From NCBI GenBank assembly GCA_041666745.1, contig JBAYGI010000003.1, positions 12,782-76,781 of the forward strand: a DNA stretch of 64,000 nt, given 5' to 3'. The DNA is from Candidatus Magasanikiibacteriota bacterium. Its GTDB lineage: Bacteria > Patescibacteriota > Patescibacteriia > Magasanikbacterales > GWA2-37-8. The notes beneath the pieces were generated by a model. That model was not told the DNA's origin and did no database searches. It saw only the letters and a program-made list of their open reading frames with translations. The position numbers and the translations under genes are program-made. This document shows, piece after piece, positions 1 through 64,000 of the stretch (its first letter is position 1; every line of letters starts with the position of its first letter).

Positions 1-180
1 GCTGGTAAAAACAAGCGGCAATACTGCGTCCTCTAAAAAAGCTTTTATTCTCATATAACCAATATTATAGCAGAATGAGCGAAAAGAGCAAAAGTATGCA
101 CACTTTAACCACACGATAGCCACAAAACTGCTTGCCCAAAAAAAGGCTTTGATATAACATATACAAACCAACCAGATATT

Positions 181-1659
181 ATGAACACAGCCGAAGAATT
201 AAATCAGGTACCACCACAGAGTCTTGAAGCCGAGATGTCTCTTTTGGGGTCTCTACTTTTGGACAAAGACGCGATGTTGAAAATCGCTGATCTTATTCGT
301 TATGAGGATTTTTATAAAAATGCCCACGCGCGGATTTTTGAAACTATTACCGACCTTTATTCGCGCAATGAACCGGCGGACTTGTTGACTTTGAGTACTC
401 GTTTGGAAGAAAAGGGAGTTTTGGAAATGTGTGGCGGACGCACTTATTTGGCATCGTTGGTCAATGCGGTACCAACTGCCGCCAACGTCATCAACTACGC
501 GCAGATAGTTCACCGCAAAGCCGTACGTCGCCGACTACTTTTGGCTTCACATGAAATTTCTCGATTGGGCTATCAAGAAGAAAACGACATTGAAAAAATA
601 TTGGATGAAGCTCAACAAAGTTTGTTCGCAGTTTCTCAAATTCATTTTAAACAAACTTTTATTCCGATTCGCAATGTACTTTCGGATGCTTTTGAACGCA
701 TTGATGAGTTACACAAGCACAAAGGTCAGTTGCGTGGTTTGCCGACCGGTTTTACTCAGCTAGACAATTTATTGGCTGGTTTGCAAAAATCTGATTTGAT
801 CATTTTGGCCGCTCGCCCGAGTGTGGGTAAAACTTCTTTGGCTTTGGATATCATCCGTCATGTGGCTACCAAACAAAAATTACCGGTAGGGATGTTTTCT
901 TTGGAAATGGGTAAAGAACAACTGGTGGACAGAATGCTTTGTTCCGAAGCCGGTATAGATTTGTGGCGCATGCGTACCGGTCGATTATCCGATCGCCCTG
1001 AAGATGACGACTTTCCTCGTATCGGTCATGCGATTGGTGTGTTATCTGAAACACCGATATATATCGATGATTCCGGTAGTTTAAATATCTTACAGCTAAG
1101 AACCAAAGCTCGTCGTTTGCAAAATGAACATGGTTTGGGTTTGATTGTTATTGATTATTTACAGTTAATGGAATCAACTAGTGGCAAAACTGACAATCGT
1201 GTTCAAGAAGTTGCTGAAATAAGTCGTGGTTTAAAAGCTTTGGCGCGCGAACTAAATATTCCAATTTTAGCGCTATCCCAGTTGTCACGTACTGTAGAAC
1301 AAAGCAAACCGGCTATTCCAAAATTATCCCACTTGCGTGAATCCGGTTCTATCGAACAAGACGCGGATGTGGTATTATTTATCTATCGAAAAAGCGCTGA
1401 TCGCAATTATCGTCTTGAAGATATTTCACCGGACGAACGCAATATTGCCGAAATACATATAGCCAAACACAGAAACGGTCCGACCGGTTTGGTAAAAACT
1501 ACCTTCGTCGAACATCTGGCTTCGTTTAGAAATTTGGATACAACTTATTCTGCCCCCACCACCGCCAGTGCCCCACAAGCTCTAAAACCAAAATCCGCTT
1601 TCAATAAACCGGCTTCCGGCGGTACCGGTTTTAAACCACCCGAGCAACCTGAATTTTAA
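181..1659 (+). CDS. dnaB: Replicative DNA helicase DnaB
   Basis: 492 aa; DnaB N-terminal domain (EAEMSLLGSLLLD); Walker A ARPSVGKTSLAL; RecA-like C-terminal motifs. Confidence 0.9.
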   Translation: MNTAEELNQVPPQSLEAEMSLLGSLLLDKDAMLKIADLIRYEDFYKNAHARIFETITDLYSRNEPADLLTLSTRLEEKGVLEMCGGRTYLASLVNAVPTAANVINYAQIVHRKAVRRRLLLASHEISRLGYQEENDIEKILDEAQQSLFAVSQIHFKQTFIPIRNVLSDAFERIDELHKHKGQLRGLPTGFTQLDNLLAGLQKSDLIILAARPSVGKTSLALDIIRHVATKQKLPVGMFSLEMGKEQLVDRMLCSEAGIDLWRMRTGRLSDRPEDDDFPRIGHAIGVLSETPIYIDDSGSLNILQLRTKARRLQNEHGLGLIVIDYLQLMESTSGKTDNRVQEVAEISRGLKALARELNIPILALSQLSRTVEQSKPAIPKLSHLRESGSIEQDADVVLFIYRKSADRNYRLEDISPDERNIAEIHIAKHRNGPTGLVKTTFVEHLASFRNLDTTYSAPTTASAPQALKPKSAFNKPASGGTGFKPPEQPEF

Positions 1660-1694
1660 TCATTTTTATTTATTAATTTTTATAAACAAAAAAT

Positions 1695-2000
1695 ATGTCA
1701 ATGTTTTCCAAACTCAAACAGTTCAAAGATTTGCGCGAACAAGGTAAAAAACTACAAGATTTAATTGGTGATGAAACTGTCACGGTGGATAAAGCCGGCA
1801 ATAAGGTAGTACTCACCATGAATGGCAACTTGGAGATAACCGGTTTGGCTATCGACAACAGCATGCTGTCTCCGGATAAAAAAACAGACTTAGAAAAAGC
1901 CATCAAAGAGGCTCACAGTGATGCACTCAAAAAAATGCAACGCACTATCGCTATGAAAATGCAACAATCCGGCGATTTTAATATCCCAGGTTTGAAATAA
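1695..2000 (+). CDS. ybaB: YbaB/EbfC family nucleoid-associated protein
   Basis: 101 aa; typical YbaB length and motifs; located between dnaB and recR (dnaX-ybaB-recR is the usual neighbourhood). Confidence 0.75.
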   Translation: MSMFSKLKQFKDLREQGKKLQDLIGDETVTVDKAGNKVVLTMNGNLEITGLAIDNSMLSPDKKTDLEKAIKEAHSDALKKMQRTIAMKMQQSGDFNIPGLK

Positions 2001-2002
2001 AA

Positions 2003-2605
2003 ATGTATTCACCAACCATAAACAAATTAATCGGTATCTTAAAAAAACTTCCATCAGTTGGACAACATACCGCTGAACGGTATGTTTTTCATTGGTTGAA
2101 ATCCGGAAAAATCGAAGTGAACGAACTTCGAAATGCTTTGGATGATTTATTAAAAAATACCAAAAGTTGTGAAATTTGTTGGAATTTTTCCGACTTTAAT
2201 CCTTGTGAAATTTGTATCAATAAAAACCGCGACCAAAATCAAATTTGCGTGGTGGACGAAGCTCAAGCCGTAGCCGCTTTGGAAAAAACCAACGCTTATA
2301 CTGGAACTTATCATGTCCTGCGTGGCACTATCGATGTTAGCGATGAAGCGGGATTGGAAAATTTAAAAATTCGCGCACTGTTGCAACGAGTTAAAAATAC
2401 CGAACATATTCAAGAAATAATCTTAGCTCTCAATCCGGATATGTCTGGTGAAACCACAATGTTATATTTGGAAAAACAAATAAAACAAATACAGCCTCAG
2501 ATAAAAATCACCAGATTGGCCAGAGGTTTGCCGATGGGATCGGACTTGCAATATAGCGACGAGATCACCTTGGGTAGCGCGCTGAAAAATCGACTTTCAA
2601 ATTAA
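2003..2605 (+). CDS. recR: Recombination protein RecR
   Basis: 200 aa; HhH N-terminus, C4 zinc finger CEICWNFSDFNPCEIC, Toprim region. Confidence 0.85.
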   Translation: MYSPTINKLIGILKKLPSVGQHTAERYVFHWLKSGKIEVNELRNALDDLLKNTKSCEICWNFSDFNPCEICINKNRDQNQICVVDEAQAVAALEKTNAYTGTYHVLRGTIDVSDEAGLENLKIRALLQRVKNTEHIQEIILALNPDMSGETTMLYLEKQIKQIQPQIKITRLARGLPMGSDLQYSDEITLGSALKNRLSN

Positions 2606-2614
2606 AAACTGATA

Positions 2615-2650
2615 CAAAAAAACCATCGATAATTCGATGGTTTTTATTTT
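2615..2650. terminator. Bidirectional rho-independent terminator between recR and rplU
   Basis: Hairpin ccatcga-taat-tcgatgg flanked by an A-run on the left and a T-run on the right. Confidence 0.6.
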
Positions 2651-2658
2651 TGGTTATT

Positions 2659-2979
2659 TTAGATAATTTCCACTTCAGTAAATCTTTGTCTTTGTCCGTG
2701 TACTTTGTGAAAACGTACTTTACTTTTGAATCGTTCCACACGCACTGTGCGATGCTTGCCTTGTTTTAATACTTTGGCATTGACCACCTCACCGGCTAAA
2801 TATGGTTTTCCGATTTCTATCTTACTGCCATCTTCTTCAGCTTTCAATAATACTTTATCAAAAGCGAAGTTGGTGTCGGCCAAAACATCGATACCGTTTA
2901 CTTTTAATTTTTCGAATTTGAATTTTTCACCGGCTTTAACAATATATTGTTTACCGCCAGTTGCAATTATAGAGATCAT
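2659..2979 (-). CDS. rplU: 50S ribosomal protein bL21
   Basis: 106 aa; N-terminus MISIIATGGKQYIVKAGE matches the L21 signature. Confidence 0.85.
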   Translation of the reverse strand: MISIIATGGKQYIVKAGEKFKFEKLKVNGIDVLADTNFAFDKVLLKAEEDGSKIEIGKPYLAGEVVNAKVLKQGKHRTVRVERFKSKVRFHKVHGQRQRFTEVEII

Positions 2980-3108
2980 AATTTGTTTGATATACCCGTT
3001 TTCTAGTCCATCGAAGTTGTCCTAGTTGGGCTTATTTTAGATATAAAACGTGTTAATTATAACAAAAACAAAGAAAATGTCAAGGGACCACAGGCTATTT
3101 TGCTGAAA

Positions 3109-3606
3109 CTACCTCAAAACCTCCAGTTTATCCCCTATTTTGTAATTAAACTTTTGGGCGTATCCAGCCGGCAATTCCAATACTCGGTCTGATTCATCCC
3201 TAGCTGGGTACAAAGTCAACTGCTCTTCAGTTCGACCCGGTTCAAGCGGTAAATTTGGCGCTATGTCCACTATCACACCTTTTTTAAACCAAACAATATC
3301 GATTGAAAAATTCATATCACGCATCACAAACACATGTTGCTTTACTTCCGGAAACACAAACAACATACCATCATACTTGCCCAGATCTTTAAATTTACCC
3401 AATCCATTTTGCCAATGTTTGATATTGTTGGCTACCAACACATTTAGAACTTGATTGTTTATTTTTATGGTCGCTTTTGGCCAATAAAAATTATAATATA
3501 ATTTTAAACCAATAGTAAAAATGATTATCAGCCCCAAAACACACAACTGCCATTTTTTAATTTCAGATTTTTTGTTCTCTGACATATTTTTGACGTTTTG
3601 AAACAT
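3109..3606 (-). CDS. DUF192 (COG1430) domain protein with N-terminal membrane anchor
   Basis: 165 aa; DUF192-like core MLFVFPEVKQHVFVMRDMNFSIDIVW. Confidence 0.55.
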   Translation of the reverse strand: MFQNVKNMSENKKSEIKKWQLCVLGLIIIFTIGLKLYYNFYWPKATIKINNQVLNVLVANNIKHWQNGLGKFKDLGKYDGMLFVFPEVKQHVFVMRDMNFSIDIVWFKKGVIVDIAPNLPLEPGRTEEQLTLYPARDESDRVLELPAGYAQKFNYKIGDKLEVLR

Positions 3607-4669
3607 AAATCTCTATCGCAATAATAGCCACCACCAAAAGTAATAAAGAAATAATTTTAAATATACTATTCATATATAATGCCGAAAAACCAAACAACGC
3701 CGAAAAACCATAAAAAATCAATACCGCCTGCCATTGTTTGAGACCGATATCCACCAATCTAAAATGCAGATGACGGCGATCACCTTTGGCAACCGACTGA
3801 CCGTGAAACATTCGAGAAATAATTACCCAAACCAAATCCACTATCGGAACAGCCATAACCAGTAGCGCGGTCGCAATTTTACTACCGGCCACAATCGCAA
3901 GCACACCAATCATCAAACCCAAAAATTGACCACCACCTTCACCCAAAAATATTTTGGCCGGATAAAAATTTAATACCAAAAATCCTAGACAGGTCATAGC
4001 CAAAATTATCGCGATCATAGCTACATCCAATTGGTGGAATTTGGTGGCCCCACCAGCCAACGCGGCTATCGAGAATGCGCCAATCGCGACCACACCAGTC
4101 GACAAACCATCCAATCCATCCAATATTTTTACGGTATACATCATGCCCATCAACCACAAAAAAGCCAAAATATCCACTCCCACCAAAATAGTACCGAAAT
4201 ATTGAGTATGTATCTTCCAAAAATCCAAACCGATTGTTCCACCAAAGGGATTGGTGATGCCATCAAAATTTAATCCACCAGCCAATACCAACAACACCGC
4301 CACCACCGAAGCCAACAATCGCCACTGGTATTTCAAACGCACCGCATCATCAACATATCCGACAATCATCAAAATTAACCCGGCAAAAAAAATTAACCAC
4401 AATTGAGTTAATTTTAAATGGGTAAAATTATTTATTAAATTACAATACAAAACCATCATCAACCAAAAACTTACAAAAATTCCCAAACCACCAAGCAGTG
4501 GAATGGGATTTTGATGAAGCTTGCGATCTTTGTCCGGATAATCAAAAATTTTTAATTTGATCGCTAGTTTTTTAACTAAAAAAGTAACAAAAACCGACAA
4601 CCCAAACGGTAAAATAAAAACCAAAAATATAATATACAGCTGTGTCGGTAGCCAACTTGCACTTATCAT
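3563..4669 (-). CDS. Glycosyltransferase family 4, MraY/WecA-type polyprenyl-phosphate sugar-1-phosphate transferase
   Basis: 368 aa polytopic; DDxxR, VKILDGLDGL, FLGEGG and HLHF motifs paralleling MraY/WecA; position within dcw remnant favours MraY. Confidence 0.7.
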   Translation of the reverse strand: MISASWLPTQLYIIFLVFILPFGLSVFVTFLVKKLAIKLKIFDYPDKDRKLHQNPIPLLGGLGIFVSFWLMMVLYCNLINNFTHLKLTQLWLIFFAGLILMIVGYVDDAVRLKYQWRLLASVVAVLLVLAGGLNFDGITNPFGGTIGLDFWKIHTQYFGTILVGVDILAFLWLMGMMYTVKILDGLDGLSTGVVAIGAFSIAALAGGATKFHQLDVAMIAIILAMTCLGFLVLNFYPAKIFLGEGGGQFLGLMIGVLAIVAGSKIATALLVMAVPIVDLVWVIISRMFHGQSVAKGDRRHLHFRLVDIGLKQWQAVLIFYGFSALFGFSALYMNSIFKIISLLLLVVAIIAIEIYVSKRQKYVREQKI

Positions 4670-7464
4670 ACAACTTTAATTTCTCCCCCTTGACCTATTA
4701 CCACCGTATCTCTACGTTTCAGCTTACCAGATAACAACAACTCCGCCAACTGATTTTCTACTTTTTCTTGTAAAGCGCGACGCATCGGGCGGGCGCCAAA
4801 CTCCGGATCAAAGCCAACATCAGCCAAAAACTCCATCGCCGCCGGCTCTATTTTTAATTCAATACCCTTGGCTTCCAAATCTTTGGAAACACGCTTCAAC
4901 ATCAAGCCGGCAATCTTGATAATATCCTCGCGGTTCAAAGCTTTGAACAACACAATACCATCAAAACGATTTAAAAATTCAGGACGGAAATATTCTTTTA
5001 GTTCGCCGTGCAACAATTTTTCTTTGATAACATCCGATGAAACATTGGCGCGTAATTGCTCTTGAACATAAGACGTGCCGGCGTTGGAAGTGGCAATCAA
5101 AATAACATTGGTAAAATCTACCACCCGACCAACGCTATCAGACAAACGACCGTCATCCATCACCTGTAAAAATAAATTTAAAATATCTTTGTCGGCTTTT
5201 TCCATTTCATCAAGTAACAACAAAGAAAATGGATTGCGACGAATAGCTTCTGTCAACATTCCACTACCCTTTTCACCAGCCGTACCGATCAAACGAGAAA
5301 TACTGCTTTTATCTTGGTATTCACTCATATCCAAACGCACCATACGCTCTTCACCACCAAAATATACCTCCGCGATAGTCTTGGCTAATTCGGTTTTACC
5401 AACACCGGTCGGACCCAAAAACAAAAAGTTGGCAATCGGGCGCTTGGAGGATCGAATCTCCGCTCGCGCGCGACGCAGAGCATTGGCCACCAAATCTACC
5501 GCTTCGACTTGACCGATCACTCGCTTGTGCATTTCTTCTTCGAGGTGCATCAATTTGGTACTCTCATCAGCTGAAACAGTTGTGACCGGTACACCGGTTT
5601 TTTGCGCCACTACCGCGCCCACTTCTTCACCGGTAACAAAACTATTGATACCTTTTTTACTACGAGAAAAAGAAGCCGCTTCCGTCATCAGCTCTTGCGC
5701 GCTACCTGGTAAATATGACTCATGCAAAAATCGTGCCGCCAACTGAACCGACTTGGCTACCGCGTCATAAGAAAAAAATACATTTTGTTTATACTCGACT
5801 GTCCCCACTTTGGATTCCAAAACTTGAATTGCCTGATTTTCGTCCATTTCTTTTATTTCCACTTTGGCAAATAAATTTCCAAGTGGCGAACTGACAATAT
5901 GACGAGAATATTCATCCGGAGTAGTTGTGGCAAAAGTCAAAAACCGTCCACTACCAAGATATTCATTGAGAGTGCCGGCTACATCCAAACTTCCTGTTTC
6001 TCCACCAGCTGACACACCGGTTAATTCATGAATATTGTTGATAAATAAAATAACATTACCGGACCGACCAACATCTTGCATAATACCGATCAAACGCTCC
6101 ACCGCCCCAGCCGGAGTAGTCCCTGCCAATAATTTCGGCACACTCAAACGCACCAAACGTTTGTCTCGCAAACGAACCGGCACATCATCTTCTACCATTT
6201 TTTGCGCCAAACCTTCGATGATGCTGGTTTTTCCTACACCATTATCTCCAACTAAAATAACATTTTGTCCGCCCCCTTCTACAATTCTAAAAACTTCTTC
6301 GATTTCTTTTTCACGCGCGATACAACTATCCAGATGACCAAACTGCGCCGAGATTGTCAGGTCGTCACTAAAATTATTTAAAAACGGAGTCTGTACCGCT
6401 GTCATCGCTTTGTCCATACCGATTTTTGAACGTCCAACGGCGGCTTTGCGAAATTTCATATATTGACGATACAATCTCTCTCGTATTCTCGCCCACTCCA
6501 CCACGTTTAATAATTTTTGTTTGTCAACCGCTAAATCAAATAAAATTTCTTGTAATTTTTCTGACTGTTTAATAGTAGACAACAACAATTCAGTAACACT
6601 AACATATTCTTGATGGGCGCTATACGCTTCTTCGTAGGCATTGAATAATACTTGCTGAAATTCAGGTGAAATCAATGGCATTGTAAATTTATCACGTTTC
6701 TTGTCAAAAGATGGCTCAGCCCCCAAAACATTGGCCAAAGTTTTTTGCAATGAACTGGCCGGCAGAGCTAAACGAGTAAAAATATTGGAAATGCGATTGG
6801 AAGAAAGCAATGCATAAAAAAGGTGTTCAGGCGTAGCACTACCATGACCACTTTTATCTGCCACAAAATAAGCCTCGCCCAAAACCGACAACGCCTCATC
6901 GGTAAAAGTATCAGAAATATTTATTTTTTTCTTTGATTTTATTTTTTTGGCCTGTTGCCAATCCACTACATCGATTTTTTCTTCAGCACTTTCTTTATTT
7001 CCATACTGATTGTAATGATAACGTTCGACATTGTCTTTTTTGATTCTTTCGACTATCGCCCGATACCACAAATACAACAGGATTACCGCCCCAACACAAA
7101 ACAAAACACCTTCTGTGTCTTTTAAATTGTTTATCAACAAAGCGGGGTTAAAAACAATTCCTTTGCGTAAAGTAAAATAAATCCCCCACCCCCAAGCATT
7201 GAGCCATAAAAGTATGAGGGTAAAAAAACGAACTTTATTAAAAATACGATGTGCTTTGGCCAAATTCAAATGGTAACGAGTAAGTGGATAAAACCAAAAC
7301 AACCAATGCCCACGCACAAAATGACCGGCAGACATACCGCGACATTCTTTACATTTGGAAAAACCAACAAAACCGGTCGCTTTACAAACCGGACAAGATA
7401 ACAGAGATACGGATTCGGATTTCTCAAATAACATACTATTTTGAAAACGACATAATAAAACCAC
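4666..7464 (-). CDS. ClpB/ClpC-like double AAA+ ATPase with N-terminal zinc ribbon and transmembrane segment
   Basis: 932 aa; C-x2-C-x12-C-x2-C ribbon then hydrophobic helices; Clp_N-like repeat; D1 Walker A GDNGVGKTS and D2 GPTGVGKTELAK; no IGF/L ClpP loop recognised; no obvious M-domain. Confidence 0.8.
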   Translation of the reverse strand: MVLLCRFQNSMLFEKSESVSLLSCPVCKATGFVGFSKCKECRGMSAGHFVRGHWLFWFYPLTRYHLNLAKAHRIFNKVRFFTLILLWLNAWGWGIYFTLRKGIVFNPALLINNLKDTEGVLFCVGAVILLYLWYRAIVERIKKDNVERYHYNQYGNKESAEEKIDVVDWQQAKKIKSKKKINISDTFTDEALSVLGEAYFVADKSGHGSATPEHLFYALLSSNRISNIFTRLALPASSLQKTLANVLGAEPSFDKKRDKFTMPLISPEFQQVLFNAYEEAYSAHQEYVSVTELLLSTIKQSEKLQEILFDLAVDKQKLLNVVEWARIRERLYRQYMKFRKAAVGRSKIGMDKAMTAVQTPFLNNFSDDLTISAQFGHLDSCIAREKEIEEVFRIVEGGGQNVILVGDNGVGKTSIIEGLAQKMVEDDVPVRLRDKRLVRLSVPKLLAGTTPAGAVERLIGIMQDVGRSGNVILFINNIHELTGVSAGGETGSLDVAGTLNEYLGSGRFLTFATTTPDEYSRHIVSSPLGNLFAKVEIKEMDENQAIQVLESKVGTVEYKQNVFFSYDAVAKSVQLAARFLHESYLPGSAQELMTEAASFSRSKKGINSFVTGEEVGAVVAQKTGVPVTTVSADESTKLMHLEEEMHKRVIGQVEAVDLVANALRRARAEIRSSKRPIANFLFLGPTGVGKTELAKTIAEVYFGGEERMVRLDMSEYQDKSSISRLIGTAGEKGSGMLTEAIRRNPFSLLLLDEMEKADKDILNLFLQVMDDGRLSDSVGRVVDFTNVILIATSNAGTSYVQEQLRANVSSDVIKEKLLHGELKEYFRPEFLNRFDGIVLFKALNREDIIKIAGLMLKRVSKDLEAKGIELKIEPAAMEFLADVGFDPEFGARPMRRALQEKVENQLAELLLSGKLKRRDTVVIGQGGEIKVV

Positions 7465-7846
7465 CCACCACTATAATTGGCAACAATAACCAAACAATAA
7501 ATAACACCACACACACCACCAGCCAAATCAACAATCCGATGGATCGCGCGCAAAACTGCACAAATCGCATCAAAACACTGATGATTCGTCCTTGCCAATC
7601 ATATTGTCCATACATCGGTACAAATAAATTTTTCAACCACAACCCGGGGGATAAATTTTGATTGCCTTCCAAAAAGAAAGTAGTGCACCATTTTAGAGAA
7701 TGCAAAACTCCGCCGGTATACCACCAAAGCGGAAAATAAAAGATATCCACGATCGCATCAAATAAAATACGTTGAAAAACCAATAACCACATAAATATTT
7801 TATATGAGATTATTATACCACAAAATATTAAAAATAAAAAATCCAC
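7436..7846 (-). CDS. Small polytopic membrane protein (hypothetical)
   Basis: 136 aa, strongly hydrophobic; overlaps start of the AAA+ gene. Confidence 0.3.
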   Translation of the reverse strand: MDFLFLIFCGIIISYKIFMWLLVFQRILFDAIVDIFYFPLWWYTGGVLHSLKWCTTFFLEGNQNLSPGLWLKNLFVPMYGQYDWQGRIISVLMRFVQFCARSIGLLIWLVVCVVLFIVWLLLPIIVVGGFIMSFSK

Positions 7847-7876
7847 CTATCGGCGGATTTTAAACTATACAGAAAA

Positions 7877-8260
7877 CTATTTTGCCATGGCCACTGCCCC
7901 ATTGGTAGGATTGTAACGTTGAAAATCTTCAACGGCCACCAAATTCATACCTTGTAAACGTTTTTCAATATTATTCATTGAACCGGCATCAGCGATTTTG
8001 ATCTGCAAACCCTGCAAATCCGCGTTCATTTCACTAATCTGGTTTTCCAATGCATGAGCTTCATAACCACAAGTAGCCGCTGAATTTACTCGAACCATAT
8101 AGGCCACCGACATGATTACCACCACTCCTAGCAAACTAGCACGCATGGCTTTGCCACTAACCCACTCCGGCACAGTAATAGTACACAAGGCAGAAATAAA
8201 ATTGTGATAGTGGGCCTGAAATTGACGTTTATATGACATATAAAATTTAAAGTTTTTCAA
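7877..8260 (-). CDS. FtsL-like bitopic cell division protein
   Basis: 127 aa; single TM (LLGVVVIMSVAYMV) then coiled-coil; directly downstream of rsmH as in dcw clusters. Confidence 0.45.
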   Translation of the reverse strand: MKNFKFYMSYKRQFQAHYHNFISALCTITVPEWVSGKAMRASLLGVVVIMSVAYMVRVNSAATCGYEAHALENQISEMNADLQGLQIKIADAGSMNNIEKRLQGMNLVAVEDFQRYNPTNGAVAMAK

Positions 8261-9152
8261 TTATTCTTAATTTGGCACTACGACTGCTAGGATTGTTTTC
8301 GACTTCTTCCTCGCTAGCTATAATGGGTTTTTTGTTAATAATTTTTAATGTTTTATTTTGATTTTTTACAAAAAATTGTTTTACTATTCTATCTTCCAAA
8401 GAATGAAAGGTGATCACTGCCAAACGTCCGCCAACAGATAAACTTTCGATTGCTTGCGGTAAAACCTGTCGTATCACTTCCAATTCTGAATTGACCGCGA
8501 TGCGTAACGCTTGAAACACTTTGGTCGCCGGATGAATACCACCAACCCAAGGAATTTCTTTTTCAGTTTTTAATTTACGACGATAAACTCCCAAAATAAT
8601 TTCTACCAATGGCGCGGTATGTTCAATTTTATTTACCGCTCGTGATCCAACAATTTCTTTGGCAATTTCTCGACTTAATTTTTCCTCCCCATAAAAACGC
8701 AATATTTTTTCTAATTCGGCTTCACTGTATTGGTTGATAACATCCGCCGCACTCTCACCCGACACACCGTTGTAGCGCATATCTAGCGGTTCATCGCCTT
8801 CAAAACTGAATCCCCGACTACGTTCTTTGAACTGTGGTGTTGACCATCCCAAATCTATCAAAATTGCATCGGCATTTTCAAAATTATTTGCTTTGATTAT
8901 TTCTTTTAAATTTACAAAGTTGTCTCGAACAAAAATTACCTGACTACCAAAATTATATAAATTTCTTTTGGCTCTAAATAGTGATTCCGGATCAGCATCA
9001 ATGCCCAGTAATTTTCCTTTTGGACCGATTTTTTCCAAAATCACTTCGCTGTGCCCTGCATCACCCAAAGTACAATCGATCACTTTCGCGCCTGCTTTTA
9101 GTTGTAAAGAATCCACTACCTCCCTTAACAAAACCGGTACATGCCTAGACAT
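8247..9152 (-). CDS. rsmH: 16S rRNA (cytosine1402-N4)-methyltransferase RsmH
   Basis: 301 aa; MSRHVPVLLREVVD N-terminus and SAM-binding motifs of RsmH/MraW. Confidence 0.9.
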   Translation of the reverse strand: MSRHVPVLLREVVDSLQLKAGAKVIDCTLGDAGHSEVILEKIGPKGKLLGIDADPESLFRAKRNLYNFGSQVIFVRDNFVNLKEIIKANNFENADAILIDLGWSTPQFKERSRGFSFEGDEPLDMRYNGVSGESAADVINQYSEAELEKILRFYGEEKLSREIAKEIVGSRAVNKIEHTAPLVEIILGVYRRKLKTEKEIPWVGGIHPATKVFQALRIAVNSELEVIRQVLPQAIESLSVGGRLAVITFHSLEDRIVKQFFVKNQNKTLKIINKKPIIASEEEVENNPSSRSAKLRIIEKL

Positions 9153-9169
9153 ATTATTTTTTTAATTTC

Positions 9170-9619
9170 TTAAACTCCCAGCTCGGCCATCTTTTCAGCG
9201 ATTTCATTACTGTTGGTTTCAGTGGTTGTCTTGTAAGCTTTCCATTTGGCTTCATCCCAAATTTCCGCGCGATTATACAAACCAGCCAAAACAACATTTT
9301 TCTTTAAACCGGCAAACTCTCGTAAATATTCCGGTAAAACTACGCGTCCTTGCTTGTCGATTTCCACTTCCATCGCACCAGCCAACATCAAACGAGAAAA
9401 AGCACGACTGTTGGATTGACTAAACGGTAGAGTGGCCAATTTTTCGGCCAATTTTTCCCATTCGGTTTTGGTGTAGAGGAATAAACAGTTGTCTAATCCG
9501 CGTGTGACTACCGCACCCTTGGACAAATCACGACGAAACTTGACTGGAATAGCCAAACGTCCCTTATCGTCTAAGTTGTGCGCGTATTCACCGATAAACA
9601 TAATTTGTAAATTCACCAC
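9170..9619 (-). CDS. mraZ: Transcriptional regulator MraZ
   Basis: 149 aa; duplicated DxxxR-containing MraZ motif (MFIGEYAHNLDDKGRLAIP). Confidence 0.9.
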   Translation of the reverse strand: MVNLQIMFIGEYAHNLDDKGRLAIPVKFRRDLSKGAVVTRGLDNCLFLYTKTEWEKLAEKLATLPFSQSNSRAFSRLMLAGAMEVEIDKQGRVVLPEYLREFAGLKKNVVLAGLYNRAEIWDEAKWKAYKTTTETNSNEIAEKMAELGV

Positions 9620-9745
9620 TTTCCTCCACTACATTCCATTTTATACCACTTTGAAACATTGGTCAACACTTTATACCATTTTAATCTTGGCTAAGACACA
9701 ACAAAAAAACCACATAAAAAAATATGTGTGGATAACTATTTTGTA

Positions 9746-9775
9746 TTGACTTTAAAACACAGAACAAGGTAAAAT
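9746..9775 (+). promoter_or_regulatory. Candidate sigma70-type promoter (TTGACT-N18-TAAAAT) upstream of high-GC island 1
   Basis: Hexamers read directly; imperfect inverted repeat agaacaag/cactgttct overlaps the -10; region is also divergent promoter space for mraZ. Confidence 0.4.
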
Positions 9776-9824
9776 CATTTCACTGTTCTTTCGGCGATTT
9801 TTCTCGCCAACGGAGGGACACTAG

Positions 9825-10055
9825 ATGACCAACGCGCGCTTCTTTGCTAGACCAATCGAAGACATGGCCATTCATGTCGTAGCAGTGGCTGCCACCACGG
9901 TGGTCGCTCCGATTGTCGCGGCCGGCGTCTTTAGCCTAGGCGTCCAGGACGCGGCGAAGGCGATCAGCGACAAAGCCACGAAGCTCTGCCGAAAGGCGAG
10001 CGGGATGGTCATTGACATGATCCCTGATCTGCCCTACGACGACTATTGTGATTAG
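9825..10055 (+). other. High-GC (~58%) island containing a 76-codon Ala/Val-rich ORF; either a foreign small membrane peptide gene or a structured non-coding RNA
   Basis: GC composition and codon usage (gcg/gcc/ggc) unlike flanking ~33% GC DNA; GGAGGG SD 8 nt upstream of ATG; hydrophobic segment IHVVAVAATTVVAPIVAAGVF. Confidence 0.3.
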
Positions 10056-10104
10056 GTGCGATGACGACGCATTGATTGGCGTCGCCGCGCCCTCCCGCCT
10101 ATAT

Positions 10105-10150
10105 GCGCGCCGGATCCTTCAAGGACCGGCGCGCTTCCATTTTTGGTTGA
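10105..10150 (+). terminator. Strong GC hairpin plus T-run (rho-independent terminator) closing island 1
   Basis: gcgcgccgg-a-tcctt-c-aagga-c-cggcgcgc followed by ttccatttttggttgattttt. Confidence 0.55.
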
Positions 10151-10305
10151 TTTTTGTTTGGGTAGTGTGTATAATAGACGGTAATCATAACCACCTTGTG
10201 AATAAAAATTATTGAAACTATTTTGTTTTGTTTTAGTCAAATTTTTAGCAAGTTGGTTTATCAGTAGTTAGGCGACATACGATTTTTATTAAAAAACTGG
10301 AAACA

Positions 10306-10314
10306 CCCCCCCCC
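10306..10314 (+). repeat. Homopolymeric poly-C(9) tract 16 bp upstream of the 10330 start codon
   Basis: Nine consecutive C in a 33% GC genome; candidate slipped-strand phase-variation site. Confidence 0.8.
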
Positions 10315-10329
10315 TTAACCACTAGCGTT

Positions 10330-10971
10330 ATGGAAAACGAAATCCAAATCGGCCATGAGCCAAAACAAAATTGGTTATTGAAGCGAGTAAAAAAATATCA
10401 AGTTATTACTTTCACGTTTGGCTTCCTGCTCCTCAATCAACTTACAATGATTTTTGTATCTTATTTTGCCGATAAAAATTTATTTGTAAAAAATTTTGCC
10501 CTGAATATTTGGTTTTGGGCAATCGGCATACCGATAATTTACTTTCTACAATGGTTATTAGTTATTTGGGTAGCATCAAAGTTCTCGAAGGAAACATTAA
10601 AACAAAAATTTTCAAGACACCCCATAGCCACAATTATTCTTTTTATTTTGTATGTGACTAACTTACCATATAGATTATCTGAGTACGGTGGTGGCATCGT
10701 CGCTATTTTCGAAACAATAATATATTACGCATTTGTATCTTTTCTCTGGTGGCTATTGATTTGTTGGATTAGTAGTAAAATTTTTAAAAAACAGCGATTT
10801 GACTGGAGTTGGTATAAAAAAATAATTGAAAAAATTTTTGTTTTAATGCCGATTATCTACAAAATTATCCTTGGCTTAATAGTGGCGTTGGCATTATTCT
10901 TTGTCTTATTTATTTTAATAACAGTAGTTTTCAAATATTCAGGCCAAGATTTAAAAATGCTGTTTTCTTAA
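10330..10971 (+). CDS. Polytopic membrane protein (hypothetical), cassette A gene 1
   Basis: 213 aa, 5-6 predicted TM helices; no recognisable family. Confidence 0.45.
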   Translation: MENEIQIGHEPKQNWLLKRVKKYQVITFTFGFLLLNQLTMIFVSYFADKNLFVKNFALNIWFWAIGIPIIYFLQWLLVIWVASKFSKETLKQKFSRHPIATIILFILYVTNLPYRLSEYGGGIVAIFETIIYYAFVSFLWWLLICWISSKIFKKQRFDWSWYKKIIEKIFVLMPIIYKIILGLIVALALFFVLFILITVVFKYSGQDLKMLFS

Positions 10972-10988
10972 TCATTGACAAAATCACT

Positions 10989-11249
10989 ATGAGAACAATC
11001 GGCAAAATAATCGGCTACCTAATGTGGATCGGAGCAGGAATCCTAATGTTTATTTTTTGGCTCCTGGCCATGAGTAAATGGTTGGGTTTACTCGGTACAA
11101 TACTCGCTTTCGTTTTAAGTCCTGGCTTAGTTATATTTCCGATAGTATTTTGGATTGTCGAGGGGGTGTTCCCAGCTTTCTATTTCATAATTTGGGGCTT
11201 TGGTATAGTTGGGTTGATAATCGGCGGCATTTCGAGTCGCAACGATTAA
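10989..11249 (+). CDS. Small membrane protein (hypothetical), cassette A gene 2
   Basis: 86 aa, three hydrophobic helices. Confidence 0.4.
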   Translation: MRTIGKIIGYLMWIGAGILMFIFWLLAMSKWLGLLGTILAFVLSPGLVIFPIVFWIVEGVFPAFYFIIWGFGIVGLIIGGISSRND

Positions 11250-11254
11250 TAAAA

Positions 11255-11424
11255 ATCGTACATCGCCTAACAGCGTGTATCTGGTTCAACAGATTTGGCT
11301 CATTAAATTTTAAAGGGATGCCAAATCTGCCTCACTCAAATTTCGCACACACTTATTGAAAAATTTAAGGATGTGTGCGAAACTTCAGATACACGCGAAC
11401 GTTGTGCGAAATTGTGAGGCAACC
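11255..11424 (+). repeat. attC-like composite palindrome (junction cassette A/B)
   Basis: GCCTAAC-agcgtgtatctg ... cagatacacgcg-aacGTTgtgcg; nested palindromes cagatttggc/gccaaatctg and tttcgcacac/gtgtgcgaaa. Confidence 0.55.
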
Positions 11425-11452
11425 TAATAAATTTTAATTCCGCTTTTTTCTT

Positions 11453-11758
11453 ATGAAGTTCGATAAACTAGTTCGGGATAATATCCCCGATATTATAAAA
11501 AAAGATGGTAAGGAGCCGTTTACTCGTATTGCCGAAGATAAAGAGTTCGAGGAAGCTTTGACGCGCAAATTGCACGAAGAGGCCGGCGAATTTTTAGAAA
11601 ATCCAAGTGTAGAAGAGGCCGCCGATATTTTAGAGGTCTTGCATGCAATTTGCGCTCTGAAAGGTGTGGACTTACAAACTTTAGAGGAAGTTCGCCAGAA
11701 AAAAGCGGAAGAACGTGGAGGTTTCACGCAAAGGATTATTTTGGATAGAACAGAGTAA
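11453..11758 (+). CDS. MazG-like (all-alpha NTP pyrophosphohydrolase / HisE-like) nucleotide pyrophosphohydrolase, cassette B
   Basis: 101 aa; KLVRDNIPDII ... EExxEExxE ... DILEVL pattern of MazG/PRA-PH superfamily; GC ~42%, higher than flanks. Confidence 0.65.
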   Translation: MKFDKLVRDNIPDIIKKDGKEPFTRIAEDKEFEEALTRKLHEEAGEFLENPSVEEAADILEVLHAICALKGVDLQTLEEVRQKKAEERGGFTQRIILDRTE

Positions 11759-11760
11759 TA

Positions 11761-11890
11761 CCGGGGCGGTTGCCTCACAACTTCGTACAACAGCGCATAT
11801 GCGGTTACGCTACGCTCCACCCAAATTCTGATTCGCTTCGCTCAACAGAACTTCGCATGATGCGCATACGTTAGGCAACATACTGGAAAC
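11761..11890 (+). repeat. attC-like palindromic junction cassette B/C
   Basis: ggttgcctcacaacttCGTACAAC-agcgcatatgcg ... gatgcgcatac-GTTAGGCaacatactggaaacc. Confidence 0.5.
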
Positions 11891-11947
11891 CTCTCGAATA
11901 AGACTTAAAATAATTATCGTAATTTATTTATTCAACTAACTTAAAAT

Positions 11948-12202
11948 ATGGAACGAAAAGATTATCCAACACCGTTTTCAGAAGCCGAAACAAGAAGTTT
12001 TTGGAACGGGCTTAGTAAAGAACAAAGGATAGATTTTTTAAAAAAAGCTAACCATTCACTCGGCGCTTCTGAAACCGATCTTATGCCTTGCGCTGATTAT
12101 GATTGGGATTCTATGTCTGAAAATGGACTAACTACGCAACTTAAGGAACATTTACCTAAAATCGGTAGATTTTTTGAAGCCGAGCTTAAGGCGGGACAAT
12201 AA
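11948..12202 (+). CDS. Hypothetical 84-aa protein, cassette C
   Basis: ORF bracketed by ~50-bp imperfect inverted repeats (11869-11920 vs 12207-12248); no family recognised. Confidence 0.4.
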   Translation: MERKDYPTPFSEAETRSFWNGLSKEQRIDFLKKANHSLGASETDLMPCADYDWDSMSENGLTTQLKEHLPKIGRFFEAELKAGQ

Positions 12203-12206
12203 ATTA

Positions 12207-12262
12207 CGAGAATTATTTTAAGAGTCGGTTTCCAGTACATTGCCTAACAGCGTGTATACAGC
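12207..12262 (+). repeat. Right terminal inverted repeat of cassette C plus conserved GCCTAACagcgtgtat motif
   Basis: Reverse complement matches 11869-11920; 16-mer gcctaacagcgtgtat also present at 11265-11280. Confidence 0.55.
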
Positions 12263-12312
12263 ATTAAAACGATGCATACCCGCGGCGCATTCGGCGAAAT
12301 AACAATAAATTT

Positions 12313-12549
12313 ATGTCTAAACATTTATTATTCATGGAAATAAAAGACAAGGTTCTGTTAAAAAATAATGGATGTTGCCCACTTCACTACTTGCCTCATA
12401 AATTACCTATTGGCGAACCTATAATAAATGAACCTTGTCATACACACACAATATACTGGAGAAGATGGCACCATAACTTTTTTTGTCAAATGCTTAATTG
12501 CCCAAATTATCCAGCTATGAGGAAGAGCAAAACTCTAGAGACACACTGA
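12313..12549 (+). CDS. Cys/His-rich 78-aa hypothetical protein (possible zinc binding); coding status uncertain
   Basis: CCPLH...CHTHT...HHNFFC...CPNYP; no SD inspected. Confidence 0.25.
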   Translation: MSKHLLFMEIKDKVLLKNNGCCPLHYLPHKLPIGEPIINEPCHTHTIYWRRWHHNFFCQMLNCPNYPAMRKSKTLETH

Positions 12550-12590
12550 ATAAAATCCAGAATCTATTTTAAACAGACTCAAATCCCCCT

Positions 12591-13148
12591 ATGAAAAAAT
12601 ATCAAAATGTTTGGGAGTCAGCCCTACCATATTTAAAGAAAGGCATTAACAAAAACTTTATCATTCATACTAAGGGGGTTGTTAAAGCTATGGAAATGAT
12701 TCTCAAGAAGGAAAAAAGCGATCCGGATATCTTGATACCGGCTGCCATACTCCATGATGTAGGCTGGGCAAATGTTCCAAAAAAATATCAATGCACCACA
12801 AACAAAGCTGATAAGCTTCATGGCATGAAACTTCATATTGAATTGGCTCCAGAAATTATCAAGGAAGTTCTTTGGTCGGTAAATTATAAAATTTCTCAAA
12901 TCAATGAAATAATCGAAATTGTTCAAGCGCATAAATTTAGTAAGCCAAGAAAATTAAGTAAGCAAATATTGATTGATGCCGACCAACTTTCCGATGCTTT
13001 CAAAGAACAATTTTATAGTGACGTAAAAGCCTACAATTCTACACCTGAAAAGCTTTATAATTTTAGAATGAGTGATAATATTTTCTATACGAAAGTGGCA
13101 AAAGATATTTTTTTGAAACAAATGAAACAGAGAAAAAGTGAGTTTTAA
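12591..13148 (+). CDS. HD-domain phosphohydrolase
   Basis: 185 aa; H...HD motif (HTKG ... ILHDVGW) and downstream D. Confidence 0.6.
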   Translation: MKKYQNVWESALPYLKKGINKNFIIHTKGVVKAMEMILKKEKSDPDILIPAAILHDVGWANVPKKYQCTTNKADKLHGMKLHIELAPEIIKEVLWSVNYKISQINEIIEIVQAHKFSKPRKLSKQILIDADQLSDAFKEQFYSDVKAYNSTPEKLYNFRMSDNIFYTKVAKDIFLKQMKQRKSEF

Positions 13149-13194
13149 AATATGAAGTTTAAAAAAGATAAACATAAATCTGATAAAAATTAAA

Positions 13195-13230
13195 AACAAA
13201 AAAACCACACTAACTAAGTGTGGTTTTTGA
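13195..13230. terminator. Bidirectional rho-independent terminator between convergent genes
   Basis: A-run, hairpin ccacac-taactaa-gtgtgg, then T-run. Confidence 0.6.
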
Positions 13231-13238
13231 TATGGCAA

Positions 13239-13655
13239 TTAACTCAAACCTAAAATTGGTCTTATTTGTATGAAATCATTTTCTAACACTACGACTCTAT
13301 CGTCAAGTTTTCTTACATTGTGAGCATTGACCAGTGTTTCTTCATCTTTTTTCTTATACATACCAACAAACGCATCCAAAGTATTCATGATTTTTGAGAT
13401 ATCTTCCTTGTTAACCATAATGTCCATCATTTTTGAAATATCATCTTTGGTAGCCATAATATCTATGATTTTTGAGACATCTTCCTTGGTGACATCCAAA
13501 CTTTCTTTAATTCTATCCAGATGCTCGGTATGATCAGCCACTGTACGAGCTATAAGACCCAGCTGATCTTCTTGATCATCAAAACGTTTGTTGACTTCCA
13601 CAAAACTAACGTCGTGTTCTTTGAGTTTTTTGATAACTTCCTCCATATAAATCAA
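13239..13655 (-). CDS. Hypothetical protein with three tandem 12-aa repeats (KEDxSKIxDIMxx)
   Basis: 138 aa; 36-bp DNA tandem repeats at ~13370-13480. Confidence 0.45.
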   Translation of the reverse strand: MIYMEEVIKKLKEHDVSFVEVNKRFDDQEDQLGLIARTVADHTEHLDRIKESLDVTKEDVSKIIDIMATKDDISKMMDIMVNKEDISKIMNTLDAFVGMYKKKDEETLVNAHNVRKLDDRVVVLENDFIQIRPILGLS

Positions 13656-13660
13656 TATTG

Positions 13661-13999
13661 TTATTTATGTTCATGCCCGCACCCACAAGAATCTTCCACT
13701 TTGTCCTCGCACTTCCCTTCTTCACAACATTTTTCCTCACATTTTTTGTCACCTTTACAACTGCAGACACATTCGCCACCGCAACAACTTTTTTTGCTGA
13801 AAATATAAATATATAATATTTCCAAAATACCAACTGTGTTTACCAATAATAAAACCACAAACCAAGCCACATTTCCCTTTCTGGCCGCCAACCACAAGGC
13901 TCTGCCTTTCCAATAAAATAGCCAAACAAAAAACGCGACAAAAAATATACCAAAGAAACCAAAAAAACTACCGACTCCGTAACCCATAAAATTTTGCAT
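13661..13999 (-). CDS. Small membrane protein with C-terminal cysteine-rich (metallothionein-like) tail
   Basis: 112 aa; two to three TM helices then SCCGGECVCSCKGDKKCEEKCCEEGKCEDKVEDSCGCGHEHK. Confidence 0.5.
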   Translation of the reverse strand: MQNFMGYGVGSFFGFFGIFFVAFFVWLFYWKGRALWLAARKGNVAWFVVLLLVNTVGILEILYIYIFSKKSCCGGECVCSCKGDKKCEEKCCEEGKCEDKVEDSCGCGHEHK

Positions 14000-14027
14000 A
14001 TAGATTTTAAATTAATGAATAAAATTT

Positions 14028-15389
14028 TTAAATTATTACTTCGTTATTTATTTTTGCAGTATCCACATCCAGTCCATATACATCTTTTAGGTGTTTGACC
14101 AAACTGCCAGATGCTTCCGGTTCACCATGGTTTAAAATAATTTTCTTTGGCCTTTTGGCCGAACTGCCAAGCCAAACAGTGAGTTTATCTCTATCTCCAT
14201 GCGCGGAAAATGCTCCAATCGCTTTTACTTTGCAATGTACAGCCACACTCTCTCCCATCACATCTACCGGACTATGCCCGTCCAAAATTTTTCTTCCCAA
14301 TGTCCCCTGCGCCTGATAACCAATGATCAACAGTGTACTTTTGTCATCGGACAAATAACGTAATGCGTGGTGCAAAATTCTTCCACCATTCATCATCCCC
14401 GCTCCGGCAATAATTATTTTTGGGGGGCGAGTATTGTTGATTTTCATGGATTCGGCTTTGTTTTCAGTTTCGGTCAAACCGGCAAAGGTAAAAAGATCGT
14501 CTCCGGATTTCAGCCATTTATATGCTTCTTCATCGTAATATTTGGTAAATTTACGATAAACTTTGGTAGCACCAATCGCCAGAGGGCTATCCAAAAAAAT
14601 CGGCACGCGGGGTAATTTGTGTTTATGATCTATTAAATCATTCAAATCATAAAGTAACTCCTGTGTACGTTCCAAAGAAAATGACGGGATCATCATCACC
14701 CCACCACGTTGCATCGCTTGCAAAACCATTTCTTCCAAAATTTCACGTCTCGCTTGATCCGATTCGTGACGCCTATCGCCATAGGTAGATTCACATACTA
14801 CCAAATCTACATCTTCGGGAAGTTTGTCGGTATCACGCAAAATCGGCACATTGATATTACCAATATCTCCGGAAAAAATAACTTTTTTATTTTCCGCCTG
14901 CAATTCCACAAATACCGATCCAAAGATGTGCCCGGCTTCGTAAAATTTTATTTTAACAGTTTTGTCCTGAAACAAATCCAATTCGTCATAATAATCCAAC
15001 GATTTGAACTGGCTCATCACTCCGGCAATATCTTGTTCTTCATATAAAATCGGACTGCCGAATTTTCGGTGGTTATATTCCATGATCGAATGGGCGTCAC
15101 GCAAAATAAGCTCAGTCAATTCAATAGTGGCCGGAGTGGCGTAAAAAAATCCGGAGTAACCATTTTTGATCAACACAGGCAAACGGCCGGTGTGATCCAA
15201 ATGGGCGTGAGTCACTAATACCGCAGACAGCTCTTTGGCATCAAAAGCCAACGGATCATGATTTTTACCCTCATTAAAATCACTACCCTGAAACATGCCA
15301 CAATCCACTAAGATTTTTTTATTCCCACTTTCAACTAGACTGCAAGAACCTGTAACCTCGCCTGCCGCGCCAAAAAAACGGATTTTCAT
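14028..15389 (-). CDS. MBL-fold beta-CASP family hydrolase (RNase J / CPSF-like ribonuclease)
   Basis: 453 aa; HxHxDH motif (THAHLDHTG); beta-CASP-type spacing of D/H motifs. Confidence 0.75.
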   Translation of the reverse strand: MKIRFFGAAGEVTGSCSLVESGNKKILVDCGMFQGSDFNEGKNHDPLAFDAKELSAVLVTHAHLDHTGRLPVLIKNGYSGFFYATPATIELTELILRDAHSIMEYNHRKFGSPILYEEQDIAGVMSQFKSLDYYDELDLFQDKTVKIKFYEAGHIFGSVFVELQAENKKVIFSGDIGNINVPILRDTDKLPEDVDLVVCESTYGDRRHESDQARREILEEMVLQAMQRGGVMMIPSFSLERTQELLYDLNDLIDHKHKLPRVPIFLDSPLAIGATKVYRKFTKYYDEEAYKWLKSGDDLFTFAGLTETENKAESMKINNTRPPKIIIAGAGMMNGGRILHHALRYLSDDKSTLLIIGYQAQGTLGRKILDGHSPVDVMGESVAVHCKVKAIGAFSAHGDRDKLTVWLGSSAKRPKKIILNHGEPEASGSLVKHLKDVYGLDVDTAKINNEVII

Positions 15390-15524
15390 AAAAATAACTA
15401 AGTTTTAGATAGTATTATTTTACCCCATTACAAAACTATATACAAGCTTATGATTTTGTGATAAAATATTTTCAAGTATCGGATTGAAAAAATGGCTAAA
15501 AAACCACTTTAAAAACCAGCAATT

Positions 15525-16166
15525 ATGCGCCGTAATTTGGAAAATATTGAGATAGTAGAACCACCAATCGAAGAACTAACCAAAAAAAGATCATGGAAAG
15601 GAGCCTGTTTTACCAGTTGCTTGTTTTTGGTAATTCTGGCAGTAGCGGCAATTATCGGTATTCGTTTTTATGTTGGCCCCGGTCCAAAAAACAGCAATGC
15701 TATTCCAAACAATTTTCCGGCAGATATTCCAGTTTACGATAAAGATAATATCGAAAATATCACAGTCATTTCAGCTCGTTACAAAGAACGCGGTTTGAGC
15801 ATAGCCACCATCTTACCGAAATTGGTACTCTCACCGGTGTTTTACAATTCCGACAATTCCACCAATGGCGGTTCTCTACAAAATATTTGGAAAACTATTT
15901 CTACACCAAACAACAACTACCGCGATAGCATCCAAATTGAATGGCAAAATATAAACGCTGATCCGAGTTTTGTTATCGCTTATTATAAAAAAGAATTAAA
16001 AAAGAAGAATTTTAAAATTGATATCGAGTCTGAAGGGAAAACAATTCAACAATTTTCATTTAGTCGTGAAGACGGTTTGGACGGATCGGTGCTTGCCCAA
16101 GTCAATGATGAAAAAAAATCCGGTACTGATTATATGATTTTGACCATAAATTTACCCAAACAATAA
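15525..16166 (+). CDS. Membrane-anchored hypothetical protein
   Basis: 213 aa; single N-terminal TM; no family recognised. Confidence 0.4.
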   Translation: MRRNLENIEIVEPPIEELTKKRSWKGACFTSCLFLVILAVAAIIGIRFYVGPGPKNSNAIPNNFPADIPVYDKDNIENITVISARYKERGLSIATILPKLVLSPVFYNSDNSTNGGSLQNIWKTISTPNNNYRDSIQIEWQNINADPSFVIAYYKKELKKKNFKIDIESEGKTIQQFSFSREDGLDGSVLAQVNDEKKSGTDYMILTINLPKQ

Positions 16167-17782
16167 TGTTAAAAATTTTAAACTCTCAATCCAAAACCAT
16201 CACCGGAGCGGCCATTATTTTATCTGGCGCTACTTTGTTGTCTCGTTTGGTCGGAATCATTCGTGATCGAGTTTTGGCTCACTACTATGGTGCCGGTCCA
16301 GTGATGGATACTTATTACGCCGCTTTTAAAATTCCTGATCTGATTTATAGCCTATTGATTGTAGGCGCACTCACCGCCGGCTTCATCCCCACCTTCACCA
16401 GACTTCTCAGTGAAAAAGATAACAACAAACGCGCTTGGCACCTCACCAACAATCTTCTAAATATTTTGGGGTTATCCTTGATAGTATTATGTTCACTCGG
16501 TGTTATTTTTGCCCCGGTTTTAAACAAAATTATTGCCCCCGGATTTCATGGTGAAAATTTGACGCGCGTCATTTCTTTTACTCGCATCATGTTTTTATCG
16601 CCAATTTTTTTGGGTATTTCCATGATTATGGGTGGGGTGTTGCAATCACTGCGTCGTTTTGTCTTGTATGCTATTGCTCCAATTTTTTATAATTTCGGAA
16701 TTATCTTTGGAGCGACAGTATTGGTAAGACTTTTGGGAGAAAATGGTTTGGCTTGGGGAGTGGTGTTGGGAGCTGTCGTGCATTGTATTATACAAATATA
16801 CGGAACTTGGCATGTCGGCTGGCGTTTTCATTTTAGTTTTGACACCAAAGATAAAGATACCGGCACAGTTGTCAAATTGATGATACCTCGCACTTTGGGA
16901 TTGGCGATTACCCAACTGAATCAGGTCGTAGTTACCATGCTGGCCTCTTTTTTACCGGTAGGCAGTATTGCTGTTTACAACTATGCTAACAATTTACAAG
17001 CTGTACCGGTTGGAGTTTTGGCTATCCCGTTTGCACTAGCAATTTTTCCATTGCTATCTTCAGCGGCCGCCGAAAACGATATGCAACAATTCACCAATCA
17101 CCTATCCGGTGTTATTCGACAAATATTATTTTTAATTGTGCCGGCAGCCGTACTGATTTTATTACTACGAGCACAAATTGTCCGAGTAATTTTGGGTAGT
17201 GGTCAGTTTGATTGGAACGCAACTATCAACACCGCTGATGCTCTGGCTTTTTTTTCATTAGGTCTAGTCGCTCAGGCTTTGATCCCGGTATTATCACGAG
17301 CCTTTTTCGCGCTTTCCAATACCAAAACCCCATTTGTAATTGGAATAATTTCAGAATTAATTAGTATTATCGCCGCTTTGATTTTAATGAAACCGTTGGG
17401 GGCGGCCGGTTTGGCATTGGCGTGTTCAATTGGAGTTACAATCAATTTGATTTTATTATGGATAAGTTTGAGGTCAGAAACAAAAACTTTGAACGAATCG
17501 GAAATTCTATCTTTGATTTACAAAATAGCATTGGCGAGTATTGTGATGGGAATAATAGTTCAAGCTCTAAAATATCCATTAGCCAAATTATTAAACCAAC
17601 AATTTTTCTGGGGAATTTTCGGACAGGGCGCTATTGCCGGTGTAACCGGTATTGTTGTTTATTTTTCCTTGTGCTATATATTAAGGGTACCGGAATTCAT
17701 GCAACTCAAAGACAGTTTTGCCAAACGCTGGCTCAAATTACGCAATATTAATGCCACTGAAATAATTGAAAATAAGGATTAA
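16166..17782 (+). CDS. murJ: Lipid II flippase MurJ (MviN)
   Basis: 538 aa, 14 TM helices; conserved MurJ N-terminal region (GAAIILSGATLLSRLVGIIRDRVLAHYYGAG). Confidence 0.85.
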   Translation: MLKILNSQSKTITGAAIILSGATLLSRLVGIIRDRVLAHYYGAGPVMDTYYAAFKIPDLIYSLLIVGALTAGFIPTFTRLLSEKDNNKRAWHLTNNLLNILGLSLIVLCSLGVIFAPVLNKIIAPGFHGENLTRVISFTRIMFLSPIFLGISMIMGGVLQSLRRFVLYAIAPIFYNFGIIFGATVLVRLLGENGLAWGVVLGAVVHCIIQIYGTWHVGWRFHFSFDTKDKDTGTVVKLMIPRTLGLAITQLNQVVVTMLASFLPVGSIAVYNYANNLQAVPVGVLAIPFALAIFPLLSSAAAENDMQQFTNHLSGVIRQILFLIVPAAVLILLLRAQIVRVILGSGQFDWNATINTADALAFFSLGLVAQALIPVLSRAFFALSNTKTPFVIGIISELISIIAALILMKPLGAAGLALACSIGVTINLILLWISLRSETKTLNESEILSLIYKIALASIVMGIIVQALKYPLAKLLNQQFFWGIFGQGAIAGVTGIVVYFSLCYILRVPEFMQLKDSFAKRWLKLRNINATEIIENKD

Positions 17783-17789
17783 GTTTATA

Positions 17790-17890
17790 CGAGTAGCCCG
17801 CTTTATTGATTTGAGCGGGTTATGAGCCGAGGCTCATCCTTTCAGCCTCGCGGCTGAAAAAAGCGAAAACAATATAGCGGGCTACGATAA
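17790..17890. other. Structured intergenic element: 10-bp inverted repeat (gtagcccgct/agcgggctac) enclosing three hairpins
   Basis: Hairpins cccgct...agcggg, atgagc-cgag-gctcat, tcagcc-tcgc-ggctga; not followed by a T-run on either strand. Confidence 0.4.
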
Positions 17891-17899
17891 TTTTAATAT

Positions 17900-19696
17900 A
17901 TGAATGACCACTTGCGAAATTTCTGCATTATTGCTCATATTGATCACGGTAAATCCACTCTGGCGGATCGTTTTTTGGAATTCACCGGCACAGTATCCAA
18001 ACGTGACATGAAAAATCAATTGCTGGATTCTATGGACTTGGAACGTGAACGTGGCATCACCATCAAACTGACGCCAGTGCGAATGAATTACAAAGAATAT
18101 ATTTTAAATTTAATCGACACTCCCGGACACGTGGATTTCAACTATGAAGTTTCCCGATCACTAGCGGCCGTTGAAGGCGCGATATTGCTGGTGGATGCCA
18201 CTCAAGGGGTGCAGGCGCAAACTATCGGCAACCTATATTTGGCAATTGAACAAAATTTGCAAATTATTCCAGTTATAAACAAAATAGATTCTCCGGCCGC
18301 CAATATTGAAAAAACTACTGCGGAAATTATTCATCTTTTGGGTTGTGAATCGGAAGATATTATTTTGGCTTCTGGAAAAACCGGACAAGGGGTAGAAGAT
18401 ATTTTGGAAACGATCGTAAAAAAAATACCCCCACCGACTGATTTAAACAACAAACCACCCCGTGCTTTAATTTTTGATTCTTCCTACAATGAATTCAAAG
18501 GAGTAGTTGCTTCGGTTCGAATTGTTGATGGGGAGATTAAAAAAAGTGACAAAATATATTTAGTAACTACTCAAACTCCGGCCGAAGTATTGGAGTTGGG
18601 ATATTACACCCCGAAATTTCAGCCTGATGTAATTTTGAAAAATGGTGAGATCGGATATATTGTGACCGGTCTAAAAGAAGTACGTGACTGCCGAGTTGGT
18701 GATACTATTACTACACTCAATTCTGAAAAAACCGGTGTCGCCAAAGATCCATTGCCGGGTTACAAAGAAGTAAAACCGATGGTTTATGCTGGAATTTTTC
18801 CAAGCGAGGGTGATGGATATGAAGAACTGCGCGACGCTATCGATAGATTAAAATTGAGCGACTCAGCTTTGATTTATGAGCCGGAACATTCTCAAGCTTT
18901 GGGTTTTGGTTTTCGTTGCGGATTTTTGGGATTATTACATTTAGATATTTTTCAAGAACGACTCAAACGTGAATTTAATTTGGAAGTGGTGATTACTGTC
19001 CCGAGTGTAGCCTACAAAATAGAAAAAACCAACGGCGTTGCTCTGACCATTCACAGCCCTCAAGAAATGCCTGATCCAAATCATCTGACCTCTATTATGG
19101 AACCATGGATGACACTCGACATTATTACTCCAAAAGAATATGTCGGCAATGTGATGTCTTTGATATCTGAACGCCGTGGACGATATATCAACACCGAATA
19201 TCTTTCTACCGGTGCCGATCAGCGCGCGCTTTTGCATTACCAAATTCCACTCGCCGCGCTTATCACCGATTTTTATGATAAATTAAAAACAGTCACTTCC
19301 GGATATGGTTCGATGAATTATGAATTGATTGGCTACGAAAAAACCGACGTTGTCAAAATAGATATTTTGGTAGCCGAAGAACCGGTCGAAGCGCTGGCTA
19401 CTTTGGTCTGGCGTGATGATGCTTTTCATATTGGTAAAAAAATCTGCGAATCATTAAAAGATTCACTCCCCCGCCAACAATTTGAATTAAAAATTCAAGC
19501 CGCCATTGGTGGAAAAATAATCGCCTCAGAAAGACTAGGGGCGTTGCGCAAAGATGTAATCGCCAAACTCTACGGTGGTGATGTGACGCGCAAAATGAAA
19601 CTTTTGGAAAAACAGAAAAAAGGCAAGAAACGCATGATGGCGCATAGTAAAGTAAATATACCGTCGGAGGCTTATTTGGCGGTGTTGAAAAGATAA
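17900..19696 (+). CDS. lepA: Elongation factor 4 (LepA)
   Basis: 598 aa; G-domain motifs (AHIDHGKST, DTPGH, NKID) and LepA-specific C-terminal domain. Confidence 0.92.
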   Translation: MNDHLRNFCIIAHIDHGKSTLADRFLEFTGTVSKRDMKNQLLDSMDLERERGITIKLTPVRMNYKEYILNLIDTPGHVDFNYEVSRSLAAVEGAILLVDATQGVQAQTIGNLYLAIEQNLQIIPVINKIDSPAANIEKTTAEIIHLLGCESEDIILASGKTGQGVEDILETIVKKIPPPTDLNNKPPRALIFDSSYNEFKGVVASVRIVDGEIKKSDKIYLVTTQTPAEVLELGYYTPKFQPDVILKNGEIGYIVTGLKEVRDCRVGDTITTLNSEKTGVAKDPLPGYKEVKPMVYAGIFPSEGDGYEELRDAIDRLKLSDSALIYEPEHSQALGFGFRCGFLGLLHLDIFQERLKREFNLEVVITVPSVAYKIEKTNGVALTIHSPQEMPDPNHLTSIMEPWMTLDIITPKEYVGNVMSLISERRGRYINTEYLSTGADQRALLHYQIPLAALITDFYDKLKTVTSGYGSMNYELIGYEKTDVVKIDILVAEEPVEALATLVWRDDAFHIGKKICESLKDSLPRQQFELKIQAAIGGKIIASERLGALRKDVIAKLYGGDVTRKMKLLEKQKKGKKRMMAHSKVNIPSEAYLAVLKR

Positions 19697-19824
19697 TTTA
19701 ATAAACGACACAAAAATATATGAAACACAAAACTTTTAAACAACTTTGGACGGTGATTGCGATCGTCGGAATTATCGCGATGGTATTTTTCACCATCATG
19801 CCTATTTTCCAATAATTTAATCTC

Positions 19825-20214
19825 ATGAGAATTTTACGTAAATATCAACTGGATATTATTTTTCTTTTTTTTGCTTTGATCCTGATTATGTGGTCTTATT
19901 TTTATGGTTTACAATATTTCGGTGTTGACCCTCATCGATACGAATGGTTTGTGGCCGGCCCGTTGTTATTTTTTTATATTATATATGTCTTTAAAATTCG
20001 CAATCAAATAACTATCGCTGACCGCCGCAGTCTTACCACCAAATCTTTGGTGTATTGGATATTGCTTGGCATTTCTTTATTTGCTACATACAACACGCCG
20101 ATTCCTGCCAAAGATTACTGGTCGCTCAATGCCCTATTCTTTGCTTTTACACTTTTTTTGGCTGACTCGTATTGGGATTTCGCCGGTATTACTTTAAAAA
20201 ATTTCAAAAAATAA
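19825..20214 (+). CDS. Polytopic membrane protein (hypothetical)
   Basis: 129 aa, four hydrophobic segments; preceded by unannotated 31-codon hydrophobic mini-ORF at 19720-19815. Confidence 0.4.
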   Translation: MRILRKYQLDIIFLFFALILIMWSYFYGLQYFGVDPHRYEWFVAGPLLFFYIIYVFKIRNQITIADRRSLTTKSLVYWILLGISLFATYNTPIPAKDYWSLNALFFAFTLFLADSYWDFAGITLKNFKK

Positions 20215-20215
20215 T

Positions 20216-22003
20216 ATGCCAAAAAAGTGGATTATCTCCCCTGCTGTACCAAATGAATTTCTCAATTCTCATCCCGAGCTACCACCAATAGTAGCGCGCT
20301 TGTTGTATAATCGAAATATCAAAACTCAAGAAAAAATCGACGAATTTTTAAATCCGGATTATTCTGAGGATATTCATGATCCGTTTTTGTTTGATGATAT
20401 GGAAAAAGCGGTAGAGATTATTTTGTCACATGTCAAACAACAAAAAAATATTGTCGTACATGGTGATTATGATGCGGACGGTGTGTGTGCGGCCGCGATT
20501 ATTGTCAGTTGTCTACAAAAAATCGGCGCGCAACATGTTTCAGTATTTTTGCCACATCGAGAAACCGATGGCTACGGGTTAAATTTTAATACTGTCAAAG
20601 ATTTAAAGAAAAAAAATACCGATCTGATAATCACCTGTGATTGTGGTGTGAGCAATACTCCGGAAGTCCAAATGGTCAAAGAACTTGGTATGATGATAAT
20701 CATCACTGACCACCATTCTGTGCCCGCCAATATTCCTCCGGCCGATGCTATCATTCATCCCAAGATGCCCAACGAAACATATCCCGACAAAGGTTTGTGT
20801 GGCGGAGCAGTAGCTTTTAAACTGGTACAAGCATTATTAAAAAAACATCAAGCAACAAACTCCACCTTGCTTGACGGTCAATCACATGAAGCGTTTGAAA
20901 AATGGTTGCTGGATTTGGTAGCCATCGCTTCCATCGGTGACATGGTTCCATTGATTGGCGAATCACGCACACTGACTCGCTATGGATTGACAGTGTTAAA
21001 CAAAACTCACAATTTGGGATTAAAAAAATTAATGTTTGTGGCTGGTATAATGGATGAAAACGATCAGCCAAAACGAGGGGTGATCGAGGCACACACAGTT
21101 GGATACCAGATCGTCCCCCGCCTCAACGCCGCCGGACGCATGGATCACGCCAATAGCGCTTATGCATTACTGATGGCAACAGATGAGCGTGAAGCGGAAA
21201 ATTTGGCTGAACAATTAAACCAAAACAATCTTGATCGCCAAAAATTGACCGAGGGATTAGTAAATCAAGCCATCCAACAAATCAAAGAAACTGAACAAGA
21301 AAAAAATTCGGCTCTTTTTGCTTTTAGCGAAGATTGGCCGACTGGAGTATTGGGTTTGGTATCGGGTCGCCTCAAAGATATATTTTATAAACCCGCGCTT
21401 GCGATGGGTAAAAGCAGTGATGGAGAAATAGTCGGTTCCGGCCGAAGTATTTCCGAATTTAATCTCATCGCCGCCATGCAAGAACGACCGGAATTTTTTG
21501 ATAAATTTGGAGGTCATCCACAAGCCTGTGGTTTCACTTTAAAATCCAAGTCGGCGCTGGAAGAATTTAAAAAATTCTTAAACGAAAAAGTAGTCGCAGA
21601 AACCAAAGGGGTTGAACTGGTTCCGCAGGTAAATATTGATTCCGAAGTTGACCTTGATGAAATCGACTGGGATATGTATGATCTGCTACAAAAATTTGAA
21701 CCGTTTGGCATGAACAATGAAGAACCGATTTATGCCGCCTATGGTTTGACAATAATAAATATTGATCCGGTAGGACAAGATGGAAAACATTTGCGTATGA
21801 AACTCAAACACAATTCTCAAGTCATAAGAAAAACCATTGGTTTTGGATTGGGCGACACAACCAAACATCCGGATGATTGGAAAAACAATCTTCATCCGGG
21901 AGAAAAAATAGATATTGCGTTTTGCGTGGAAGTAAACAAATGGAATGGCAACCGCGAACTACAAATGACAATTCACGACATCAAAAAAAGCGTTCTGAAT
22001 TAA
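20216..22003 (+). CDS. recJ: Single-stranded-DNA-specific exonuclease RecJ
   Basis: 595 aa; DHH motifs (HGDYDADGV, DHH), DHHA1 domain and OB-like C-terminus. Confidence 0.85.
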   Translation: MPKKWIISPAVPNEFLNSHPELPPIVARLLYNRNIKTQEKIDEFLNPDYSEDIHDPFLFDDMEKAVEIILSHVKQQKNIVVHGDYDADGVCAAAIIVSCLQKIGAQHVSVFLPHRETDGYGLNFNTVKDLKKKNTDLIITCDCGVSNTPEVQMVKELGMMIIITDHHSVPANIPPADAIIHPKMPNETYPDKGLCGGAVAFKLVQALLKKHQATNSTLLDGQSHEAFEKWLLDLVAIASIGDMVPLIGESRTLTRYGLTVLNKTHNLGLKKLMFVAGIMDENDQPKRGVIEAHTVGYQIVPRLNAAGRMDHANSAYALLMATDEREAENLAEQLNQNNLDRQKLTEGLVNQAIQQIKETEQEKNSALFAFSEDWPTGVLGLVSGRLKDIFYKPALAMGKSSDGEIVGSGRSISEFNLIAAMQERPEFFDKFGGHPQACGFTLKSKSALEEFKKFLNEKVVAETKGVELVPQVNIDSEVDLDEIDWDMYDLLQKFEPFGMNNEEPIYAAYGLTIINIDPVGQDGKHLRMKLKHNSQVIRKTIGFGLGDTTKHPDDWKNNLHPGEKIDIAFCVEVNKWNGNRELQMTIHDIKKSVLN

Positions 22004-22020
22004 TCAGAACGCTTTTTTAT
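21984..22020. terminator. Bidirectional rho-independent terminator overlapping recJ stop
   Basis: aaaaaagcgttctga-attaa-tcagaacgctttttt. Confidence 0.6.
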
Positions 22021-22022
22021 TT

Positions 22023-22334
22023 TTATGATTTTTTTAATTCCTTTGCCAATTCTATCCATTTCTTTTTTAGCTGTTTGATAAGATTGTTTTTGACATCTTC
22101 AGCTAATTCTTTTTTGTTGGTATATTCCTCTACCGCTCGTTCCACCAACGCATCCCACATTTCCTGAGTTGGACCTTCCAGTTGTTTTATGCTGGCTTTT
22201 AATTCATTATATAAAGGATCCAAATGCTGTAAAATTTTAGTACGCATTTCCTTGCCTTGTGGAGTAACGTTGAGCCATGTTAAAAATGCGCCCAATGCTC
22301 CTCCCAAAATAAGTCCTCTTTTAAAATTACCCAT
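22023..22334 (-). CDS. YtxH-like small membrane-anchored protein
   Basis: 103 aa; N-terminal GLILGGALGAFL helix then charged coiled-coil typical of YtxH/DUF948. Confidence 0.45.
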   Translation of the reverse strand: MGNFKRGLILGGALGAFLTWLNVTPQGKEMRTKILQHLDPLYNELKASIKQLEGPTQEMWDALVERAVEEYTNKKELAEDVKNNLIKQLKKKWIELAKELKKS

Positions 22335-22381
22335 AAAATAACAATTAATGTAAAACAGGTATATTATACCACATTTCTACC

Positions 22382-23221
22382 CTAGTTACCACAAGCGGCC
22401 GCGGCTGATGGGTCTCCACTGGCGTCATAACCGAATCCTGCTCCATAAGCCGCACTCGCCAAAGTTGTACCACATTCAGCTGGAGGGTTATTAAATGCCG
22501 CACAAATTGCTTGTTTCACTGCATCGGCCGTACGACCCACACCTTCTGCCAGGGCGCCGTTTATAACCAATGACGGTGAACCTTGCACGTCATATTTGGT
22601 ATTTAGATCTTCTTGCACCGGATAAACAGGATAGCGACCGGACAACCATGTGGTTTGGTCTTTAAATTTATCCAGTGTCTTATACTTAGCATTGGTGGCA
22701 TTAATACAAGAACTCAAACTACCTTCAGAAATTCCAGCCTGAGACAAACAACTCTTGTAGTCATCTTTACCGGTAAAACATTGGAGGTAAGTAATGATTT
22801 TGGCCGGTTGATTTTGTTGAATACAATATTGTCTGGTATTTTCTTCCAACTCTTTCAAACCATGCATAGCGTATGAAACAAATTTGATATCCATGTCGGC
22901 CTTATTTTTAAGCAAATTCCAAGCTGGTAAATAAGCTTTTTCCATCTGCAAACCATAAGGACAATAGGCCATAACAAACAACTCTACTTTTGGACGATCG
23001 GATTTGGTGACTGCTACCGGTGCTGTTGCCTGATCCCCTTGATTGACATTCGCAACTGGAGTAACTTTGTCGGAAGTATCAGATTTGTTGCCTCCTTTTA
23101 AATATAGACCCAACATTACCAAAAAACCAATGGTACAGAGAACTAAGATGCCGGTAACCAAACCGACTATCAAAGCGCTCTTTGAATCCAAACTGGCAAA
23201 AAAAGATTTCTTTTGTTCCAT
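22382..23221 (-). CDS. Membrane-anchored thioredoxin-fold (DsbA-like) protein with atypical CPYG active site
   Basis: 279 aa; N-terminal TM; FVMAYCPYGLQ in thioredoxin-like context. Confidence 0.45.
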   Translation of the reverse strand: MEQKKSFFASLDSKSALIVGLVTGILVLCTIGFLVMLGLYLKGGNKSDTSDKVTPVANVNQGDQATAPVAVTKSDRPKVELFVMAYCPYGLQMEKAYLPAWNLLKNKADMDIKFVSYAMHGLKELEENTRQYCIQQNQPAKIITYLQCFTGKDDYKSCLSQAGISEGSLSSCINATNAKYKTLDKFKDQTTWLSGRYPVYPVQEDLNTKYDVQGSPSLVINGALAEGVGRTADAVKQAICAAFNNPPAECGTTLASAAYGAGFGYDASGDPSAAAACGN

Positions 23222-23249
23222 ATAAAAGTGAATTAGTGATTAATTAACA

Positions 23250-23840
23250 TTATTTTACTGCTAAACTATTATAAACCATAACTAAGTCTTCGACAATACT
23301 AACCTTGTGAATATCTTCACCCTCATGTGGCATTCCCAAAACTATCGCTTTTTTGTTGTTCTTGAGCATTTTTATACCAATTCGCGATTGATCATGCCGA
23401 TCAGCAAAAAAAGTAACGAATTGCGCTACATTAAATAATTTTGGCAGATAATAATAATTATACAATTTTATTAGATATCCAAAAAAATCCGGGCTGTAAA
23501 AATCGTGGTGATAAGTAATTATTAAAAATTTTTCCGGATGATTTTTTAACCACTGCAAAATTCTTCCAACTTCACCAAAAAAAGGGCAGTGCAAATTTAT
23601 TATATCGTAATAATCCCAAGTTGAGATATTTTCTTCAAAAGATTCTTGGCCGGAATATTTTTTGGAAGGGGCGATTTTTTTTACTTCAAAGATGTCTTTT
23701 TTGGTAACACCGCCATATTCGATGGTAATCGCGTCTGCTTCTACCCCAAAATCTCCTTCGGCTTCTAGAATTTTAAAAGCCTCGGAATGGATATCTTCAA
23801 AATAATCAAACGCGCTAGGAATGACGTGGAGTACTTTCAT
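23250..23840 (-). CDS. Hypothetical protein at edge of glycan locus
   Basis: 196 aa; no confident family. Confidence 0.35.
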   Translation of the reverse strand: MKVLHVIPSAFDYFEDIHSEAFKILEAEGDFGVEADAITIEYGGVTKKDIFEVKKIAPSKKYSGQESFEENISTWDYYDIINLHCPFFGEVGRILQWLKNHPEKFLIITYHHDFYSPDFFGYLIKLYNYYYLPKLFNVAQFVTFFADRHDQSRIGIKMLKNNKKAIVLGMPHEGEDIHKVSIVEDLVMVYNSLAVK

Positions 23841-24168
23841 ATTTTTTTGCTTGATTAAGAGTGTCCTGCCTGACTATTTTGGTTATTTGGTGGTCAATTT
23901 TTTCCAAACGTATAAAAATTTTAAATATTAAGAAAAACAACAAAGCAATCGCCAAATATATTACGGCGTCAACTCCCCTACCAACCCCCAAAAGTTTCGC
24001 CAAAACAGTGGTAGAGTTGGGGCTAATTACTACCACAATGGCCAAAATCCAAAAAATTATCCAACCGATTGTTTCTTTGCCCTTCAACTCTCCGGATCGA
24101 AATCTACCCAAAACTTTGAATAAAACAAAGAGAAAAAATACCACTAAAATAATTTGAATAATCATCAT
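23815..24168 (-). CDS. DUF2304-like small membrane protein (commonly paired with GT2 transferases)
   Basis: 117 aa, 3-4 TM; immediately downstream of a DPM1-like GT2. Confidence 0.4.
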   Translation of the reverse strand: MMIIQIILVVFFLFVLFKVLGRFRSGELKGKETIGWIIFWILAIVVVISPNSTTVLAKLLGVGRGVDAVIYLAIALLFFLIFKIFIRLEKIDHQITKIVRQDTLNQAKKYESTPRHS

Positions 24169-24169
24169 A

Positions 24170-24838
24170 TTATTTATTAATTTTAGCTAAAAATAAATCC
24201 CACAAAATCTTAAAACCACCCGACATACCCTGCCCACTTTCAAAATAAAAAACCTCTACCGGTAATTCACCATATTTTAGATGGTGTTCTTGCACTAATC
24301 GTGGAATTTCAGAATTATGAGCCATTTGATCCTGATTGATATTTATTTTTTCCGCCGCTCGTTTGTGCATTATTCTAAAACCGTTGTGCACATCGGATAA
24401 TTTTAATTTTGTTATCCGGTTATTTATAATTCTGCTTAATGGTAAAATAAAATATTTTTTAAAAAATGGGATCTTCGATCTGGAATCCAAAAAACGAGAA
24501 CCAAAAACTATATCCAGATTTTCTTCCGTCAACTTTTGAATACCAGTATGAATATCGTTGGCATTAAACTGACCGTCCGCATCAAAATGGACTATGATTT
24601 CCGCTCCATTTTGCAACACAAATTCATTGCCGGTTTGTAGTGCCGCACCCTGTCCACGATTGATTGTATGACTCAAAACAACCGCTCCGGCCGATGTGGC
24701 TTCACTGGCAGTATTATCAATAGAACCATCGTCCACAACTACCACATTATTAAAACCATGTTGAAAAAGGTCGCGAATTACGCGACCGATTTTTTGCTCT
24801 TCATTGTAAGCTGGTAAAACTATAAATATCATATTCAA
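24170..24838 (-). CDS. GT2 glycosyltransferase (polyprenyl-phosphate sugar synthase, DPM1-like)
   Basis: 222 aa; LPAYNEE ... VVDDGSIDNT GT-A motifs. Confidence 0.8.
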   Translation of the reverse strand: MNMIFIVLPAYNEEQKIGRVIRDLFQHGFNNVVVVDDGSIDNTASEATSAGAVVLSHTINRGQGAALQTGNEFVLQNGAEIIVHFDADGQFNANDIHTGIQKLTEENLDIVFGSRFLDSRSKIPFFKKYFILPLSRIINNRITKLKLSDVHNGFRIMHKRAAEKININQDQMAHNSEIPRLVQEHHLKYGELPVEVFYFESGQGMSGGFKILWDLFLAKINK

Positions 24839-24865
24839 TCTTGAACGATCACGATATTGTAATGA

Positions 24866-25894
24866 TTATTTACTATGAAATAACAACGCCTCTTTGTTGG
24901 CTACAGTATAATCCACTGCTTTTTGCAAACCATCTTGCAGACGAATCAGCGGCATCCAACCCAAAACTTCCTTGGCATAAGTTAAATCCGGCAAACCTTT
25001 TTTGGTCAAAAATACCAACGGTTTTTCAAAAACTATTTTGGAGGAAGATCCGGTGAGCTCAACAATCTTTTTGGCTACTTCCATATAGCTAACTACTTGA
25101 TCACCACCTAAATTGACTATTTTTACTTCCGGAACGGCGGACATCAGACGCACAAAACCATCTACCATATCACTGACATACAACAAAGAAGTAGAAATAG
25201 TTTCATCTCCATAAATAACCAAATCTTTTCCGTCCAAGGCATTGATGATAAAATCCGGAATAAGCTGTCCTTCAAACAATTTCATGCGTGGCCCATAAGT
25301 AGTAAAGACACGACCGATTTTTGCGTCAATACCATAAAATTGGCGATAAGTTTCCACACAGGTTTCGGCGAACCTTTTGCCTTCGTCGTAGCACGCACGT
25401 GGTGTCAGGTGATTTACTATACCTTGATGGGATTCCAAAAATTTGGCACCGTCTTGGGGATCACCATAAACTACCGAACTGGAAGCAAAGACATATTTCG
25501 CGCGATATTTCACTGCCAAATCCAAAGTGTTGATCATAGCCGAAGAGTTGGATAGCAATGATTTCATTTTTAATTTTTCAAAATCTTTCGGACTGGTCGG
25601 ACAAGCCAAATGATAAATTTCTTGAATACCCTGAAATTTGACTTTGAATTTGTCCAATTCATCAAATTTACTCAGGTCAAGTGGGTTGTCCACATCATAA
25701 TTGATAAATTCAAAATCCGGATATTGCAAAAGATGTTCGATGTTTTTGGGTGATGAATTCGAAAAATCATCAACACAAATTACGTTGGCTTCTTTGAGCA
25801 AACGCTCACATAAATGTGAACCGATAAAGCCGGCTCCACCGGTAACTAATATATTTTTTTTCTCAAATACAGGATTTTCCATAAGGAAAAACAT
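24866..25894 (-). CDS. NAD-dependent epimerase/dehydratase (UDP-glucuronate decarboxylase-like SDR)
   Basis: 342 aa; TGGAGFIGSHL Rossmann motif; YxxxK. Confidence 0.65.
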   Translation of the reverse strand: MFFLMENPVFEKKNILVTGGAGFIGSHLCERLLKEANVICVDDFSNSSPKNIEHLLQYPDFEFINYDVDNPLDLSKFDELDKFKVKFQGIQEIYHLACPTSPKDFEKLKMKSLLSNSSAMINTLDLAVKYRAKYVFASSSVVYGDPQDGAKFLESHQGIVNHLTPRACYDEGKRFAETCVETYRQFYGIDAKIGRVFTTYGPRMKLFEGQLIPDFIINALDGKDLVIYGDETISTSLLYVSDMVDGFVRLMSAVPEVKIVNLGGDQVVSYMEVAKKIVELTGSSSKIVFEKPLVFLTKKGLPDLTYAKEVLGWMPLIRLQDGLQKAVDYTVANKEALLFHSK

Positions 25895-26020
25895 TAATTT
25901 TTAGCCCTTATATTATAACATTTCCTCAAAAAAATGGCAACTGCAAAAAACGCCCAAAACCACCACTGGGGTTGATTTTTTAGCCAAATTATAATATACT
26001 TCAAAAATAAGATTAACTCT

Positions 26021-27373
26021 ATGTATCGTCTCAAACAACTAACTATTCTTATTGGTGACCTGATAACCCTGTATTTAGGCCTTTATTTGGCTGTATTTTT
26101 ACGTTATCTGGATGTTCCAAGCAAAGCAAATATAAACAATTTGATAGGGCATTTTTCTTGGTTGTTTTTTGTAGCCATTGTTATCGCTTTTATCAGCGGA
26201 ATCTACGACCTAGGCAAGGCCAAAAACAATTTTGCTTTATACCAAAAAATATTTTTTGCCGCGATAATTTGGACTTTGATGGGGGTTTTGTATTTCTATA
26301 TTACACCAAAAAATAATATAAACCCTAAAACTATACTGGCTTTGACTGCTTTGTGTGGATTTGGTTTGTTGTCTTTGTGGCGTTTTCTGTACAACCGTTT
26401 TGTGGCCGCTACTATTTTAAAAACCAAGGTTATCTTTGTTGGATTTTCAAATGAAGTACAAAAAATTGCTGAAATAATAATAAAGTCACCGCAAATTGGT
26501 TATGAAGTGGTCGGAGTAATAAGTTCGGAAAATTGCCCAACCAATATCCCCTGCGTGCAAAATTTAGCAGAGTTAAAAACCGTTCCCGATTTAATTGTGC
26601 TTGATTTTAATTATGAAAAAAATGAAACCGTTGTAAAAGAATTGTATCAAAAAGTTTTTCAACAGGTTAGCATTATTGATCTGGCGGATTTTTATGAAAC
26701 CATTTATCGCCGATTACCACCTTTTACTTTTTCAGAAAGTTGGTTTTTGACAAAATTCCAAGAACAATCCAAAAAAATATACGACCGTTTCCGCTTACTG
26801 ACAGATTTTATCGCGGCGGTATTGATGGCAATATTTTTTGCAATTACCTTTCCATTTATTGCTATAGCTATAAAATTAAATTCTAAAGGACCGGTTTTAT
26901 TCAAACAAGCTCGTGTTGGTCGGGGTGGTCAAATATTTTTTATTTATAAATACCGCACCATGAAAGTTTTGAACGCAGATGGTAGTGCTGAGACTAGTGG
27001 TCCACAATATGCCTCTGAAAAAGACAATCGTATTACCCTGGTCGGGAGATTTTTACGCGCTACACGTTTGGATGAAATTCCTCAATTTATCAACATCTTC
27101 AAAAACGAAATGGGGCTAATCGGACCACGACCGGAACGTCCGGAATTTGTGGATCAACTCACCAAATTGATGCCATTTTATGCATTGCGCCATTTGATAA
27201 AACCCGGATTGACCGGCTGGGCACAACTACAGCGTGGTTATTATGGTACACTGGATGAAAACTTGGGGAAACTGGAATATGATTTGTATTATATAAAAAA
27301 TCGCGGTCCATTGTTGGATATTGCGATTATTTTGAAAACTGTTAGTGTTGTTTTAGGTATGATTGGTAGATAA
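26021..27373 (+). CDS. Polyprenyl glycosylphosphotransferase (WbaP/EPS initiating sugar transferase)
   Basis: 450 aa; N-terminal TM region; C-terminal bacterial sugar transferase domain (PGLTGWAQ). Confidence 0.8.
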   Translation: MYRLKQLTILIGDLITLYLGLYLAVFLRYLDVPSKANINNLIGHFSWLFFVAIVIAFISGIYDLGKAKNNFALYQKIFFAAIIWTLMGVLYFYITPKNNINPKTILALTALCGFGLLSLWRFLYNRFVAATILKTKVIFVGFSNEVQKIAEIIIKSPQIGYEVVGVISSENCPTNIPCVQNLAELKTVPDLIVLDFNYEKNETVVKELYQKVFQQVSIIDLADFYETIYRRLPPFTFSESWFLTKFQEQSKKIYDRFRLLTDFIAAVLMAIFFAITFPFIAIAIKLNSKGPVLFKQARVGRGGQIFFIYKYRTMKVLNADGSAETSGPQYASEKDNRITLVGRFLRATRLDEIPQFINIFKNEMGLIGPRPERPEFVDQLTKLMPFYALRHLIKPGLTGWAQLQRGYYGTLDENLGKLEYDLYYIKNRGPLLDIAIILKTVSVVLGMIGR

Positions 27374-27386
27374 CAAAAACAACCAA

Positions 27387-28475
27387 CTACAACTCTATGA
27401 TGGTTTGCTCACCTACTATCAGCCGATGAAATCCGTCAGTATTTTTTTTCTTTATTTGGACATTTCCACCTACTATACTGTCTTTTATTTTCAAGTCACA
27501 GACCATGTGGCAGTTGGAAAGAATAATGGAATTCGCAATTTCTACTCCTTCAATAATACTACCGCTACCAATAGTAACATTGGGTGAAATAATACAATTT
27601 TTTAATGTACAATTTTCACCGACAATTACCGGACCGGTGATTTTTACGTTTTGATCAATTGTGGTTCCTACTCCTATTTTTACTTTACCACTAATTTGCG
27701 CGCCATCAACTACTTGTCCTAAATTTTTAAATTCACCATCCAACATTTCATCAAGCAATAGTTGGTTCGCGATAATCAAATCCTTTGGCGCGCCGGTATC
27801 TTTCCACCAGCCGGTGATTTCTTTGTGACCGACTTTGAAATTATTTTTTAGCAAATAGGAATGAATATCAGAAATTTCATATTCACCACGCGCGCTTTTA
27901 TTTATTTTAGAGAATACATCAAAAAATATTTTGGAGCCATAGAGATAAATACCGGTCTGAGCAAAATTATTTGGCGGGTTCGATGGTTTTTCCACCACAT
28001 CTATCAGATTGTCGCTTTCATCAAAAATTGGCACTCCAAAACGTTCCGGATCGGGTACTTTGGCAAAGGCCAACATACAATCATAATTATTCTGGTAAAA
28101 TTCTTCAAAAATCGGTTTTAGACTACCCAAGGTAATATTGTCGGATAGATAAAAAAGAAAAGGATCGTCACCAATAAAATCCTGAGCTTCTTTTACTACA
28201 TGAGCGATTCCTTGTGGACCACCGGTTTGTTCAAAAAATTTTATTTTAATTCCCCAATGCCCACCATCACCAATGTGTTTTTGTAAATCTGTTTCACCTG
28301 GATTGGTATTGATAAAAATTTCTTCTATACCGGCCTCTACCGCCTTGGCGATAGCGTGAAAAATCATCGGCTTGTTGGCCAGTGGTATCAGATGTTTGTT
28401 CATTGTTGAGGTTACCGGGCGCAATCTGGTTGCCCGTCCCCCTCCGGTCAAAATCGCTTTTCTGATTTTTTGCAT
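27387..28475 (-). CDS. Sugar-1-phosphate nucleotidyltransferase, long form with C-terminal left-handed beta-helix (RmlA/GlmU-like)
   Basis: Start chosen at MQKIRKAILTGGGRATRLRP (alternative upstream ATG at 28514); GGxGxRL motif; hexapeptide repeats at C-terminus. Confidence 0.7.
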   Translation of the reverse strand: MQKIRKAILTGGGRATRLRPVTSTMNKHLIPLANKPMIFHAIAKAVEAGIEEIFINTNPGETDLQKHIGDGGHWGIKIKFFEQTGGPQGIAHVVKEAQDFIGDDPFLFYLSDNITLGSLKPIFEEFYQNNYDCMLAFAKVPDPERFGVPIFDESDNLIDVVEKPSNPPNNFAQTGIYLYGSKIFFDVFSKINKSARGEYEISDIHSYLLKNNFKVGHKEITGWWKDTGAPKDLIIANQLLLDEMLDGEFKNLGQVVDGAQISGKVKIGVGTTIDQNVKITGPVIVGENCTLKNCIISPNVTIGSGSIIEGVEIANSIILSNCHMVCDLKIKDSIVGGNVQIKKKNTDGFHRLIVGEQTIIEL

Positions 28476-28480
28476 ATCAA

Positions 28481-29575
28481 TTACCAAAAAATAATATTCT
28501 TTACGATCAACCAATAAAAATTCATTAATGGGTTGGCGATATTGTCTAAAATAGGATTTTTTATACTGGCTTCATTGAATTCTACTTTTCCTACAAATGT
28601 TTTGATCATTTCTTTGTCAGTTACTTTACGAATACTTTGGACATAAGCGCGTTTTTTTAACCACAATTTCCAACTGGATAATTTCAGCCAATATGCATAA
28701 GATCTGAGTTTTTCTTTCCACCAACCTTGTTTGGCGGCGAATAATAACAGACCCAATTCCAACACCAATCCCATTGGTAAAAATAACAACAAAGTCGGCC
28801 ATTTAAAAAACATCAACATTACACCTAGACGATTGCGTTCAATATAATAAAACTTTTCTTGATTGCGACCAAAAGAATACTTATGATAAAAAATCGAATC
28901 ACTGGCAACCATTATTTTATAACCGGCAATTTTTAGACGGAAACAATATTCAATGTCTTCATGATACAGAAAAAAATCATTATCCCACAAACCATATTGA
29001 CGCAATAAATCCGCACGCATCAATACCGCCGCCCCACTGGCATAAGATGTTTCAAAAACTTTTTCCAAATTCAAACTATCTCTTTTTACACGCAAATTAT
29101 TACAAAAACCCAGACCCAAATAGTGAAAAGAATTTCCGGAACTATTCAATAAATCAGTTTCCGGATAAAGCATCAAAAGCGATTGCGCCGCGCCCACAGT
29201 TTTGTCCTTTTCCATTACCTCCAAAAGTGGTTCCAAAAAACTAGCCGCCACAAAACCATCGTTATTATGAAAATATACATAATCAAAACCATTATCCAGC
29301 GCCCACTGTATACCAACATTGTTGCCACCGGCAAAACCTAAATTTTGACTTTGAGCCAGCAAAGTGATATGTGGCAATTCATTTCCCGACAATTGCATGA
29401 CCCTATCTTCCAAGAATCGAACCGATGATCCATGTTGAGGATGAGGATTATCCACAATCACCAACTCCACTTTGTCTTTTGGATAAGTCATCTTTTTCAA
29501 CGCTGAAACCACATCGTCGATATATGGTTCACAATGAAAAGATAAATAAACTATTGCTACTTTTGGTTGAGACAT
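28481..29575 (-). CDS. GT2 glycosyltransferase
   Basis: 364 aa; VIVDN ... DxD-type GT-A motifs. Confidence 0.75.
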   Translation of the reverse strand: MSQPKVAIVYLSFHCEPYIDDVVSALKKMTYPKDKVELVIVDNPHPQHGSSVRFLEDRVMQLSGNELPHITLLAQSQNLGFAGGNNVGIQWALDNGFDYVYFHNNDGFVAASFLEPLLEVMEKDKTVGAAQSLLMLYPETDLLNSSGNSFHYLGLGFCNNLRVKRDSLNLEKVFETSYASGAAVLMRADLLRQYGLWDNDFFLYHEDIEYCFRLKIAGYKIMVASDSIFYHKYSFGRNQEKFYYIERNRLGVMLMFFKWPTLLLFLPMGLVLELGLLLFAAKQGWWKEKLRSYAYWLKLSSWKLWLKKRAYVQSIRKVTDKEMIKTFVGKVEFNEASIKNPILDNIANPLMNFYWLIVKNIIFW

Positions 29576-29576
29576 A

Positions 29577-30413
29577 TTAAACAGAATAATATTTATTATT
29601 ACCTTTCCACTTCCACATATATTTCAGCCAACTAATAAAGTGAATGCGGGCTAATTTATTTTTAAAAATCGCTTTGATCCCCGGCACCTTGGCGGATTCG
29701 CGCGCGTGAGCATGATAAATTTTCACGTCAGCCAAATAATAAACCGGCCAGCCTTTTTCCCACATCCGACGACACCAATCTGAATCTTCCATATACATAA
29801 AATAACGGTCGTCAAAAAACCCAACTTGATCAGTGGCGGTTTTTCGCGCCATCATGACCGAACCCATCACCCAATCTACCGGGCGAGTTTCATTGTGATC
29901 AAAATCTTTCATCAGTAATCTATCGGAATATTTTTTAACCCAAGCGTATTTTTTATCAAAATTTATTTGTTTCAGAGGTTTGATGGCAATGGATGGGAAA
30001 TCAAAACGATAACAAGAATATTGCAAAGTGTCATCCATGTTTAAAATTTTTGGACCAATCATTCCGATCTTTGGATGCTCGTCCATATACTTGACCATCC
30101 GTTCGATAGTGTGCGAATTTCCCGGGATAACCGTATCAGGATTGAGTGTCATGTAGTAGCGTGCTTCCATTTGCGCAAACGCCATATTCAAACCCCGACC
30201 AAATCCAACATTGTCACCACAACTAAAATATTGAATGTCGGGAAACTTTTCCGCCAACGCTTCTTTTAGTCCATCTTTATTTAGCGAATTATCCGCAACA
30301 ATTATTTTAATATCATAAGGACAACCGGCGATATCTTTGATAACCGAATCAAGCGCGCATAAAATATCGTCTTTTGATAAAAAATTTAGAAATACCAAAT
30401 TGACATCTTTCAT
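29577..30413 (-). CDS. GT2 glycosyltransferase
   Basis: 278 aa; GT-A fold motifs. Confidence 0.7.
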   Translation of the reverse strand: MKDVNLVFLNFLSKDDILCALDSVIKDIAGCPYDIKIIVADNSLNKDGLKEALAEKFPDIQYFSCGDNVGFGRGLNMAFAQMEARYYMTLNPDTVIPGNSHTIERMVKYMDEHPKIGMIGPKILNMDDTLQYSCYRFDFPSIAIKPLKQINFDKKYAWVKKYSDRLLMKDFDHNETRPVDWVMGSVMMARKTATDQVGFFDDRYFMYMEDSDWCRRMWEKGWPVYYLADVKIYHAHARESAKVPGIKAIFKNKLARIHFISWLKYMWKWKGNNKYYSV

Positions 30414-30417
30414 AAAA

Positions 30418-31485
30418 TTATTTCCACCATTTTCTTAAATCTTTATAACTGACTTTTTTCATTTTATTTATCTGTTCACGCTTGTTTTTCAAATCCACTC
30501 TCCCCTGCCAAATCTCTTTTAGTCCCTTTAAAACCGCTCGATCAAACAATAAAAAGAAAACAAACTTCTTTAATTCATACCACAAAACCCAAGGAAAATC
30601 AAGTATCAGGTTCTGCCAGTATTCATTCTTGTAAAGTGTGCTCAAATGGTTTTTGTAACTATGATATTGCACCCATGGCGATTGTTGTTTTTTGTTAACC
30701 GAAGCTACAAAATCATTCAACTCTTTTGGACCGGCGCCAGCCCGATCGTGATAAGCGACTGTGTCTAATAAAATATAAGATTGAAAACCAGCCTCCTGTA
30801 AACGATAAGACAAATCCACATCTTCTTTGTAAGCATGGTAAGATTCATCCAAAAACTGACCACCGGAAAAAGCCACCTGCTCTATGATATTTCGACGCAT
30901 CATCGGAAATGCTCCGGAAGCGCCAAATACTTCCAAGGCTTTCATAGTGCTGTCATCCCCGTGAAAACGGGGATCTTTTTTCACTTCTTCCCAATTTTGT
31001 TGCGTAAATTGTTCAATCACTCGGCGATTACGAAATATTTTTAAACCCAACGCATCAATACTGTCAGTCATCCCAAATTCCGCCAAAGAATCTTTTTCCA
31101 CCGCTTTAAAATCCCAACGCATTAAACGTGGCGAAACTGCGGCCACTTTTTTATTCTCATCCAAAAATTTAACCATTTTTTCTAAACAGTCCGGTTGTAA
31201 ATACATGTCTTGATTGAGCAGTAAAAAATATTCACTGTCAGTATCACGATAAGCTTGATTGTGTCCGCCGGCAAAACCATTGTTGGAGGGATTGATTACC
31301 ATTTTGTAGGGCACCGAAAAATTGGCCAACTCTTTTTTGATCAATTCTGCGGTATTATCTTTGGAGTCATTGTCAATAATATACAAAAACCAATCCTTGA
31401 AAGTTTGCTTACGCAAAGATTCAAATAAATACGGAATATACTTTCCACCATTCCAAGCCACTAAGTGAACGGATAATTTTTGCAT
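30418..31485 (-). CDS. GT2 glycosyltransferase
   Basis: 355 aa; GT-A fold motifs (IIDNDSKDNT). Confidence 0.7.
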   Translation of the reverse strand: MQKLSVHLVAWNGGKYIPYLFESLRKQTFKDWFLYIIDNDSKDNTAELIKKELANFSVPYKMVINPSNNGFAGGHNQAYRDTDSEYFLLLNQDMYLQPDCLEKMVKFLDENKKVAAVSPRLMRWDFKAVEKDSLAEFGMTDSIDALGLKIFRNRRVIEQFTQQNWEEVKKDPRFHGDDSTMKALEVFGASGAFPMMRRNIIEQVAFSGGQFLDESYHAYKEDVDLSYRLQEAGFQSYILLDTVAYHDRAGAGPKELNDFVASVNKKQQSPWVQYHSYKNHLSTLYKNEYWQNLILDFPWVLWYELKKFVFFLLFDRAVLKGLKEIWQGRVDLKNKREQINKMKKVSYKDLRKWWK

Positions 31486-31486
31486 A

Positions 31487-32449
31487 TTATTTACTCAACT
31501 TATCATTTATCCAAGCCAGCGCAATACCGACAGGTCTAAAAATTGCAATCCACATCCATTTATACCACGGTTCCCATTTCTGAAAATACTGCAACATGCT
31601 TTTGGTAAAATTTTTCTGTTTCCACAGAGTAGTGCGTTGTTTAAAACTTTGTCCAATATAATCAACACACGAAATTATTGGCGTATGAACTACTTTATAG
31701 CCCAATTTTTTTACTTCACGACAAGTATCTACATCTTCAAACCAGATAAAATATCTAGAATCAAAAGCGAAGCCCAATTTTTCAAAAACTTCACGGCGCA
31801 TTATCATAAACGAACCACGCACTGAATCCACTTCTTGTTCTTTGTCCGCATCAAAATCCGTAAACATATATTTATCCAAAATTGATGGAAGAAGATGCGG
31901 TAATTTTAAAATTATTGCGAGTTGGTCAAACACCTTGGGAAAACGACGTGGCTGAGCATCGGCATTTAGTTGACCGTTTTCATCTACCAATTTACAACTG
32001 GCCAAACCGACATCACTGTGGGTTCGCATCCACTCTACTATTTTATCCAAACTTCCCGCTTCTACACGCATGTCCGGATTTAAAAATAACAAAAATTCAC
32101 CACTGCTCATTTTGGCGGCAGTATTGTTGGGCGCGCCAAAACCCAAATTTTTTTCATTTCTTATCAATCTAACCTCGGGATATTTTTGGGCTACCAAATC
32201 AGCGGTGCCATCGGTCGAACCATTGTCCACGACTAATTCTTCAAACGAAATATTTTGACAGCCGGTTTTGACGGAGTCGATTTGTTCGGTGATTAGTTTT
32301 GCGGAATTCCAGGTGACAGTGATGATTGAGAGATTCATAATTTTTTCTTGTTTTTTACGCCAAATATATATTGTTTTTCTTGCGCTCAGACTTGTAGCGT
32401 ATTGGGGGTTTGGCAGACAGCTTGGATTGGCTCTCGCTACTTCGGACAA
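31487..32449 (-). CDS. GT2 glycosyltransferase
   Basis: 320 aa; LSIITVTWNS ... VVDNGSTDGT. Confidence 0.75.
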   Translation of the reverse strand: MSEVARANPSCLPNPQYATSLSARKTIYIWRKKQEKIMNLSIITVTWNSAKLITEQIDSVKTGCQNISFEELVVDNGSTDGTADLVAQKYPEVRLIRNEKNLGFGAPNNTAAKMSSGEFLLFLNPDMRVEAGSLDKIVEWMRTHSDVGLASCKLVDENGQLNADAQPRRFPKVFDQLAIILKLPHLLPSILDKYMFTDFDADKEQEVDSVRGSFMIMRREVFEKLGFAFDSRYFIWFEDVDTCREVKKLGYKVVHTPIISCVDYIGQSFKQRTTLWKQKNFTKSMLQYFQKWEPWYKWMWIAIFRPVGIALAWINDKLSK

Positions 32450-32494
32450 TTCGCGCGGCGAAAAATAATATATATTTGGCTAAAATACTTATAA

Positions 32495-33568
32495 CTACTT
32501 TTTTAATTGTTGTTTGAAATAATCTACGAACGGTATTGCTGTCGGATCGAGGCCTTGCAGGAGGGCAGAGTAATAACTTATATAACTACTTAATACTAGA
32601 ATTTCGCATGTTTGGGCTAGTGGATTTTGGGCGGTGGCGGTGTATGACAAATATTCTATTTTATTTTTGTCCAGAATGTTTTTGGTTACTGTAAAACGTT
32701 TTTGGATTTTTTCACTGTACAATTTTGATTCCAACAAGACAAATGTCAGATCTTTTTGGTTGCTTTTTGGATACATCATTCCCTCCATCAAATGATGATT
32801 CAGTTCCGGGATAATAAAATATCCGGCAAAACGTTTGGCGTTTTCATTCATCTGGTTGGCGGCGATATGCGTGTTGCCGTTTAAATGTTGCGCGCCGGCA
32901 TACCATACGCTTTTATTTTGTAAAGCTTGGGCGATTTTTTTAGCGGCATTTTCACCGCTGTTACCCACTCCAAATTCCAAATTATATTTTTCGAAATCAC
33001 CGATCACTTGTTTGATGTCTTTTTCGCCAATTTTCAAAAATCCAATTTTACTCAATAAAATTATTTGACCAATTATTAAATATCCCAAACCCATACGCGG
33101 TGAACCGCACGGATTATTTTTGGTGGTAAAAATCAAAGCCGGTATTTTGGCAGTGCGCGCGATTTCACTCAGCTCACCGCCGGAAGTGATGATCACTGTT
33201 TTGGCTTTTTTAATCCGCGCAGTTTTCATGGCATACAACACTTCTTCGGTGGTGCCTGAATAACTGGAAAAAATTACCAAACTATTTTTGTCTGTATATT
33301 CCGGCACACTATAACCATTCACTATTTCTAGCGGGATTTTTAAAGTACTAAAATATAAAGATTTAATTACGTGCGCGCCAAGCGCTGATCCGCCCATACC
33401 AACCACTACGATATTTTTTACTTTTTTATAATCTGCTGAAAATTTCAAATCCTTTGCGCATTGCCATACTTCCTCCACTTGATGTGGTAATTTTTCCAAA
33501 CTACCCAACATGTTTTTGGAATCCAATTTTTGGATGGCAGAAATATCATTTAAAATATTTTTTGACAT
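32495..33568 (-). CDS. SIS-domain bifunctional phosphoglucose/phosphomannose isomerase-like protein
   Basis: 357 aa; tandem SIS domains (VVVGMGGSALGA). Confidence 0.6.
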   Translation of the reverse strand: MSKNILNDISAIQKLDSKNMLGSLEKLPHQVEEVWQCAKDLKFSADYKKVKNIVVVGMGGSALGAHVIKSLYFSTLKIPLEIVNGYSVPEYTDKNSLVIFSSYSGTTEEVLYAMKTARIKKAKTVIITSGGELSEIARTAKIPALIFTTKNNPCGSPRMGLGYLIIGQIILLSKIGFLKIGEKDIKQVIGDFEKYNLEFGVGNSGENAAKKIAQALQNKSVWYAGAQHLNGNTHIAANQMNENAKRFAGYFIIPELNHHLMEGMMYPKSNQKDLTFVLLESKLYSEKIQKRFTVTKNILDKNKIEYLSYTATAQNPLAQTCEILVLSSYISYYSALLQGLDPTAIPFVDYFKQQLKK

Positions 33569-33577
33569 AAATAAAAA

Positions 33578-34483
33578 TTATTTTTTTGAAACTCTTTGTG
33601 ATTCAAGTTGTTGGTGAAAATGACGACCCAATGTTTCTTTGATAAAAGTATGTTTACTCTCGACTATCTTTTCACAAACCGAAACTGCATTTACTCCCTT
33701 GGCCAATAGATTTTTTTTAAATAATAACTTTTCTTCTAATAACTTTTCTTCGGTTGGTTGTTTTTTGGTTGGGAATTTTACACCAAAACCCTCCTGTAAA
33801 ATAGTTTGCACCGCCCCACCACCTTTGCCAAACACCAACATTGCCAAACCCCATTGTCCATATTTGTCATAAGAACTAAGTAAGGCTTTTGCCGCTGCTC
33901 TAGTAGAAGCCTCAAAATCATAACGCTGATCCACTTTTTCATTCACTGTTAATCCCCACGATACCGCGGTGGCTTTTTCTATTTGATAATATCCAGACGC
34001 GTAGCCAGCCCCTTTGTGCACATGCGGTATTTTCATCGCAGTCTCACCACTCAAAATTGCCGTCATCACACCTTCTAAATCTTTATTTCTTTTTCCATCC
34101 TCATCTTTACAATATTTAACAATTATCGGGAATCTATCGTGCCATTTTTCCAACATGGTAGAAAAATATTCGTTTTCCCCACTGCCTTTTAAACGCGTAT
34201 GCATTACCCTTTTTTCCGCTTTATCAAAAATATTTTTTTTACGCGCCAATAATTCTTTTCTCTTCGGCTCCGGTAATTGTGAAGCAATCCGTTCGATTTC
34301 TGCATCCAACACATTATCATGAAAATCTTCGTTTAGCGTTTCTCTACTCTCGGGATGTTTTTTGGCTGCCTCAGCCGGTCGTTCACCACCCAATCCCAAA
34401 GCGGTCGCAAACACTCCCGCCGCGCCAAGCAAGACCTCTCGCCGACTAAATTTTTGATCGCCTTTTGGTTGACCTTCTGGCAT
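33578..34483 (-). CDS. Secreted protein with twin-arginine-like signal; possible SLT-type lytic transglycosylase
   Basis: 301 aa; SRREVLLGAAGVFATALG; segment ILSGETAMKIP...GAGYASGYYQI resembles the SLT catalytic motif. Confidence 0.4.
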   Translation of the reverse strand: MPEGQPKGDQKFSRREVLLGAAGVFATALGLGGERPAEAAKKHPESRETLNEDFHDNVLDAEIERIASQLPEPKRKELLARKKNIFDKAEKRVMHTRLKGSGENEYFSTMLEKWHDRFPIIVKYCKDEDGKRNKDLEGVMTAILSGETAMKIPHVHKGAGYASGYYQIEKATAVSWGLTVNEKVDQRYDFEASTRAAAKALLSSYDKYGQWGLAMLVFGKGGGAVQTILQEGFGVKFPTKKQPTEEKLLEEKLLFKKNLLAKGVNAVSVCEKIVESKHTFIKETLGRHFHQQLESQRVSKK

Positions 34484-34484
34484 A

Positions 34485-35345
34485 TTATTTGGTTAAATAT
34501 TCTTGTAAAGCTTCTTGCCAACTACGTTGAGGTGGCAATTTTGTGTTTAATAATTCTGAATACATCGGACGTCTGGCTGGACGTGGAAATTTATCTCCAC
34601 CAACCGGTGCTACCTCTATATTTATTTTTTTAATTTCAAAAATCTTTTTTGCCCACTCATACCAACTACAAACACCGCTATTACTACCATGATAAATTCC
34701 AAACGGCCGGCCATCCTCAACAATTTTACGCGTAAGCTGTGCCAAATCCGGGGCGTAAGTAATACAACCGATTTCTTCGTCAACCAAATCCAAATGTTTT
34801 TTTCCTCCCTCGGTAGCCAAATAAATCATCGTGTCAACAAAACTTTTTTTGGCTCCTACACTCACGGCTGGTTTGCCAAATAATTTGGACAACCGAATCA
34901 AATAAAATTTGTCACCAACATCCAAAATACTTTTTTCCGCCACCGCTTTGGTTTGTCCGTATTTATTTATTGGATCGGTTTGATCATCTTCGGTATAACC
35001 ATCCTTTTTATCTCCTTTGAAAACATAATCCGAAGAATAATGGACTAATACAGAATGTATTTCTTTACAAATACCCGCCAAATTTTCTACTGCTTCGCTG
35101 TTTATTTTTTTTGCCAAGTCAAAAGCGCTTTTATCTTCTTCTATTCTGTCTACTGCGTTATAGGCCACGGCATTGATCACAACATCAGGATGTAAATCAG
35201 AAATTTTGGTAGCCGTAACAATATAATCAGTAATATCCAAATCCTCTTTGTCCCAACCAACCACCTCATAATTGTGAACAGAAAACTCGCCAACCAATTC
35301 TTGGCCAAGCATCCCTTTTGCGCCGAGTATTAAAACTTTTGGCAT
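34485..35345 (-). CDS. rmlD: dTDP-4-dehydrorhamnose reductase (RmlD)
   Basis: 286 aa; GAKGMLG Rossmann motif; RmlD length and motifs. Confidence 0.8.
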   Translation of the reverse strand: MPKVLILGAKGMLGQELVGEFSVHNYEVVGWDKEDLDITDYIVTATKISDLHPDVVINAVAYNAVDRIEEDKSAFDLAKKINSEAVENLAGICKEIHSVLVHYSSDYVFKGDKKDGYTEDDQTDPINKYGQTKAVAEKSILDVGDKFYLIRLSKLFGKPAVSVGAKKSFVDTMIYLATEGGKKHLDLVDEEIGCITYAPDLAQLTRKIVEDGRPFGIYHGSNSGVCSWYEWAKKIFEIKKINIEVAPVGGDKFPRPARRPMYSELLNTKLPPQRSWQEALQEYLTK

Positions 35346-35755
35346 ATTTTTTTATATTCCTCATAATCCGTAATATAATCATTTCTATCCGGATTATAAT
35401 TGGTCGAAGACAAAGCCAACAAAACACAGTCAGCCGAAGCGTCTTTGAATCCGTGCCAAACATAATTATCCACCAAAATCGCATCTTCCGGACCCCGCAT
35501 AGGCAAATCCTCCAAACCGTTTCCCCTATCAACAACCGCTGTCACCACACCACGCTGACAAACAAACAATTCCTTTTCCTCTTTGTGACAATGCTGTCCG
35601 GTATCTTTAATAAAATCAGTAACAAAATAAATACGCTTCACCTCCCAATCAATAAAATCCTTCAACTCCAACGGCGTCAACGAAATCCCAGTATTCGTAA
35701 AAGTTTTTATTTTAAATTGTCTAAAATTTAATTGCATGTTATTTAATATGATCAT
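35330..35755 (-). CDS. WxcM/FdtA-like cupin (dTDP-4-keto-6-deoxyhexose 3,4-ketoisomerase family)
   Basis: 141 aa; HCH ... cupin core; overlaps both neighbours, so translationally coupled with rmlB and rmlD. Confidence 0.5.
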   Translation of the reverse strand: MIILNNMQLNFRQFKIKTFTNTGISLTPLELKDFIDWEVKRIYFVTDFIKDTGQHCHKEEKELFVCQRGVVTAVVDRGNGLEDLPMRGPEDAILVDNYVWHGFKDASADCVLLALSSTNYNPDRNDYITDYEEYKKICQKF

Positions 35756-36752
35756 TAATAGAATCTTTTTTCGCCCAAATCTTCTCCACCCATTCCAAAT
35801 TCCCCAAATACCAATCCACCGTCTCCTTCAAACCCTGTTCAAACTTCTCGCGTGTATATTCCGGCACCCACCCCAAAGACAAAATTTTCGTAGCATCAAT
35901 CGCATACCGACGATCATGCCCCGGTCGATCCTGAACATGTTCAATAAAACTTTCATCTTTACCCATCATTTTCAAAATCATATGCGTAATTTCCATATTA
36001 CTACGTTCATTATCCACACCAATATTATACACCCCACCCGCCTCACCTTTTTCCAATAACAAATCCAAAGCCGAGGCGTGATCATTTACATGAATCCAAT
36101 CACGCACATACAAACCATCACCATACATTGGCACCTTTTCATTTTTCATTAATTTCATCACAAAAAATGGAATCAATTTTTCCGGATACTGATACGATCC
36201 ATAATTGTTGGAACAATGCGTCACCACCACCGGCACTTTGTGAGTAACGAAATAAGCATGACACATCATATCGCCACCCGCTTTGGCCGCGGCGTATGGC
36301 ATATTGGGATTAATAGGAGTATGTTCGGAAAATTTGTCCGGACTATCCAAACGCAAAGCTCCATATACTTCATCCGTAGAAACATTGACCATTTTTTCCA
36401 AATTGTTTATTCGCACCGCATCGAGCAACATCTGCACGCCCAAAGTATTGGTCAAAACAAAATCTTTACAACCACCGTGGATAGATTTGTCCACATGTGT
36501 TTCCGCGGCAAAATTTATCAGATGGGTGATGTGGTGTTTTTGGATTGTTTCATTTACTTTTTCCAAATCAATAATATCCCCCCGCACAAAACTATAATTT
36601 GGATTATTTTCTAAATCTTTTAAATTATCCAAATTCCCAGCGTAAGTTAATTTATCCAAATTCACTATCTCGCGATCCGGATATTTTGTTAAATAATAAT
36701 GAATAAAATTTGAACCAATAAATCCCGCTCCTCCACAAACAAGTAATTTCAT
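35739..36752 (-). CDS. rmlB: dTDP-glucose 4,6-dehydratase (RmlB)
   Basis: 337 aa; GGAGFIGSNF, YxxxK, extended SDR. Confidence 0.9.
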   Translation of the reverse strand: MKLLVCGGAGFIGSNFIHYYLTKYPDREIVNLDKLTYAGNLDNLKDLENNPNYSFVRGDIIDLEKVNETIQKHHITHLINFAAETHVDKSIHGGCKDFVLTNTLGVQMLLDAVRINNLEKMVNVSTDEVYGALRLDSPDKFSEHTPINPNMPYAAAKAGGDMMCHAYFVTHKVPVVVTHCSNNYGSYQYPEKLIPFFVMKLMKNEKVPMYGDGLYVRDWIHVNDHASALDLLLEKGEAGGVYNIGVDNERSNMEITHMILKMMGKDESFIEHVQDRPGHDRRYAIDATKILSLGWVPEYTREKFEQGLKETVDWYLGNLEWVEKIWAKKDSINDHIK

Positions 36753-36933
36753 ATTGATACATTATGCAATGAATTATTAACAAAATTTAATCATTGAAAA
36801 TATGAGGAAATAATTTATAGACAAATGAAACGTGGCTGGCTCTGCTGTTTGAGCCCATAGGCGAGTTCAGAGCCAGAGTGAAATGAGTCATAAATTATCC
36901 GAATATTTTCACAGATTAAATTTTATTAATAAT

Positions 36934-38031
36934 TCATATTTGTTTACTAATATTTAAAACCAAAGCCACTGCCGCCAACTCCGCCATCAAAGCCGAACCA
37001 CCATGCGACACAAACGGCAAAGGCACACCGGTAAGTGGCAACACCCCGACCATCGCCCCAATGTTTAAAAATGATTGCCAAACCAACCAAACCACAATCC
37101 CGACTACAATCAAGCGACCAAATTCGCTATTGGTATTTTTGGCAATTTTCAGGCCACGCAAACCAATCAATAAAATCAAAATCACCACACAAGAAGAAAT
37201 CAGAAAACCGGTTTCTTCGGCAATCACCGCAAAAATCGAATCAGCGTTTACCTCCGGCAAATATTGAAATTTTTGACGCGACTGCCCTATTCCCAAACCC
37301 CAAAAACCACCCGACCCAACCGCCAAAAATGCTTGGTTGATCTGGTAACCAACCCCTTGAGGATCCAATTCCGGATGCATAAAAATAGTAATGCGTTCCA
37401 AACGATATGGTTTTAAAAACACTAAAAATACAAAAGCACCCGCAGCGAACAAACCCAAAACCACCAAATATTTTTTGGGCACATGCGCCTCAAGCAACAT
37501 GGCAAATAAAATCACCAGCAAAATAGACAGCGTGCCGATATCCGGTTGAAATAAAACCAAAAGTATCACCGGCGCCAACAAAGTTAAAATCGGCAATAAA
37601 CCCATTTGCCAATCTTGCAAATTACGTTTACGATCAGACAATAAATAAGCGGCAAAAATGATCATGACCAACTTCGCTACCTCTGATGGTTGAAAACCGA
37701 AACCAAAAATATTTATCCAACTACGCGCTCCGTTGATCGATTGTCCAATACCCGGAATTAAAACTAAAACTAATAAAATTACTGTTAAAAAATACGGCAA
37801 CCAACTTAACTTGCGCCATTTTTCATAATTTAATTTTATTAAAAAACAACCCAGCACTAAGCCCGGTAATAATCCAAAAATAATTTGGCGTTTTATATAA
37901 AAAAAAGAATCATGAAATTTGCCATAAGCCAACGGACCACTGGCGGACATGAGAGCGGCTAGACCAAAAACTAGGAGTATACCAACATAAAGCAAAAATA
38001 CTTTGTCAATTGTACTTTCGGTACGTGCCAT
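36934..38031 (-). CDS. SEDS-family peptidoglycan polymerase (FtsW/RodA)
   Basis: 365 aa, 10 TM; FtsW/RodA/SpoVE conserved C-terminal region. Confidence 0.8.
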   Translation of the reverse strand: MARTESTIDKVFLLYVGILLVFGLAALMSASGPLAYGKFHDSFFYIKRQIIFGLLPGLVLGCFLIKLNYEKWRKLSWLPYFLTVILLVLVLIPGIGQSINGARSWINIFGFGFQPSEVAKLVMIIFAAYLLSDRKRNLQDWQMGLLPILTLLAPVILLVLFQPDIGTLSILLVILFAMLLEAHVPKKYLVVLGLFAAGAFVFLVFLKPYRLERITIFMHPELDPQGVGYQINQAFLAVGSGGFWGLGIGQSRQKFQYLPEVNADSIFAVIAEETGFLISSCVVILILLIGLRGLKIAKNTNSEFGRLIVVGIVVWLVWQSFLNIGAMVGVLPLTGVPLPFVSHGGSALMAELAAVALVLNISKQI

Positions 38032-38033
38032 AA

Positions 38034-38456
38034 TTAAATATTTAATCCAACTACCAAATAAAAAGCTATCGCCAAAAACAAATTAAAAAGAGCGGATACA
38101 AAAGTAAGAAAACGCGCCAAGATTTTGTCCTCGCTATAACGATACCAAGACAAAGAAAAATTTATCAAAAATATCAGAAAGCCACCAAATGGAACCGCGA
38201 GTATCTTCCACCACTCCCCGATTAGGTCCACTCCAAAAACTACATTGTAATGCAAGAAAACTTGGTCGGCGGTGGGACGGACATAAACAGCCGCATAAAC
38301 CCACATAAACAGCTGAAATAACAGCAAAAAAACTGCCGGTATCCACACCCAGCGATCCTTCCAATAAACTTTGGGAAAGTTAAACATAAACACAGTTATT
38401 TTAGCATGTCTGGGCGCCCTTGACAAGTTAGCCAAATTGGAATATAATAAAGCCAC
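38034..38456 (-). CDS. Polytopic membrane protein (hypothetical)
   Basis: 140 aa; four hydrophobic helices. Confidence 0.35.
38419..38447 (+). promoter_or_regulatory. Consensus sigma70 promoter TTGACA-N17-TATAAT for rpmA
   Basis: Perfect hexamers with 17-nt spacer ~35 nt upstream of rpmA ATG. Confidence 0.55.
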
Positions 38457-38481
38457 TTTTTACCATTTAAATACTCAAAAT

Positions 38482-38757
38482 ATGTCACATAAAAAAGCAG
38501 GTGGTTCTACCCACCTAGGCCGAGATTCCGTCGCAAAACGCCTAGGAGTAAAAAAACATGACGGAGAGGTTATCAAAGCTGGCATGATCATTGTCAAGCA
38601 ACGTGGTACCAAAATCAACGCTGGCAAAAATGTTTTGCGCGGTGGTGACGATACTTTGTTTGCACATGTTGCCGGTAAAGTAAAATTTTCTAGCCACAAA
38701 CGCCGTCGTTTTGATGGAGCTTTGAAGAGCGCACAGTTTGTAAGTGTGGTAGAATAA
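38482..38757 (+). CDS. rpmA: 50S ribosomal protein bL27
   Basis: 92 aa from [16 protein letters not shown]; L27 signature; the longer upstream ORF frame is ignored. Confidence 0.85.
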
Positions 38758-38771
38758 AAAATAGCAACTAA

Positions 38772-38810
38772 AAAAACAATCACCAAATTTGGTGATTGTT
38801 TTTATTTTTA
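38772..38810. terminator. Rho-independent terminator of rpmA (bidirectional)
   Basis: aaaaaacaatcaccaaatttggtgattgtttttattttt. Confidence 0.65.
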
Positions 38811-38814
38811 AATC

Positions 38815-38870
38815 TGACTACTCGTTAGTCCTCAATGGTTTGAGAATTAACGAGTAGGTAGTCAGATGGT
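38815..38870. repeat. Long imperfect hairpin (16-bp stem with 3-nt bulge) at left edge of high-GC island 2
   Basis: atctgactactcgtta ... taacgagtaggtagtcagat. Confidence 0.6.
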
Positions 38871-38927
38871 AAGTCCAACCCCTTGCTCGCCTCTTGGGAG
38901 AGGGGTTAGTGTGGGCCGTTGAGCGAC

Positions 38928-39509
38928 CTACAGATTGTGGCGAGCGCGGAACTTCGTGACGGCCAGAGGGATGATCCGTTCGACGTGCGCCGGAACCGTG
39001 GGATCTGGCAGGTCATCGACTGGGAACCACCCGCGCGTGTCGCTGACTTCTGGAGCGCGTTCCAAGTCGGTGAGAAACACGAAGGAGATCCCCGCGCCTC
39101 TGCCTTCGTCGCCGATCTTGTACCAGCCGAAGCCGGCGTCGCCGACGCGAACGATACTGACAGGCACCCCATATTCCCTGGAGAGTCGGAATTTTGGAGT
39201 GTTCTCATCGTCGCTTGGACGAAGAGCGGTGCCTGGCACATGCCAGTAACCGGACCAGTCGGGATCGCTATCGTCCCGCTTGATCATGAAGACCTCGACC
39301 TTCCCCGAGTCATCATTGAATCGTAGCGACACGCTTTCCCAGTACACGTTCCACGAGGACCGTGCTACCGCCTTGTACAGTTCTGTCCCCAGTGGCCTTG
39401 TCGGATCAACGCGTCGGAGCACTTCTGCCACGAACTCCCTATATTCTGCGCTTTCTGGATCGAAGTCCTTGAGCACTTCAAGGACATCGTTCAAAATTTC
39501 AGTCATCAC
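38928..39509 (-). CDS. High-GC (~58%) foreign ORF encoding a degenerate Nudix-fold-like hypothetical protein
   Basis: 193 aa; WHVPGTALRPSDDENTPKFRLSREYGV resembles a Nudix box lacking the catalytic glutamates; AGGAGTGG SD; composition unlike host. Confidence 0.5.
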   Translation of the reverse strand: MMTEILNDVLEVLKDFDPESAEYREFVAEVLRRVDPTRPLGTELYKAVARSSWNVYWESVSLRFNDDSGKVEVFMIKRDDSDPDWSGYWHVPGTALRPSDDENTPKFRLSREYGVPVSIVRVGDAGFGWYKIGDEGRGAGISFVFLTDLERAPEVSDTRGWFPVDDLPDPTVPAHVERIIPLAVTKFRARHNL

Positions 39510-39569
39510 TCCACTCCTGACGGGATTTAACCCGAGTAGTTGCCGAACCTCTGTTGATCAAAAAAGCTT

Positions 39570-39605
39570 ATAACTATAACACAAAACAGACATTCTGTCA
39601 AATTG
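39570..39605 (-). promoter_or_regulatory. Near-consensus sigma70 promoter (TTGACA-N17-TATAGT) on minus strand driving the high-GC ORF
   Basis: Reverse complement of 39570-39605 reads aatTTGACAgaatgtctgttttgtgtTATAGTtat; lies immediately 3' of the giant surface protein gene. Confidence 0.45.
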
Positions 39606-42600
39606 GCCATTGAAACCAAAGTGTCGGATCCCAAAATGTTTTAACATTCATAAAATTTCTTGAGTCCATATTATTGAGATGTAGGATTGGTAACGGATCC
39701 ACACTACCCGACAAAATACCGGTATCCAAATTCATCAAATTGGTATTATCCAGTGTCAGCTCCCCACTAAATATTTTTATTCCATTGGTGTTGGCCACAT
39801 TTGGTTTTGATCCGATATAACCAATCGAACTATTGTTTATTACTACAGTTGAATTATTTATTTCCAAAGTATTTCCAGACGGTTTACTATCCAACAACTG
39901 ACAATTTTGCATATCCAGTTTGCCGTTTTTTACTGTCACCATCCCCTGATAGGTATCGTTCCAAATCGTACCACGCCCGCCGGAGATGTTGGCGTTTTTA
40001 AAACCACCTTTACCACCATCAAAAATAATTCTACCCCAATAATTAATTATTAATGGTTGAATCGCCGAGATATTTATTGGATCATTTTCTGTTCCATTTA
40101 AATTTAAAATACCTTTTACCAAAATATTTGAATACTCCGGCATTTTAATATTGGTTCCGGCGGAGACATTTAGAGTTATGTTTGGTTCAACGGTGATATT
40201 TTGCCAAGTCATCGGAATATCTTTTTCAACAGTGAGATCAGTAGAAATCACCGCTTGGTCTATAGCGACATTATTTGCAATATTATTACTAAAATTTATT
40301 TGTGACATTTTTGGCCAAATATTTTTTACATAAACCGGACCATTGATATTTGTAAAATTATTTAAGCCAATATTTTCCAATTCCAAACTGCCGTCATAAT
40401 TTTCTATTGCCAACACACCATTTTTAAAATCCGTATTTTTAACAGTCGAAGTTGTTTTGGATAAATAAATATTTGTGTCCCCGCTATCACTGAAAATAGA
40501 ATTATTAATATTTAATCCCGCACTGACAGCCCGCACTGCTTGAGAAACAAATGGGTCATAAGTATTGGCACCCGGAGCTTTGAAAGCCTTACCGGCATAG
40601 CGCATATCCAAACCGGACAAATTGGCGGTTGAACTGGCATACAACAATAGCCCCTGCCAATCTTTGGCCAAAGCACTTCCCGATCGAGTACCGATAATAG
40701 TTTTGTACCCTTCCGATTCAAAATTTACATCTCTGCCGGATGTCATAATCACTCGACTGTCGCTGGTGCCATTTATATTCAAATTCCCTTTGATATCAAT
40801 TTTGGAATCCGCATAATAAGTTTTTATTACCACTCCCGAATCAATGTTGAAAGTTTTACCAACCGGAATTTCATAATAAGTTAAAATATACGGATAAATA
40901 CTTTTTTTCAAAGTGCGATCGGTTTCAACCTGACGACTCTTGAGAACTATCGATCCAAAATTTGATTGCTTTGGTGAACCGTTGAGTGGAAGATCATCAC
41001 CACCGCCATCTACTTTGCCTGTGAATCTCGGACCTTGGTTTGTTTGCCAATTGGTTGAATTATTTCCGGGTAAACGTGAATTTATTTTTTCCATCGAAGA
41101 ATAAGTAACGTCGGAACCGGCAAACCAAGTACTACTACAATCCACTTCATCCACGAGCTGATTGTTTCCGTCCAACAAACGCAGGCGCTCACCACTATTT
41201 TTTAATGCACCGGAATAAATAATGTCTGCCGGAATTTCATTGACTGTGCGATCGTCGGTGCGTTCAAATAAATAATAACCATTTTTGGGAATGATACGAT
41301 TGACGATTTTTCCAATACTAATTTCTTTATCTCCGATCATAAGTTTCCACCACTTGGAGGTGTTGGTGGCGGAAAATAAATTTATATCTTGATCGGTGTT
41401 GTTGTATAACTCGATAAACTCATCTTGGTCGGTGACCGAGGACGTGCCTGCCCAGGCGATTTCGTTTATTACTACGTCGGGGGCGGGTGGAACTGGATCT
41501 GGGATTTCGGGAGTGGATGTGGGGGTGGTGGAGGTTGGGGTGGTGGAGGTTGGGATTGTGGAAGTTGGGGTTGTATCTGGGATGGTTGAGGTGGGAATTT
41601 CGATAGGTGTGGTTGTGGGGGTGATTGGGGTGGTGGTGGGTATTTCTATGGTGGTAGTTGGAATGTCGATTGTGGAGGTGGGAGTTTCGATTGTGGAAGT
41701 AGCAACAGGTACGGTTGTTGTAGGAACAGGTGTTTGAATAACTACGACTGGATCAGCAACTGGGATTATGGTCGGATTGGATCCGCCACCGCCTCCACCT
41801 CCACCGGTGGAATGTTCTGGTGGTTGAATTGGAGTTGGATTATTTATTGGTGGGTTTGGTGTTGGTTGGGGTGGTGATATGACTGGTTGTGTAGTTGGAG
41901 GTGTGTTTGGTGCTGGATTTTGGTTTACTGGAGGTGTATTGTTTGGGGTATTGTCGGACACGGGATTGTTGGTATTTTCTCCGGATGTAATTTGATCATT
42001 TGGTGTTTGAGAATTGGCAGAATCATAAATATTTTCCGCTACTGAAATTATGTCTCCAACTCCAGTGTCTATCAAGCCACCTAAGCCAATTCTAAAAAAT
42101 GGCAGTTTTTCGGTTTCATTTTTTTGTACATCGGAGAGGAATAATTTTATGGTGTTGGCGCTGTAACTGACGGCTTTGGGGAGGAGGTGGGAGGCGTAGT
42201 CTTGGAGGATCACACTGTTGTTTACCATGTTTTTATCTTCTTTCCAATCAGTACCACCTATCAAATGACTTTTTATTAAATTACTATCACTATCTTTAGT
42301 CGAAGCAACATATAGATCAACTGCATTATTAAAATTATACGGATCCAATTTAGAAATTTTATGTACACTATACTTACTATTTTCAATCGTCTTGTCACTA
42401 TAAAAATTACTATTTGAATATTTAGCCGCATCATTAAAAATATCTTCTAGACTATTTTTATCAGCTACCTCACTTTTAATATTTTTACTTATTGTACTCC
42501 AATTATTTTTTACATAACTTTCATACGAGTCCGGTGGAATAGCATGAATACTGTCACGTGTATGAGCTGGCACCAACATATCAGATACCAGGTGAATATT

Positions 42601-43023
42601 GTGACCTAATTCTTTAAAAGCCAACTCTTTGTTGCCTTTACGAAAATCATTTATTGCTCTTTGCCAACTATTATCACCCAACGAAAAAGCGGTTTGTTTG
42701 TCATAATCTTTTGCCCAAACTTTGGCGGAATCATTTTGTTTTCCAAAAAATAATCCGCGATTGTATATCGGATCATAAAAATGATTTAACCATCTGGTCG
42801 GTTGATCCTCCTCTACTGTGCCGGTTTTGATCCAACCAAGTTGTTCAACTGAAATTTTTTGACTGTTGTTTTGATTGTATTGTTTCACGGCCAAATCGGC
42901 AATTCCGGGATGGGCAACGTTGGAATCATAACAAAAAACTTGGCGCACGAACGCCAAGTTTAAAAAAATAACAAAAATAATAAAAACAAATAATTGAAAA
43001 CACTTATCCCCTCCCTTTTTCAT
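39598..43023 (-). CDS. Giant secreted multidomain protein: zinc-dependent phospholipase C / P1-nuclease-like domain, Pro/Thr-rich linker, Gly9 run, lamin-tail domain, right-handed beta-helix repeats
   Basis: 1141 aa; signal peptide; HFYDP and HNIHLVSDMLVPAH (zinc PLC/S1-P1 motifs); VVINEIAWAGTS...DEFIELYN (LTD); NxxG-type beta-helix repeats C-terminally. Confidence 0.75.
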   Translation of the reverse strand: MKKGGDKCFQLFVFIIFVIFLNLAFVRQVFCYDSNVAHPGIADLAVKQYNQNNSQKISVEQLGWIKTGTVEEDQPTRWLNHFYDPIYNRGLFFGKQNDSAKVWAKDYDKQTAFSLGDNSWQRAINDFRKGNKELAFKELGHNIHLVSDMLVPAHTRDSIHAIPPDSYESYVKNNWSTISKNIKSEVADKNSLEDIFNDAAKYSNSNFYSDKTIENSKYSVHKISKLDPYNFNNAVDLYVASTKDSDSNLIKSHLIGGTDWKEDKNMVNNSVILQDYASHLLPKAVSYSANTIKLFLSDVQKNETEKLPFFRIGLGGLIDTGVGDIISVAENIYDSANSQTPNDQITSGENTNNPVSDNTPNNTPPVNQNPAPNTPPTTQPVISPPQPTPNPPINNPTPIQPPEHSTGGGGGGGGSNPTIIPVADPVVVIQTPVPTTTVPVATSTIETPTSTIDIPTTTIEIPTTTPITPTTTPIEIPTSTIPDTTPTSTIPTSTTPTSTTPTSTPEIPDPVPPAPDVVINEIAWAGTSSVTDQDEFIELYNNTDQDINLFSATNTSKWWKLMIGDKEISIGKIVNRIIPKNGYYLFERTDDRTVNEIPADIIYSGALKNSGERLRLLDGNNQLVDEVDCSSTWFAGSDVTYSSMEKINSRLPGNNSTNWQTNQGPRFTGKVDGGGDDLPLNGSPKQSNFGSIVLKSRQVETDRTLKKSIYPYILTYYEIPVGKTFNIDSGVVIKTYYADSKIDIKGNLNINGTSDSRVIMTSGRDVNFESEGYKTIIGTRSGSALAKDWQGLLLYASSTANLSGLDMRYAGKAFKAPGANTYDPFVSQAVRAVSAGLNINNSIFSDSGDTNIYLSKTTSTVKNTDFKNGVLAIENYDGSLELENIGLNNFTNINGPVYVKNIWPKMSQINFSNNIANNVAIDQAVISTDLTVEKDIPMTWQNITVEPNITLNVSAGTNIKMPEYSNILVKGILNLNGTENDPINISAIQPLIINYWGRIIFDGGKGGFKNANISGGRGTIWNDTYQGMVTVKNGKLDMQNCQLLDSKPSGNTLEINNSTVVINNSSIGYIGSKPNVANTNGIKIFSGELTLDNTNLMNLDTGILSGSVDPLPILHLNNMDSRNFMNVKTFWDPTLWFQWPI
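41400..41960. repeat. Coding low-complexity tandem repeats (Pro/Thr/Ile-rich linker)
   Basis: Repeated gtggaggttgggg-type units on the + strand (complement encodes PTTT/IPTST repeats). Confidence 0.7.
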
Positions 43024-43066
43024 ATATTATATTGTTTATCGTAAAAATTAAGTTATAAAAAAATAA

Positions 43067-43570
43067 TTATAAAGATTTAATATACCAAATACCAGACGTG
43101 GTTTTTATAAATTCCATTATGTTTCCAACTTTTTTACCTTTAGAAGTACCCGCATAAACATATGTCGCCTCCCAACTATTTTCAGTATCCTTGTGAATTT
43201 CTTTTATATCATTCATCATCACCGGTAATAATCCCTTGTTTTTAACTCCAATTAAAAATTCTTTCATCCCCACCTTATCCCCCTCCCGAAAACAACAATC
43301 CACCGCCTCATCAAAATCCTCTTTTTTCAATGCCGCCAAAAATTTCTGATGAGTTTCTTCCGGTGTCTGGATGGTAGGCGCTAAATTTTCCGGATTTTGG
43401 GAATACAACGCCTCCAACTGCGCCGGACTATAATCTGAAAACGGAAAATCCGGCCTTGCGGTACCGGATAAAACTCTGGCTTGTTTTTTTAAAAACCAAC
43501 CATAGGCGCTAAAAATGGCCATTAAAACTAAAATTACAACCACCAAACACACTACAATTTTCTTGCGCAT
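43067..43570 (-). CDS. Secreted or membrane-anchored hypothetical protein
   Basis: 167 aa; N-terminal hydrophobic signal/anchor. Confidence 0.4.
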   Translation of the reverse strand: MRKKIVVCLVVVILVLMAIFSAYGWFLKKQARVLSGTARPDFPFSDYSPAQLEALYSQNPENLAPTIQTPEETHQKFLAALKKEDFDEAVDCCFREGDKVGMKEFLIGVKNKGLLPVMMNDIKEIHKDTENSWEATYVYAGTSKGKKVGNIMEFIKTTSGIWYIKSL

Positions 43571-43597
43571 AGTTTTTGTGAGTTAAAAAATAAAAAA

Positions 43598-43642
43598 TTT
43601 TTAAAAAAAATCTCGGTGGTAAATTTTCCAATCCGAGATTTC
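43598..43642 (-). terminator. Rho-independent terminator ending the minus-strand glycan operon
   Basis: On minus strand: gaaatctcgg-loop-ccgagattt followed by a T-run. Confidence 0.55.
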
Positions 43643-43726
43643 ATTCCCCCTCTTTTACTCATTACTGAAACTATTATAACACAGTTTTATTTTACACTCG
43701 AATATGTTCTGTGGATAACTTTTTAT

Positions 43727-44632
43727 TTACTCTACATTCCACACTTTTTTCAATTCTTTTATTCCATTTTCCAAATCAATTGTCGGTTCCCATTTCAATA
43801 ATTCTTTGGCACGCGAGATGTCGGCCTGAATATTTTTCATTTCTCCTTTGCGTTCCGGAATTTGTTTTCTGTCACCATCGATGAGGCTGGCTATTTCATT
43901 TACACTGCTTTGTTTGCCGGAACCGACATTAATACTCAACCCACCACCAACAGACGACTCCCACGCCAAAATATTGGCTTGTACCACATCCTGAACGTGC
44001 ACGTAATCGCGCGTAGCCGTACCATCACCGACAATCGTGAGAGGCAGGTTATTTTTCTTCTGATCCAAAAATACTGGGATAACCATCGGGTATGAGCCAT
44101 TTGCCAATTTACGCGGACCAAACACATTGAAATAACGCAGACAAACTGTTGGTAAATCAAACAAACTGGAATACAAACGACAATATTGTTCCCCCATCAA
44201 TTTATGCAAACCATACGGACTCAGCGGATTTGTGCCCTCACTCTCATTTATTGGTAAAGTTTTTACATCACCATACACCGCGCAAGAGGAAGAAAAAATT
44301 ACTTTTTTGACACCATTTTGTCGCGCCGCTTCCAACACATTTATCGTGCCGGTAACATTTATTTCATGAGTAGTGATCGGATCCTCTATGGAAACCGGCA
44401 ATCTAGGATCAGCTGCCAGATGAAACACGGCGTCTGCTCCTTTAAAATATTTAACTATTTTTTTATAATCGCGAATATCTTCTTTGACAAAATCGGCCTT
44501 TTTGTTAACAAATTCTTTTTTGCCCAGCATTAAATTGTCTATCACTATTACTTCATGACCTAGCTCGATCAATTTGTCCGCCAGATGTGAACCGATAAAC
44601 CCCGCTCCGCCTGTGACTATTAATTTTGACAT
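43727..44632 (-). CDS. NAD-dependent epimerase/dehydratase (UDP-hexose 4-epimerase-like)
   Basis: 301 aa; TGGAGFIGSHL; YxxxK. Confidence 0.7.
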   Translation of the reverse strand: MSKLIVTGGAGFIGSHLADKLIELGHEVIVIDNLMLGKKEFVNKKADFVKEDIRDYKKIVKYFKGADAVFHLAADPRLPVSIEDPITTHEINVTGTINVLEAARQNGVKKVIFSSSCAVYGDVKTLPINESEGTNPLSPYGLHKLMGEQYCRLYSSLFDLPTVCLRYFNVFGPRKLANGSYPMVIPVFLDQKKNNLPLTIVGDGTATRDYVHVQDVVQANILAWESSVGGGLSINVGSGKQSSVNEIASLIDGDRKQIPERKGEMKNIQADISRAKELLKWEPTIDLENGIKELKKVWNVE

Positions 44633-44633
44633 A

Positions 44634-46043
44634 TTATTTTCCTTTTAAAAATGGACTCCCGACCGCTATGATATCATAGCCTAAATTTTGTAATTCATCA
44701 AATTGGGTAGCCAACATACGACGACCATCCATTATTAAATATGGAGGTGGACAAACTTGTTTGATCGTATCCCCTGCTTCGCGAAACTTTGACCAATCGG
44801 TCAAAATCATACAAACATCAGTACCAACCAAGGCTTCTTTTTCGGAATTAAAATAACTAATTATTTTATAACGTGAATCTTTTTCGGCATTAAATAAATT
44901 TTTAAACATCGGCGTGGCGGCCGGATCATAAATTTTAATTTCTTTCGCGCCATCGTCAATGAGGTGGTAAACAATATCTATCGCGCCGGAGTTGCGAATG
45001 TCGTTGGTGTTTTGTTTGAACGCGACACCCAAAATGGCGACAGTTTTATCCTGATAATCAAAACCGGCTTGTACTTGAGCGCGTTTGTAAAAATTATCTC
45101 GCTGTTTATTATTAATTAATAATGACTGTTTGATATAAGAAACGTCGGCGCCTTTTTTCTCCAACTGATAAGTCAGTGAAGCGGTGTCTTTGATAAAACA
45201 ACTGCCACCGGCAAAAAAACTACTGTAAAGCCCCCAATCATTTGCTCCGATGCGCGGATCGGTGCCAATAATCTTTTTCAGATTTTCAAAATTCAAATTA
45301 TCAAAACTTTCACTGGTTCTACCCATGACTTCAAAACAGTTGGCCAATTTACTCATCAAATAATAGTTGGCCAACAATTTTCCGGCCGCCGCTTCTTTGG
45401 GGTTGACCTCGATATATTTTATATTTTGTATTCTAATAAATTTTTCATAAATACTACGAATAATTTCAAAATCTTGTACCTGCCAAGCGCCCACAACAAT
45501 TCTATCCGGATATAGAGAATCGTGAATGGCCTTACCTTCAACCAAAAATTCCGGATTGGAAGCGACGCCAAAATTGACCACGCCGCTATCGCGCATCATT
45601 TTTTCCGTATCATCCACCATGTCGATTGGCACGGTGCTTTTATTTATTATCAAAACATATTTTGTTTGCGCGCCACCATTTCTACTTGCCAAACTTTGAG
45701 CTAGTTGTTGGGCCGCTATATTGTAATATGTCAGATCCGATTCACCTGATGACTCGGTTTTTTCCGGAGTGGGCAGACACATGAAAATCGCGTCCACGAT
45801 ATCCAGTTCGTCTTTCACCTGATTGTAATCGGCGGTAAATTTTATTTTTTCTTGGTTTTTTATCAACATGTCCGCCAGCCCTTCTTCAAACAAACAAGAT
45901 TCGATTGTTGAGACATCGTTTGATCCGAGTTTGCTGATTTTGGTCTGATCGATGTCATACAACAAAACATCGTGACCGGAATCGGCCATCACTGCGGCGG
46001 AACATGTGCCGACAAAACCGGCGCCGATGTAGAGGATTTTCAT
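44634..46043 (-). CDS. Nucleotide-sugar dehydrogenase (UDP-glucose 6-dehydrogenase / UDP-ManNAc dehydrogenase family)
   Basis: 469 aa; N-terminal GAGFVG NAD-binding domain; catalytic Cys region GGSCF. Confidence 0.8.
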   Translation of the reverse strand: MKILYIGAGFVGTCSAAVMADSGHDVLLYDIDQTKISKLGSNDVSTIESCLFEEGLADMLIKNQEKIKFTADYNQVKDELDIVDAIFMCLPTPEKTESSGESDLTYYNIAAQQLAQSLASRNGGAQTKYVLIINKSTVPIDMVDDTEKMMRDSGVVNFGVASNPEFLVEGKAIHDSLYPDRIVVGAWQVQDFEIIRSIYEKFIRIQNIKYIEVNPKEAAAGKLLANYYLMSKLANCFEVMGRTSESFDNLNFENLKKIIGTDPRIGANDWGLYSSFFAGGSCFIKDTASLTYQLEKKGADVSYIKQSLLINNKQRDNFYKRAQVQAGFDYQDKTVAILGVAFKQNTNDIRNSGAIDIVYHLIDDGAKEIKIYDPAATPMFKNLFNAEKDSRYKIISYFNSEKEALVGTDVCMILTDWSKFREAGDTIKQVCPPPYLIMDGRRMLATQFDELQNLGYDIIAVGSPFLKGK

Positions 46044-46045
46044 AT

Positions 46046-47137
46046 TTATTTTTTCGTTACTTCGTTATAAATTTTTTGTGTTTCGGATAACATTTTATCA
46101 ACTGAATAATTTTCTATTATTGATAAACGAGCAGAATCTCCAATTTGTTTTCTTAAATCTTTGTTTTTAATTAAATCTTCTAATACAACAGGTAACCGTT
46201 CTGAATTTTTAATTAAGAATCCATTTTTACTATTTATTATTTCATTCAAACCACCGACATCTGAAGCGATCACCGGCAAACCAACACTCATCGCTTCTAA
46301 CACTGACAACGGCAATCCTTCCCATTGGGATAATAAAACAAAAATATCGGATTGACACAATACTCTCAAAACATTTTCTCGTGTTAAACTACCCAACATT
46401 TTCACTTCATTCATCTGATTGTTTTTTATAAAATTTTCCAATTCAGTTTTTAACGGACCGGTGCCAACAATCGAAACTTCTAAATTTATTTTTAAATTAT
46501 CCGGTAAATTTTTTATCGTCTGCAATAACATTAACGGTTGTTTTGGTAACGCTAATCTGCCAACAAAAACTATTTTAATTTTATCGTCAGTCTTATTTAC
46601 TAATTGACAATCGGTTTCTACTCCGTTATAAACCACGTCAAATTTATCTTCTTTGGCAATATGGTATTTTAACGCCAAATCTTTAACAAATTTAGAAACA
46701 CAAATTATTTTAATACAATATTTTGCCGCTAATTTTTCTCCGATAATCGCTAGTTGTTTTTGGATAAAAGGCACGCCAATATTAAAACCCCAACCATGGG
46801 CGGTATAAAGCGTTGGAACTCTATTCTGAACCGCCAATCTACCAAGAAACCCCGCCATCGAGCTGTGACAATGCACAACGTCCGGTTTAAAATCAGATAC
46901 TACAGTTTGTATTTTTTTGATTGAATTTAAAAGATTAAACGGATTAAAACTATTGGAAAAATAATTATTAGCAAAAAATTTTCCACCAATCTTTTTTATT
47001 TCATTTTCCAACCAGCCACTAGGATATGACATCACCACCACTTCGTGGCCTTGAGATATAAAATACCGGCTCAACTGTAAAACATGAGTTTGCGCGCCAC
47101 CTTCTTCGGATTTTGTGATTAGGTATAGGATTTTCAT
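46046..47137 (-). CDS. GT4 (GT-B fold, group 1) glycosyltransferase
   Basis: 363 aa; EGLPLSVLEAMSVGLPVIASDVGG motif. Confidence 0.75.
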   Translation of the reverse strand: MKILYLITKSEEGGAQTHVLQLSRYFISQGHEVVVMSYPSGWLENEIKKIGGKFFANNYFSNSFNPFNLLNSIKKIQTVVSDFKPDVVHCHSSMAGFLGRLAVQNRVPTLYTAHGWGFNIGVPFIQKQLAIIGEKLAAKYCIKIICVSKFVKDLALKYHIAKEDKFDVVYNGVETDCQLVNKTDDKIKIVFVGRLALPKQPLMLLQTIKNLPDNLKINLEVSIVGTGPLKTELENFIKNNQMNEVKMLGSLTRENVLRVLCQSDIFVLLSQWEGLPLSVLEAMSVGLPVIASDVGGLNEIINSKNGFLIKNSERLPVVLEDLIKNKDLRKQIGDSARLSIIENYSVDKMLSETQKIYNEVTKK

Positions 47138-47916
47138 GTTTTTTTGAGAAAAATTTTTACAAAAAACAACCGCACTGATCTGCGCAATAACGCAAAAAAA
47201 TAATTGGGGTAATCATTTTTATACCTGTTTATTATAACTAAATTATCTTCTAACGCATTCACAATTTTGATTCTACTAACATTCTGACCATGCTGGCAAT
47301 AATTTACAAAAATACTTGGAATATTTATCAATCTCCCTAATCGTCCTAATCTTAAAAACAAATCATAATCTTCCCCAACCTGCAAAGACTCGTCATACCC
47401 GCCTGATTTTACAGCTAAATCTTTTTTAAACATTACACTAGAATTTACAAATGGGTTTTTAAATAAAAATTTACTACGAATTTGGCCGTCTGTTGTAGGG
47501 TTCAAAAAACTATTCTTTTTGTTTCCTAATCGATCTACAACCTGATAACCACCACCAACTAAAACAAATTCGCCGCTTTCTAATAAATCAAATTGTTTTT
47601 GTAATTTATTTTTATCCGACCAATAGTCGTCGCTATCTAAAACCGCAATATATTTACCAGATGATAACTGCAGTGCTAAATTACGAGACTTTCCTATTCC
47701 CAAATTAGTGTCATTTTTAAAATATTTAATTCGAGAATCTTTTTGTATGTATTCCGAAACCAAAACTGCGGTATTGTCGATAGAACAATCATCCACAATA
47801 ATTAGCTCCCAATCTTTAAAAGATTGCACCAAAACACTGTCTATTGCTTTAGATAAGAAATCTTCTCGATTATATGTGATAATATTAACACTTACTTTTG
47901 TCATATTGTAGTCCAT
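47134..47916 (-). CDS. GT2 glycosyltransferase
   Basis: 260 aa; VNIITYNRE ... IIVDDCSIDNT. Confidence 0.75.
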   Translation of the reverse strand: MDYNMTKVSVNIITYNREDFLSKAIDSVLVQSFKDWELIIVDDCSIDNTAVLVSEYIQKDSRIKYFKNDTNLGIGKSRNLALQLSSGKYIAVLDSDDYWSDKNKLQKQFDLLESGEFVLVGGGYQVVDRLGNKKNSFLNPTTDGQIRSKFLFKNPFVNSSVMFKKDLAVKSGGYDESLQVGEDYDLFLRLGRLGRLINIPSIFVNYCQHGQNVSRIKIVNALEDNLVIINRYKNDYPNYFFALLRRSVRLFFVKIFLKKT

Positions 47917-48752
47917 TCAGAAGGCAACAGCTCGCTCGTGTCAATATTGGATACCAACAACCAACGAGACGGCGCTACCACGATCTTCTGTGGATTCTGA
48001 TTTAACCATGCCCCCCACCAACTAAAAGTGCTGTTAGCAATAATCTGATGCTTACACAAACTCATCAACAGTAGTTCTTCGGCGTTGCTCAAAGTCGGCC
48101 TAGAAACAAAAACCATCGGACTGTCAAATTTGAGGTTTTCTCGCGCCCAAGCGATATCGTCGGAAAAAATAAACAACTTAACACTGGAATATTTTTTCTT
48201 AATTTGATCTAAGCCCTGTTGGTAATATTTAATATCACAAAGACCATTCCAATTTTTACAAGAAGAAGAGTAGTCACCTCGCCTAACATGAACAGCAACA
48301 GATTCACCTGACAACTCAATATCGTTTTTTGTCTTTTGCGCATCCTGAGAATAACCATTCTTTAAAACAAAATCATCCAACAACGTCTTCCTAATGGAAT
48401 CGGGGTATTTATAACTTTGAAAATACCCATCGAGATAAACATTGTTTTTCTTTTTTAATAACCCGGAATGAAAATGATAAAAATAGTTTCGATCTAGACG
48501 AGCACGGATCTTGTTAATTATTTTTGAGAAAAAACAAGGCATGACCTGCTCTCTCTCTTGATCCGTCACTTCAACTAAATTTATTTTAAATTTATCAATA
48601 TCCAAAGTTCTTGGAGTTTCACTATTTTTAATATTTTGAAACCATGACAAATCAAATTTTAATTCATCGTTCCAATCCAAAGACAACCGCCGACCAAGGG
48701 CGTATTGAAACATCTGATTGCCTAAGCCAGCTTTAATTTTTACGACAATCAT
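47901..48752 (-). CDS. GT11 alpha-1,2-fucosyltransferase-like glycosyltransferase
   Basis: 283 aa; GLGNQMFQYA family-11 signature. Confidence 0.75.
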   Translation of the reverse strand: MIVVKIKAGLGNQMFQYALGRRLSLDWNDELKFDLSWFQNIKNSETPRTLDIDKFKINLVEVTDQEREQVMPCFFSKIINKIRARLDRNYFYHFHSGLLKKKNNVYLDGYFQSYKYPDSIRKTLLDDFVLKNGYSQDAQKTKNDIELSGESVAVHVRRGDYSSSCKNWNGLCDIKYYQQGLDQIKKKYSSVKLFIFSDDIAWARENLKFDSPMVFVSRPTLSNAEELLLMSLCKHQIIANSTFSWWGAWLNQNPQKIVVAPSRWLLVSNIDTSELLPSEWTTI

Positions 48753-48776
48753 AAATTATCTGATACAATATTTAAT

Positions 48777-49766
48777 TTATGAATTATCTTTTTTGTTTTC
48801 TTTTACTTGTTGATCTATCCATCTATATAATTTTTCCATACCAACTTTTAAAGGTTGAGATGGCGCCCAATCAAGCTTTTCCCTAATTAAATTATTGTCA
48901 GAATTTCGGCCACGTACTCCCGTAAATCCTTCAACATGATTAATATTTAATTTTTTACCAGCAATATCCATCACCATATCCGCCAAATCATTTACTGAAA
49001 TCATTTCTTCGGAACCAATATTCATCGGACCAACAAATTCTGAATCCATGAAACGACGAATAGCTTCAAGACATTCATCGATATACAAAAATGAACGGGT
49101 TTGCAGGCCATCACCCCAAACTTCAATAGTACCACCGTCAATGGCTTCAGCAACTTTACGAGAAATGGCCGCGGGAAATTTTTCTTTACCATTATTCCAA
49201 GTACCTTCTGGCCCGAAGATATTATGAAAACGAGCAATCCTGACATTCAGGCCGTAATTACGCGCATACGACAAATACATACGTTCACTAAACAATTTTT
49301 CCCAACCATATTCACTGTCAGGGGCAGCCGGATAAGCAGAAGCTTCAGAACATTTTGGATTATTTGGATCCATTTGATTATACTCAGGATAAATACAAGC
49401 AGAGGATGAATAAAATATCTTCTTGACCCCTACTTTATGGGCTCGATCAACTATATTTAAATTGATGGTGGCGGAGTTATGCATAACATCGGCATCATGT
49501 AATCCAGAAAATATATAACCAGCGCCGCCCATATCAGCGGCTAGCTGATAAACTTCGTCAAATGGCAAATCTAATATTTTTTCAACTACGAGTTGATTCC
49601 TCAAATCCCCAATGACAAATTCGTCAGCGACAGTCGGTGAAAATTCTGGTTTTTTTAAATCTACTCCCCTTACCCAAAAACCCTCTTTCTTTAACTTTTC
49701 TACCAAGTGACTGCCGATAAAACCACCGGCACCACAAACCAAGGCTTTTTTATCCATATGATACAA
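48777..49766 (-). CDS. GDP-mannose 3,5-epimerase-like SDR
   Basis: 329 aa; GAGGFIGSHL...VRGVDLKKPEF...EFVIGDLR parallels the GME N-terminal pattern. Confidence 0.55.
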   Translation of the reverse strand: MYHMDKKALVCGAGGFIGSHLVEKLKKEGFWVRGVDLKKPEFSPTVADEFVIGDLRNQLVVEKILDLPFDEVYQLAADMGGAGYIFSGLHDADVMHNSATINLNIVDRAHKVGVKKIFYSSSACIYPEYNQMDPNNPKCSEASAYPAAPDSEYGWEKLFSERMYLSYARNYGLNVRIARFHNIFGPEGTWNNGKEKFPAAISRKVAEAIDGGTIEVWGDGLQTRSFLYIDECLEAIRRFMDSEFVGPMNIGSEEMISVNDLADMVMDIAGKKLNINHVEGFTGVRGRNSDNNLIREKLDWAPSQPLKVGMEKLYRWIDQQVKENKKDNS

Positions 49767-49843
49767 AATAACACTTAATTAGATATATAGATTAACATAT
49801 GCTGACAATGTTGGCAATGAATAATTTGGAGATTAAAAGCACG

Positions 49844-50572
49844 TCAGACGGCAGTCTTAACGAACCAAAAACAACCGCAACCATAGTGTTCTTTATCGGC
49901 CTGTTCCTTGGAGGCTTGACTAATCATAATACCATTATTTTCTGGAATAAGTGTGAATTCTTTTAAGGAAAGTTTTGAAAAATAACCAACTATTTGCTCA
50001 TAAGAATAAATACGGTGGGCGTTGTATTCTATTCTCGGTTGGCCAACAGGAACGACAAAAAATATATTTCCACCCGTGGCCAAAACTCGGCATAACTCAC
50101 CGATAGCTTTCAAGTCAGCTTCCGAGTCTATCTCTTCTCCATAACGACCAAGCCCAACATGCTCTACCACATGCATACAGGACAGACTATTAATACTAGC
50201 GTCTTTAAACGGCAAGTTCAATAAATCTGCTCGCTCGCTAGTCAAATTGGAAAGCGATAACTCTGCCGGACGATAATCATAAAATTTTACCGGAACGAAT
50301 GCGGAAACAATTCCCGAAAAATACAAACTAGAAGAGATGTCAGTGTGAAATGCCGGCTTAGTCTCCGCCAATTTTCTTGCCGCCCATGCTGTGTGATATA
50401 CATAATGTCTATCAAATCCAGTTTTAATAGTTTTGTCAGTAACACAAGGATAAGAATCTTTAAGCGACAACTTAAATCTGGATTTTTTGATTAAAATTTT
50501 AAAACGCCAATAATCACCTAATATAAATGGCGTTAAAATATATCGTGTAGCCTTTTTAATAAGTTTTCTCAT
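49844..50572 (-). CDS. Putative class I SAM-dependent methyltransferase (DUF268-like)
   Basis: 242 aa; LATGGNIFFVVPVG motif; weak. Confidence 0.35.
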   Translation of the reverse strand: MRKLIKKATRYILTPFILGDYWRFKILIKKSRFKLSLKDSYPCVTDKTIKTGFDRHYVYHTAWAARKLAETKPAFHTDISSSLYFSGIVSAFVPVKFYDYRPAELSLSNLTSERADLLNLPFKDASINSLSCMHVVEHVGLGRYGEEIDSEADLKAIGELCRVLATGGNIFFVVPVGQPRIEYNAHRIYSYEQIVGYFSKLSLKEFTLIPENNGIMISQASKEQADKEHYGCGCFWFVKTAV

Positions 50573-50595
50573 AAATTATAGTAAATGAAAAGTTT

Positions 50596-51642
50596 TTACT
50601 TAAACTTGCGATGTAGAAGTGGAAAATTTTTAATCTTTTTTACAACACTTTTAAACCAAACAAACAGCCGATACCACCACAAATTATTTCGCCACTGTCC
50701 TTTTTTTATTTTTTTTTCATCATATCCAGCCTCCAAGCTAAGACTAAAATATTTTTCATAAATCAACAGTAAATCTTTCGCTTGTTTTTCTAAACTTAAA
50801 TTCTCTACAATATATTGACGGGGAGAAAATCGATTCCAAGTAGTTTCCATAACATCGACGGCAACGCCTAACTGGCCAACCTCTTTTATTTTTACACCGC
50901 ATCGACTATCAAAATATGGAGCACTGGAGGTATTTACAAAATCATTCTCTTCTTTATTAAAAATAGCCATTTCCTTTTTGCTTGCCAACCAATGACCAAT
51001 ATTTTTTATATCCCACACCAACATCGGTATATTACTAGACAATGCTTCTTGTAAGGCTATCCCCTGACTTTCCTGTCGTCCAATCCAAACAATATACTTG
51101 GCCTCTTCCAATAGTTGTTTATAATCAGACTCTATATAATGGTTATAAACAATTTTTTTATATAAAATTTTTCTCTTAGTCAATTCCTGTTCTACGATTT
51201 GTAATTCTTCTGGAAAGCGCTGTTTAAAATAAATTAGCACAATCTTCTTCTCTTTAGCTGACGGAACAAACCCTGAAGTATCAATACCGACAGGCCACAC
51301 CGCAATCGGGCAACGGTTGAAACCAGTTTTTATCCAAAAATCTTTTGCCCAATCAGACGGATGTAGCCAAATTACACGAGATAAATCAACGGTCCGTGGA
51401 ACATGCCTTGGTAAAATAAATAAATTTGGACCGGCCACCACCTTTATCTCTGAAGGAAGATCCTTAACCTTAGTTAAGGCGTAAACATCGTCATGAATCC
51501 ACAAACGCTGACAAGCATCCAATCTTTGATTAATAACATAAGGATACTTTAAAATATCCAAACCCTTAATTAAATTTCTCACCACTTTTTGCGGACCACT
51601 CACACTACTAGATAAATATGATTTAGAAATGATGTTTATCAT
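50596..51642 (-). CDS. Hypothetical protein, possibly GT-B fold glycosyltransferase
   Basis: 348 aa; weak E-x7-E-like C-terminal region (QEALSSNIPMLVWD). Confidence 0.3.
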   Translation of the reverse strand: MINIISKSYLSSSVSGPQKVVRNLIKGLDILKYPYVINQRLDACQRLWIHDDVYALTKVKDLPSEIKVVAGPNLFILPRHVPRTVDLSRVIWLHPSDWAKDFWIKTGFNRCPIAVWPVGIDTSGFVPSAKEKKIVLIYFKQRFPEELQIVEQELTKRKILYKKIVYNHYIESDYKQLLEEAKYIVWIGRQESQGIALQEALSSNIPMLVWDIKNIGHWLASKKEMAIFNKEENDFVNTSSAPYFDSRCGVKIKEVGQLGVAVDVMETTWNRFSPRQYIVENLSLEKQAKDLLLIYEKYFSLSLEAGYDEKKIKKGQWRNNLWWYRLFVWFKSVVKKIKNFPLLHRKFK

Positions 51643-51659
51643 AACTCCTCATTATATAT

Positions 51660-52460
51660 TTAACCATTATTTATAGACACATATTTTCCTTTGTGAAAAA
51701 CAGATTGTATCTGATACTTTTCTTCAAGTTTTGCATCAACCAACACTATTTTATCCAAAACATTGTGCCTCCTATATACAATATTATTTTCCGCCACATG
51801 TATTGGTTTTCCACCAGAGCTTAGCCCGTTCCCATCTACCCTGAAAATACCAGCACTATTCTTGGCTAACACAAATTTATCGGAAACTTTTGCAGCACGC
51901 ACGCACCAATCAAAATCACCGACTATTTTGAGTTGTTCATCAAATGGACCGACTCGGTTGTATAAATCTTTAGTGAACATAAAAAATGGACCACAGCGCA
52001 TAGATCTGGTAAATTCACGTTTATCATATTTAACCGATCGATCAAACCTAAATTTTACTGGCAATGACCAATTTTTAATATTCAAATACCAGATTATCAA
52101 AAAAGGGAAATAAACTAAATCTACCCCTTGTTTGAAAAGCTCAGCCGCCTCTACAATTGCTTTTGGGTTACGCCTATCATCCACATTCCAGAATCCTACA
52201 GCCTCGCCTTTGGCCAATTCAACCCCTCTATTCCAAGTAGCATAAAGTGTCTCACGAGGAACACTCACAAAATTAAACCATTTTTCTTGTTTAAACAGTT
52301 CACCGAAAGTTTTTTCCGCTTCGGTAGGATCGTTGGCGATAGCGATCAACTCAAAATCAACATTGTGATCAATTAAATATTTTGCTACCTTTACTAATCT
52401 TTTACTAAATTTATCCAAGTAACGATCTGTTCTATATAGTGATGTAACTATGCTAATCAT
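51660..52460 (-). CDS. GT-A fold glycosyltransferase-like protein
   Basis: 266 aa; N-terminal ISIVTSLYRTDRYL and downstream acidic motifs. Confidence 0.45.
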   Translation of the reverse strand: MISIVTSLYRTDRYLDKFSKRLVKVAKYLIDHNVDFELIAIANDPTEAEKTFGELFKQEKWFNFVSVPRETLYATWNRGVELAKGEAVGFWNVDDRRNPKAIVEAAELFKQGVDLVYFPFLIIWYLNIKNWSLPVKFRFDRSVKYDKREFTRSMRCGPFFMFTKDLYNRVGPFDEQLKIVGDFDWCVRAAKVSDKFVLAKNSAGIFRVDGNGLSSGGKPIHVAENNIVYRRHNVLDKIVLVDAKLEEKYQIQSVFHKGKYVSINNG

Positions 52461-52465
52461 AATTA

Positions 52466-53302
52466 TTATTTTAATTCACTTAATAATTTTATTTTCTCTT
52501 TTTGATAATTTTTTTCGATACTCTCTAGAGTGATATCATTCTCTAGTTCAAATAATTTAACATATACCATAAACCTAAAAAAGGCATACTCAAGAGCAAC
52601 GATTAGTCCTCTCATACCACATTTATAACTGTATTTATAATACACTACAAAATATCTAAGCATTGCACCTAACATATAGGACAAACTAAATTTATCTCCT
52701 GCTTCAAATTTTTGATGTGCTTCAATTTGTGCATAGCGCCAGTGATTTCCTAAAAATTTATCTAAATTATAAAGACTAAAATGACGAATAGCATTCTCTT
52801 GCTTATCATCCAAATAAACAATCTCAGTTTGTTTGCCCAAATATTTACCCATACCGTGAATGCGGTTATTAGAAAAATCTACCACTTCTTTTCTAAAAAA
52901 ATTAGGATAAAAACATTTGTTCATCAACTTATTTGTAACACCCAAAAGATACGTATAGATTGGAATAAATACATATTTTTTATTATCCTGAAATGATATT
53001 TCTACCATTTTTTCTAATAGCTGCTTGGGAAATATATAATCAGCAAAACCCCAAAGAATCCAATCGTTTGCAGCAATTGATTTAATAAAATCAAAAGTCT
53101 CTTGATTTTCTACATCTAATTTCCCAGTTTTTGGTCTGACAAAATATTTTGCTCCTGATTCTTCTGATATCTTTTTGGTATTATCAGTACTACCATCATC
53201 CAATATTAAAACCTCGCCATAATTTAATAAATTTTCAATTACATATTTTATCCTTTTTTCCTCATTGTAAGTAAAAATGATAAAAGATATTTTTCCTTTC
53301 AT
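52466..53302 (-). CDS. GT2 glycosyltransferase
   Basis: 278 aa; SFIIFTYNEE ... LILDDGSTDNT. Confidence 0.75.
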   Translation of the reverse strand: MKGKISFIIFTYNEEKRIKYVIENLLNYGEVLILDDGSTDNTKKISEESGAKYFVRPKTGKLDVENQETFDFIKSIAANDWILWGFADYIFPKQLLEKMVEISFQDNKKYVFIPIYTYLLGVTNKLMNKCFYPNFFRKEVVDFSNNRIHGMGKYLGKQTEIVYLDDKQENAIRHFSLYNLDKFLGNHWRYAQIEAHQKFEAGDKFSLSYMLGAMLRYFVVYYKYSYKCGMRGLIVALEYAFFRFMVYVKLFELENDITLESIEKNYQKEKIKLLSELK

Positions 53303-53314
53303 AAAGTTAAAAAA

Positions 53315-55978
53315 TTATTTTATAAATAGCATTATACTTGCGTCGCCGATAACTTTTTGAAATTTGGAATTCAAAATTTTTAGCACCTGAACATTATCAT
53401 AGTCTTGAATAACAAAAACTTTTATCTGTTGGTCGCTATTAATATAATCTAACAGCCGATTAAATTGATATATAAAAAACAGATCAATTGCTGATGGTAA
53501 ATCAATTGCACACACGGTATTTGTTTCGTCGTAATACATTCCATCATATGCACCTGCCAAAATTAAAATACGTTCTCCAGGAATTGTATGTTGTTTGATA
53601 AAATTAATATTTTTTACAACATCTAAATTGTCCGGTAAAGTAAGATCCTGAAATGTTCTGTGCGTATTGTAGATAAAAAATTTTGTATTATAAGCCATAT
53701 CAAATACTGGTAGAACCAAAACATAGGCTAGCGCAATAATAACAAAATATAGGCCAACATTTATTTTAGTTCCAAGAGCGGTATAATTTCGAAGTGCGAT
53801 AACAAGATCATCAAGAAACATTGGTAGAATTAAAAATACAACAAATGATGGAGCAACTAATGTCAAACTGTGCGAACGACCTTCAAAATAAGCAAACAAT
53901 CCAGTGCCTATTATCGATAAAATAAAATATAGCGGCCCTTTTATATTTTCTGATTTCTGTACCAAACATATTATCGAAAATAAAAGAGAGATAAGATAGA
54001 CTAAAACGACCAGATACCATATGTGGGGGAAAATTGGCAATGGAATTAAGAAATAACCCGCATAAAACATTTTTGAATATTGAAAAAATAAATTAATATT
54101 AGGTATACTGCCAGAATAAAATATGTAATAAAAAGAAAATAAGGACAAACCCAACAACAAAGAAGCAACACCGATTAAAATGTGTTTGCAAATTGATTTA
54201 TATATATCTGCTAATTTTTTGCTTTCCCTTTTCCAAACTTCTAGATAAAGTAAAAATAGATTCCACGAAATAAAAACGACTATGCCGGAATCAAAGTTCC
54301 AAAATATTGCTAGAGTGGCTATAAAATGACCCAATGCGTATAAATATCGGTTGGGCTTTTTTAAATATTTAACTGAAATAAATAATATAGCGGATGGAAA
54401 TAACATTCGTATAGGCAAATACTGAAGATACTGATTGTAGATTCCATCTTTGAACATGTGTGAAAAGTTTGAATAGCCCAAAACACTTATAATTCCTAAC
54501 AAAGAAAAAATTTTTCTTTTGATACTACTATTCAAAAAATAAAATAAGCACAAATAACAAATCAATACTAAAATACACATCACAAACGTAAATTTAGTTA
54601 CTCCAACACCTATTAAATTAAAGACTGGTTTTAAAATAAGTGGAAATAAGCCATATAGACTTGGTACTTGTTGAATCAATATTTTACCATGGGCAATTTG
54701 AGTTTGAGGAAAATAGACTGGATCAAAATGATAATAATCTAAATTTCCTGCTAATGATGAAATATTAAAAAAAACTGTAAACACTAAAAGTATCACAAAT
54801 TCGATAGTTAACACTAAGGAAAGTATTTTTTGATATCTATCTTTAACCATCAAATGGACAACTAAAGGAAAAACTATGAAAGAATATGCTACAAATCCAA
54901 AAATAGAACTCGTGAGTGAAAACTTCGTATAAAAAAAGTCGCTCATTGACAAGCCGAGATAAATGAGTGAAGGCAGTCCTAAGATGGTAACTAAGGCTAA
55001 AAAAGAATTGACTTTACCAATTATTTTTTTTGATAAATTTTTTAATAATTTATTGGATAAATAATAATTAATTATTAAAAAAAACGGAGAAGCCAAGACA
55101 CACAATAAATATTGAAACTGCTCTATCGGCTTAGGAATAAAAGCAATGATGATAGAATCTAAATATATTTTTTTAGCTTGACTGATAATATTCGAAATGT
55201 CAGGATGAAAAAAAGTATTGATTAAATACGCCAAAAAAAATTCCGAAGTAATTGTAAAAAATATTGTAAGATATACTGCTTGATAATTATGCTGTTTTTC
55301 GTTCTTTTCTAAACCTTCTTCAGTAAACGTACCAATTCTAATATAGAATAAATAATATAAATATATTAAAAATAACCAAATAGAAATAGCCAACGACGGC
55401 CAAATTGCTTGCCCTAAAGTATTGCTGGTCAAATAACTGTCCCCTTTCCAATTTATTAATGATTTAAAAAAAACGTTTTTTACTGGAATTTTACTTCTTT
55501 CCAGAGACAATATGAAAGGTGAGGCTAAAATTATATTATTTTCTCCAATTCCTACATATCCAAAAGTAGACGACGTAACGTCTATCCACTTTTCCAACAA
55601 ATCACTTCGTGTATATTGAAAATCTTTTTCCCCTATAGATACAAGGACATCCTTAATTTTAGACAGATGAGAAGCATCAATTACCAATGCTACTCTTTCA
55701 ACAAAAACACCGCCGATCTCCCATGTGCTTGTACTAACAAAATTCATTCCTGTGTTATTGTGAGCTCTTGCCAATTTAGCTACAGGATTAAAATATCCTT
55801 TATTCTCACCGCTTGCATTTATAGTTACTTTAATATTTGCCAATGGTTCACGACTACTTACCGTCATAATACCTTTACCAGCGGTGATAATTACTAAAAA
55901 GAAAAAAATTAATAATGGAAAAAAAATAATATTTTTTTTGAAAATTTCAAACAAATTATTCATTTTAAAATCTTTCAT
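53315..55978 (-). CDS. Large polytopic membrane protein, paralog A (candidate GT-C-type glycan polymerase/transferase)
   Basis: 887 aa; N-terminal anchor plus ~150-aa extracytoplasmic domain, more than 14 TM helices, C-terminal soluble domain; motif FPQTQIAHGK..QQVPSLYGLFPLILKPVF shared with paralog B. Confidence 0.6.
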   Translation of the reverse strand: MKDFKMNNLFEIFKKNIIFFPLLIFFFLVIITAGKGIMTVSSREPLANIKVTINASGENKGYFNPVAKLARAHNNTGMNFVSTSTWEIGGVFVERVALVIDASHLSKIKDVLVSIGEKDFQYTRSDLLEKWIDVTSSTFGYVGIGENNIILASPFILSLERSKIPVKNVFFKSLINWKGDSYLTSNTLGQAIWPSLAISIWLFLIYLYYLFYIRIGTFTEEGLEKNEKQHNYQAVYLTIFFTITSEFFLAYLINTFFHPDISNIISQAKKIYLDSIIIAFIPKPIEQFQYLLCVLASPFFLIINYYLSNKLLKNLSKKIIGKVNSFLALVTILGLPSLIYLGLSMSDFFYTKFSLTSSIFGFVAYSFIVFPLVVHLMVKDRYQKILSLVLTIEFVILLVFTVFFNISSLAGNLDYYHFDPVYFPQTQIAHGKILIQQVPSLYGLFPLILKPVFNLIGVGVTKFTFVMCILVLICYLCLFYFLNSSIKRKIFSLLGIISVLGYSNFSHMFKDGIYNQYLQYLPIRMLFPSAILFISVKYLKKPNRYLYALGHFIATLAIFWNFDSGIVVFISWNLFLLYLEVWKRESKKLADIYKSICKHILIGVASLLLGLSLFSFYYIFYSGSIPNINLFFQYSKMFYAGYFLIPLPIFPHIWYLVVLVYLISLLFSIICLVQKSENIKGPLYFILSIIGTGLFAYFEGRSHSLTLVAPSFVVFLILPMFLDDLVIALRNYTALGTKINVGLYFVIIALAYVLVLPVFDMAYNTKFFIYNTHRTFQDLTLPDNLDVVKNINFIKQHTIPGERILILAGAYDGMYYDETNTVCAIDLPSAIDLFFIYQFNRLLDYINSDQQIKVFVIQDYDNVQVLKILNSKFQKVIGDASIMLFIK

Positions 55979-56011
55979 AATATTATTAAAAATATTTTTA
56001 CTATTTAAAAA

Positions 56012-58681
56012 TTAGTTTTCAAATAATATCATACCCGTACCGGTGACTTCTTTTTTAAATTTGGTATTTAAAATTTTTAAAATTTTTTCGTCGTTGTAAT
56101 CAGAATTAACGAAAATCTTTGATTTATTACCAGCGTCGAGATAATTCAATAGCAAATTATACTGATATTTAAAATTCCAATCCACTACAGATGGAAAATC
56201 AATTGCGCAGACTGTGTTTGTTTCACCATAATAAGTAGCGTCATAAGCGGCTTCTGGGGTAGCTAGTATTAAAATTCGCTCACCCGCTATTGTGTGATGT
56301 TTAATAAAATTAATATTTTTATTGATATTCTGATTAACTGGGTAATACAATTCCTTGTATGATTGGATGGAATTACTAATAAAATATTTAATATTTACTA
56401 TAATATTTACTGACGGTAATAACAAGAAAAATAATAGGATGGAGGTTATAAAACACGAATATACCACAATGTACTTATCAGTTTTTTTAAGAGAATACAC
56501 AATTGGTAAGTAATCATCCAACAAAAGAGCTAGTATTAAAATTGAAACAAAAGAAGAATCAAACAAAATAGCATTGAGTGCTCTACCTTGAAAATAAATA
56601 AATGAACCAAATCCTACAATAGACAGGATAAAATATAGTGGCGCTTTACTGTCATCCTTGTTTTTAATGACACAGATAAGAGACATCAACAACGACAACG
56701 TATAGATAAAAATTATTAAATGCCACATGTTTGGAAAAATCGGCAATGGATTCATACTAAAACCATTGTAAAACTCTTTTGAATATTGAAAAAACAAACT
56801 AATATCCGGCAAACCACCAAAGTGATATATATAATAAAATGACAACAACACCAAACCAGTCAACAAGAAACCGATACCACGTAACACGTGCTTACAAACG
56901 GACTTTATTACATCTAAAGACTTTTTATCTCCCCTTTTCAGTATTTCTAAATAAAGCAAAAATAAATTCCACGATATAAAAACGACTAAACCGGAATCAA
57001 AATTCCAAAATATTGCCACTGTTGCAACAAAATGACCTATACCATACAAACTCCTATTGGGATTTTTTAAATATTTAGCAGAAATAAACAATATTAGACT
57101 AGGAAATATTATGCGAATAGGCAGATGCTGGTAATTGATCTTATAGTTGAGACCAGCGGCCATTTGAGGAAGATGAAAATAATTTATAATATTTAACACG
57201 CCTAATAGTGGAATAATTTTATTATTAGTGGAAATTTTTAAAAATAATAAAATGAGAAAATAACAGCTGAAGATTATCACACCCATGACAATAGTAAATT
57301 TAAAAATTCCTAAACCTATAATGTCAAAAACAGGTTTTAAAATAAGCGGAAACAAACCATACAAACTAGGTACTTGCTGAATTATAGTTTTACCTTGAGC
57401 AATTTGTGTCTGGGGAAAATAGACAGCATCAAGATGGTGGGCATCATAACTTCCAACTGGTGACGATATAGCAAAAATAACAACAGAAAACAAAACAAAG
57501 GCCAATAAAACAGACAGAGTATTATAAACCCATCCCTGATATTTATTTTTTATAAGAAAATAAGAAAAAATAGGAAAAATTAAAAAAGCATAAACAGAAA
57601 ATCCAAAAACAGAATTTAATAAAGGAGGTACATAAAGAAAATTCCACATCGATAAAGATAAATAAATATAGGATGGCAAACCAATAAAAGTGCCAACTAC
57701 TAATAAAATATTTATTATATGCAATTTGTTGAGTAAAAATCGATTAACTATTTTTACGGATAAATAATAATTCACTAATAAAAGAAATGGTAAAAACATG
57801 ACACCTAGGATATATTGCAGGTTCTCTGTTGGTTTAGGAGTAAAACTTAAAACTATCTTATCTAGATATATTTCTTTGGCTTGATTAATTATATTTAAAA
57901 TGTTTGGATGATAAGAAAGTTTAATTAAACACATCAATAAATATTCGCTAATAAACGTAAAAAATAGAACGACATAGAATACAGTAAAATCAAATTGTAT
58001 TTGTTTAATATTTCGCCCTTCACTGGTCGGCGATAATGTTTCTGTATATACCAAAACAATAATATAAAAAAGGTACAGGAAAAAAGAGATAATAATAGAT
58101 GGCAACACCGCTTGTAGAACAGTGTTGTATGTTAAATATTTATCACCACGCCAGTTAATTATGGAACTAAAAAAATCTTTCTTTACAGGGATTTTGCTAC
58201 GTTCTAAAGCAAGAGCATATGGTGATGCTAAAGTGATTGCACTGTTGTCCATAGCAACTGAACCAAATGATTCAGAAGTGACTCTTTCCCATTGAGAGAG
58301 CAACTCATCTTGACTATAAATAAAATTTTTATCATCAATAGCGACAGTAACTTCCTTTATTTCTGATAATTGAGACCGGCTGAACGCTAAGGCGATTCGT
58401 TTTACAAAAACTGCGTTGACTTGCCAAGTGTTGACACCAGTTTTAATCAATTTAATGTTATTACCGGCCCTAACTAGTTTTGCCGCCACATCAAAATCAA
58501 CTGGTTTATTATCGTTAGTATTAATAATTACCTGTACATTTGCTAACGGCTCACGACTGCTGACTATTTTTAAACATTTACCGACAGAAACTACCGACCA
58601 GAAAAAAATAAATAACAGAAAAAACAATTTTAAATTTTTTTTAAAATATAATATTATTTTCTGTAAAATATTTCTATCCAT
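56012..58681 (-). CDS. Large polytopic membrane protein, paralog B (tandem duplicate of 53315-55978)
   Basis: 889 aa; same architecture and multiple conserved blocks (SSREPLAN, SLERSKIPVK, HxDxVYFPQTQIA). Confidence 0.6.
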   Translation of the reverse strand: MDRNILQKIILYFKKNLKLFFLLFIFFWSVVSVGKCLKIVSSREPLANVQVIINTNDNKPVDFDVAAKLVRAGNNIKLIKTGVNTWQVNAVFVKRIALAFSRSQLSEIKEVTVAIDDKNFIYSQDELLSQWERVTSESFGSVAMDNSAITLASPYALALERSKIPVKKDFFSSIINWRGDKYLTYNTVLQAVLPSIIISFFLYLFYIIVLVYTETLSPTSEGRNIKQIQFDFTVFYVVLFFTFISEYLLMCLIKLSYHPNILNIINQAKEIYLDKIVLSFTPKPTENLQYILGVMFLPFLLLVNYYLSVKIVNRFLLNKLHIINILLVVGTFIGLPSYIYLSLSMWNFLYVPPLLNSVFGFSVYAFLIFPIFSYFLIKNKYQGWVYNTLSVLLAFVLFSVVIFAISSPVGSYDAHHLDAVYFPQTQIAQGKTIIQQVPSLYGLFPLILKPVFDIIGLGIFKFTIVMGVIIFSCYFLILLFLKISTNNKIIPLLGVLNIINYFHLPQMAAGLNYKINYQHLPIRIIFPSLILFISAKYLKNPNRSLYGIGHFVATVAIFWNFDSGLVVFISWNLFLLYLEILKRGDKKSLDVIKSVCKHVLRGIGFLLTGLVLLSFYYIYHFGGLPDISLFFQYSKEFYNGFSMNPLPIFPNMWHLIIFIYTLSLLMSLICVIKNKDDSKAPLYFILSIVGFGSFIYFQGRALNAILFDSSFVSILILALLLDDYLPIVYSLKKTDKYIVVYSCFITSILLFFLLLPSVNIIVNIKYFISNSIQSYKELYYPVNQNINKNINFIKHHTIAGERILILATPEAAYDATYYGETNTVCAIDFPSVVDWNFKYQYNLLLNYLDAGNKSKIFVNSDYNDEKILKILNTKFKKEVTGTGMILFEN

Positions 58682-58693
58682 ACCTATGGCTTT

Positions 58694-59392
58694 TTATTTA
58701 CTAAAACGCAATTTAATTATTGTATAAATATAAGATAAAATGAAAACAAATAAATTTCTTTTGGTTTTACCAAAAATTCTCTGCTTAAAACAATACGGCA
58801 ACTCTAATATCTTTAAGTCACTTTTATTTCTTTTTAATTTTAAAAATATTTCTTCTACAATATCAAAATTATTACATTTCAAAACTATTTTTTTTAATTG
58901 ATCAGTGTGATACAGTTTAAAGCTGTTTGAAACGTCTTTGCACTTTAAATTTAAGACTACGGAATATATAACGTTTAGTATCAAACTCATTATTATTAAA
59001 ACCTTGTTGTTTTCAGTTTTTCCTCCAGTCACATAACGTGAAGCAACTACGACATCGTAATTAGACCGACTGGCAAATAAATCTACAATAAATTCTGGGG
59101 TATGAGAACCATCTGCGTCCATAAATATAATATTTTTACCGAGCGCCAATTTAATACCAGTTCTTACAGCATCACCATAATTATTGCCTCCCTCTCTATT
59201 GATATATTTAACCACATTCTCTTCACAAACACTCTCAGTCTTATCCATAGGTCGCTGAGTATCTACGACAATAATTTCGTAAGGTACTAACAATTTTTCT
59301 ACTGCAAGATGAATACGTGGTAATAATAGTTTTAAATTGTCTTCTTCTTGATAGGCAGGAAGAATAATACTTAATATAATATTTTGGGTCAT
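58694..59392 (-). CDS. GT2 polyprenyl-phosphate glycosyltransferase (GtrB/ArnC-like)
   Basis: 232 aa; ILPAYQEEDN ... IVVDT ... DADGSH. Confidence 0.75.
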   Translation of the reverse strand: MTQNIILSIILPAYQEEDNLKLLLPRIHLAVEKLLVPYEIIVVDTQRPMDKTESVCEENVVKYINREGGNNYGDAVRTGIKLALGKNIIFMDADGSHTPEFIVDLFASRSNYDVVVASRYVTGGKTENNKVLIIMSLILNVIYSVVLNLKCKDVSNSFKLYHTDQLKKIVLKCNNFDIVEEIFLKLKRNKSDLKILELPYCFKQRIFGKTKRNLFVFILSYIYTIIKLRFSK

Positions 59393-59393
59393 A

Positions 59394-60422
59394 TCATTTC
59401 ATTATTTCACCAGACCAATTTAACATTTTTTTAATACCGGTAACTTTGTCAATCTTTGGAAACCAAGCAATGTCATTTTGAATTTTAGTTAGATCAGCAA
59501 TGAATATTTTTTGATCACTTATTCGTACTGGTAATTCAATGTATTTTATTTTAACTTTTAACTCTTTTTCTAATAAACCAAATAATTCTAAAATAGACAA
59601 ACTATTTTCCATGCCACCGCCAATATTATAGCATTGTCCAGCTGTTTTATCAATGTTGAGAACAGCCGCAAAATACAACCGAACCATATCATCAGCGAAC
59701 AAAATATCTCTTACTTGTTTACCATTCCCGGAAATCGTAAGTCCTGAATAATTTGGATCTTTTACAAATTTTAACGCTTCCTGACAAAACCAACCAACCC
59801 ACCCCTGATCAGCGGTAGAGAACTGACGACCACCAAACATTGAAGAATGTCTAAACACAACGGTTCGTATACCAAAAACTTTATAATAATCAATCATATA
59901 TTGATCGGCACACCCCTTCGAACAACCATAAGGAGAAGAAAAACTTAAAGGAGTATTTTCAGACAACCCATTGGGAAAATCAGTGCTAATATAACGAGTG
60001 CTGTTTTCCTTGTAATGAACCCATTCTAAATCTCCATATACTTTATTAGTAGAAGAATATATTACAATTGATTGAGGGCTAAAACGACGAATGTTTTCTA
60101 ATAAATTTATGGTTCCCTGGGCATTAACCGAAAAATCATACAACGGGTCTTGCAAAGATGTGGTCATGGCAACCTGACCAGCGAGATGAAATACCACGTC
60201 TGGCATTTCTTCCTTTATTATTTTTTCTAACTGTTCATAATTTCTAATATCACATTCATAAAAATTAAAATGTCCATTTTCCTTTAACCAATCGAGGTTA
60301 GCACGAGATCCCATTCTAGATAAATTATCAACTACCACCAACTGATCTTTAGTGGTTGCAATTATGTGGCTAGCTATGTTTGAACCCAAAAAACCACACC
60401 CGCCGGTTATCAAATATTTCAT
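59394..60422 (-). CDS. NAD-dependent epimerase, CDP-paratose 2-epimerase (tyvelose epimerase)-like
   Basis: 342 aa; TGGCGFLGSN; HLAGQVAMTTS motif resembling the tyvelose epimerase signature. Confidence 0.55.
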   Translation of the reverse strand: MKYLITGGCGFLGSNIASHIIATTKDQLVVVDNLSRMGSRANLDWLKENGHFNFYECDIRNYEQLEKIIKEEMPDVVFHLAGQVAMTTSLQDPLYDFSVNAQGTINLLENIRRFSPQSIVIYSSTNKVYGDLEWVHYKENSTRYISTDFPNGLSENTPLSFSSPYGCSKGCADQYMIDYYKVFGIRTVVFRHSSMFGGRQFSTADQGWVGWFCQEALKFVKDPNYSGLTISGNGKQVRDILFADDMVRLYFAAVLNIDKTAGQCYNIGGGMENSLSILELFGLLEKELKVKIKYIELPVRISDQKIFIADLTKIQNDIAWFPKIDKVTGIKKMLNWSGEIMK

Positions 60423-61321
60423 ATTATTTTTTTATTTCTCTCAATTAATAACATTTTCTCTAAACCCCGCTTAATATCATAATTTGGTACCCAGCCCAAG
60501 TGCTTAATAGCAATAGTATCTGATACAGATTGCATCACTTCATTCTCACGGTAAGGCAAGGCTCCAAAATTGAGTTCGGTTACATGGTTATTAGACAATT
60601 CTTTAATAGTTTCTACCAACCATCTAATGGAAATTAATTTGTTTGTACCAATTTCATAATGAAAAAAACCATCTGCATTGTTGGTAAGATTTTTTATTAC
60701 TAACATAAATGCATCAACCACATCATCAATATAGACAAAATCTCTCTGTTGTTCACCCTTAGTCAAATTTATGCTCTTTACTTTATTTAACAAAGAATCA
60801 AAAATATTAGAAACAAATTTGGTTTTATCATCACCAGGACCGTAAAAATGCTCCAAAGCCATATTTACGCAGACAATGTCATCTTGGTAGGTTTTAAGCC
60901 AATCGATAAACTGTGCTTTAGACAAAGAATAATGACTTACTCTTTTGTCTAAAATTGTATCTGTATTAATAAAACACTTCACTTTGTTTTCTTTGCCTAA
61001 TTCCAATAATTTTAATGGTAAAATTAAATTAGCTTCAATAACTTGTAATGGTAACGATTGTTTACGCCCATAGTCAGTGGCACAATGCAAAACAACATCT
61101 ATAGGCTGATCTTTAAACACCACGGACAAATCCACTTGGTCGATGTTATAATATTTCACATTAGATAATACATCATCGATACGATGAGTGTTAGAGTAAG
61201 ATCTTTTTAATAAAATAACTTTATATTTATTTAAAATCAGACGACGCAACAGATTGCTACCTAAAAACCCCGTACCGCCTGTTATAAGTATTGTCTTGGC
61301 TATAATTAGTTTTTCATCCAT
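60419..61321 (-). CDS. SDR-family NDP-sugar reductase (CDP-abequose/paratose synthase-like)
   Basis: 300 aa; TGGTGFLGSNL; context next to RfbH and the epimerase. Confidence 0.5.
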   Translation of the reverse strand: MDEKLIIAKTILITGGTGFLGSNLLRRLILNKYKVILLKRSYSNTHRIDDVLSNVKYYNIDQVDLSVVFKDQPIDVVLHCATDYGRKQSLPLQVIEANLILPLKLLELGKENKVKCFINTDTILDKRVSHYSLSKAQFIDWLKTYQDDIVCVNMALEHFYGPGDDKTKFVSNIFDSLLNKVKSINLTKGEQQRDFVYIDDVVDAFMLVIKNLTNNADGFFHYEIGTNKLISIRWLVETIKELSNNHVTELNFGALPYRENEVMQSVSDTIAIKHLGWVPNYDIKRGLEKMLLIERNKKII

Positions 61322-61325
61322 AAAA

Positions 61326-63302
61326 TTACCAATTAATATTTTTAAATAGAGCGTTCCCCATCAATTCTTTTCCTACCAAATCATCTTCCACAAGTTCAAA
61401 ACCAAAATTACTTAAATATTTTTTAAGACAATCATAATCTTCAGCACCATCGTAAAACTCTTTTTTGGACACCTCTGTATAAATGAAATGTATGCTTTTT
61501 ATTTTATCTCCTAAGGATTTAAAGATACGGTATTCCATTCCCTGAGCGTCAATCCAAAGCAAATCTATTTTATCCACACAATTGGACGTCAACCAGACAT
61601 CCAACAAAACTGCCGACACAAATACACTTCCTTGAAATTCTACTCCAGGAAAATATTTTAAATGTTCTTTTGGTCTCAATAGCGAACTTGAACACCCACT
61701 ATTATCGCTAACAAACATCTCAACTTGATCAACATTTTTATCGTCAGTAACAGCATTTTGGATTATTTCAATATTTTTAAAATCTTTAGTTTTAAATTTT
61801 AATCGCGCAAAAGTATTTGGTAATGGTTCAAATGCATAAATTTTGCCGTTTGGCCATAATGTAGCCATCTCTACAGTATCACTACCAACATGAGCACCTA
61901 TTTCTATAACCACAGGATTAGTGCCTATATAACGTGAAATTTTTTTCTTGGAAATAAGGGAGTTTCGATTCAGAAACAATCTAATTTTAAGATATAATTT
62001 ATATAGTTGGTAGTTGTTAATAGTGTAATTCTTTAAGTTAAATTCTGGCTTTAAATTTATATTATTTGCAATATAAAAATACCACATTAATACAACGACC
62101 GTCAGCATATAGACGGGTCGAAGAGCAAAAACAGTCATAAATGGTTGCTGATCAAACACTGGAAACAACAACGGTTGAGACAATGACAAAAATAGCAATA
62201 ATTGGATAAATAAGTCACAATAAAAACCAATTTTTGGTCTCAGATTCCAATAAACAGTAAAAATAAATAAATAATATAGACTATTATGCAACCACGACAC
62301 TGTCGGTAAGAATGAGACCAAAAACATCAAAGTTCCAAATTCAAGCAACATCAAATCTTTATTTTGTTTTTCTATTTTATTTACTTTATAAAATAGTCCA
62401 AAAAAGAAACCAGATATAATTAAACCAACGATTGCAGTTAACAATTGTGCCTGTTGAAGATTTAGAATATTATAAGTAAAACGATTGTATATTATACCTC
62501 CCAAACCAGTACTCAAACCACCGGCAACTATACCACTGGTAGCAAAACTAGATACAACACCCCAGAAATCAACAAATGAATTCATGCCAAATATTAAGAC
62601 AAAAAATAATAAAGAAATAATAGTATAAATAAATACTTTTTTATTTTTAATAAAAAAGTATGGAAGAAAAACTATCGGCATCAATTTTAATACAATCGAC
62701 GATGCTAATAAAAAACTAGAGATCTTGTATTTCCCTTGCAAATAAAACAAAAGGCACAAAGACACTAATAATAGTATCTCTATATTTGTTTGCCCTCGAT
62801 CTAGATGGAGCAAGAAAGCCGGAGAGAATAAAAATACCAAAAAAGTAATAATAAAATATGGCCATTTTTGCTGAACAAGTTTACTTAAAAAATACACCGA
62901 AAGAAGCAGTAAAAGAATCGAGACTAAATTATACACAAAAAAAGACACATCGAGCGGTAGCATGCTAAACGGAATGAAAAAATAAGCCATCAACGGAGGA
63001 TAATTAAATCTGGCGTATTCAAAAGGATAGCTGGTTTCACCAGGGTAACGATCGTTGAGTGGAAAATAAAAATTTTTCCCCTGAGATGCCCGCATTCCAG
63101 CAAAATAAAAATAATTATAATCTATACCAGTACTATAATTAATTGTAGGCTTAAGAAATTTGGAATTATTTGCAAATGGTTGATAGTTAAAATCAAAAAT
63201 CAACACAGACAATGCCAAAATACCGAACAAATAAATACCGACAAATAAATATCTACTAAGAAATAATTTAAATTTTTCTTTTGTTTCGTTTTTTAAAAAC
63301 AT
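61326..63302 (-). CDS. Fusion protein: N-terminal DUF2029/GT87-like polytopic glycosyltransferase plus C-terminal FkbM-family SAM methyltransferase
   Basis: 658 aa; RFNYPPLMAYFFIPF loop motif with ~11 TM; C-terminal VVIEIGAHVGSDTVEMA ... FEPLP FkbM signature. Confidence 0.65.
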   Translation of the reverse strand: MFLKNETKEKFKLFLSRYLFVGIYLFGILALSVLIFDFNYQPFANNSKFLKPTINYSTGIDYNYFYFAGMRASQGKNFYFPLNDRYPGETSYPFEYARFNYPPLMAYFFIPFSMLPLDVSFFVYNLVSILLLLLSVYFLSKLVQQKWPYFIITFLVFLFSPAFLLHLDRGQTNIEILLLVSLCLLFYLQGKYKISSFLLASSIVLKLMPIVFLPYFFIKNKKVFIYTIISLLFFVLIFGMNSFVDFWGVVSSFATSGIVAGGLSTGLGGIIYNRFTYNILNLQQAQLLTAIVGLIISGFFFGLFYKVNKIEKQNKDLMLLEFGTLMFLVSFLPTVSWLHNSLYYLFIFTVYWNLRPKIGFYCDLFIQLLLFLSLSQPLLFPVFDQQPFMTVFALRPVYMLTVVVLMWYFYIANNINLKPEFNLKNYTINNYQLYKLYLKIRLFLNRNSLISKKKISRYIGTNPVVIEIGAHVGSDTVEMATLWPNGKIYAFEPLPNTFARLKFKTKDFKNIEIIQNAVTDDKNVDQVEMFVSDNSGCSSSLLRPKEHLKYFPGVEFQGSVFVSAVLLDVWLTSNCVDKIDLLWIDAQGMEYRIFKSLGDKIKSIHFIYTEVSKKEFYDGAEDYDCLKKYLSNFGFELVEDDLVGKELMGNALFKNINW

Positions 63303-63303
63303 A

Positions 63304-64000
63304 CTATTTTTTAGTAATAAAATTAATTTCTAAAAAATCTTCAAAACAATCCACTATATAATCCAACATAGGTAGACTAATACCAGGAAAAACACCTATC
63401 CAAAAAGTATTATTCATAATTGAATCAGTATTATTCAATTCTCCAACAACCCGATATTCAATTTTATTATTAATAAAATATGGCTGTTTGGTAATGTTGC
63501 CGGCGAATAATAACCTAGTTCCAATTTTTTTGCCATCAAAATACTTTATTAGCGCCGTTCTGTCGATCCCTGAATTTTCTTTTATAGTTAATAAAAAACC
63601 AAACCAGCTAGGGTCAGCTTCAGGCAAATATTGTGGCAAGATAAAATATTTATCAAATTTTTTGAATTTTTCTAACAAATATTTAAAATTTTCTTTTCTT
63701 CTAACAACAAAGTTTGGTAATTTTTCAAACTGTGCCAATCCTAGCGCTGCCTGAATATCAGTCATCTTTAAATTATAACCCAGTTCACTATAAATATATT
63801 TATGATCATACCCTTGTGGTAAACATCCCAATTTCCAACCAAAGCGGTTGTGACAAGTATCGTCTTTACCAGTTGGACACCAACAATCCCTTCCCCAATC
63901 TCTAAGTGAACGGATAATTTTTGTTAAGAACAAGTCATTTGACAAAACAGCACCTCCCTCAGCCGTAGTCATGTGGTGGGCAGGATAAAAGCTTAATGTA
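63304..64000 (-). CDS. DegT/AHBA-synthase-family PMP-dependent CDP-6-deoxy-D-xylo-4-hexulose-3-dehydrase (RfbH/DdhC, E1), C-terminal part; gene continues past window end
   Basis: Open frame to the window edge; SFYPAHHMTTAEGG has His replacing the family Lys as in E1 dehydrases; RDWGRDCWC motif. Confidence 0.7.
   Translation of the reverse strand, partial: TLSFYPAHHMTTAEGGAVLSNDLFLTKIIRSLRDWGRDCWCPTGKDDTCHNRFGWKLGCLPQGYDHKYIYSELGYNLKMTDIQAALGLAQFEKLPNFVVRRKENFKYLLEKFKKFDKYFILPQYLPEADPSWFGFLLTIKENSGIDRTALIKYFDGKKIGTRLLFAGNITKQPYFINNKIEYRVVGELNNTDSIMNNTFWIGVFPGISLPMLDYIVDCFEDFLEINFITKK

Follow-up and report, generated by a model that had tools for sequence, protein, structure and literature searches.

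A GC-rich Nudix-fold gene with its own expression signals beside rpmA in a low-GC Patescibacteria genome

How a GC-rich gene comes to stand in an AT-rich bacterial genome is the question raised by a short island in a contig of Candidatus Magasanikbacteria (~36% GC). In the window, meaning the whole 64,000-nucleotide stretch of DNA that was analysed, 200-bp windows reach a GC content of 0.63 at ~38800-39550 vs. 0.30-0.45 in the surroundings, and the coding sequence (CDS) within the island has 57.7% GC (GC1/2/3 of 0.63/0.43/0.67) vs. 36.4% for the remaining window. A first-pass annotation had described a high-GC island with a minus-strand ORF of 193 aa, which is indeed recovered from a GTG start (38928..39509, minus strand); the ATG at 39506 gives 192 aa. 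It had further read the island as a compositionally foreign expression unit flanked by a possible target-site duplication, and these two readings fare less well below.

A one-gene unit at an optional site

The Nudix gene is a self-contained one-gene expression unit, and the features of the locus are as follows.

38482..38757, plus strand: rpmA (ribosomal protein L27; Pfam Ribosomal_L27), convergent neighbour
38772..38803, both directions: rpmA terminator, a perfect 16+16 palindrome between A and T runs
38812..38867, minus strand: second, long 3′ UTR hairpin with a 4-nt bulge, AUCUGACU-ACCU-ACUCGUUA ... UAACGAGU-AGUCAGAU
38877..38907, minus strand: first 3′ UTR hairpin, carrying the conserved AAGAGGCGAGCAAGGGG; kept in locus L004, and with two changes in L019
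38928..39506, minus strand: CDS of a divergent Nudix-fold protein, 192 aa, with the stop codon TAG at 38928-38930
39507..39566, minus strand: AT-rich 5′ UTR of ~60 nt, fold not significant (z = +0.97)
39573..39601, minus strand: sigma-70-type promoter TTGACA-N17-(TG)TATAGT, 11/12 matches, with a TG extension
39598..43023, minus strand: surface protein of 1141 aa with a lamin-tail domain and a Pro/Thr-rich linker, upstream neighbour

The promoter and the ribosome-binding site (AGGAG at 39518-39514, 7 nt ahead of the ATG) had both been called at first pass and stand as described. The −35 hexamer contains the TGA stop codon (39600-39598) of the upstream surface-protein gene, and the rise in GC starts at the start codon, the promoter and 5′ UTR being AT-rich and host-like. 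Promoters, leader stem-loops, and terminators recur across 23 family loci, and in most related loci the leader opens with a short stem-loop, unlike the 5′ UTR here. Because the palindrome at 38772-38803 is usable from both directions, it probably ends the Nudix transcript too.

Most of the structure signal comes from the 3′ UTR (folding z = −7.7, and −4.1 for the whole transcript). The rpmA terminator and the long hairpin reported earlier are both present, the hairpin at 38812-38867 rather than at 38815-38870; it sits at one edge of the block absent from the empty site described below. Its outer stem shows compensatory changes (U-A/A-U and A-U/G-C), and a model of the hairpin (R1) matches with 96.9 bits at this locus, 95.8 in L019, and 88.1 in L004, with no further match in 589 kb scanned. 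The conserved bulged hairpin is confined to these three lineages and occurs once per locus; given this distribution and an unfit motif geometry, readings as an attC site, an IS200-type element, or a REP element were rejected. A 16-mer of the hairpin also occurs in three viral contigs, but its partner arm is missing there and the matches are put down to chance. Rfam searches of the region and of the whole window returned no family at threshold and no tRNA. Within the CDS, folding relative to synonymous shuffles gave a mean z of −1.5 over 15 genes, several near 0, a modest excess that falls short of demonstrating selection for a specific RNA structure.

Genes for RmlD, FdtA, epimerase, UDP-glucose dehydrogenase, GT1, GT2, and DegT abound in the window. 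In a related Magasanikbacteria contig (L111) with the same gene order, the Nudix gene is missing: the stop codon of the surface-protein gene is followed by a 48-bp spacer with the terminator and then by rpmA and the genes for a small membrane protein, FtsW, and an epimerase. A second relative likewise lacks the Nudix gene. The empty site that the first-pass annotation had proposed to look for therefore exists, and the synteny of L111 indicates that a unit of ~786 bp is present or absent as a block, in line with the earlier description of an expression unit with its own promoter. Since relatives lack it, the unit is accessory at the rpmA site, where, with one syntenic relative for comparison, either insertion or loss may have occurred.

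Transposition with target-site duplication was rejected as an account of this block. The heptamer CGAGTAG, once suggested to flank the island as a duplicated target, occurs four times in the window vs. 1.5 expected, a chance-level count (at least four copies in 5 of 100 shuffles), and two of the four copies are both arms of one hairpin; the right-hand copy lies at 39533 and not, as first placed, at 39527. There are no terminal inverted repeats matching the ends and no transposase ORF, and the unit has no integrase, tRNA target, or genuine direct repeats. The arrangement recalls an integron cassette in that a single ORF precedes an imperfect hairpin, with extra-helical bases, that borders the insert, and in that the behaviour at a fixed slot is cassette-like. 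However, the unit has its own 11/12 promoter, unlike the promoterless ORF of a cassette, and the hairpin lacks R″/R′ cores in the attC arrangement, its GTTA/TAAC lying on the loop side instead of at the outer ends and being a misfit to GTTRRRY. No recombinase gene, integrase, or cassette array was found in the family loci read, and with the hairpin in three lineages only, the unit does not qualify as an integron gene cassette.

A divergent Nudix protein

The protein has the alpha/beta/alpha fold of the Nudix superfamily and belongs to it, with a Pfam NUDIX (PF00293) match of 22.0 bits at a cut-off of 21.1, a confident structure model, and 47 invariant residues over 16 sequences. The model comprises helices at residues 2-50, the Nudix core, and a single C-terminal helix (172-189). 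Its box reads T93-x5-D99-x7-R107-L108-S-R110-E111-Y-G113-V, vs. the canonical G-x5-E-x7-R-E-U-x-E-E-x-G-U, so that T93 replaces G, and D99, L108, and R110 each replace E. Two of the three REUXEE glutamates are absent and E111 is retained, as the earlier call of a degenerate Nudix box had anticipated, and the R-L...E pattern runs throughout a 60-sequence family alignment. The protein thus lacks the full box with metal-binding glutamates that marks a catalytic Nudix hydrolase.

The family box, R-L-x2(3)-E-[FY]-G, resembles those of GDP-mannose mannosyl hydrolase (GDPMH; Gmm/WcaH/NudD; PDB 1RYA, 2GT2, 2I8T) and of the NrtR/AraR/NadQ sensor domains (PDB 3GZ5, 3GZ8, 2FML, 5BS6) more closely than those of MutT-type pyrophosphatases, and the best reading is a GDP-mannose-hydrolase/NrtR-like Nudix fold. 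The sensor domains give the best profile and structure matches (E = 1e-10 for the NrtR-like 2fml, 1e-4 for GDPMH), and their degenerate boxes serve sensing of ligands such as ADP-ribose or arabinose rather than catalysis. Their C-terminal winged-helix DNA-binding domain, however, is absent here, and the matches span the Nudix domain only. GDPMH, which splits GDP-mannose or GDP-glucose into GDP and sugar, is similar in size, its gene lies in nucleotide-sugar/polysaccharide clusters, and it shares the arrangement G-Y-W-x-V-P-G ... R-L ... E-x-G, in which Leu replaces Glu after the Arg and one Glu is left. In an hhalign comparison with E. coli GDPMH (91% probability), FERLTMAELGL pairs with FRLS-REYGV here, so both have the modified box, in which R-L is present and one Glu ligand is left. 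Against this, identity is ~20%, the R-to-G spacing is one residue shorter in the subfamily here, and the N-terminal three-helix extension (residues 2-50) is extra. The C-terminal alignment is loose, and the catalytic His124 of GDPMH, which acts with Arg/Tyr residues placed for attack at sugar C1, has no identifiable equivalent: the wider family carries a conserved His before W160 (‘DDRH-W’), where the closest subfamily has Arg158. That subfamily also substitutes D for the conserved E99, and with both residues replaced even GDPMH-like chemistry is uncertain. PADLOC, PHROG families, and viral contigs gave zero matches, and the protein is accordingly not classed as an anti-phage defence or phage gene.

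GC content and exchange across the family

A library of 1.84 billion representatives contains 433 relatives. The organisms named for family members are Magasanikbacteria, Kerfeldbacteria, Staskawiczbacteria, Parcubacteria, Saccharibacteria, and ‘Patescibacteria group’, two doubtful MAG labels being the sole exceptions. A scan of 185,579 species genomes (GTDB) recovered only Patescibacteria-named contigs and those two labels, and on current sequence data the Nudix-fold family appears restricted to Patescibacteria. No homologue in a high-GC context was found in GTDB species genomes, JGI metagenomes, IMG/VR, plasmids, or phages by peptide-pattern scans, from which divergent members in high-GC genomes could escape, and a profile search (A2) of a 5.8-billion-protein set returned known members only. 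Family members usually lie within nucleotide-sugar/envelope-glycan clusters. In some loci the gene is adjoined by a low-GC paralogue (hhalign 98.6%, GC 0.39-0.42), which has the same fold and shows that this fold can be encoded without high GC. The glycan loci also contain a few other, unrelated genes that are GC-rich.

The contrast in composition extends over the family. Eight distinct loci have genes of 55-64% GC on contigs of 37-43% GC, and the contigs of relatives all fall at 30-54%. The gene is at least +0.11 GC above its flanks in 15 of 17 genome loci, and in 60 metagenome loci (flank GC 0.30-0.54) the median excess is +0.14, exceeding +0.10 in 44; even with the highest-GC flanks (0.54) the gene is +0.11 above them. 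Seven of the 60 show almost zero excess, so any GC-raising force is not universal. The excess persists at 30-40% protein identity. Family GC3 varies continuously from 0.13 to 0.91 (median 0.56 vs. ~0.35 for host genes) and correlates with GC1 (rho = 0.65), which is uniformly high (0.47-0.72). The Nudix gene of the window uses CGC/CGG/CTG/GGC/GGG codons; rpmA is host-like in codon use (G at 4-fold sites 0.02), with GC3 values of 0.35 for rpmA and 0.31 for rplU and hardly any G at 4-fold sites in either.

Alleles at fixed slots in the sugar-nucleotide/glycan clusters are discordant with their flanks. The gene is 38% identical between L008 and L011, vs. 67-79% for the flanks, and 42-45% identical between L003/L004 and L012, vs. 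67-83% for the flanks with the exceptions of GtrA (44-45%) and, in L003 vs. L012, DegT (61%). Between L003 and L004, identity at 4-fold sites is 0.62 in the gene vs. 0.29-0.50 in the flanks. Synonymous sites between L008 and L011 are saturated (0.32 observed, 0.34 expected), and both alleles hold a GC3 of 0.76-0.79 in 33-40% GC neighbourhoods. The gene tree mixes Patescibacteria host lineages. Apparent flank differences between L014 and L015 were discarded as a contig-end artefact, near-identical strain pairs had zero SNPs inside the gene, and one locus was recovered seven times, on contigs from several samples of Hainich groundwater, of which the four contigs read are identical across gene and flanks. 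In six sequences G/C-vs-A/T states are nearly binomial, so that a 9:1 singleton count is uninformative for polarising synonymous changes.

Origin and maintenance of the high GC content

The explanation we lean towards, at slightly better than even, is that of an insulated, exchangeable accessory Nudix unit whose GC content is intrinsic to its family rather than a donor signature. The unit consists of a strong promoter of its own, a ribosome-binding site, the GC-rich CDS, two structured hairpins in the 3′ UTR, and a bidirectional terminator shared with rpmA. In glycan clusters the family would form an exchangeable single-gene slot with its own promoter and terminators on either side, whose alleles either pass between Patescibacteria lineages or change far more quickly than the adjacent genes. 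One such unit sits between rpmA and the surface-protein gene, where the relative has an empty site. The protein may bind a nucleoside-diphosphate-sugar or ADP-ribose-like ligand, or hydrolyse it at the sugar carbon, and would thereby tune glycan precursor supply. High GC would be a family-intrinsic state inside Patescibacteria, kept by a gene-specific force, for which the favoured and at present inseparable candidates are selection at the level of the mRNA, for a GC-rich transcript that folds strongly and is long-lived, and GC-biased repair tied to the gene’s frequent recombinational exchange. In its general form, in which a Patescibacteria-wide family at an insulated, exchangeable, fast-evolving glycan-locus slot is kept 10-25 GC points above every host genome by mRNA selection or, at a recombination hot spot, by GC-biased repair, the proposal is tentative, and we place it somewhat short of even.

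The alternative of greatest weight, though an unlikely one in our view, is that the gene has recently and repeatedly been imported from a GC-rich reservoir outside current sampling (a Patescibacteria lineage of high GC, the hosts of these bacteria, or one of their plasmids or viruses), with amelioration after each arrival, the GC content then being a fading donor signature at the scale of the family. The locus does resemble an acquired genomic islet in its compositional step, empty-site polymorphism, and own promoter. The empty site in L111, the differing alleles at one slot, a gene tree at odds with the host labels, synonymous sites that between L003 and L004 have diverged less than in the flanks, and the unrelated GC-rich genes in the same glycan loci are all in keeping with import, as is a GC3 that co-varies with GC1 as in an amelioration series; continuous GC3, patchy presence, allele replacement, and low synonymous divergence fit it equally well. 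Unlike an islet, however, the atypical GC is common to the family in low-GC hosts, and no known donor matches compositionally: members in a high-GC context, and matches in IMG/VR, phages, and plasmids, are lacking among the data searched, the species genomes point to Patescibacteria, and the gene exceeds even the most GC-rich flanks. The synonymously saturated alleles of L008 and L011 both retain their high GC3, and promoters, leaders, and terminators are host-like. Capture of a compositionally foreign gene from Actinobacteria or other high-GC taxa, as entertained at first pass, is thus unsupported, most relatives being GC-rich islands themselves. That annotation had taken GC-matched homologues native and syntenic in relatives as the sign against a foreign origin; homologues of matching high GC are widespread in relatives, but not at the rpmA site.

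The remaining explanations carry little weight. GC-rich islands in AT-rich genomes often prove to be structured RNAs, and the folding of the transcript and its 3′ UTR, together with long antisense ORFs, could suggest a structured RNA or a dual-coding locus whose ORF is incidental or shares its DNA with an antisense or alternate-frame gene. The invariant residues, the confident Nudix model, alternative frames no more open than in synonymous shuffles (22 genes), Rfam scores below threshold for all families, and a structure signal lying mostly in the 3′ UTR make this very improbable. Barely less so is a by-product of amino-acid composition (G, A, R, P, V, D, E, as residues that are cheap or needed for the structure) or of codon optimisation in a highly expressed gene, a reading largely refuted by the raised GC3 and the same-fold paralogue coded at host GC. 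In its favour are the high GC1, a protein in which R, P, V, D, E, and W are abundant but K, N, and I scarce, the strong predicted promoter and ribosome-binding site, and the precedent of gene transfer agent (GTA) genes, which lie above the GC of their host genome at GC1 and GC2 only, through selection on amino-acid cost (Kogay et al. 2020; PMC7360931). The GTA genes likewise form a gene set above its own genome’s GC for reasons besides recent transfer, but in the Nudix family it is GC3 that is raised most. Translational codon bias was also rejected, being absent from the host rpmA, rplU, and lepA, and ribosomal-protein genes of the same genome favour A/T-ending codons. Finally, the abrupt compositional step within a metagenome-assembled genome might betray a chimera of a high-GC fragment in a low-GC contig, the misassembly that the first-pass annotation wished to see excluded. 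This is effectively refuted: both junctions are base-for-base identical in an ENA MEGAHIT contig (36928-41506) and a Logan contig (38774-41506), similar islands stand in similar contexts at >70 loci from many studies, and the promoter −35 hexamer overlaps the stop codon of the neighbour.

Atypical GC content is usually taken as a mark of recent foreign origin, yet this family, for which no donor is visible, keeps it across dozens of genomes of low GC. These ultra-small bacteria either draw on a GC-rich gene pool outside current sampling or are subject to a gene-specific force that beats the genome-wide mutational bias. The latter, if true, would represent a persistent compositional disequilibrium beyond recent transfer, codon optimisation, and amino-acid content. 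The family is a small natural system in which GC-biased conversion can be weighed against mRNA-level selection in bacteria, and it forms a new branch of the Nudix superfamily, probably a non-canonical one. Either answer bears on gene exchange among Patescibacteria and on the remodelling of their surface glycans, the interface with hosts and phages.

A GC-rich Nudix-like unit between rpmA and a surface-protein gene

The window, a genome fragment of roughly 36% GC from Candidatus Magasanikbacteria (Patescibacteria), contains a GC peak of 0.63 (200-bp windows, 38800-39550) against 0.30-0.45 on both sides, which coincides with a minus-strand ORF at 38928..39506. The coding sequence has 57.7% GC (GC1/2/3 = 0.63/0.43/0.67), and the remainder of the window 36.4%. 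An NCBI MAG of the Magasanikbacteria lineage encodes a 99%-identical protein, the hypothetical protein WCT11_02105. The first-pass annotation had placed the island, ORF, promoter, Shine-Dalgarno sequence and hairpin accurately to within a few bases, and these features are confirmed here.

Features of the Nudix unit in the window
39601->39573, minus strand: promoter TTGACA-N17-TATAGT with TG extension
7 nt before the Nudix ATG, minus strand: AGGAG ribosome-binding site
38928..39506 from ATG, minus strand: Nudix coding sequence, 192 aa, with a GTG one codon upstream
38877-38907: hairpin downstream of the Nudix stop
38812-38867: long bulged hairpin downstream of the Nudix stop
38772-38803: perfect palindromic terminator of the convergent rpmA, beyond both Nudix 3′ hairpins

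The upstream gene, which encodes a 1141-aa surface protein with a lamin-tail domain, ends in a TGA that falls inside the −35 hexamer of the unit. The earlier view of an inserted expression unit is supported by its own promoter, ribosome-binding site and 3′ hairpins, and by L111, a related Magasanikbacteria contig with a 51% identical surface protein and an rpmA/surface-protein junction without a Nudix gene. There, a 48-bp spacer with a terminator separates the surface-protein stop from rpmA, and genes for a small membrane protein, FtsW and an epimerase come next. Because L111 and another relative both lack the Nudix gene, the block 38812-39597 (~786 bp) is present or absent as a whole. Judged from one syntenic relative, insertion at this site is more parsimonious than loss, since the family elsewhere resides in glycan clusters. 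The proposed target-site duplication is not supported: the window has four copies of CGAGTAG where 1.5 are expected, a count reached in 5 of 100 shuffles, and two of the four copies are the arms of one hairpin.

The long hairpin belongs to a conserved element, AAGAGGCGAGCAAGGGG-N10-20-AUCWGRCUACCUACUCGUUA-loop-UAACGAGURGYCWGAU, common to the window and the loci L004 and L019 (56% and 35% protein identity; L-numbers denote contig loci). Its outer stem shows compensatory changes, its 4-nt bulge is conserved, and it is better conserved than the coding sequence. In 589 kb a covariance model found it only in the window, L004 and L019 lineages, each time immediately 3′ of the family gene; the window copy sits right on the border of the block absent from the empty site. 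Its geometry does not fit an attC site, and no recombinase gene was seen in the loci read. The element may act as a stabiliser of the mRNA 3′ end, as a site of processing or binding, or as a site of recombination.

Three other places in the window stand out. The GC-rich stretch at 41351-41825 (up to 0.57, strong GC skew), within the surface-protein gene, encodes a Pro/Thr-rich repetitive linker and is compositional, not an island. The intergenic segment 17785-17880 lies between two ORFs, one of 538 aa for a membrane protein and one of 598 aa, probably LepA, whose product has a translational-GTPase motif near its N terminus. This segment contains two GC-rich hairpins, GCCCGC...GCGGGC and GAGCCGAGGCTC / CAGCCTCGCGGCTG, and one chance CGAGTAG copy, with no Rfam match. 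The other strong GC peak of the window, island 1 of the first-pass annotation (9751-10200, up to 0.61), upstream of and divergent from mraZ, has the same layout as the Nudix unit.

Features of the islet upstream of mraZ
9825-10055, plus strand: 76-aa ORF with a hydrophobic core
9751-10200: TTGACT-N17-TAAAAT, leader stem-loop GGCGA...TCGCC, GGAGGG and GC-rich terminator

Neither this ORF nor the islet region matches Pfam, PADLOC, PHROG or Rfam, and the 90%-identity cluster of the 76-aa protein contains only itself and a shorter, 63-aa version from the annotation of the NCBI MAG. Across the 64-kb window, no tRNA genes and no Rfam family at gathering threshold were found.

Distribution, architecture and exchange of the family

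A word-indexed search recovered 16 proteins, namely the near-identical copy of the window protein and 15 close relatives (53-61% identity), while an exhaustive search recovered 433 relatives, 118 with values below 1e-10. Their organism names (Magasanikbacteria, Kerfeldbacteria, Staskawiczbacteria, Parcubacteria, Saccharibacteria, 'Patescibacteria group') all belong to Patescibacteria except for two MAGs with contigs of 38-40% GC, L017 (CAYIOJ010000001.1) and L022 (DATION010000004.1), labelled Gammaproteobacteria and Candidatus Udaeobacter. Both carry promoters, leaders and terminators of the kinds found at Patescibacteria-labelled loci, and their labels probably reflect errors of binning or classification. 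The IMG/VR, phage and plasmid collections searched yielded no relative.

The GC excess recurs at nearly all loci. In eight distinct loci (L001, L003, L004, L008, L011, L012, L014 and the window) the gene has 55-64% GC and a GC3 of 0.61-0.91, on contigs of 36-43%. It exceeds its flanks by 0.11 to 0.26 in 15 of 17 GTDB species-genome loci and by a median of 0.14 in 60 metagenome loci (>0.10 in 44; flanks 0.30-0.54), and the excess persists in relatives 28-40% identical to the window protein. Across 687 kb of Patescibacteria DNA, the family gene accounts for almost all windows that exceed the locus mean by 15 points. We conclude that GC-richness is a trait of the family within low-GC Patescibacteria contigs and does not show that the gene was captured from a high-GC phylum; the earlier view of a foreign, high-GC origin is not supported.

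In 23 loci the gene forms an insulated monocistronic unit, even when co-directional inside operon-like glycan clusters. A near-consensus promoter, often CCTTGACTTTTTTG, which also serves as 3′ arm and T-run of the preceding gene's terminator, is followed by a short leader, usually with a stem-loop first, then AGGAGG, the GC-rich coding sequence and GC-rich terminator hairpins. This terminator-promoter overlap, AAAAAGTCAGG-N4-6-CCTTGACTTTTTTG, was seen upstream of the gene in L004 (~5890-5925), L008, L011, L022, L014 and L024; the upstream hairpin, through its 3′ arm and T-run, supplies the −35 box (TTGACT). A second type of conserved terminator, CTCCGCCATCAAGTCCAACGCGGACAAGATGGCGGGGCG-T-run with conserved loop CAAGUCCAA, lies 3′ of the gene in L014, L022, L024 and L020, and additionally upstream of it in L024; a third, CTCCGTCC...GGACGGAG, occurs in L001, L003, L012 and L017.

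At conserved slots the family gene has diverged much further than the genes around it. Between L008 and L011 its identity is 38% against 67-79% for the flanks (MptA 52%), and between L003 or L004 and L012 it is 42-45% against mostly 67-83% (GtrA 44-45%; DegT 61% in L003 versus L012). At four-fold sites, L003 and L004 share 0.62 identity in the gene (expected 0.34) and 0.29-0.50 in the flanks. In a neighbour-joining tree, the three Magasanikbacteria copies fall into three different subclades, and Saccharibacteria copies interleave with Parcubacteria copies. Together, these comparisons point to horizontal exchange, or replacement of alleles, within Patescibacteria along with fast protein evolution.

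Candidate causes of the GC excess

Misassembly was rejected: the window junctions are exactly matched in two further assemblies, and one relative's locus is present on seven contigs from several Hainich samples, the four read being identical across gene and flanks. Translational codon bias does not explain the excess, as rpmA, rplU and lepA have a GC3 of only 0.31-0.37; four-fold sites of rpmA and rplU have almost no G, and the Nudix gene uses CGC/CGG/AGG, CTG/CTC and GGC/GGG codons. Nor is it required by the fold, because a Lys-rich paralogue of the same family (hhalign 98.6%) lies directly upstream in three glycan clusters and is coded at 39-42% GC.

Low-GC paralogues (0.39-0.42)
L004 5298-5837
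L003 5337-5831
L012 5384-5845

Between these loci the low-GC paralogue is 70-82% conserved and the GC-rich copy 42-68%. Amino-acid content alone was also rejected: GC1 is uniformly high, yet GC3 is raised most, and the two co-vary (rho = 0.65). Gene transfer agents differ in that only GC1 and GC2 are raised (PMC7360931). Overlapping genes were discounted, since alternative frames are no more open than in synonymous shuffles. For a specific RNA fold in the coding sequence there is weak support at best (mean z = −1.5 versus synonymous shuffles); per-nucleotide stability of the transcript is almost twice that of host genes, with strong structure in its 3′ UTR (z = −7.7).

Two explanations are left. 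In one, the gene would be imported repeatedly from a GC-rich pool that is still unsampled and would ameliorate after each import; this fits its patchy presence, the replacement of alleles, the continuous range of GC3 and the few further GC-rich genes of these glycan loci. In the other, which we favour, a gene-specific force would sustain the excess, either transcript selection or GC-biased repair linked to the frequent recombination of the gene: no reservoir is visible, and alleles that are mutually saturated hold GC3 at ~0.77 in related low-GC hosts.

Other GC-rich genes near the family gene (0.53-0.61 GC within 0.39-0.44 GC loci)
L030 5650-6636: 328-aa protein without Pfam match
L032 6595-7368: 257-aa Nudix protein
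L017 2744-3439: 231-aa protein
L104 2765-3688: 307-aa protein

These neighbours suggest that Patescibacteria glycan loci contain more than one compositionally atypical gene.

The protein and its glycan setting

The Nudix-like assignment with a degenerate box stands. The Pfam NUDIX match is barely over threshold (22.0 versus 21.1 bits), and the box (T93, D99, R107, L108, R110, E111, G113) lacks two of the three REUXEE glutamates; the pattern R-L...E-[FY]-G is present throughout the family. The family profile best matches the NrtR-like sensor domain 2FML (E = 1e-10) and matches GDP-mannose mannosyl hydrolase (GDPMH) at 1e-4. With E. coli GDPMH (sequence checked against 1RYA), hhalign gives 91% probability and pairs GYWFVPGG...FERLTMAELGL with GYWHVPGT...FRLS-REYGV. 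The window protein has no winged-helix domain and is therefore not an NrtR-type regulator, and it has no PADLOC or PHROG match. It is a new non-canonical branch of the known Nudix superfamily.

Family neighbourhoods contain mainly nucleotide-sugar enzymes, with genes for TPP enzymes, NeuB, HAD, GT2, GtrA, DegT, MptA-type transferases, epimerases, methyltransferases and radical-SAM enzymes. The window neighbourhood is rich in RmlD, FdtA, dehydratase/epimerase, UDP-glucose dehydrogenase, GT1, GT2 and DegT genes. From ~24 kb to the end, the window carries almost exclusively sugar-nucleotide and glycosyltransferase genes, and GC falls to 24-31% in its final 12 kb.

We conclude that the window gene is an accessory, horizontally exchanged, self-expressed member of a Patescibacteria-specific Nudix-fold family, whose persistent GC disequilibrium and slot-like behaviour are, in the literature searched, undescribed and worth follow-up. 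From the box, fold neighbours and genomic context, we infer that the protein binds a nucleoside-diphosphate-sugar or ADP-ribose-like ligand, and it may cleave this at the sugar carbon. Either way, binding or cleavage would alter the supply of envelope-glycan precursors.

Follow-up and report, generated by a model that had tools for sequence, protein, structure and literature searches.

The 64,000-nucleotide stretch of DNA analysed here (the window) encodes a 1141-residue protein whose architecture is more frequent than any other in a large, uncharacterised family found across the ultra-small CPR bacteria. Probably it is secreted, works as a trinuclear-zinc phosphodiesterase and has an obligate partner, encoded just upstream. 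The locus is best explained, as a tentative reading, as a two-gene surface module of CPR/Patescibacteria, in which a secreted enzyme of the phospholipase C (PLC) type acts together with a membrane-anchored partner. Such a module is a testable candidate for the means by which CPR bacteria acquire the lipids or nucleotides of other cells. The status of this architecture as the commonest in its family, the two-gene unit, the staphylococcal-nuclease inserts found in some relatives and a hairpin embedded in the signal-peptide codons are new here.

Architecture and distribution of the large protein

The open reading frame lies on the minus strand at 39598..43023 (1141 aa plus stop); gene calling on the source contig gave the same gene, whose thousands of homologues place it far beyond chance. 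From the N-terminus the protein comprises a signal peptide, a PLC-fold domain (aa 32-337), a linker (338-510), a lamin-tail domain (LTD, 511-650) and a beta-helix (651-1141), and its AlphaFold model has a pLDDT of 80 overall and of about 90 in the N-domain. The initial annotation had described a giant secreted protein combining a zinc phospholipase-like domain, a lamin-tail domain and beta-helix repeats: all three domain calls are supported, secretion agrees with the predicted signal peptide, and the motifs on which it relied are found where it had placed them (HFYDP at aa 81, HNIHLVSDMLVPAH, of the form HxxHxxxDxxxPxH, at 141-154, INEIAWAG at 519 and DEFIELYN at 534). The protein is no singular "giant" oddity, its architecture being the most frequent one (35/83 ORFs). 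The family counts 5,766 cluster representatives when the limit is E<=1e-3 and still 951 when it is E<=1e-30, with 230 loci in species-representative (reference) genomes, of which the named ones are almost all CPR; many members carry other C-terminal domains in place of the beta-helix. The closest relatives belong to Candidatus Magasanikbacteria and other CPR/Patescibacteria, in agreement with the reduced-genome, episymbiotic setting suggested earlier.

The signal peptide (aa 1-31, 42931..43023, minus strand) starts with MKKGGDK, continues with a hydrophobic core and ends at VFC|Y, where the predicted cut would expose Tyr32; in the models residues 5-25 are helical and residues 24-31 form a segment of low confidence. 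Family-wide, the residues around the cleavage site are V/A/S/L/T/I at -3, A/S/G/C at -1 and Y/W/H/F at +1, position 31 being small and position 32 aromatic in 97/97. Since no Cys is conserved in the family, the protein is not considered a lipoprotein. No lipobox, C-terminal transmembrane segment or sorting signal was found in the mature protein, and the cell-surface tether previously proposed is therefore not sustained: once its signal peptide is removed the protein itself lacks an anchor, and only the membrane-anchored partner encoded upstream, which the initial annotation does not mention, could tether it.

The N-terminal domain belongs to the zinc phospholipase C branch

The N-domain consists of a predicted trinuclear-zinc phosphodiesterase core (aa 32-215, 42379..42930, minus strand), assigned to the PLC (PF00882) clade by fold and ligand conservation, and of a family-specific extension (aa 216-337, 42013..42378, minus strand). 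By AlphaFold secondary structure and pLDDT, the extension contains a three-stranded beta element (223-256) and two long helices (270-298 and 314-337); a profile of this segment matches nearly all relatives, and a helix motif, LLPKAVxYSAxxIKLF, is conserved in it.

In the window protein itself, searches of Pfam and NCBIfam found no PLC model; among its relatives, PF00882 is matched by 6/9, 27/101 and 20/31 sequences in separate sets, the last two amounting to 47 of 132 relatives scanned, whereas the S1-P1 nuclease model PF02265 is matched by none of 132. In the PDB, phmmer connects the window protein to the Listeria PLC 8cqm, and family profiles retrieve only PLCs at E<=1 (8cqm, 1ah7 and 2fgn, E ~2e-4), with PLC residues H69, H118, D122, H128 and E146 aligned. 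The twelve best Foldseek matches are all alpha-toxins or PLCs (probability 1.00), with target-normalised TM scores of 0.62-0.70 for single-domain PLCs, and no S1/P1 nuclease structure occurs among the top 50. As S1-P1 is absent both from the model matches of the relatives and from these top 50 fold matches, the N-domain is placed in the PLC branch; the earlier label "PLC/P1-nuclease-like" is narrowed to its first half.

The proposed zinc ligands are the backbone of Tyr32 and the side chains of H38, D73, H81, H144, D148, H154, H160 and E168. Counting the sequences that have a residue at the given column, conservation is 97/97 for H38, 98/99 for D73, 100/100 for H81, 97/97 for H144, 96/97 for D148, 95/96 for H154, 91/94 for H160 and 86/88 for E168, that is, at least 97% at the eight positions. 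Lack of ligand conservation had been named beforehand as grounds for rejecting the zinc-domain call, and the ligands proved conserved. The His142 of PLCs is not conserved at its place, and we infer that the relocated H160 substitutes for it. Across 31 divergent proteins, 66/184 core positions (36%) are conserved at >=80%, and two arginines near the ligands, R77 and R156, are invariant.

Compared with the solved enzymes of PF00882, namely Bacillus cereus PC-PLC (1AH7), Listeria monocytogenes PlcB (8CQM) and the N-domain of Clostridium perfringens/absonum alpha-toxin (1CA1, 1OLP), the window protein has in common secretion, the all-alpha fold, the HFYDP motif, an HxxxDxxxxxH motif aligned to H118/D122/H128, a final Glu aligned to E146 and, as predicted here, an aromatic residue that becomes the mature N-terminus once the signal peptide is removed. 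Unlike them, it stays under the Pfam threshold, and its identity to solved PLCs is only 13-18%, so that substrate specificity cannot be transferred from them. The N-terminal residue of its family is usually Tyr instead of Trp; in place of His142 there is another invariant His, H160, six residues past H154; the extension of about 120 aa is present and a PLAT/C2-like membrane-binding domain is absent; and the enzyme is fused to a Pro/Thr linker, an LTD and a beta-helix, with an obligate upstream partner gene.

Linker, lamin-tail domain and beta-helix

The Pro/Thr/Ile-rich linker (aa 338-510, 41494..42012, minus strand) is present as first described (45 T, 41 P and 18 I among the 175 residues of aa 336-510) and is disordered, with pLDDT <50 for aa 337-510; the glycine run in it, reported as Gly9, is actually Gly8 (407-414). 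Its DNA contains tandem repeats of 15, 21 and 42 nt at 41513-41697.

The Ig-like LTD (aa 511-650, 41074..41493, minus strand) is the sole domain of the window protein directly matched by Pfam (PF00932, aa 512-628; its 34.5 bits just pass the cut-off of 34.3). Further support comes from 30/31 full-length relatives, which match the same model (best 1.9e-15), and from the fold of the domain, modelled at a pLDDT of about 92, which matches lamin B1 (3umn_B and 3jt0_B, probability 1.00). With 13 K+R against 22 D+E the LTD is acidic and thus unlikely to bind DNA.

The C-terminal region (aa 651-1141, 39601..41073, minus strand) is modelled as an all-beta, right-handed parallel beta-helix (pLDDT ~93). 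Pfam did not detect it in the window protein, and a sequence-profile search of the PDB returned no relative; the assignment comes from the AlphaFold model, from Foldseek matches and from weak PF13229 matches in 6/31 relatives. The fold matches are PL6 alginate lyases, AlgG/AlgE, the pneumococcal protein PfbA and tailspike depolymerases, which have the same fold class as these C-terminal 490 aa, but at TM scores of only 0.12-0.29; some relatives exceed the Pfam Beta_helix/NosD threshold well. The beta-helix is common to 46 relatives and ends in a conserved aromatic motif (NM..RNF.NV..FW.P..W), D765 and D788 being its only conserved charged residues. Unlike the beta-helix lyases it has no conserved acidic or basic cluster, and is therefore probably not a lyase or hydrolase; lacking conserved catalytic residues, and with the adhesin PfbA and tailspikes among its fold matches, it most likely serves for targeting, by binding to a glycan on a surface or to an envelope polymer.

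The partner gene and the neighbourhood

The partner gene (43067..43570, minus strand, 167 aa) ends 43 nt upstream of the start codon of the large gene and encodes an N-terminal transmembrane anchor (aa ~5-25) followed by an NTF2-like/DUF4878-like extracytoplasmic domain. It is homologous to the gene found just upstream of PLC-like genes elsewhere (35% identity, E=4e-26). In 75/79 loci, selected via the enzyme gene, the partner gene lies directly upstream of the enzyme gene and in the same orientation, with a median gap of 10 bp and an overlap in 29 cases, and the conserved unit is therefore one of two genes. PF12870 (DUF4878) is matched by 16/65 members, weak NTF2-like matches are found in the PDB, an N-terminal hydrophobic segment occurs in 82/88 homologues and, by the positive-inside rule, the orientation is N-in/C-out in 51/65. 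Operons that join a secreted membrane-active enzyme to an accessory protein are known from Pseudomonas aeruginosa plcH-plcR and from lipase effector/immunity pairs. The likeness to these lies in a secreted phospholipase-type enzyme gene adjoining that of a small dedicated protein; the protein families are unrelated, and here the small gene is upstream and its product membrane-anchored and NTF2-like. The partner may be a dock, an inhibitor or a lipid carrier.

No other gene is universally linked to the enzyme, the flanking genes differing among loci. In the window these comprise nucleotide-sugar and glycosyltransferase genes, FtsW/RodA and further glycosyltransferases, a context which neighbourhood comparison found conserved only among close relatives. 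A large PG-binding protein and a Wzy-like ligase are semi-recurrent neighbours. A NUDIX gene nearby in the window is a foreign insertion and does not belong to the module.

Proposed mechanism and alternative explanations

According to the two-gene module reading, the partner would be held in the cell's own membrane by its N-terminal helix, with the NTF2-like domain facing outward, while the large protein would be exported through Sec and cut by signal peptidase after Cys31. The new N-terminal Tyr32 would bind zinc by the amine and the carbonyl of its backbone, in the manner of Trp1 of known PLCs, and complete with the side-chain ligands a site for three zinc ions equivalent to that of bacterial zinc PLCs, H160 taking the role of His142. 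The enzyme would then cut phosphodiester bonds outside the cell, its long flexible linker allowing it to reach away from the LTD and the beta-helix, the latter directing it to its target; the most likely part of the anchored partner is to give the enzyme, itself without an anchor, a docking site or to protect the producer's membrane from it. The likeliest reaction would be that of PLCs, releasing the phospho-head-group from phospholipids of a host or neighbour to leave diacylglycerol, which would harm the membrane under attack and at the same time provide lipid for an organism unable to make its own. CPR bacteria without lipid synthesis reuse the lipids of other bacteria, and for Vampirococcus a secreted phospholipase has been proposed as the means (PMC8080830). 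A phospholipid substrate is put forward with some reserve, being slightly favoured over nucleic acid or nucleotide: the lipid reading follows from the similarity to PLCs, the nucleic-acid reading from the staphylococcal-nuclease inserts and the usual company of LTDs.

The PLC and S1/P1 enzymes have one fold and the same trinuclear zinc site, in S1/P1-type enzymes formed by an N-terminal aromatic residue with His, Asp and His ligands, and the trypanosomatid surface 3'-nucleotidase/nuclease of PF02265 serves extracellular scavenging in organisms unable to make purines. The zinc domain could thus be an extracellular nuclease and/or 3'-nucleotidase of the S1/P1 or trypanosomatid kind, which would degrade environmental or host DNA/RNA, or dephosphorylate 3'-nucleotides released by staphylococcal-type nucleases, and so feed salvage in an organism that cannot make nucleotides, LTD and beta-helix holding it in a nucleic-acid-rich matrix. 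We regard this as rather unlikely, although the domain company is nuclease-like. A staphylococcal-nuclease domain (PF00565, matches up to 3e-19) directly follows the zinc domain in 10/83 reference loci (~12%) and in 12/242 relatives, one of which (P0134) also has the C-terminal domain of the window protein; a distant relative (P0091) sits just downstream of purine nucleoside phosphorylase and adenine deaminase genes; and the invariant R77 and R156 could bind phosphate, presumably in parallel with Arg48 of P1 nuclease. LTDs, moreover, are typical of extracellular nucleases and phosphoesterases, such as ExeM of Shewanella (PMC6085458), and one occurs in a large Izemoplasma nuclease (PMC8289736). 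ExeM resembles the window protein as a secreted or envelope-associated multidomain phosphoesterase with an LTD (PMC6085458), but its catalytic domain is of the endonuclease/exonuclease/phosphatase type instead of the PLC fold, its LTD is N-terminal, and it has neither a beta-helix nor an NTF2-like partner. Against a nuclease stand the absence of S1-P1 from the model matches of 132 relatives, 47 of which match PF00882, from the PDB-profile matches, all of them PLCs at E<=1, and from the top 50 fold matches, the PLC form of the HFYDP motif and the acidity of the LTD; the outward-facing anchored partner would suit a membrane-active enzyme better, and the NUDIX gene lies outside the module.

The resemblance of the beta-helix to polysaccharide lyases, epimerases and phage capsule depolymerases, together with the envelope-related genes around the window module and the semi-recurrent neighbours, would also suit a phosphodiesterase for envelope glycopolymers (teichoic-acid-like polyol phosphates, or phosphodiester-linked capsule or cell-wall polysaccharides), with the beta-helix recognising the polysaccharide and the zinc site cutting its phosphodiester links so as to breach a host wall, scavenge phosphate or remodel the cell's own envelope. 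This is improbable, as only the partner gene, and not the envelope context, is conserved past close relatives, the beta-helix is poor in conserved catalytic or charged residues and is exchanged for other domains in many members, and we know of no PLC/P1 superfamily member acting on such polymers. It is very improbable that the protein serves for host attachment alone, chiefly as an adhesin or a fibre on the surface, with the PLC-like domain a catalytically dead binding module: very large surface proteins thought to mediate attachment abound in CPR genomes (PMC8080830), and the combination of beta-helix, Ig-like domain and long linker, with PfbA among the fold matches, is adhesin-like, but the conservation of putative ligands and core is the signature of an active, not a decayed, enzyme.

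A hairpin within the signal-peptide codons

A hairpin scan identified a terminator-like element on the minus strand at 42936..42961 (an 11-bp stem followed by a T6 run), which lies within the codons for the C-terminal part of the signal peptide and is kept in close relatives. Hairpins at this position occur in 27/69 genes against about 0.01 expected per gene, and 27/46 T-runs at the site have one, against 6.5% elsewhere. With 96% of cells paired and double changes in 5/11 pairs, covariation supports a putative terminator-like hairpin inside the signal-peptide coding region.

A Conserved Two-Gene Module in Patescibacteria

The gene at window 39598..43023 (-), a single uninterrupted ORF of 1141 aa that is also called as a gene on the 144,881-bp metagenomic source contig, belongs to a conserved and apparently undescribed two-gene module, in which it is almost invariably co-encoded with a membrane-anchored partner. 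In the window, the partner ORF (43067..43570, -) lies 43 nt upstream of the large gene and encodes a protein of 167 aa whose N-terminal part includes a hydrophobic helix. In the loci of two relatives, which have wholly different surroundings, this position is likewise taken by a small gene without annotation, and these small genes are homologous to the window partner (35% identity, E=4e-26) and to each other (E=6e-10). The linkage was then quantified at 80 reference loci, in which 79 ORFs similar to zinc-dependent phospholipase C (PLC) had at least 600 bp of upstream DNA: a partner homologue was found directly upstream on the same strand for 75 of the 79, three more were present within 700 bp, and no locus was without one, it being understood that the loci were chosen through the enzyme and that the counts cover only the partner beside the enzyme. 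The distance between the two genes ranges from -62 to +131 bp (median 10 bp, 29 pairs overlapping), values that are approximate given that the first start codon was taken as the ORF start. Clustering of all neighboring ORFs gave the same picture, the enzyme (83 loci) and the partner (80 loci) being the sole universally linked genes, followed by miscellaneous families present at no more than 16 loci each. Clear adjacency of the partner was not seen in the most distant relatives, which lie outside the Patescibacteria (CPR).

The partner is, as far as its family profile indicates, an NTF2-like protein: DUF4878 (PF12870) is matched by 16 of 65 members of the family (best 9.2e-06), the window copy not being among them, and the profile gives weak matches (E 0.01-0.1) to the NTF2-like structure 3k7c, the PBP5 N-domain and a de novo NTF2 protein. 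The positive-inside rule places the globular part on the outer side in 51 of the 65 members. At one locus (L071:638-1801) two tandem copies of the partner precede the enzyme gene, and two partner matches, possibly from split genes, also occur at L010, L032, L044 and L051.

Relatives of the enzyme are encoded at 230 loci in species-representative genomes, the closest having 78% identity in the N-domain, and the named carriers include Magasanikbacteria, Paceibacterota, Falkowbacteria, Azambacteria, Vogelbacteria, Giovannonibacteria and Jorgensenbacteria. Among 242 fetched proteins, a lamin-tail domain (LTD) like that of the window protein was found in 98 and its C-terminal domain in 46; a fragment from another MAG (P0010) shows the parts in the same order. 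The complete architecture of the window protein, namely the PLC-like domain with its extension, the LTD and the C-terminal domain, occurs in 35 of the 83 ORFs in the fetched loci, and a further 21 combine the first two with another or no C-terminus. It is therefore an ordinary architecture within CPR and not the oddity of a single protein. In 10 of the 83 ORFs a staphylococcal-nuclease domain (SNase, PF00565) is inserted after the zinc domain, and among the proteins with SNase between the zinc domain and the LTD are P0203, P0234, P0239, P0188, P0241, P0197, P0165 and P0134. Pfam matches in the relatives comprise SNase (up to 3e-19), LTD and, in some, strong Beta_helix/NosD. P0234 also carries a purple-acid-phosphatase N-terminal (FN3-like) domain and a strong NosD/Beta_helix region. 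Neither the family, nor LTDs in Patescibacteria, nor PF00882 in CPR was described in any paper that the literature searches returned. What began as an oddly composed ORF is now a clearly delimited and testable unit that occurs in hundreds of species-level genomes, everywhere labeled 'hypothetical'. Many MAG records with the module are titled 'uncultured Gammaproteobacteria bacterium' and some 'Saccharibacteria' (L004, L007, L008, L012, L014 and others); the genes in these records are up to 78% identical to Magasanikbacteria genes, and the titles look like placeholders or errors.

The Zinc Domain

The initial annotation, made from the sequence, described the large protein as a zinc PLC/P1-nuclease-like domain joined to an LTD and beta-helix repeats. 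The motifs on which it was based are all in place, HFYDP at aa 81, the HxxHxxxDxxxPxH-type motif (HNIHLVSDMLVPAH) at aa 141-154, INEIAWAG at aa 519 and DEFIELYN at aa 534, while the glycine run that it counted as nine residues has eight. In direct searches, Pfam recognized only the LTD (PF00932, 34.5 bits against a cut-off of 34.3, aa 512-628) of the three parts, even when three segments were scanned singly; the PLC model PF00882 was unmatched by the whole protein and by the isolated N-domain at E<=10, NCBIfam gave no match, and the sole relevant hit among PDB sequences was Listeria phospholipase C (8cqm_A, E=7e-4, phmmer). With such weak direct results, the PLC and beta-helix assignments could not be decided from the protein alone. 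No paralogue of the gene is present within the window, and Rfam and tRNA scans of the window gave no matches.

A word-indexed search with aa 1-345 gave 8 relatives, and a second search with their profile gave 100, nearly all of them from Patescibacteria and nearly all named 'hypothetical protein', whereas an exhaustive profile search reached 5,766 cluster representatives at E<=1e-3 and 951 at E<=1e-30, many of 1,000-1,500 aa. Scanned singly, 6 of 9, 27 of 101 and 20 of 31 relatives match PF00882 (best 2.7e-07), so that most members of a family numbering in the thousands go unrecognized by the Pfam PLC model; the S1-P1 nuclease model PF02265 is matched by none of the 101 and none of the 31. In searches of the PDB, the family profiles found bacterial PLCs alone (E ~2e-4), S1/P1 chains being absent at E<=1. 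The profile alignment places HFYDP on His69 of the Bacillus cereus enzyme, HxxxDxxxxxH on His118/Asp122/His128 and the next Glu on Glu146. Structural modeling led to the same family. An initial model of the N-domain from 9 sequences was unusably poor (pLDDT 53); the full-length AlphaFold model, built on 31 full-length relatives, has a mean pLDDT of 80, with values of ~90 at aa 35-335, <50 at aa 337-510 and >90 elsewhere. The zinc domain is modeled with the all-alpha PLC fold, and closest to it in the PDB are alpha-toxins together with the PLCs of Listeria and B. cereus (1olp, 8cqm, 1ah7, 1ca1; Foldseek probability 1.00), with TM 0.62-0.70 relative to single-domain PLCs and without S1/P1 nuclease structures in the top 50. 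The N-domain is, in conclusion, a remote member of the bacterial zinc-PLC family, which it presumably resembles in mode of action: the PLC half of the original assignment holds on the basis of the PF00882 matches of the relatives, the PDB profiles and the fold, and membership of the S1/P1 nucleases is rejected, as they were matched neither by HMM, nor by profile, nor among the top 50 folds. In the core (aa 32-215), 66 of 184 positions are at least 80% conserved; the extension that follows (aa 216-337), a confidently modeled beta element with two long helices, is found in nearly all relatives and is family-specific.

Conservation of the putative metal ligands was evaluated on an alignment of 101 sequences, counting only those with a residue at the column. 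Invariant or nearly so are H38 (97/97), D73 (98/99), H81 (100/100), H144 (97/97), D148 (96/97), H154 (95/96), H160 (91/94) and E168 (86/88). In B. cereus numbering, the nine classical ligands are Trp1 N/O, His14, Asp55, His69, His118, Asp122, His128, His142 and Glu146; the equivalents of His14, Asp55, His69, His118, Asp122, His128 and Glu146 are at least 97% conserved, and together with position 32, always aromatic (Y 77, W 8, H 7, F 5), they provide counterparts for eight of the nine. In both B. cereus PLC and P1 nuclease, zinc is bound by the backbone of the residue that processing leaves first, Trp1. The family studied here has A/S/G/C at position 31 and V/A/S/L/T/I at position 29, which fits the -1/-3 rule of signal peptidase. 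His142 has no counterpart in place, being aligned with a conserved glycine (Gly164); H160, described as invariant and located six residues past H154, is the obvious substitute that we propose. The family therefore points to a variant zinc site. The fold and the conservation of the putative ligands, on which the zinc-domain assignment depended, are thus both borne out and the assignment stands; the alignment indicates that the predicted trinuclear-zinc site of the PLC clade is intact and strongly constrained, in a protein that carries the features of a secreted one.

Linker, Lamin-Tail Domain and Beta-Helix

Downstream of the zinc domain, the protein has two non-catalytic-looking modules on a flexible linker. 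The linker (aa 338-510) is disordered in the AlphaFold model; 45 Thr, 41 Pro and 18 Ile were counted among the 175 residues of aa 336-510, and the Thr/Ser/Pro-rich part is encoded by DNA repeated in tandem at periods of 15, 21 and 42 nt (window 41513-41697). The database relatives P0001, P0002, P0009 and P0010 are 'partial' genes that stop at the end of a contig, probably as a result of assemblies failing at repeats of this kind. For the LTD, the marginal direct score is reinforced by matches in 30 of 31 relatives (best 1.9e-15), and the fold search returned lamin B1 (3umn_B and 3jt0_B, probability 1.00, TM 0.55-0.65), in agreement with the initial reading.

The C-terminal 490 aa gave noise alone against Pfam at E<=10 (PF13229 and PF05048 unmatched), weak beta-helix matches in 6 of 31 relatives (best 1.4e-3) and no sequence relative in the PDB in a profile search. 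They are modeled as all-beta with short strands at pLDDT ~93, and the fold matches, in the PDB and in the BFVD viral library, all fall among the right-handed beta-helix proteins: PL6 alginate lyases, AlgG/AlgE epimerases, the adhesin PfbA and phage tailspikes/depolymerases. Foldseek probabilities reach 0.96-1.00, with TM of just 0.12-0.29. The beta-helix originally read from the sequence is thus borne out by the model and fold without an HMM match. No conserved acidic or basic residues such as lyases and hydrolases use in catalysis were found in it, the only charged residues among its 48 conserved positions being D765 and D788, which suggests a role in binding or targeting and not a second enzymatic activity.

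The suggested cell-surface tether, instead, is not supported for the large protein, which has no lipobox and no C-terminal sorting signal or transmembrane segment. Lipoprotein anchoring through a cysteine at position 31 is rejected, since the position is mostly Ala across the family (68/97; Ser 13, Gly 8, Cys 3), and the C-terminus, ending ...FWDPTLWFQWPI, has no hydrophobic segment that could serve as an anchor.

An Intragenic Hairpin

A terminator-like hairpin with an 11-bp stem, a 4-nt loop and a T6 run is present at window 42930-42961 (-), its stem-loop at 42961..42936, within codons ~21-31 of the large gene, which encode the end of the predicted signal peptide. Relatives carry such a hairpin at the corresponding site, with stems that differ in sequence and register, and RNAalifold on 25 hairpin segments found no consensus because the registers differ among lineages. 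In place of a consensus, a positional test, a conditional test and a count of pairs within a register were used. A hairpin occurs at the site in 27 of 69 genes, compared with an expectation of ~0.01 per gene derived from the remainder of these genes; T-runs are accompanied by a hairpin in 27 of 46 cases at the site and in 129 of 1,981 (6.5%) elsewhere in the same genes (odds ratio 20). Within the register group of the window, pairing is kept in 96% of cells, and double changes that compensate each other occur at 5 of 11 pairs. The hairpin is concentrated in a Magasanikbacteria-like clade (23/36). It may be an intra-operon attenuator between partner and enzyme or a translational pause element, and is a minor regulatory oddity of highly compact genomes. 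Overall, scanning the region with promoter and terminator consensus sequences did no better than shuffles. The 43-nt intergenic region between the two genes is nearly pure A/T, no Shine-Dalgarno-like sequence precedes the ATG of the large gene (window 42990-43066, -), and a GGAGG-like run is located just past the start, at codons 3-5.

Function and Substrate

Compared with characterized PLCs, the N-domain has 13-18% identity, with most members of its family under the Pfam threshold, Tyr instead of Trp as the predicted mature N-terminus and a putatively relocated histidine ligand; the window protein has an extra sub-domain, lacks the PLAT domain, is fused to an LTD and a beta-helix and is served by a dedicated partner gene. 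The module is nevertheless not a new kind of system. From its zinc domain we infer that the large protein is an active extracellular phosphodiesterase.

As substrate we tentatively favor phospholipid, with a likelihood somewhat short of even. The sequence and fold similarities are all to PLCs, and a membrane-anchored partner, be it a dock, a self-protection factor or a lipid acceptor, suits a membrane-active enzyme best. Moreover, CPR without lipid synthesis recycle the lipids of other bacteria, and a secreted phospholipase has been proposed for this task in Vampirococcus (PMC8080830), which is in line with this choice.

A nucleic acid or 3'-nucleotide is a possible substrate, of lower probability. 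S1/P1 nucleases, to which the domain itself does not belong, are built on the same fold and metal site; SNase follows the zinc domain directly in ~12% of family members; and LTDs are typically found alongside extracellular nucleases and phosphoesterases (PMC6085458; PMC8289736). In addition, one distant relative from a non-CPR 'bacterium' (P0091, L084:350-4950) is encoded directly downstream, on the same strand, of the genes for a purine nucleoside phosphorylase and an adenine deaminase, a purine-salvage context hinting that some members of the wider family serve nucleoside salvage. A phosphodiester of an envelope glycopolymer is an improbable substrate, and a purely adhesive role for a protein with this zinc site is most improbable.

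If phospholipid is indeed the substrate, the whole module could be pictured as a device by which CPR take lipids, a speculative scheme that we regard as unlikely in its entirety. The enzyme, aimed by the beta-helix at the host surface, would strip head-groups from host phospholipids; the partner would capture the freed diacylglycerol or lipid and deliver it to the symbiont membrane, or else protect that membrane; and the covarying hairpin in the signal-peptide codons would set the partner-to-enzyme ratio. The NTF2-like fold typically encloses hydrophobic ligands. If true, this would be the first molecular mechanism of lipid acquisition in bacteria unable to make lipids. CPR account for much of bacterial diversity, make neither lipids nor nucleotides and are believed to live at the expense of other cells; to our knowledge, almost none of the molecules of this interaction are known. 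Whether its substrate is host phospholipid or nucleic acid, the enzyme is a strong candidate for nutrient scavenging or host attack, and the family-wide two-gene module offers a concrete handle on lipid or nucleotide acquisition in CPR.

Genomic Surroundings

Downstream of the large gene, between it and the L27 gene, lies a NUDIX ORF (38928..39509, -; PF00293, 22 bits). Its GC content (57.7% vs 36.7% in the window), its sharp compositional borders, a strong sigma-70-like promoter match of its own at 39601-39573 and the absence of a counterpart from all 82 related loci indicate that it is probably a recent, horizontally acquired insertion. It was discarded as a functional partner of the module on account of the deviant GC, the absence from related loci and the promoter-like site. 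The polysaccharide genes of the neighborhood were likewise discarded as a functional clue, since the flanks vary and the partner alone is universally linked. Recurrent elements at other loci include an IS200-like (Y1 transposase) ORF upstream of the module at 16 loci (e.g., L051:4716-5402), a large PG_binding_1 protein at 12 and a Wzy_C/TPR protein at 11. Farther along the window, at 53315-58681 (-), two paralogous ORFs (887 and 889 aa) lie in tandem, sharing 49% identity and without a Pfam match, in the part of the window where GC content is lowest (28.8%) and between genes for family-2 glycosyltransferases.

What the first reader, a model, noticed from the sequence alone, without database searches (positions are those of the whole stretch)
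53315..58681. Tandem paralogous ~890-aa polytopic membrane proteins in the glycan locus: candidate undescribed GT-C-like polymerase/transferase family
Two adjacent genes encode proteins with the same architecture: an N-terminal anchor, a ~150-aa extracytoplasmic domain, more than 14 TM helices and a ~170-aa C-terminal soluble domain. They share several conserved blocks (SSREPLAN, SLERSKIPVK, H-x-D-x-VYFPQTQIA-x-GK, QQVPSLYGLFPLILKPVF) but are otherwise diverged. The locus contains no recognisable Wzx, Wzy, Wzm/Wzt or oligosaccharyltransferase, so these proteins may carry polymerase, ligase or transfer functions. I could not assign them to a known family from sequence alone.
Basis: partly seen in the sequence, partly recalled or inferred. 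Interest (0 to 1): 0.6.

Follow-up and report, generated by a model that had tools for sequence, protein, structure and literature searches.

The report
Unnamed family of lipid-sugar glycosyltransferases
Two neighbouring genes in a candidate-phylum (Magasanikbacteria) genome encode large membrane proteins from a widespread family that Pfam and NCBIfam do not cover; they most likely sit on the outer face of the cell membrane and transfer a sugar from a lipid carrier onto a surface polymer or protein.

Summary
ORFs 53315..55978 and 56012..58681 (minus strand; 887 and 889 aa) are 49% identical paralogs, and neither has a Pfam, NCBIfam or PDB sequence match.

They are not an isolated oddity. An exhaustive profile search finds 2,022 cluster representatives, in Patescibacteria, Margulisiibacteriota, Sumerlaeota, Geobacter and Paenibacillus. 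These are annotated only as "hypothetical" or "LamG domain-containing".

A confident AlphaFold model (pLDDT 90) matches only GT-C-fold enzymes: ArnT, PglB/STT3, DPY19, AglB, Emb and PMT.

All family-invariant polar residues lie on the extracytoplasmic face. Examples are E286 in EL1, D/E563, R524, Y442 and R701.

The gene just upstream is a polyprenyl-phosphate hexose synthase-like GT2. Of 33 unrelated metagenome loci with enough flank, 18 carry a GtrB/DPM1-type GT2 and/or GtrA nearby. One cluster of relatives is fused to GtrA, and others to LamG or TPR domains.

Best reading: these are the GT-C component of a three-component (Gtr/Arn-like) extracytoplasmic glycosylation system, duplicated in this lineage. 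A polymerase, ligase or oligosaccharyltransferase role is not supported.

Verdict: an undescribed sequence family within a known enzyme kind, of moderate interest.

The parts
53315..55978 (-). Paralog A, 887 aa. N-in anchor TM, outside beta domain, linker TM, 15-TM GT-C-like core, outside C-terminal alpha/beta domain.
   Evidence: ORF. AF2 model with pLDDT 90.2 and pTM 0.91. Foldseek top hits are ArnT, PglB, STT3, DPY19 and AglB. Keeps all family-conserved residues.
56012..58681 (-). Paralog B, 889 aa, same architecture. Identical to P0006, a Candidatus Magasanikbacteria MAG protein on a 145-kb contig.
   Evidence: Keeps E286, Y442, R524, WNxDxG and R701. Departs from the family consensus at Y517N, Y520H, H652N, S702A and H703L; the GRAL-for-GRSH change (S702A/H703L) is shared by all B-clade orthologs, while H652N is shared by P0008 but not P0007.
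55427..55855 (-). Paralog A residues 42-184: extracytoplasmic beta-rich domain. It is found only in the ~890-aa subfamily and is a candidate acceptor-binding module.
   Evidence: Beta strands with pLDDT of about 87-97 in the model. Absent from core-only relatives, whose matches begin at about residue 222. No Pfam or PDB sequence match.
53690..55315 (-). Paralog A residues 222-763: the 15-TM core shared by the whole family.
   Evidence: Profile matches of 2,022 representatives cover query positions ~222-885. Helix map and positive-inside test: K+R density 0.258 inside against 0.066 outside.
55121..55135 (-). EL1 motif P-K-P-I-E (family consensus P-E-P-x-E). E286 is the candidate catalytic or donor-binding acid, at the outer end of TM2.
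   Evidence: E286 is conserved in 212 of 218 members and P282 in 208 of 218. Outside location. Coordinates checked.
54284..54301 (-). W-N-F-D-S-G turn between core TM9 and TM10, on the outer face. The second universally acidic position (D563).
   Evidence: W 215/218, N 217/218, D or E 218/218, G 215/218. Location.
54407..54415 (-). P-I-R motif. R524 is invariant and is a candidate ligand for the phosphate of the lipid donor.
   Evidence: R 218/218 and P 215/218. Lies in outside loop 506-525.
53870..53881 (-). G-R-S-H motif in an outside loop of paralog A. It reads G-R-A-L in paralog B, at 56576..56587.
   Evidence: R701 93%, S702 94%, H703 80% across the family. B-clade substitution.
53318..53689 (-). 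Paralog A residues 764-887: conserved extracytoplasmic alpha/beta C-terminal domain.
   Evidence: Model pLDDT of about 92-97 over residues 790-887, lower (about 80-89) in the linker 764-789. Conserved across the family, e.g. E802, E818, D832, K853. In relatives it is followed by LamG or TPR extensions.
58694..59392 (-). 232-aa GT2 immediately upstream of B: predicted polyprenyl-phosphate hexose synthase that makes the lipid-linked donor.
   Evidence: Best PDB relatives are Dol-P-Man synthase 5mlz (2e-21), GtrB 5ekp and ArnC. The top four of its five NCBIfam hits are polyprenyl-P transferases (AglJ, ArnC, PgfS, Dol-P-hexose transferase), all below cut-off. The same gene precedes the family gene in L001, L003, L004 and L013.
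59394..61321 (-). Two SDR-type sugar-nucleotide enzymes: a 4,6-dehydratase-like protein (342 aa) and an epimerase/reductase-like protein (300 aa). They are the presumed source of the modified NDP-sugar.
   Evidence: Pfam. NCBIfam best hit is dTDP-glucose 4,6-dehydratase, 2.6e-47, below cut-off.
61326..63302 (-). GT87 (a recognised GT-C) fused to an FkbM methyltransferase, in the same operon-like block.
   Evidence: Pfam GT87 4e-20 and Methyltransf_21 2e-17. Conserved in L003.
63304..64000 (-). RfbH-like PLP/PMP enzyme (CDP-6-deoxy-4-hexulose 3-dehydrase type), cut by the window edge.
   Evidence: NCBIfam RfbH 6.3e-101, matching profile positions 225-438 only. The ortholog in L003 is 439 aa.

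Best explanation
The two genes encode paralogous members of an unnamed GT-C-fold (GT-C_A-like) family of membrane glycosyltransferases. They are the third component of a Gtr/Arn-type three-component extracytoplasmic glycosylation system.

Proposed mechanism:
1. Cytoplasmic enzymes encoded just upstream (an RfbH-like enzyme and two SDRs) tailor an NDP-hexose, probably a deoxy sugar.
2. The adjacent 232-aa GT2 transfers that sugar to polyprenyl phosphate.
3. A GtrA-type protein flips the lipid-P-sugar. In the syntenic relative this is a GtrA-GT87 fusion encoded just beyond the window edge.
4. Paralogs A and B bind the lipid-P-sugar at a site on the outer membrane face. That site is built from E286 (EL1), D563, R524, Y442 and R701/S702/H703.
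5. They transfer the single sugar to an extracytoplasmic acceptor, either a cell-surface glycan or a protein. The N-terminal beta domain and the C-terminal alpha/beta domain are positioned to hold the acceptor.

The two copies arose by a lineage-specific tandem duplication. They probably differ in acceptor or linkage, or they act as a heterodimer.

Shown: paralogy, family size, GT-C fold match, topology, location of conserved residues, gene neighbourhood.
Inferred: donor type, catalytic residues, flipping step, acceptor, division of labour between A and B.
For: Fold:
- AF2 model built from 124 sequences has pLDDT 90.2 and pTM 0.91.
- Foldseek against the PDB ranks ArnT 5f15 first (E 3e-5, TM 0.49 by target length, 596 columns). 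PglB, STT3, DPY19 and AglB follow, all at probability 1.00, with Emb and Pmt1/2 lower down. Transporters score below 0.2.

Topology:
- K+R density is 0.258 in loops assigned inside and 0.066 in short loops assigned outside.
- Every family-conserved polar residue except D723 (mid-membrane, in TM 710-734) maps to the outer face.

Conservation over 218 non-redundant members:
- E286 97%.
- Position 563 is 100% acidic.
- Y442, G443 and R524 100%; W654 217 of 218 (the remaining sequence has a gap there).
- W560 and N561 99%.
- R701 93%.

Local partner:
- The upstream GT2's best solved relatives are Dol-P-Man synthase, GtrB and ArnC.

Family-wide context:
- Operons of the form GtrB-like GT2 -> GtrA -> family gene occur in L028, L032 and L042; L081 has GtrA -> GT2 -> family gene. 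The L032 GT2 matches GtrB 5ekp at 1e-46.
- L087 reads family gene -> PMT_2 -> GtrA -> GT2 -> nucleotidyltransferase -> dehydratase -> DegT.
- L002 reads GT2 -> YfhO -> family gene.
- Of 33 metagenome loci with at least 8 kb of flank, 18 have a GtrB/DPM1-like GT2 and/or GtrA within 6 kb, and 8 have both.
- Among 120 immediate neighbours: 12 epimerase/dehydratases, 11 GT2, 10 DegT, 6 GtrA, 4 PMT_2.

Fusions:
- An N-terminal GtrA domain in the P0020 cluster (PF04138, 1e-19).
- C-terminal LamG_3 domains in many members.
- C-terminal TPRs in P0113 and P0150.
CBM fusions are known on characterised GT-Cs: Emb, AftD and GT136 (PMC11127046). TPR fusions on the TMTC enzymes are known from PMC7801869.
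Against: - No sequence-level homology to any known GT-C. The profile gives no PDB hit at E <= 10. hhalign against YfhO and GT87 gives probability below 1%. No Pfam GT-C hit in 68 members at E <= 1.
- The best-conserved EL1 acid lies at the end of EL1. In ArnT, PglB and GT136 the catalytic Asp follows TM1 directly. The residue in that position here (D260) is only about 30% conserved and is Asn in paralog B.
- The Magasanikbacteria subfamily has lost several acidic residues that are conserved elsewhere in the family: E283K, D437Q, D515N/K, D704S/N.
- No GtrA gene lies inside the window. Its presence is inferred from the syntenic L003.
- About 45% of well-flanked loci show neither partner nearby, and L086 has no glycan context at all.
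- No biochemical data exist for any member.
Confidence: 0.72

Rival explanations
1. They are oligosaccharyltransferase- or ligase-like enzymes. On this view they move a complete polyprenyl-diphosphate-linked glycan, built by the many cytoplasmic GTs of the locus, en bloc onto a protein or wall acceptor. That would fill the missing Wzy/WaaL/OST role the first reader had in mind.
For: - PglB, STT3 and AglB are among the best fold matches.
- The 24-64 kb locus has an initiating Bac_transf enzyme and many GT2/GT4 genes, but no recognisable Wzy, WaaL or ABC exporter.
Against: - The OST signature WWDxG is absent from all 218 members.
- No STT3 Pfam hit.
- ArnT, which uses a monophosphate donor, is the top fold hit.
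- Family-wide partners are GtrB/DPM1-like monophosphate-sugar synthases and GtrA, not Wzx or initiating transferases.
- No WaaL, Wzy or SEDS structure appears in the best 50 matches.
Confidence: 0.1
2. They are protein O- or C-glycosyltransferases of PMT/TMTC/DPY19 type. They would use polyprenyl-P-hexose to glycosylate secreted or surface proteins rather than a polysaccharide.
For: - DPY19 and Pmt1/2 are among the fold matches.
- The adjacent GT2 is closest to Dol-P-Man synthase.
- Some relatives carry C-terminal TPRs, as the TMTC enzymes do.
- A 1141-aa secreted-type protein lies in the locus.
Against: - No PMT, PMT_2 or DPY19 sequence signal.
- LamG-type lectin fusions, and neighbourhoods rich in polysaccharide genes such as Wzt, GT4 and NeuB, point to glycan acceptors in many members.
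- This is really a variant of the main explanation with a different acceptor. The present data cannot settle which acceptor applies.
Confidence: 0.12
3. They are non-catalytic or non-glycosyltransferase membrane proteins, such as a scaffold, transporter or flippase, that merely share a many-helix architecture.
For: - No sequence homology to any characterised enzyme.
- TM-scores are only 0.3-0.5.
- Paralog B has lost some family-conserved residues.
Against: - All matches with high Foldseek probability are GT-C enzymes or GT-C-related proteins; transporters score probability below 0.2.
- Invariant Glu, Asp, Arg, Tyr and His residues cluster on the outer membrane face, as in GT-C active sites.
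- A separate flippase candidate (GtrA) co-occurs or is fused.
Confidence: 0.06

Closest known systems
ArnT (GT83; undecaprenyl-P-L-Ara4N:lipid A transferase; PDB 5f15/5ezm) and the Arn pathway
   Same: - Best fold match.
- N-in polytopic core followed by an outside C-terminal alpha/beta domain.
- Pathway logic is the same: tailoring of an NDP-sugar, an ArnC/GtrB-type GT2, a small flippase, then a GT-C.
   Different: - About 10% identity and no profile-level homology.
- A 15-TM core instead of 13.
- A different motif set: PEPxE, QYGLYP, PIR, WNxD(T/S)G, YYQGRSHD.
- The conserved EL1 acid sits at the end of EL1 rather than the start.
- The acceptor is unknown. CPR bacteria are generally thought to lack an outer membrane and lipid A (general knowledge, not tested here).
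Gtr-type three-component O-antigen/teichoic-acid glycosylation systems: GtrA/GtrB/GtrC, CsbB-GtcA-YfhO, and GT136 ORF12 (PMC11127046, PMC8035078, PMC7389260)
   Same: - The same three-gene logic and operon layouts, GT2 -> GtrA -> polytopic transferase.
- Carbohydrate-binding-type accessory domains on the GT-C component (PMC11127046).
   Different: - The transferase belongs to none of the sequence families used there. There is no YfhO, PMT_2 or GT87 Pfam hit, and hhalign against YfhO is negative.
- In several loci it sits next to a second, recognised GT-C: YfhO in L002, PMT_2 in L087, GT87 in the window.
PglB/STT3/AglB oligosaccharyltransferases (GT66)
   Same: GT-C_A fold matches ranked 2-14. 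Outside C-terminal domain.
   Different: - No WWDxG motif.
- No STT3 Pfam signal.
- Genomic partners indicate monophosphate single-sugar donors.
Heterodimeric GT-C pairs Pmt1-Pmt2 and EmbA-EmbB
   Same: Paired paralogous GT-C proteins, and for EmbA/EmbB adjacent genes. This is a precedent for A and B working together.
   Different: Nothing here shows an A-B interaction. Relatives outside this sublineage carry a single copy.

Membership tests
GT-C superfamily (lipid-phosphate-sugar-dependent membrane glycosyltransferases), GT-C_A structural class | Polytopic fold resembling solved GT-C_A enzymes | tested here: met
   Foldseek of the pLDDT-90 model: ArnT, PglB, STT3, DPY19 and AglB fill ranks 1-14 at probability 1.00 and E 3e-5 to 8e-3, with EmbB and Pmt1/2 further down the list. 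Non-GT-C hits score below 0.2. The result is moderate (TM 0.3-0.5) and comes from one program only.
GT-C superfamily | N terminus inside; first extracytoplasmic loop with short helices and a conserved acidic residue | tested here: met
   Core TM1 is 232-256. EL1 is 257-283, with helices 261-271 and 274-277. E286 is 97% conserved at the EL1/TM2 boundary, and position 283 is Glu in 82% of members. Positive-inside bias is 0.258 against 0.066. The canonical position right after TM1 (D260) is not conserved.
GT-C superfamily | Uses a polyprenyl-phosphate-linked sugar donor | not testable with these tools
   Indirect support only: an adjacent DPM1/GtrB/ArnC-like GT2, co-occurrence with GtrB-like GT2 and/or GtrA in 18 of 33 well-flanked loci, and a GtrA fusion.
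GT-C superfamily | Sequence membership in a described GT-C family (Pfam PMT, PMT_2, STT3, YfhO, GT87, Glyco_transf_22, Arabinose_trans, etc.) | tested here: not met
   No such hit in A or B, in 68 members at E <= 1, or in 10 diverse members against NCBIfam. No PDB sequence hit. hhalign against YfhO and GT87 is negative. CAZy families such as GT136 could not be queried.
Three-component (Gtr/Arn-type) extracytoplasmic glycosylation system | Polyprenyl-P-sugar synthase (GT2) encoded alongside | tested here: met
   Window gene 58694..59392. It has the same position in L001, L003, L004 and L013. A GtrB-like GT2 occurs in 23 loci.
Three-component (Gtr/Arn-type) extracytoplasmic glycosylation system | Small flippase (GtrA, SMR or MATE) encoded alongside | tested here: inconclusive
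   None lies within the window next to the pair. A GtrA-GT87 fusion lies about 6 kb upstream in the syntenic L003, beyond the window edge. GtrA lies within 6 kb in 16 loci and is fused in the P0020 cluster.
Oligosaccharyltransferase STT3/PglB/AglB (GT66) | WWDxG motif in the C-terminal outside domain; STT3 sequence family | tested here: not met
   0 of 218 members contain WWD. No STT3 Pfam hit.
Wzy polymerase / WaaL O-antigen ligase / SEDS | Wzy_C or FtsW/RodA sequence family, or that fold | tested here: not met
   No Pfam hit. No such structure among the best 50 Foldseek matches.

The most novel reading that the evidence does not exclude
The pair belongs to a large family, at least 2,000 clusters at 50% identity across many phyla, that has no Pfam, NCBIfam or PDB sequence match. 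It would be a new GT-C family deserving its own CAZy number, with these features:
- an unusual 15-TM core;
- an active site built around a Glu at the end of EL1 plus a W-N-x-D-(T/S)-G turn;
- a dedicated role in adding rare deoxy, amino or branched sugars from polyprenyl-phosphate donors to surface polymers.

In Magasanikbacteria the family has duplicated into a conserved A/B pair. The pair may work as a heterodimer in which B has a remodelled site.
Probability: 0.45. Interest if true: 0.55.

Novelty: new member of a known kind. Interest (0 to 1): 0.45.

Why it matters
The membrane core of about 2,000 protein clusters is currently annotated as "hypothetical" or, misleadingly, "LamG domain-containing". 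This includes proteins from cultured Paenibacillus and Geobacter. If the core is a GT-C glycosyltransferase, several things follow:

- Many surface-glycan loci gain their missing extracytoplasmic step.
- The family becomes a candidate new CAZy family, as happened for GT136 in 2024 once activity was shown.
- CPR bacteria, whose envelopes are almost unstudied, would be shown to run multi-enzyme lipid-P-sugar glycosylation. This window holds two polyprenyl-P-sugar synthases and at least three GT-C proteins.

The conserved motifs give direct mutagenesis targets, and Paenibacillus dendritiformis offers a tractable host. The finding does not overturn any concept: the GT-C superfamily is already known to be diverse and under-annotated.

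Tried and rejected
- **Word-indexed homology searches.** The first found only 10 relatives. Repeating it with the 124-sequence profile returned the same 10, which wasted a search. The exhaustive profile search was what revealed the family.
- **First AF2 run.** On 12 sequences it gave pLDDT 58 and was discarded.
- **Genome scan.** The search for related loci with the broad alignment failed for lack of a conserved stretch. The genome-contig scan with the narrow alignment found only one locus.
- **Profile comparisons.** hhalign against YfhO and GT87 was negative.
- **Soluble domains.** PDB sequence searches with the N- and C-terminal domains gave only noise.
- **Context panel.** A phmmer panel built from window proteins was too insensitive for distant contexts. 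It was replaced by batch Pfam counts and custom GtrA and GtrB HMMs.
- **Missing record.** P0035 (Geobacter) had no contig on record.
- **Readings rejected.** OST (no WWDxG motif), Wzy/WaaL/SEDS (no fold or sequence signal) and transporter (Foldseek probability below 0.2).
Full report
**1. Observation**

The window carries two adjacent minus-strand ORFs at exactly the stated coordinates. Paralog A is 53315..55978 (887 aa) and paralog B is 56012..58681 (889 aa). BLASTP gives 49% identity and 68% positives over 859 residues, E = 0. Those blocks are all present, though 'SLERSKIPVK' is exact only in A.

Paralog B is identical to a protein of a Candidatus Magasanikbacteria MAG on a 145-kb contig. 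The window is therefore from a CPR/Patescibacteria genome. GC content drops to 0.28-0.32 across this part of the locus.

**2. Known families**

- Neither protein has a Pfam or NCBIfam match above noise.
- A 12-sequence profile finds nothing in the PDB at E <= 10.
- Sixty-eight diverse relatives scanned one by one against Pfam at E <= 1 give no recurrent family and no GT-C family.
- Ten diverse members, including those from cultured species, have no NCBIfam match on the core.

**3. Family size and range**

The word-indexed search found only 10 relatives. That result is misleading. The exhaustive HMMER profile search over 1.84 billion cluster representatives finds 2,022 with E <= 1e-3 and 909 with E <= 1e-30.

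The shared unit is query residues ~222-885, a core of about 660 aa. The N-terminal 220 residues (anchor TM, beta domain and a linker TM) occur only in a subfamily of about 890 aa.

Named members:
- Paenibacillus dendritiformis, a complete genome, annotated 'LamG domain-containing protein'.
- Geobacter sp. OR-1, annotated 'hypothetical'.
- Candidatus Sumerlaeota, Margulisiibacteriota and Patescibacteria.

Accessory domains:
- A C-terminal Laminin_G_3 lectin-type domain in many members.
- C-terminal TPR arrays in P0113 and P0150.
- An N-terminal GtrA domain in the P0020 cluster (PF04138, 1e-19).

**4. Structure**

With 12 sequences AlphaFold2 gave a poor model, pLDDT 58. With a 124-sequence alignment it gave pLDDT 90.2 and pTM 0.91.

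Foldseek against the PDB:
- ArnT 5f15 ranks first (E 3e-5, 596 aligned columns, TM 0.49 normalised to ArnT).
- PglB, human and yeast STT3, the C-mannosyltransferase DPY19 and AglB follow, all at probability 1.00.
- Lower down come PIG-U, EmbB and EmbA, Pmt1/2 and GPI mannosyltransferase I.
- Unrelated transporters score probability below 0.2.
- No WaaL, Wzy or SEDS protein is among the best 50.

**5. Topology and conserved residues**

The model's helices give 17 TM segments: the anchor, a linker TM and a 15-TM core. K+R density is 0.258 in loops assigned to the cytoplasm and 0.066 in short loops assigned outside. This places EL1, the beta domain (42-184) and the C-terminal alpha/beta domain (764-887) outside.

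Conservation across 218 non-redundant members of at least 600 aa:

| Residue (paralog A numbering) | Conservation |
|---|---|
| E286 (motif P-E-P-x-E at the EL1/TM2 boundary) | 97% |
| Position 563 (W-N-x-D-T/S-G turn) | 100% acidic (D 170, E 48) |
| Y442, G443, R524 | 100% |
| W654 | 217 of 218 (one gap) |
| W560, N561 | 99% |
| R701 / S702 / H703 | 93% / 94% / 80% |
| H417 | 77% |
| K432 | 74% |
| H652 | 81% |

All of these map to the outer membrane boundary or to outside loops.

Two caveats apply. First, the canonical GT-C position directly after TM1 (D260) is only about 30% Asp and is Asn in B. Second, the Magasanikbacteria subfamily has replaced several acidic residues that are conserved elsewhere: E283K, D437Q, D515N/K, D704S/N.

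**6. Local context**

Directly upstream of B lies a 232-aa GT2 (58694..59392). Its best solved relatives are archaeal Dol-P-Man synthase (2e-21), GtrB and ArnC. The top four of its five NCBIfam hits are polyprenyl-phosphate sugar transferases (AglJ, ArnC, PgfS, Dol-P-hexose transferase), all below cut-off.

Further upstream:
- A 4,6-dehydratase-like SDR.
- A second SDR.
- A GT87 (GT-C) fused to an FkbM methyltransferase.
- An RfbH-like 3-dehydrase, cut by the window edge.

In the syntenic relative L003 the whole block is conserved, including the B-then-A tandem pair. A GtrA-GT87 fusion lies just beyond where our window ends.

The window also holds a second lipid-P-sugar synthase, a PpgS-like GT2 at 24170..24838 (2.8e-56). 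Elsewhere it contains an initiating Bac_transf enzyme, many GT2/GT4 genes, a GT11 fucosyltransferase, rhamnose-pathway genes, FtsW and MurJ.

**7. Family-wide context**

Eighty metagenome loci were fetched with family motifs and analysed offline.

- Among 120 immediate neighbours the commonest Pfam families are epimerase/dehydratase (12), GT2 (11), DegT (10), TPR (7), GtrA (6), nucleotidyltransferase (5) and PMT_2 (4).
- A custom GtrA HMM finds GtrA within 6 kb in 16 loci.
- A GtrB-type GT2 HMM finds such a gene in 23 loci. Its seed, the L032 GT2, matches GtrB 5ekp at 1e-46 and ArnC.
- Of 33 loci with at least 8 kb of flank, 18 have one or both partners and 8 have both.
- Operon orders are canonical: GT2 -> GtrA -> family gene in L028, L032 and L042, and GtrA -> GT2 -> family gene in L081.
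- L087 reads family gene -> PMT_2 -> GtrA -> GT2 -> nucleotidyltransferase -> dehydratase -> DegT -> epimerase -> NeuB.
- L002 reads GT2 -> YfhO -> family gene.
- In Paenibacillus the gene sits in a Wzt-type ABC-transporter glycan locus, next to DegT, a nucleotidyltransferase, a dehydratase and a TPP enzyme.
- Not all loci show this. L086 has no glycan context.

**8. Interpretation**

The anatomy and the company these genes keep match the GT-C component of the three-component extracytoplasmic glycosylation systems. These are described for O-antigen (GtrABC), lipid A (Arn), teichoic acids (CsbB/GtcA/YfhO) and pentofuranose side chains (GT136) (PMC11127046, PMC8035078, PMC7389260).

I infer that the adjacent GT2 loads a tailored hexose onto polyprenyl phosphate and a GtrA-type protein flips it. 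The RfbH-like enzyme suggests the hexose may be a 3,6-dideoxy sugar. A and B would then transfer it outside the membrane to a glycan or protein acceptor. The beta domain here, or LamG/TPR domains in relatives, would act as acceptor-binding modules. Donor, acceptor and catalytic residues are all inferred, not shown.

**9. The duplication**

A neighbour-joining tree places the A clade (window A, P0001, the L003 downstream gene, P0002-4) and the B clade (window B, P0008, P0007) in one sub-clade, together with P0005, which branches at its base. The single-copy Magasanikbacteria GW2011_GWA2_37_8 gene (L001/P0009) lies outside that sub-clade. Orthologs are 83-90% identical across genomes, while A and B are 49% identical, so both copies are maintained.

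The B clade consistently changes G-R-S-H to G-R-A-L. Window B and P0008 also change H652 to Asn, but P0007 does not. The A clade keeps H652, and all of it except P0003 (GRSL) keeps G-R-S-H. This points to functional divergence. A heterodimer like Pmt1/2 or EmbA/B is possible but untested. Tandem copies were seen only in the window and L003.

**10. Rivals**

- An oligosaccharyltransferase or ligase role is disfavoured. WWDxG is absent from all 218 members, there is no STT3 signal, and the partners are monophosphate-donor enzymes.
- A Wzy, WaaL or SEDS role has no fold or sequence support.
- A protein O/C-glycosyltransferase role is a variant of the main model with a different acceptor and cannot be excluded.
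- A non-enzymatic role is unlikely, given invariant polar residues clustered on the outer face.

**11. Novelty**

I found no paper describing this family or GT-C enzymes of Patescibacteria. CAZy membership could not be tested.

The kind of system is well known and GT-C diversity is acknowledged (PMC10920833). This is therefore a new, large and unannotated sequence family within a known enzyme kind, not a new mechanism. It has moderate interest and clear practical value for annotation and for choosing mutagenesis targets.

Noticed in passing
window 61326..63302 (-); L003 406..2070 and 3378..5351: A GT87 (PimE-like GT-C) is fused to a C-terminal FkbM-type methyltransferase. The syntenic relative also has a GtrA-GT87 fusion just beyond the window's right edge. 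A GT-C fused to a SAM-dependent methyltransferase raises a topology question, because SAM is cytoplasmic.
   Followed up: partly
window 24170..24838 (-): A 222-aa GT2 is PpgS-like (polyprenyl-phospho-N-acetylgalactosaminyl synthase, NCBIfam 2.8e-56, below cut-off). It is a second lipid-P-sugar synthase in the same window.
   Followed up: partly
window 63304..64000 (-): The gene that Pfam calls DegT is RfbH-like (CDP-6-deoxy-4-hexulose 3-dehydrase, 6e-101) and is cut by the window edge. This suggests a 3,6-dideoxyhexose pathway feeding the module.
   Followed up: partly
window 39598..43023 (-): A 1141-aa ORF whose only Pfam hit is a Lamin Tail Domain, sitting in the middle of the glycan locus. 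It may be a surface protein or an acceptor.
   Followed up: no
window 47901..49766 (-): A GT11 fucosyltransferase lies next to a GDP-fucose-synthase-like SDR, so the glycan is probably fucosylated.
   Followed up: no
window 52000..64000: GC content falls to 0.28-0.32, against 0.36-0.45 over most of the window. This fits a distinct or laterally exchanged glycan module.
   Followed up: no
window 24000..64000: Every ORF of at least 120 aa that was assigned a function in the ~40-kb glycan locus is on the minus strand, except the Bac_transf initiating phosphoglycosyl transferase at 26021..27373 (+). No Wzx, Wzy or ABC exporter was recognised in this stretch. A MurJ-type MOP flippase lies at 16166..17782 (+).
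   Followed up: partly
L002 7357..13802: In a distant relative the family gene is followed by three radical-SAM/SPASM proteins and several methyltransferases, with a TPP enzyme at the end. This is an unusual tailoring set next to a glycosylation module.
   Followed up: no
L085 (Paenibacillus dendritiformis CP124222, 5684526-5703156): The family gene is preceded by a 721-aa DUF6311 membrane protein. It is followed by DegT, a nucleotidyltransferase, a dehydratase, a TPP enzyme, an acetaldehyde dehydrogenase and an HMGL-like aldolase. That set resembles branched-chain (yersiniose-type) sugar synthesis, and the locus is Wzt ABC-transporter-dependent.
   Followed up: no
L088 2528..6052: Two tandem DUF8201 proteins (598 and 575 aa) lie upstream of the family gene in a 2.7-Mb genome, together with GT87, NeuB and DegT.
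   Followed up: no
window 50596..51642 (-) and 43067..43570 (-): Two locus ORFs (348 aa and 167 aa) have no Pfam match. The 348-aa one has only a weak IagA/BgsA-type GT hit in NCBIfam (2.5e-6).
   Followed up: no
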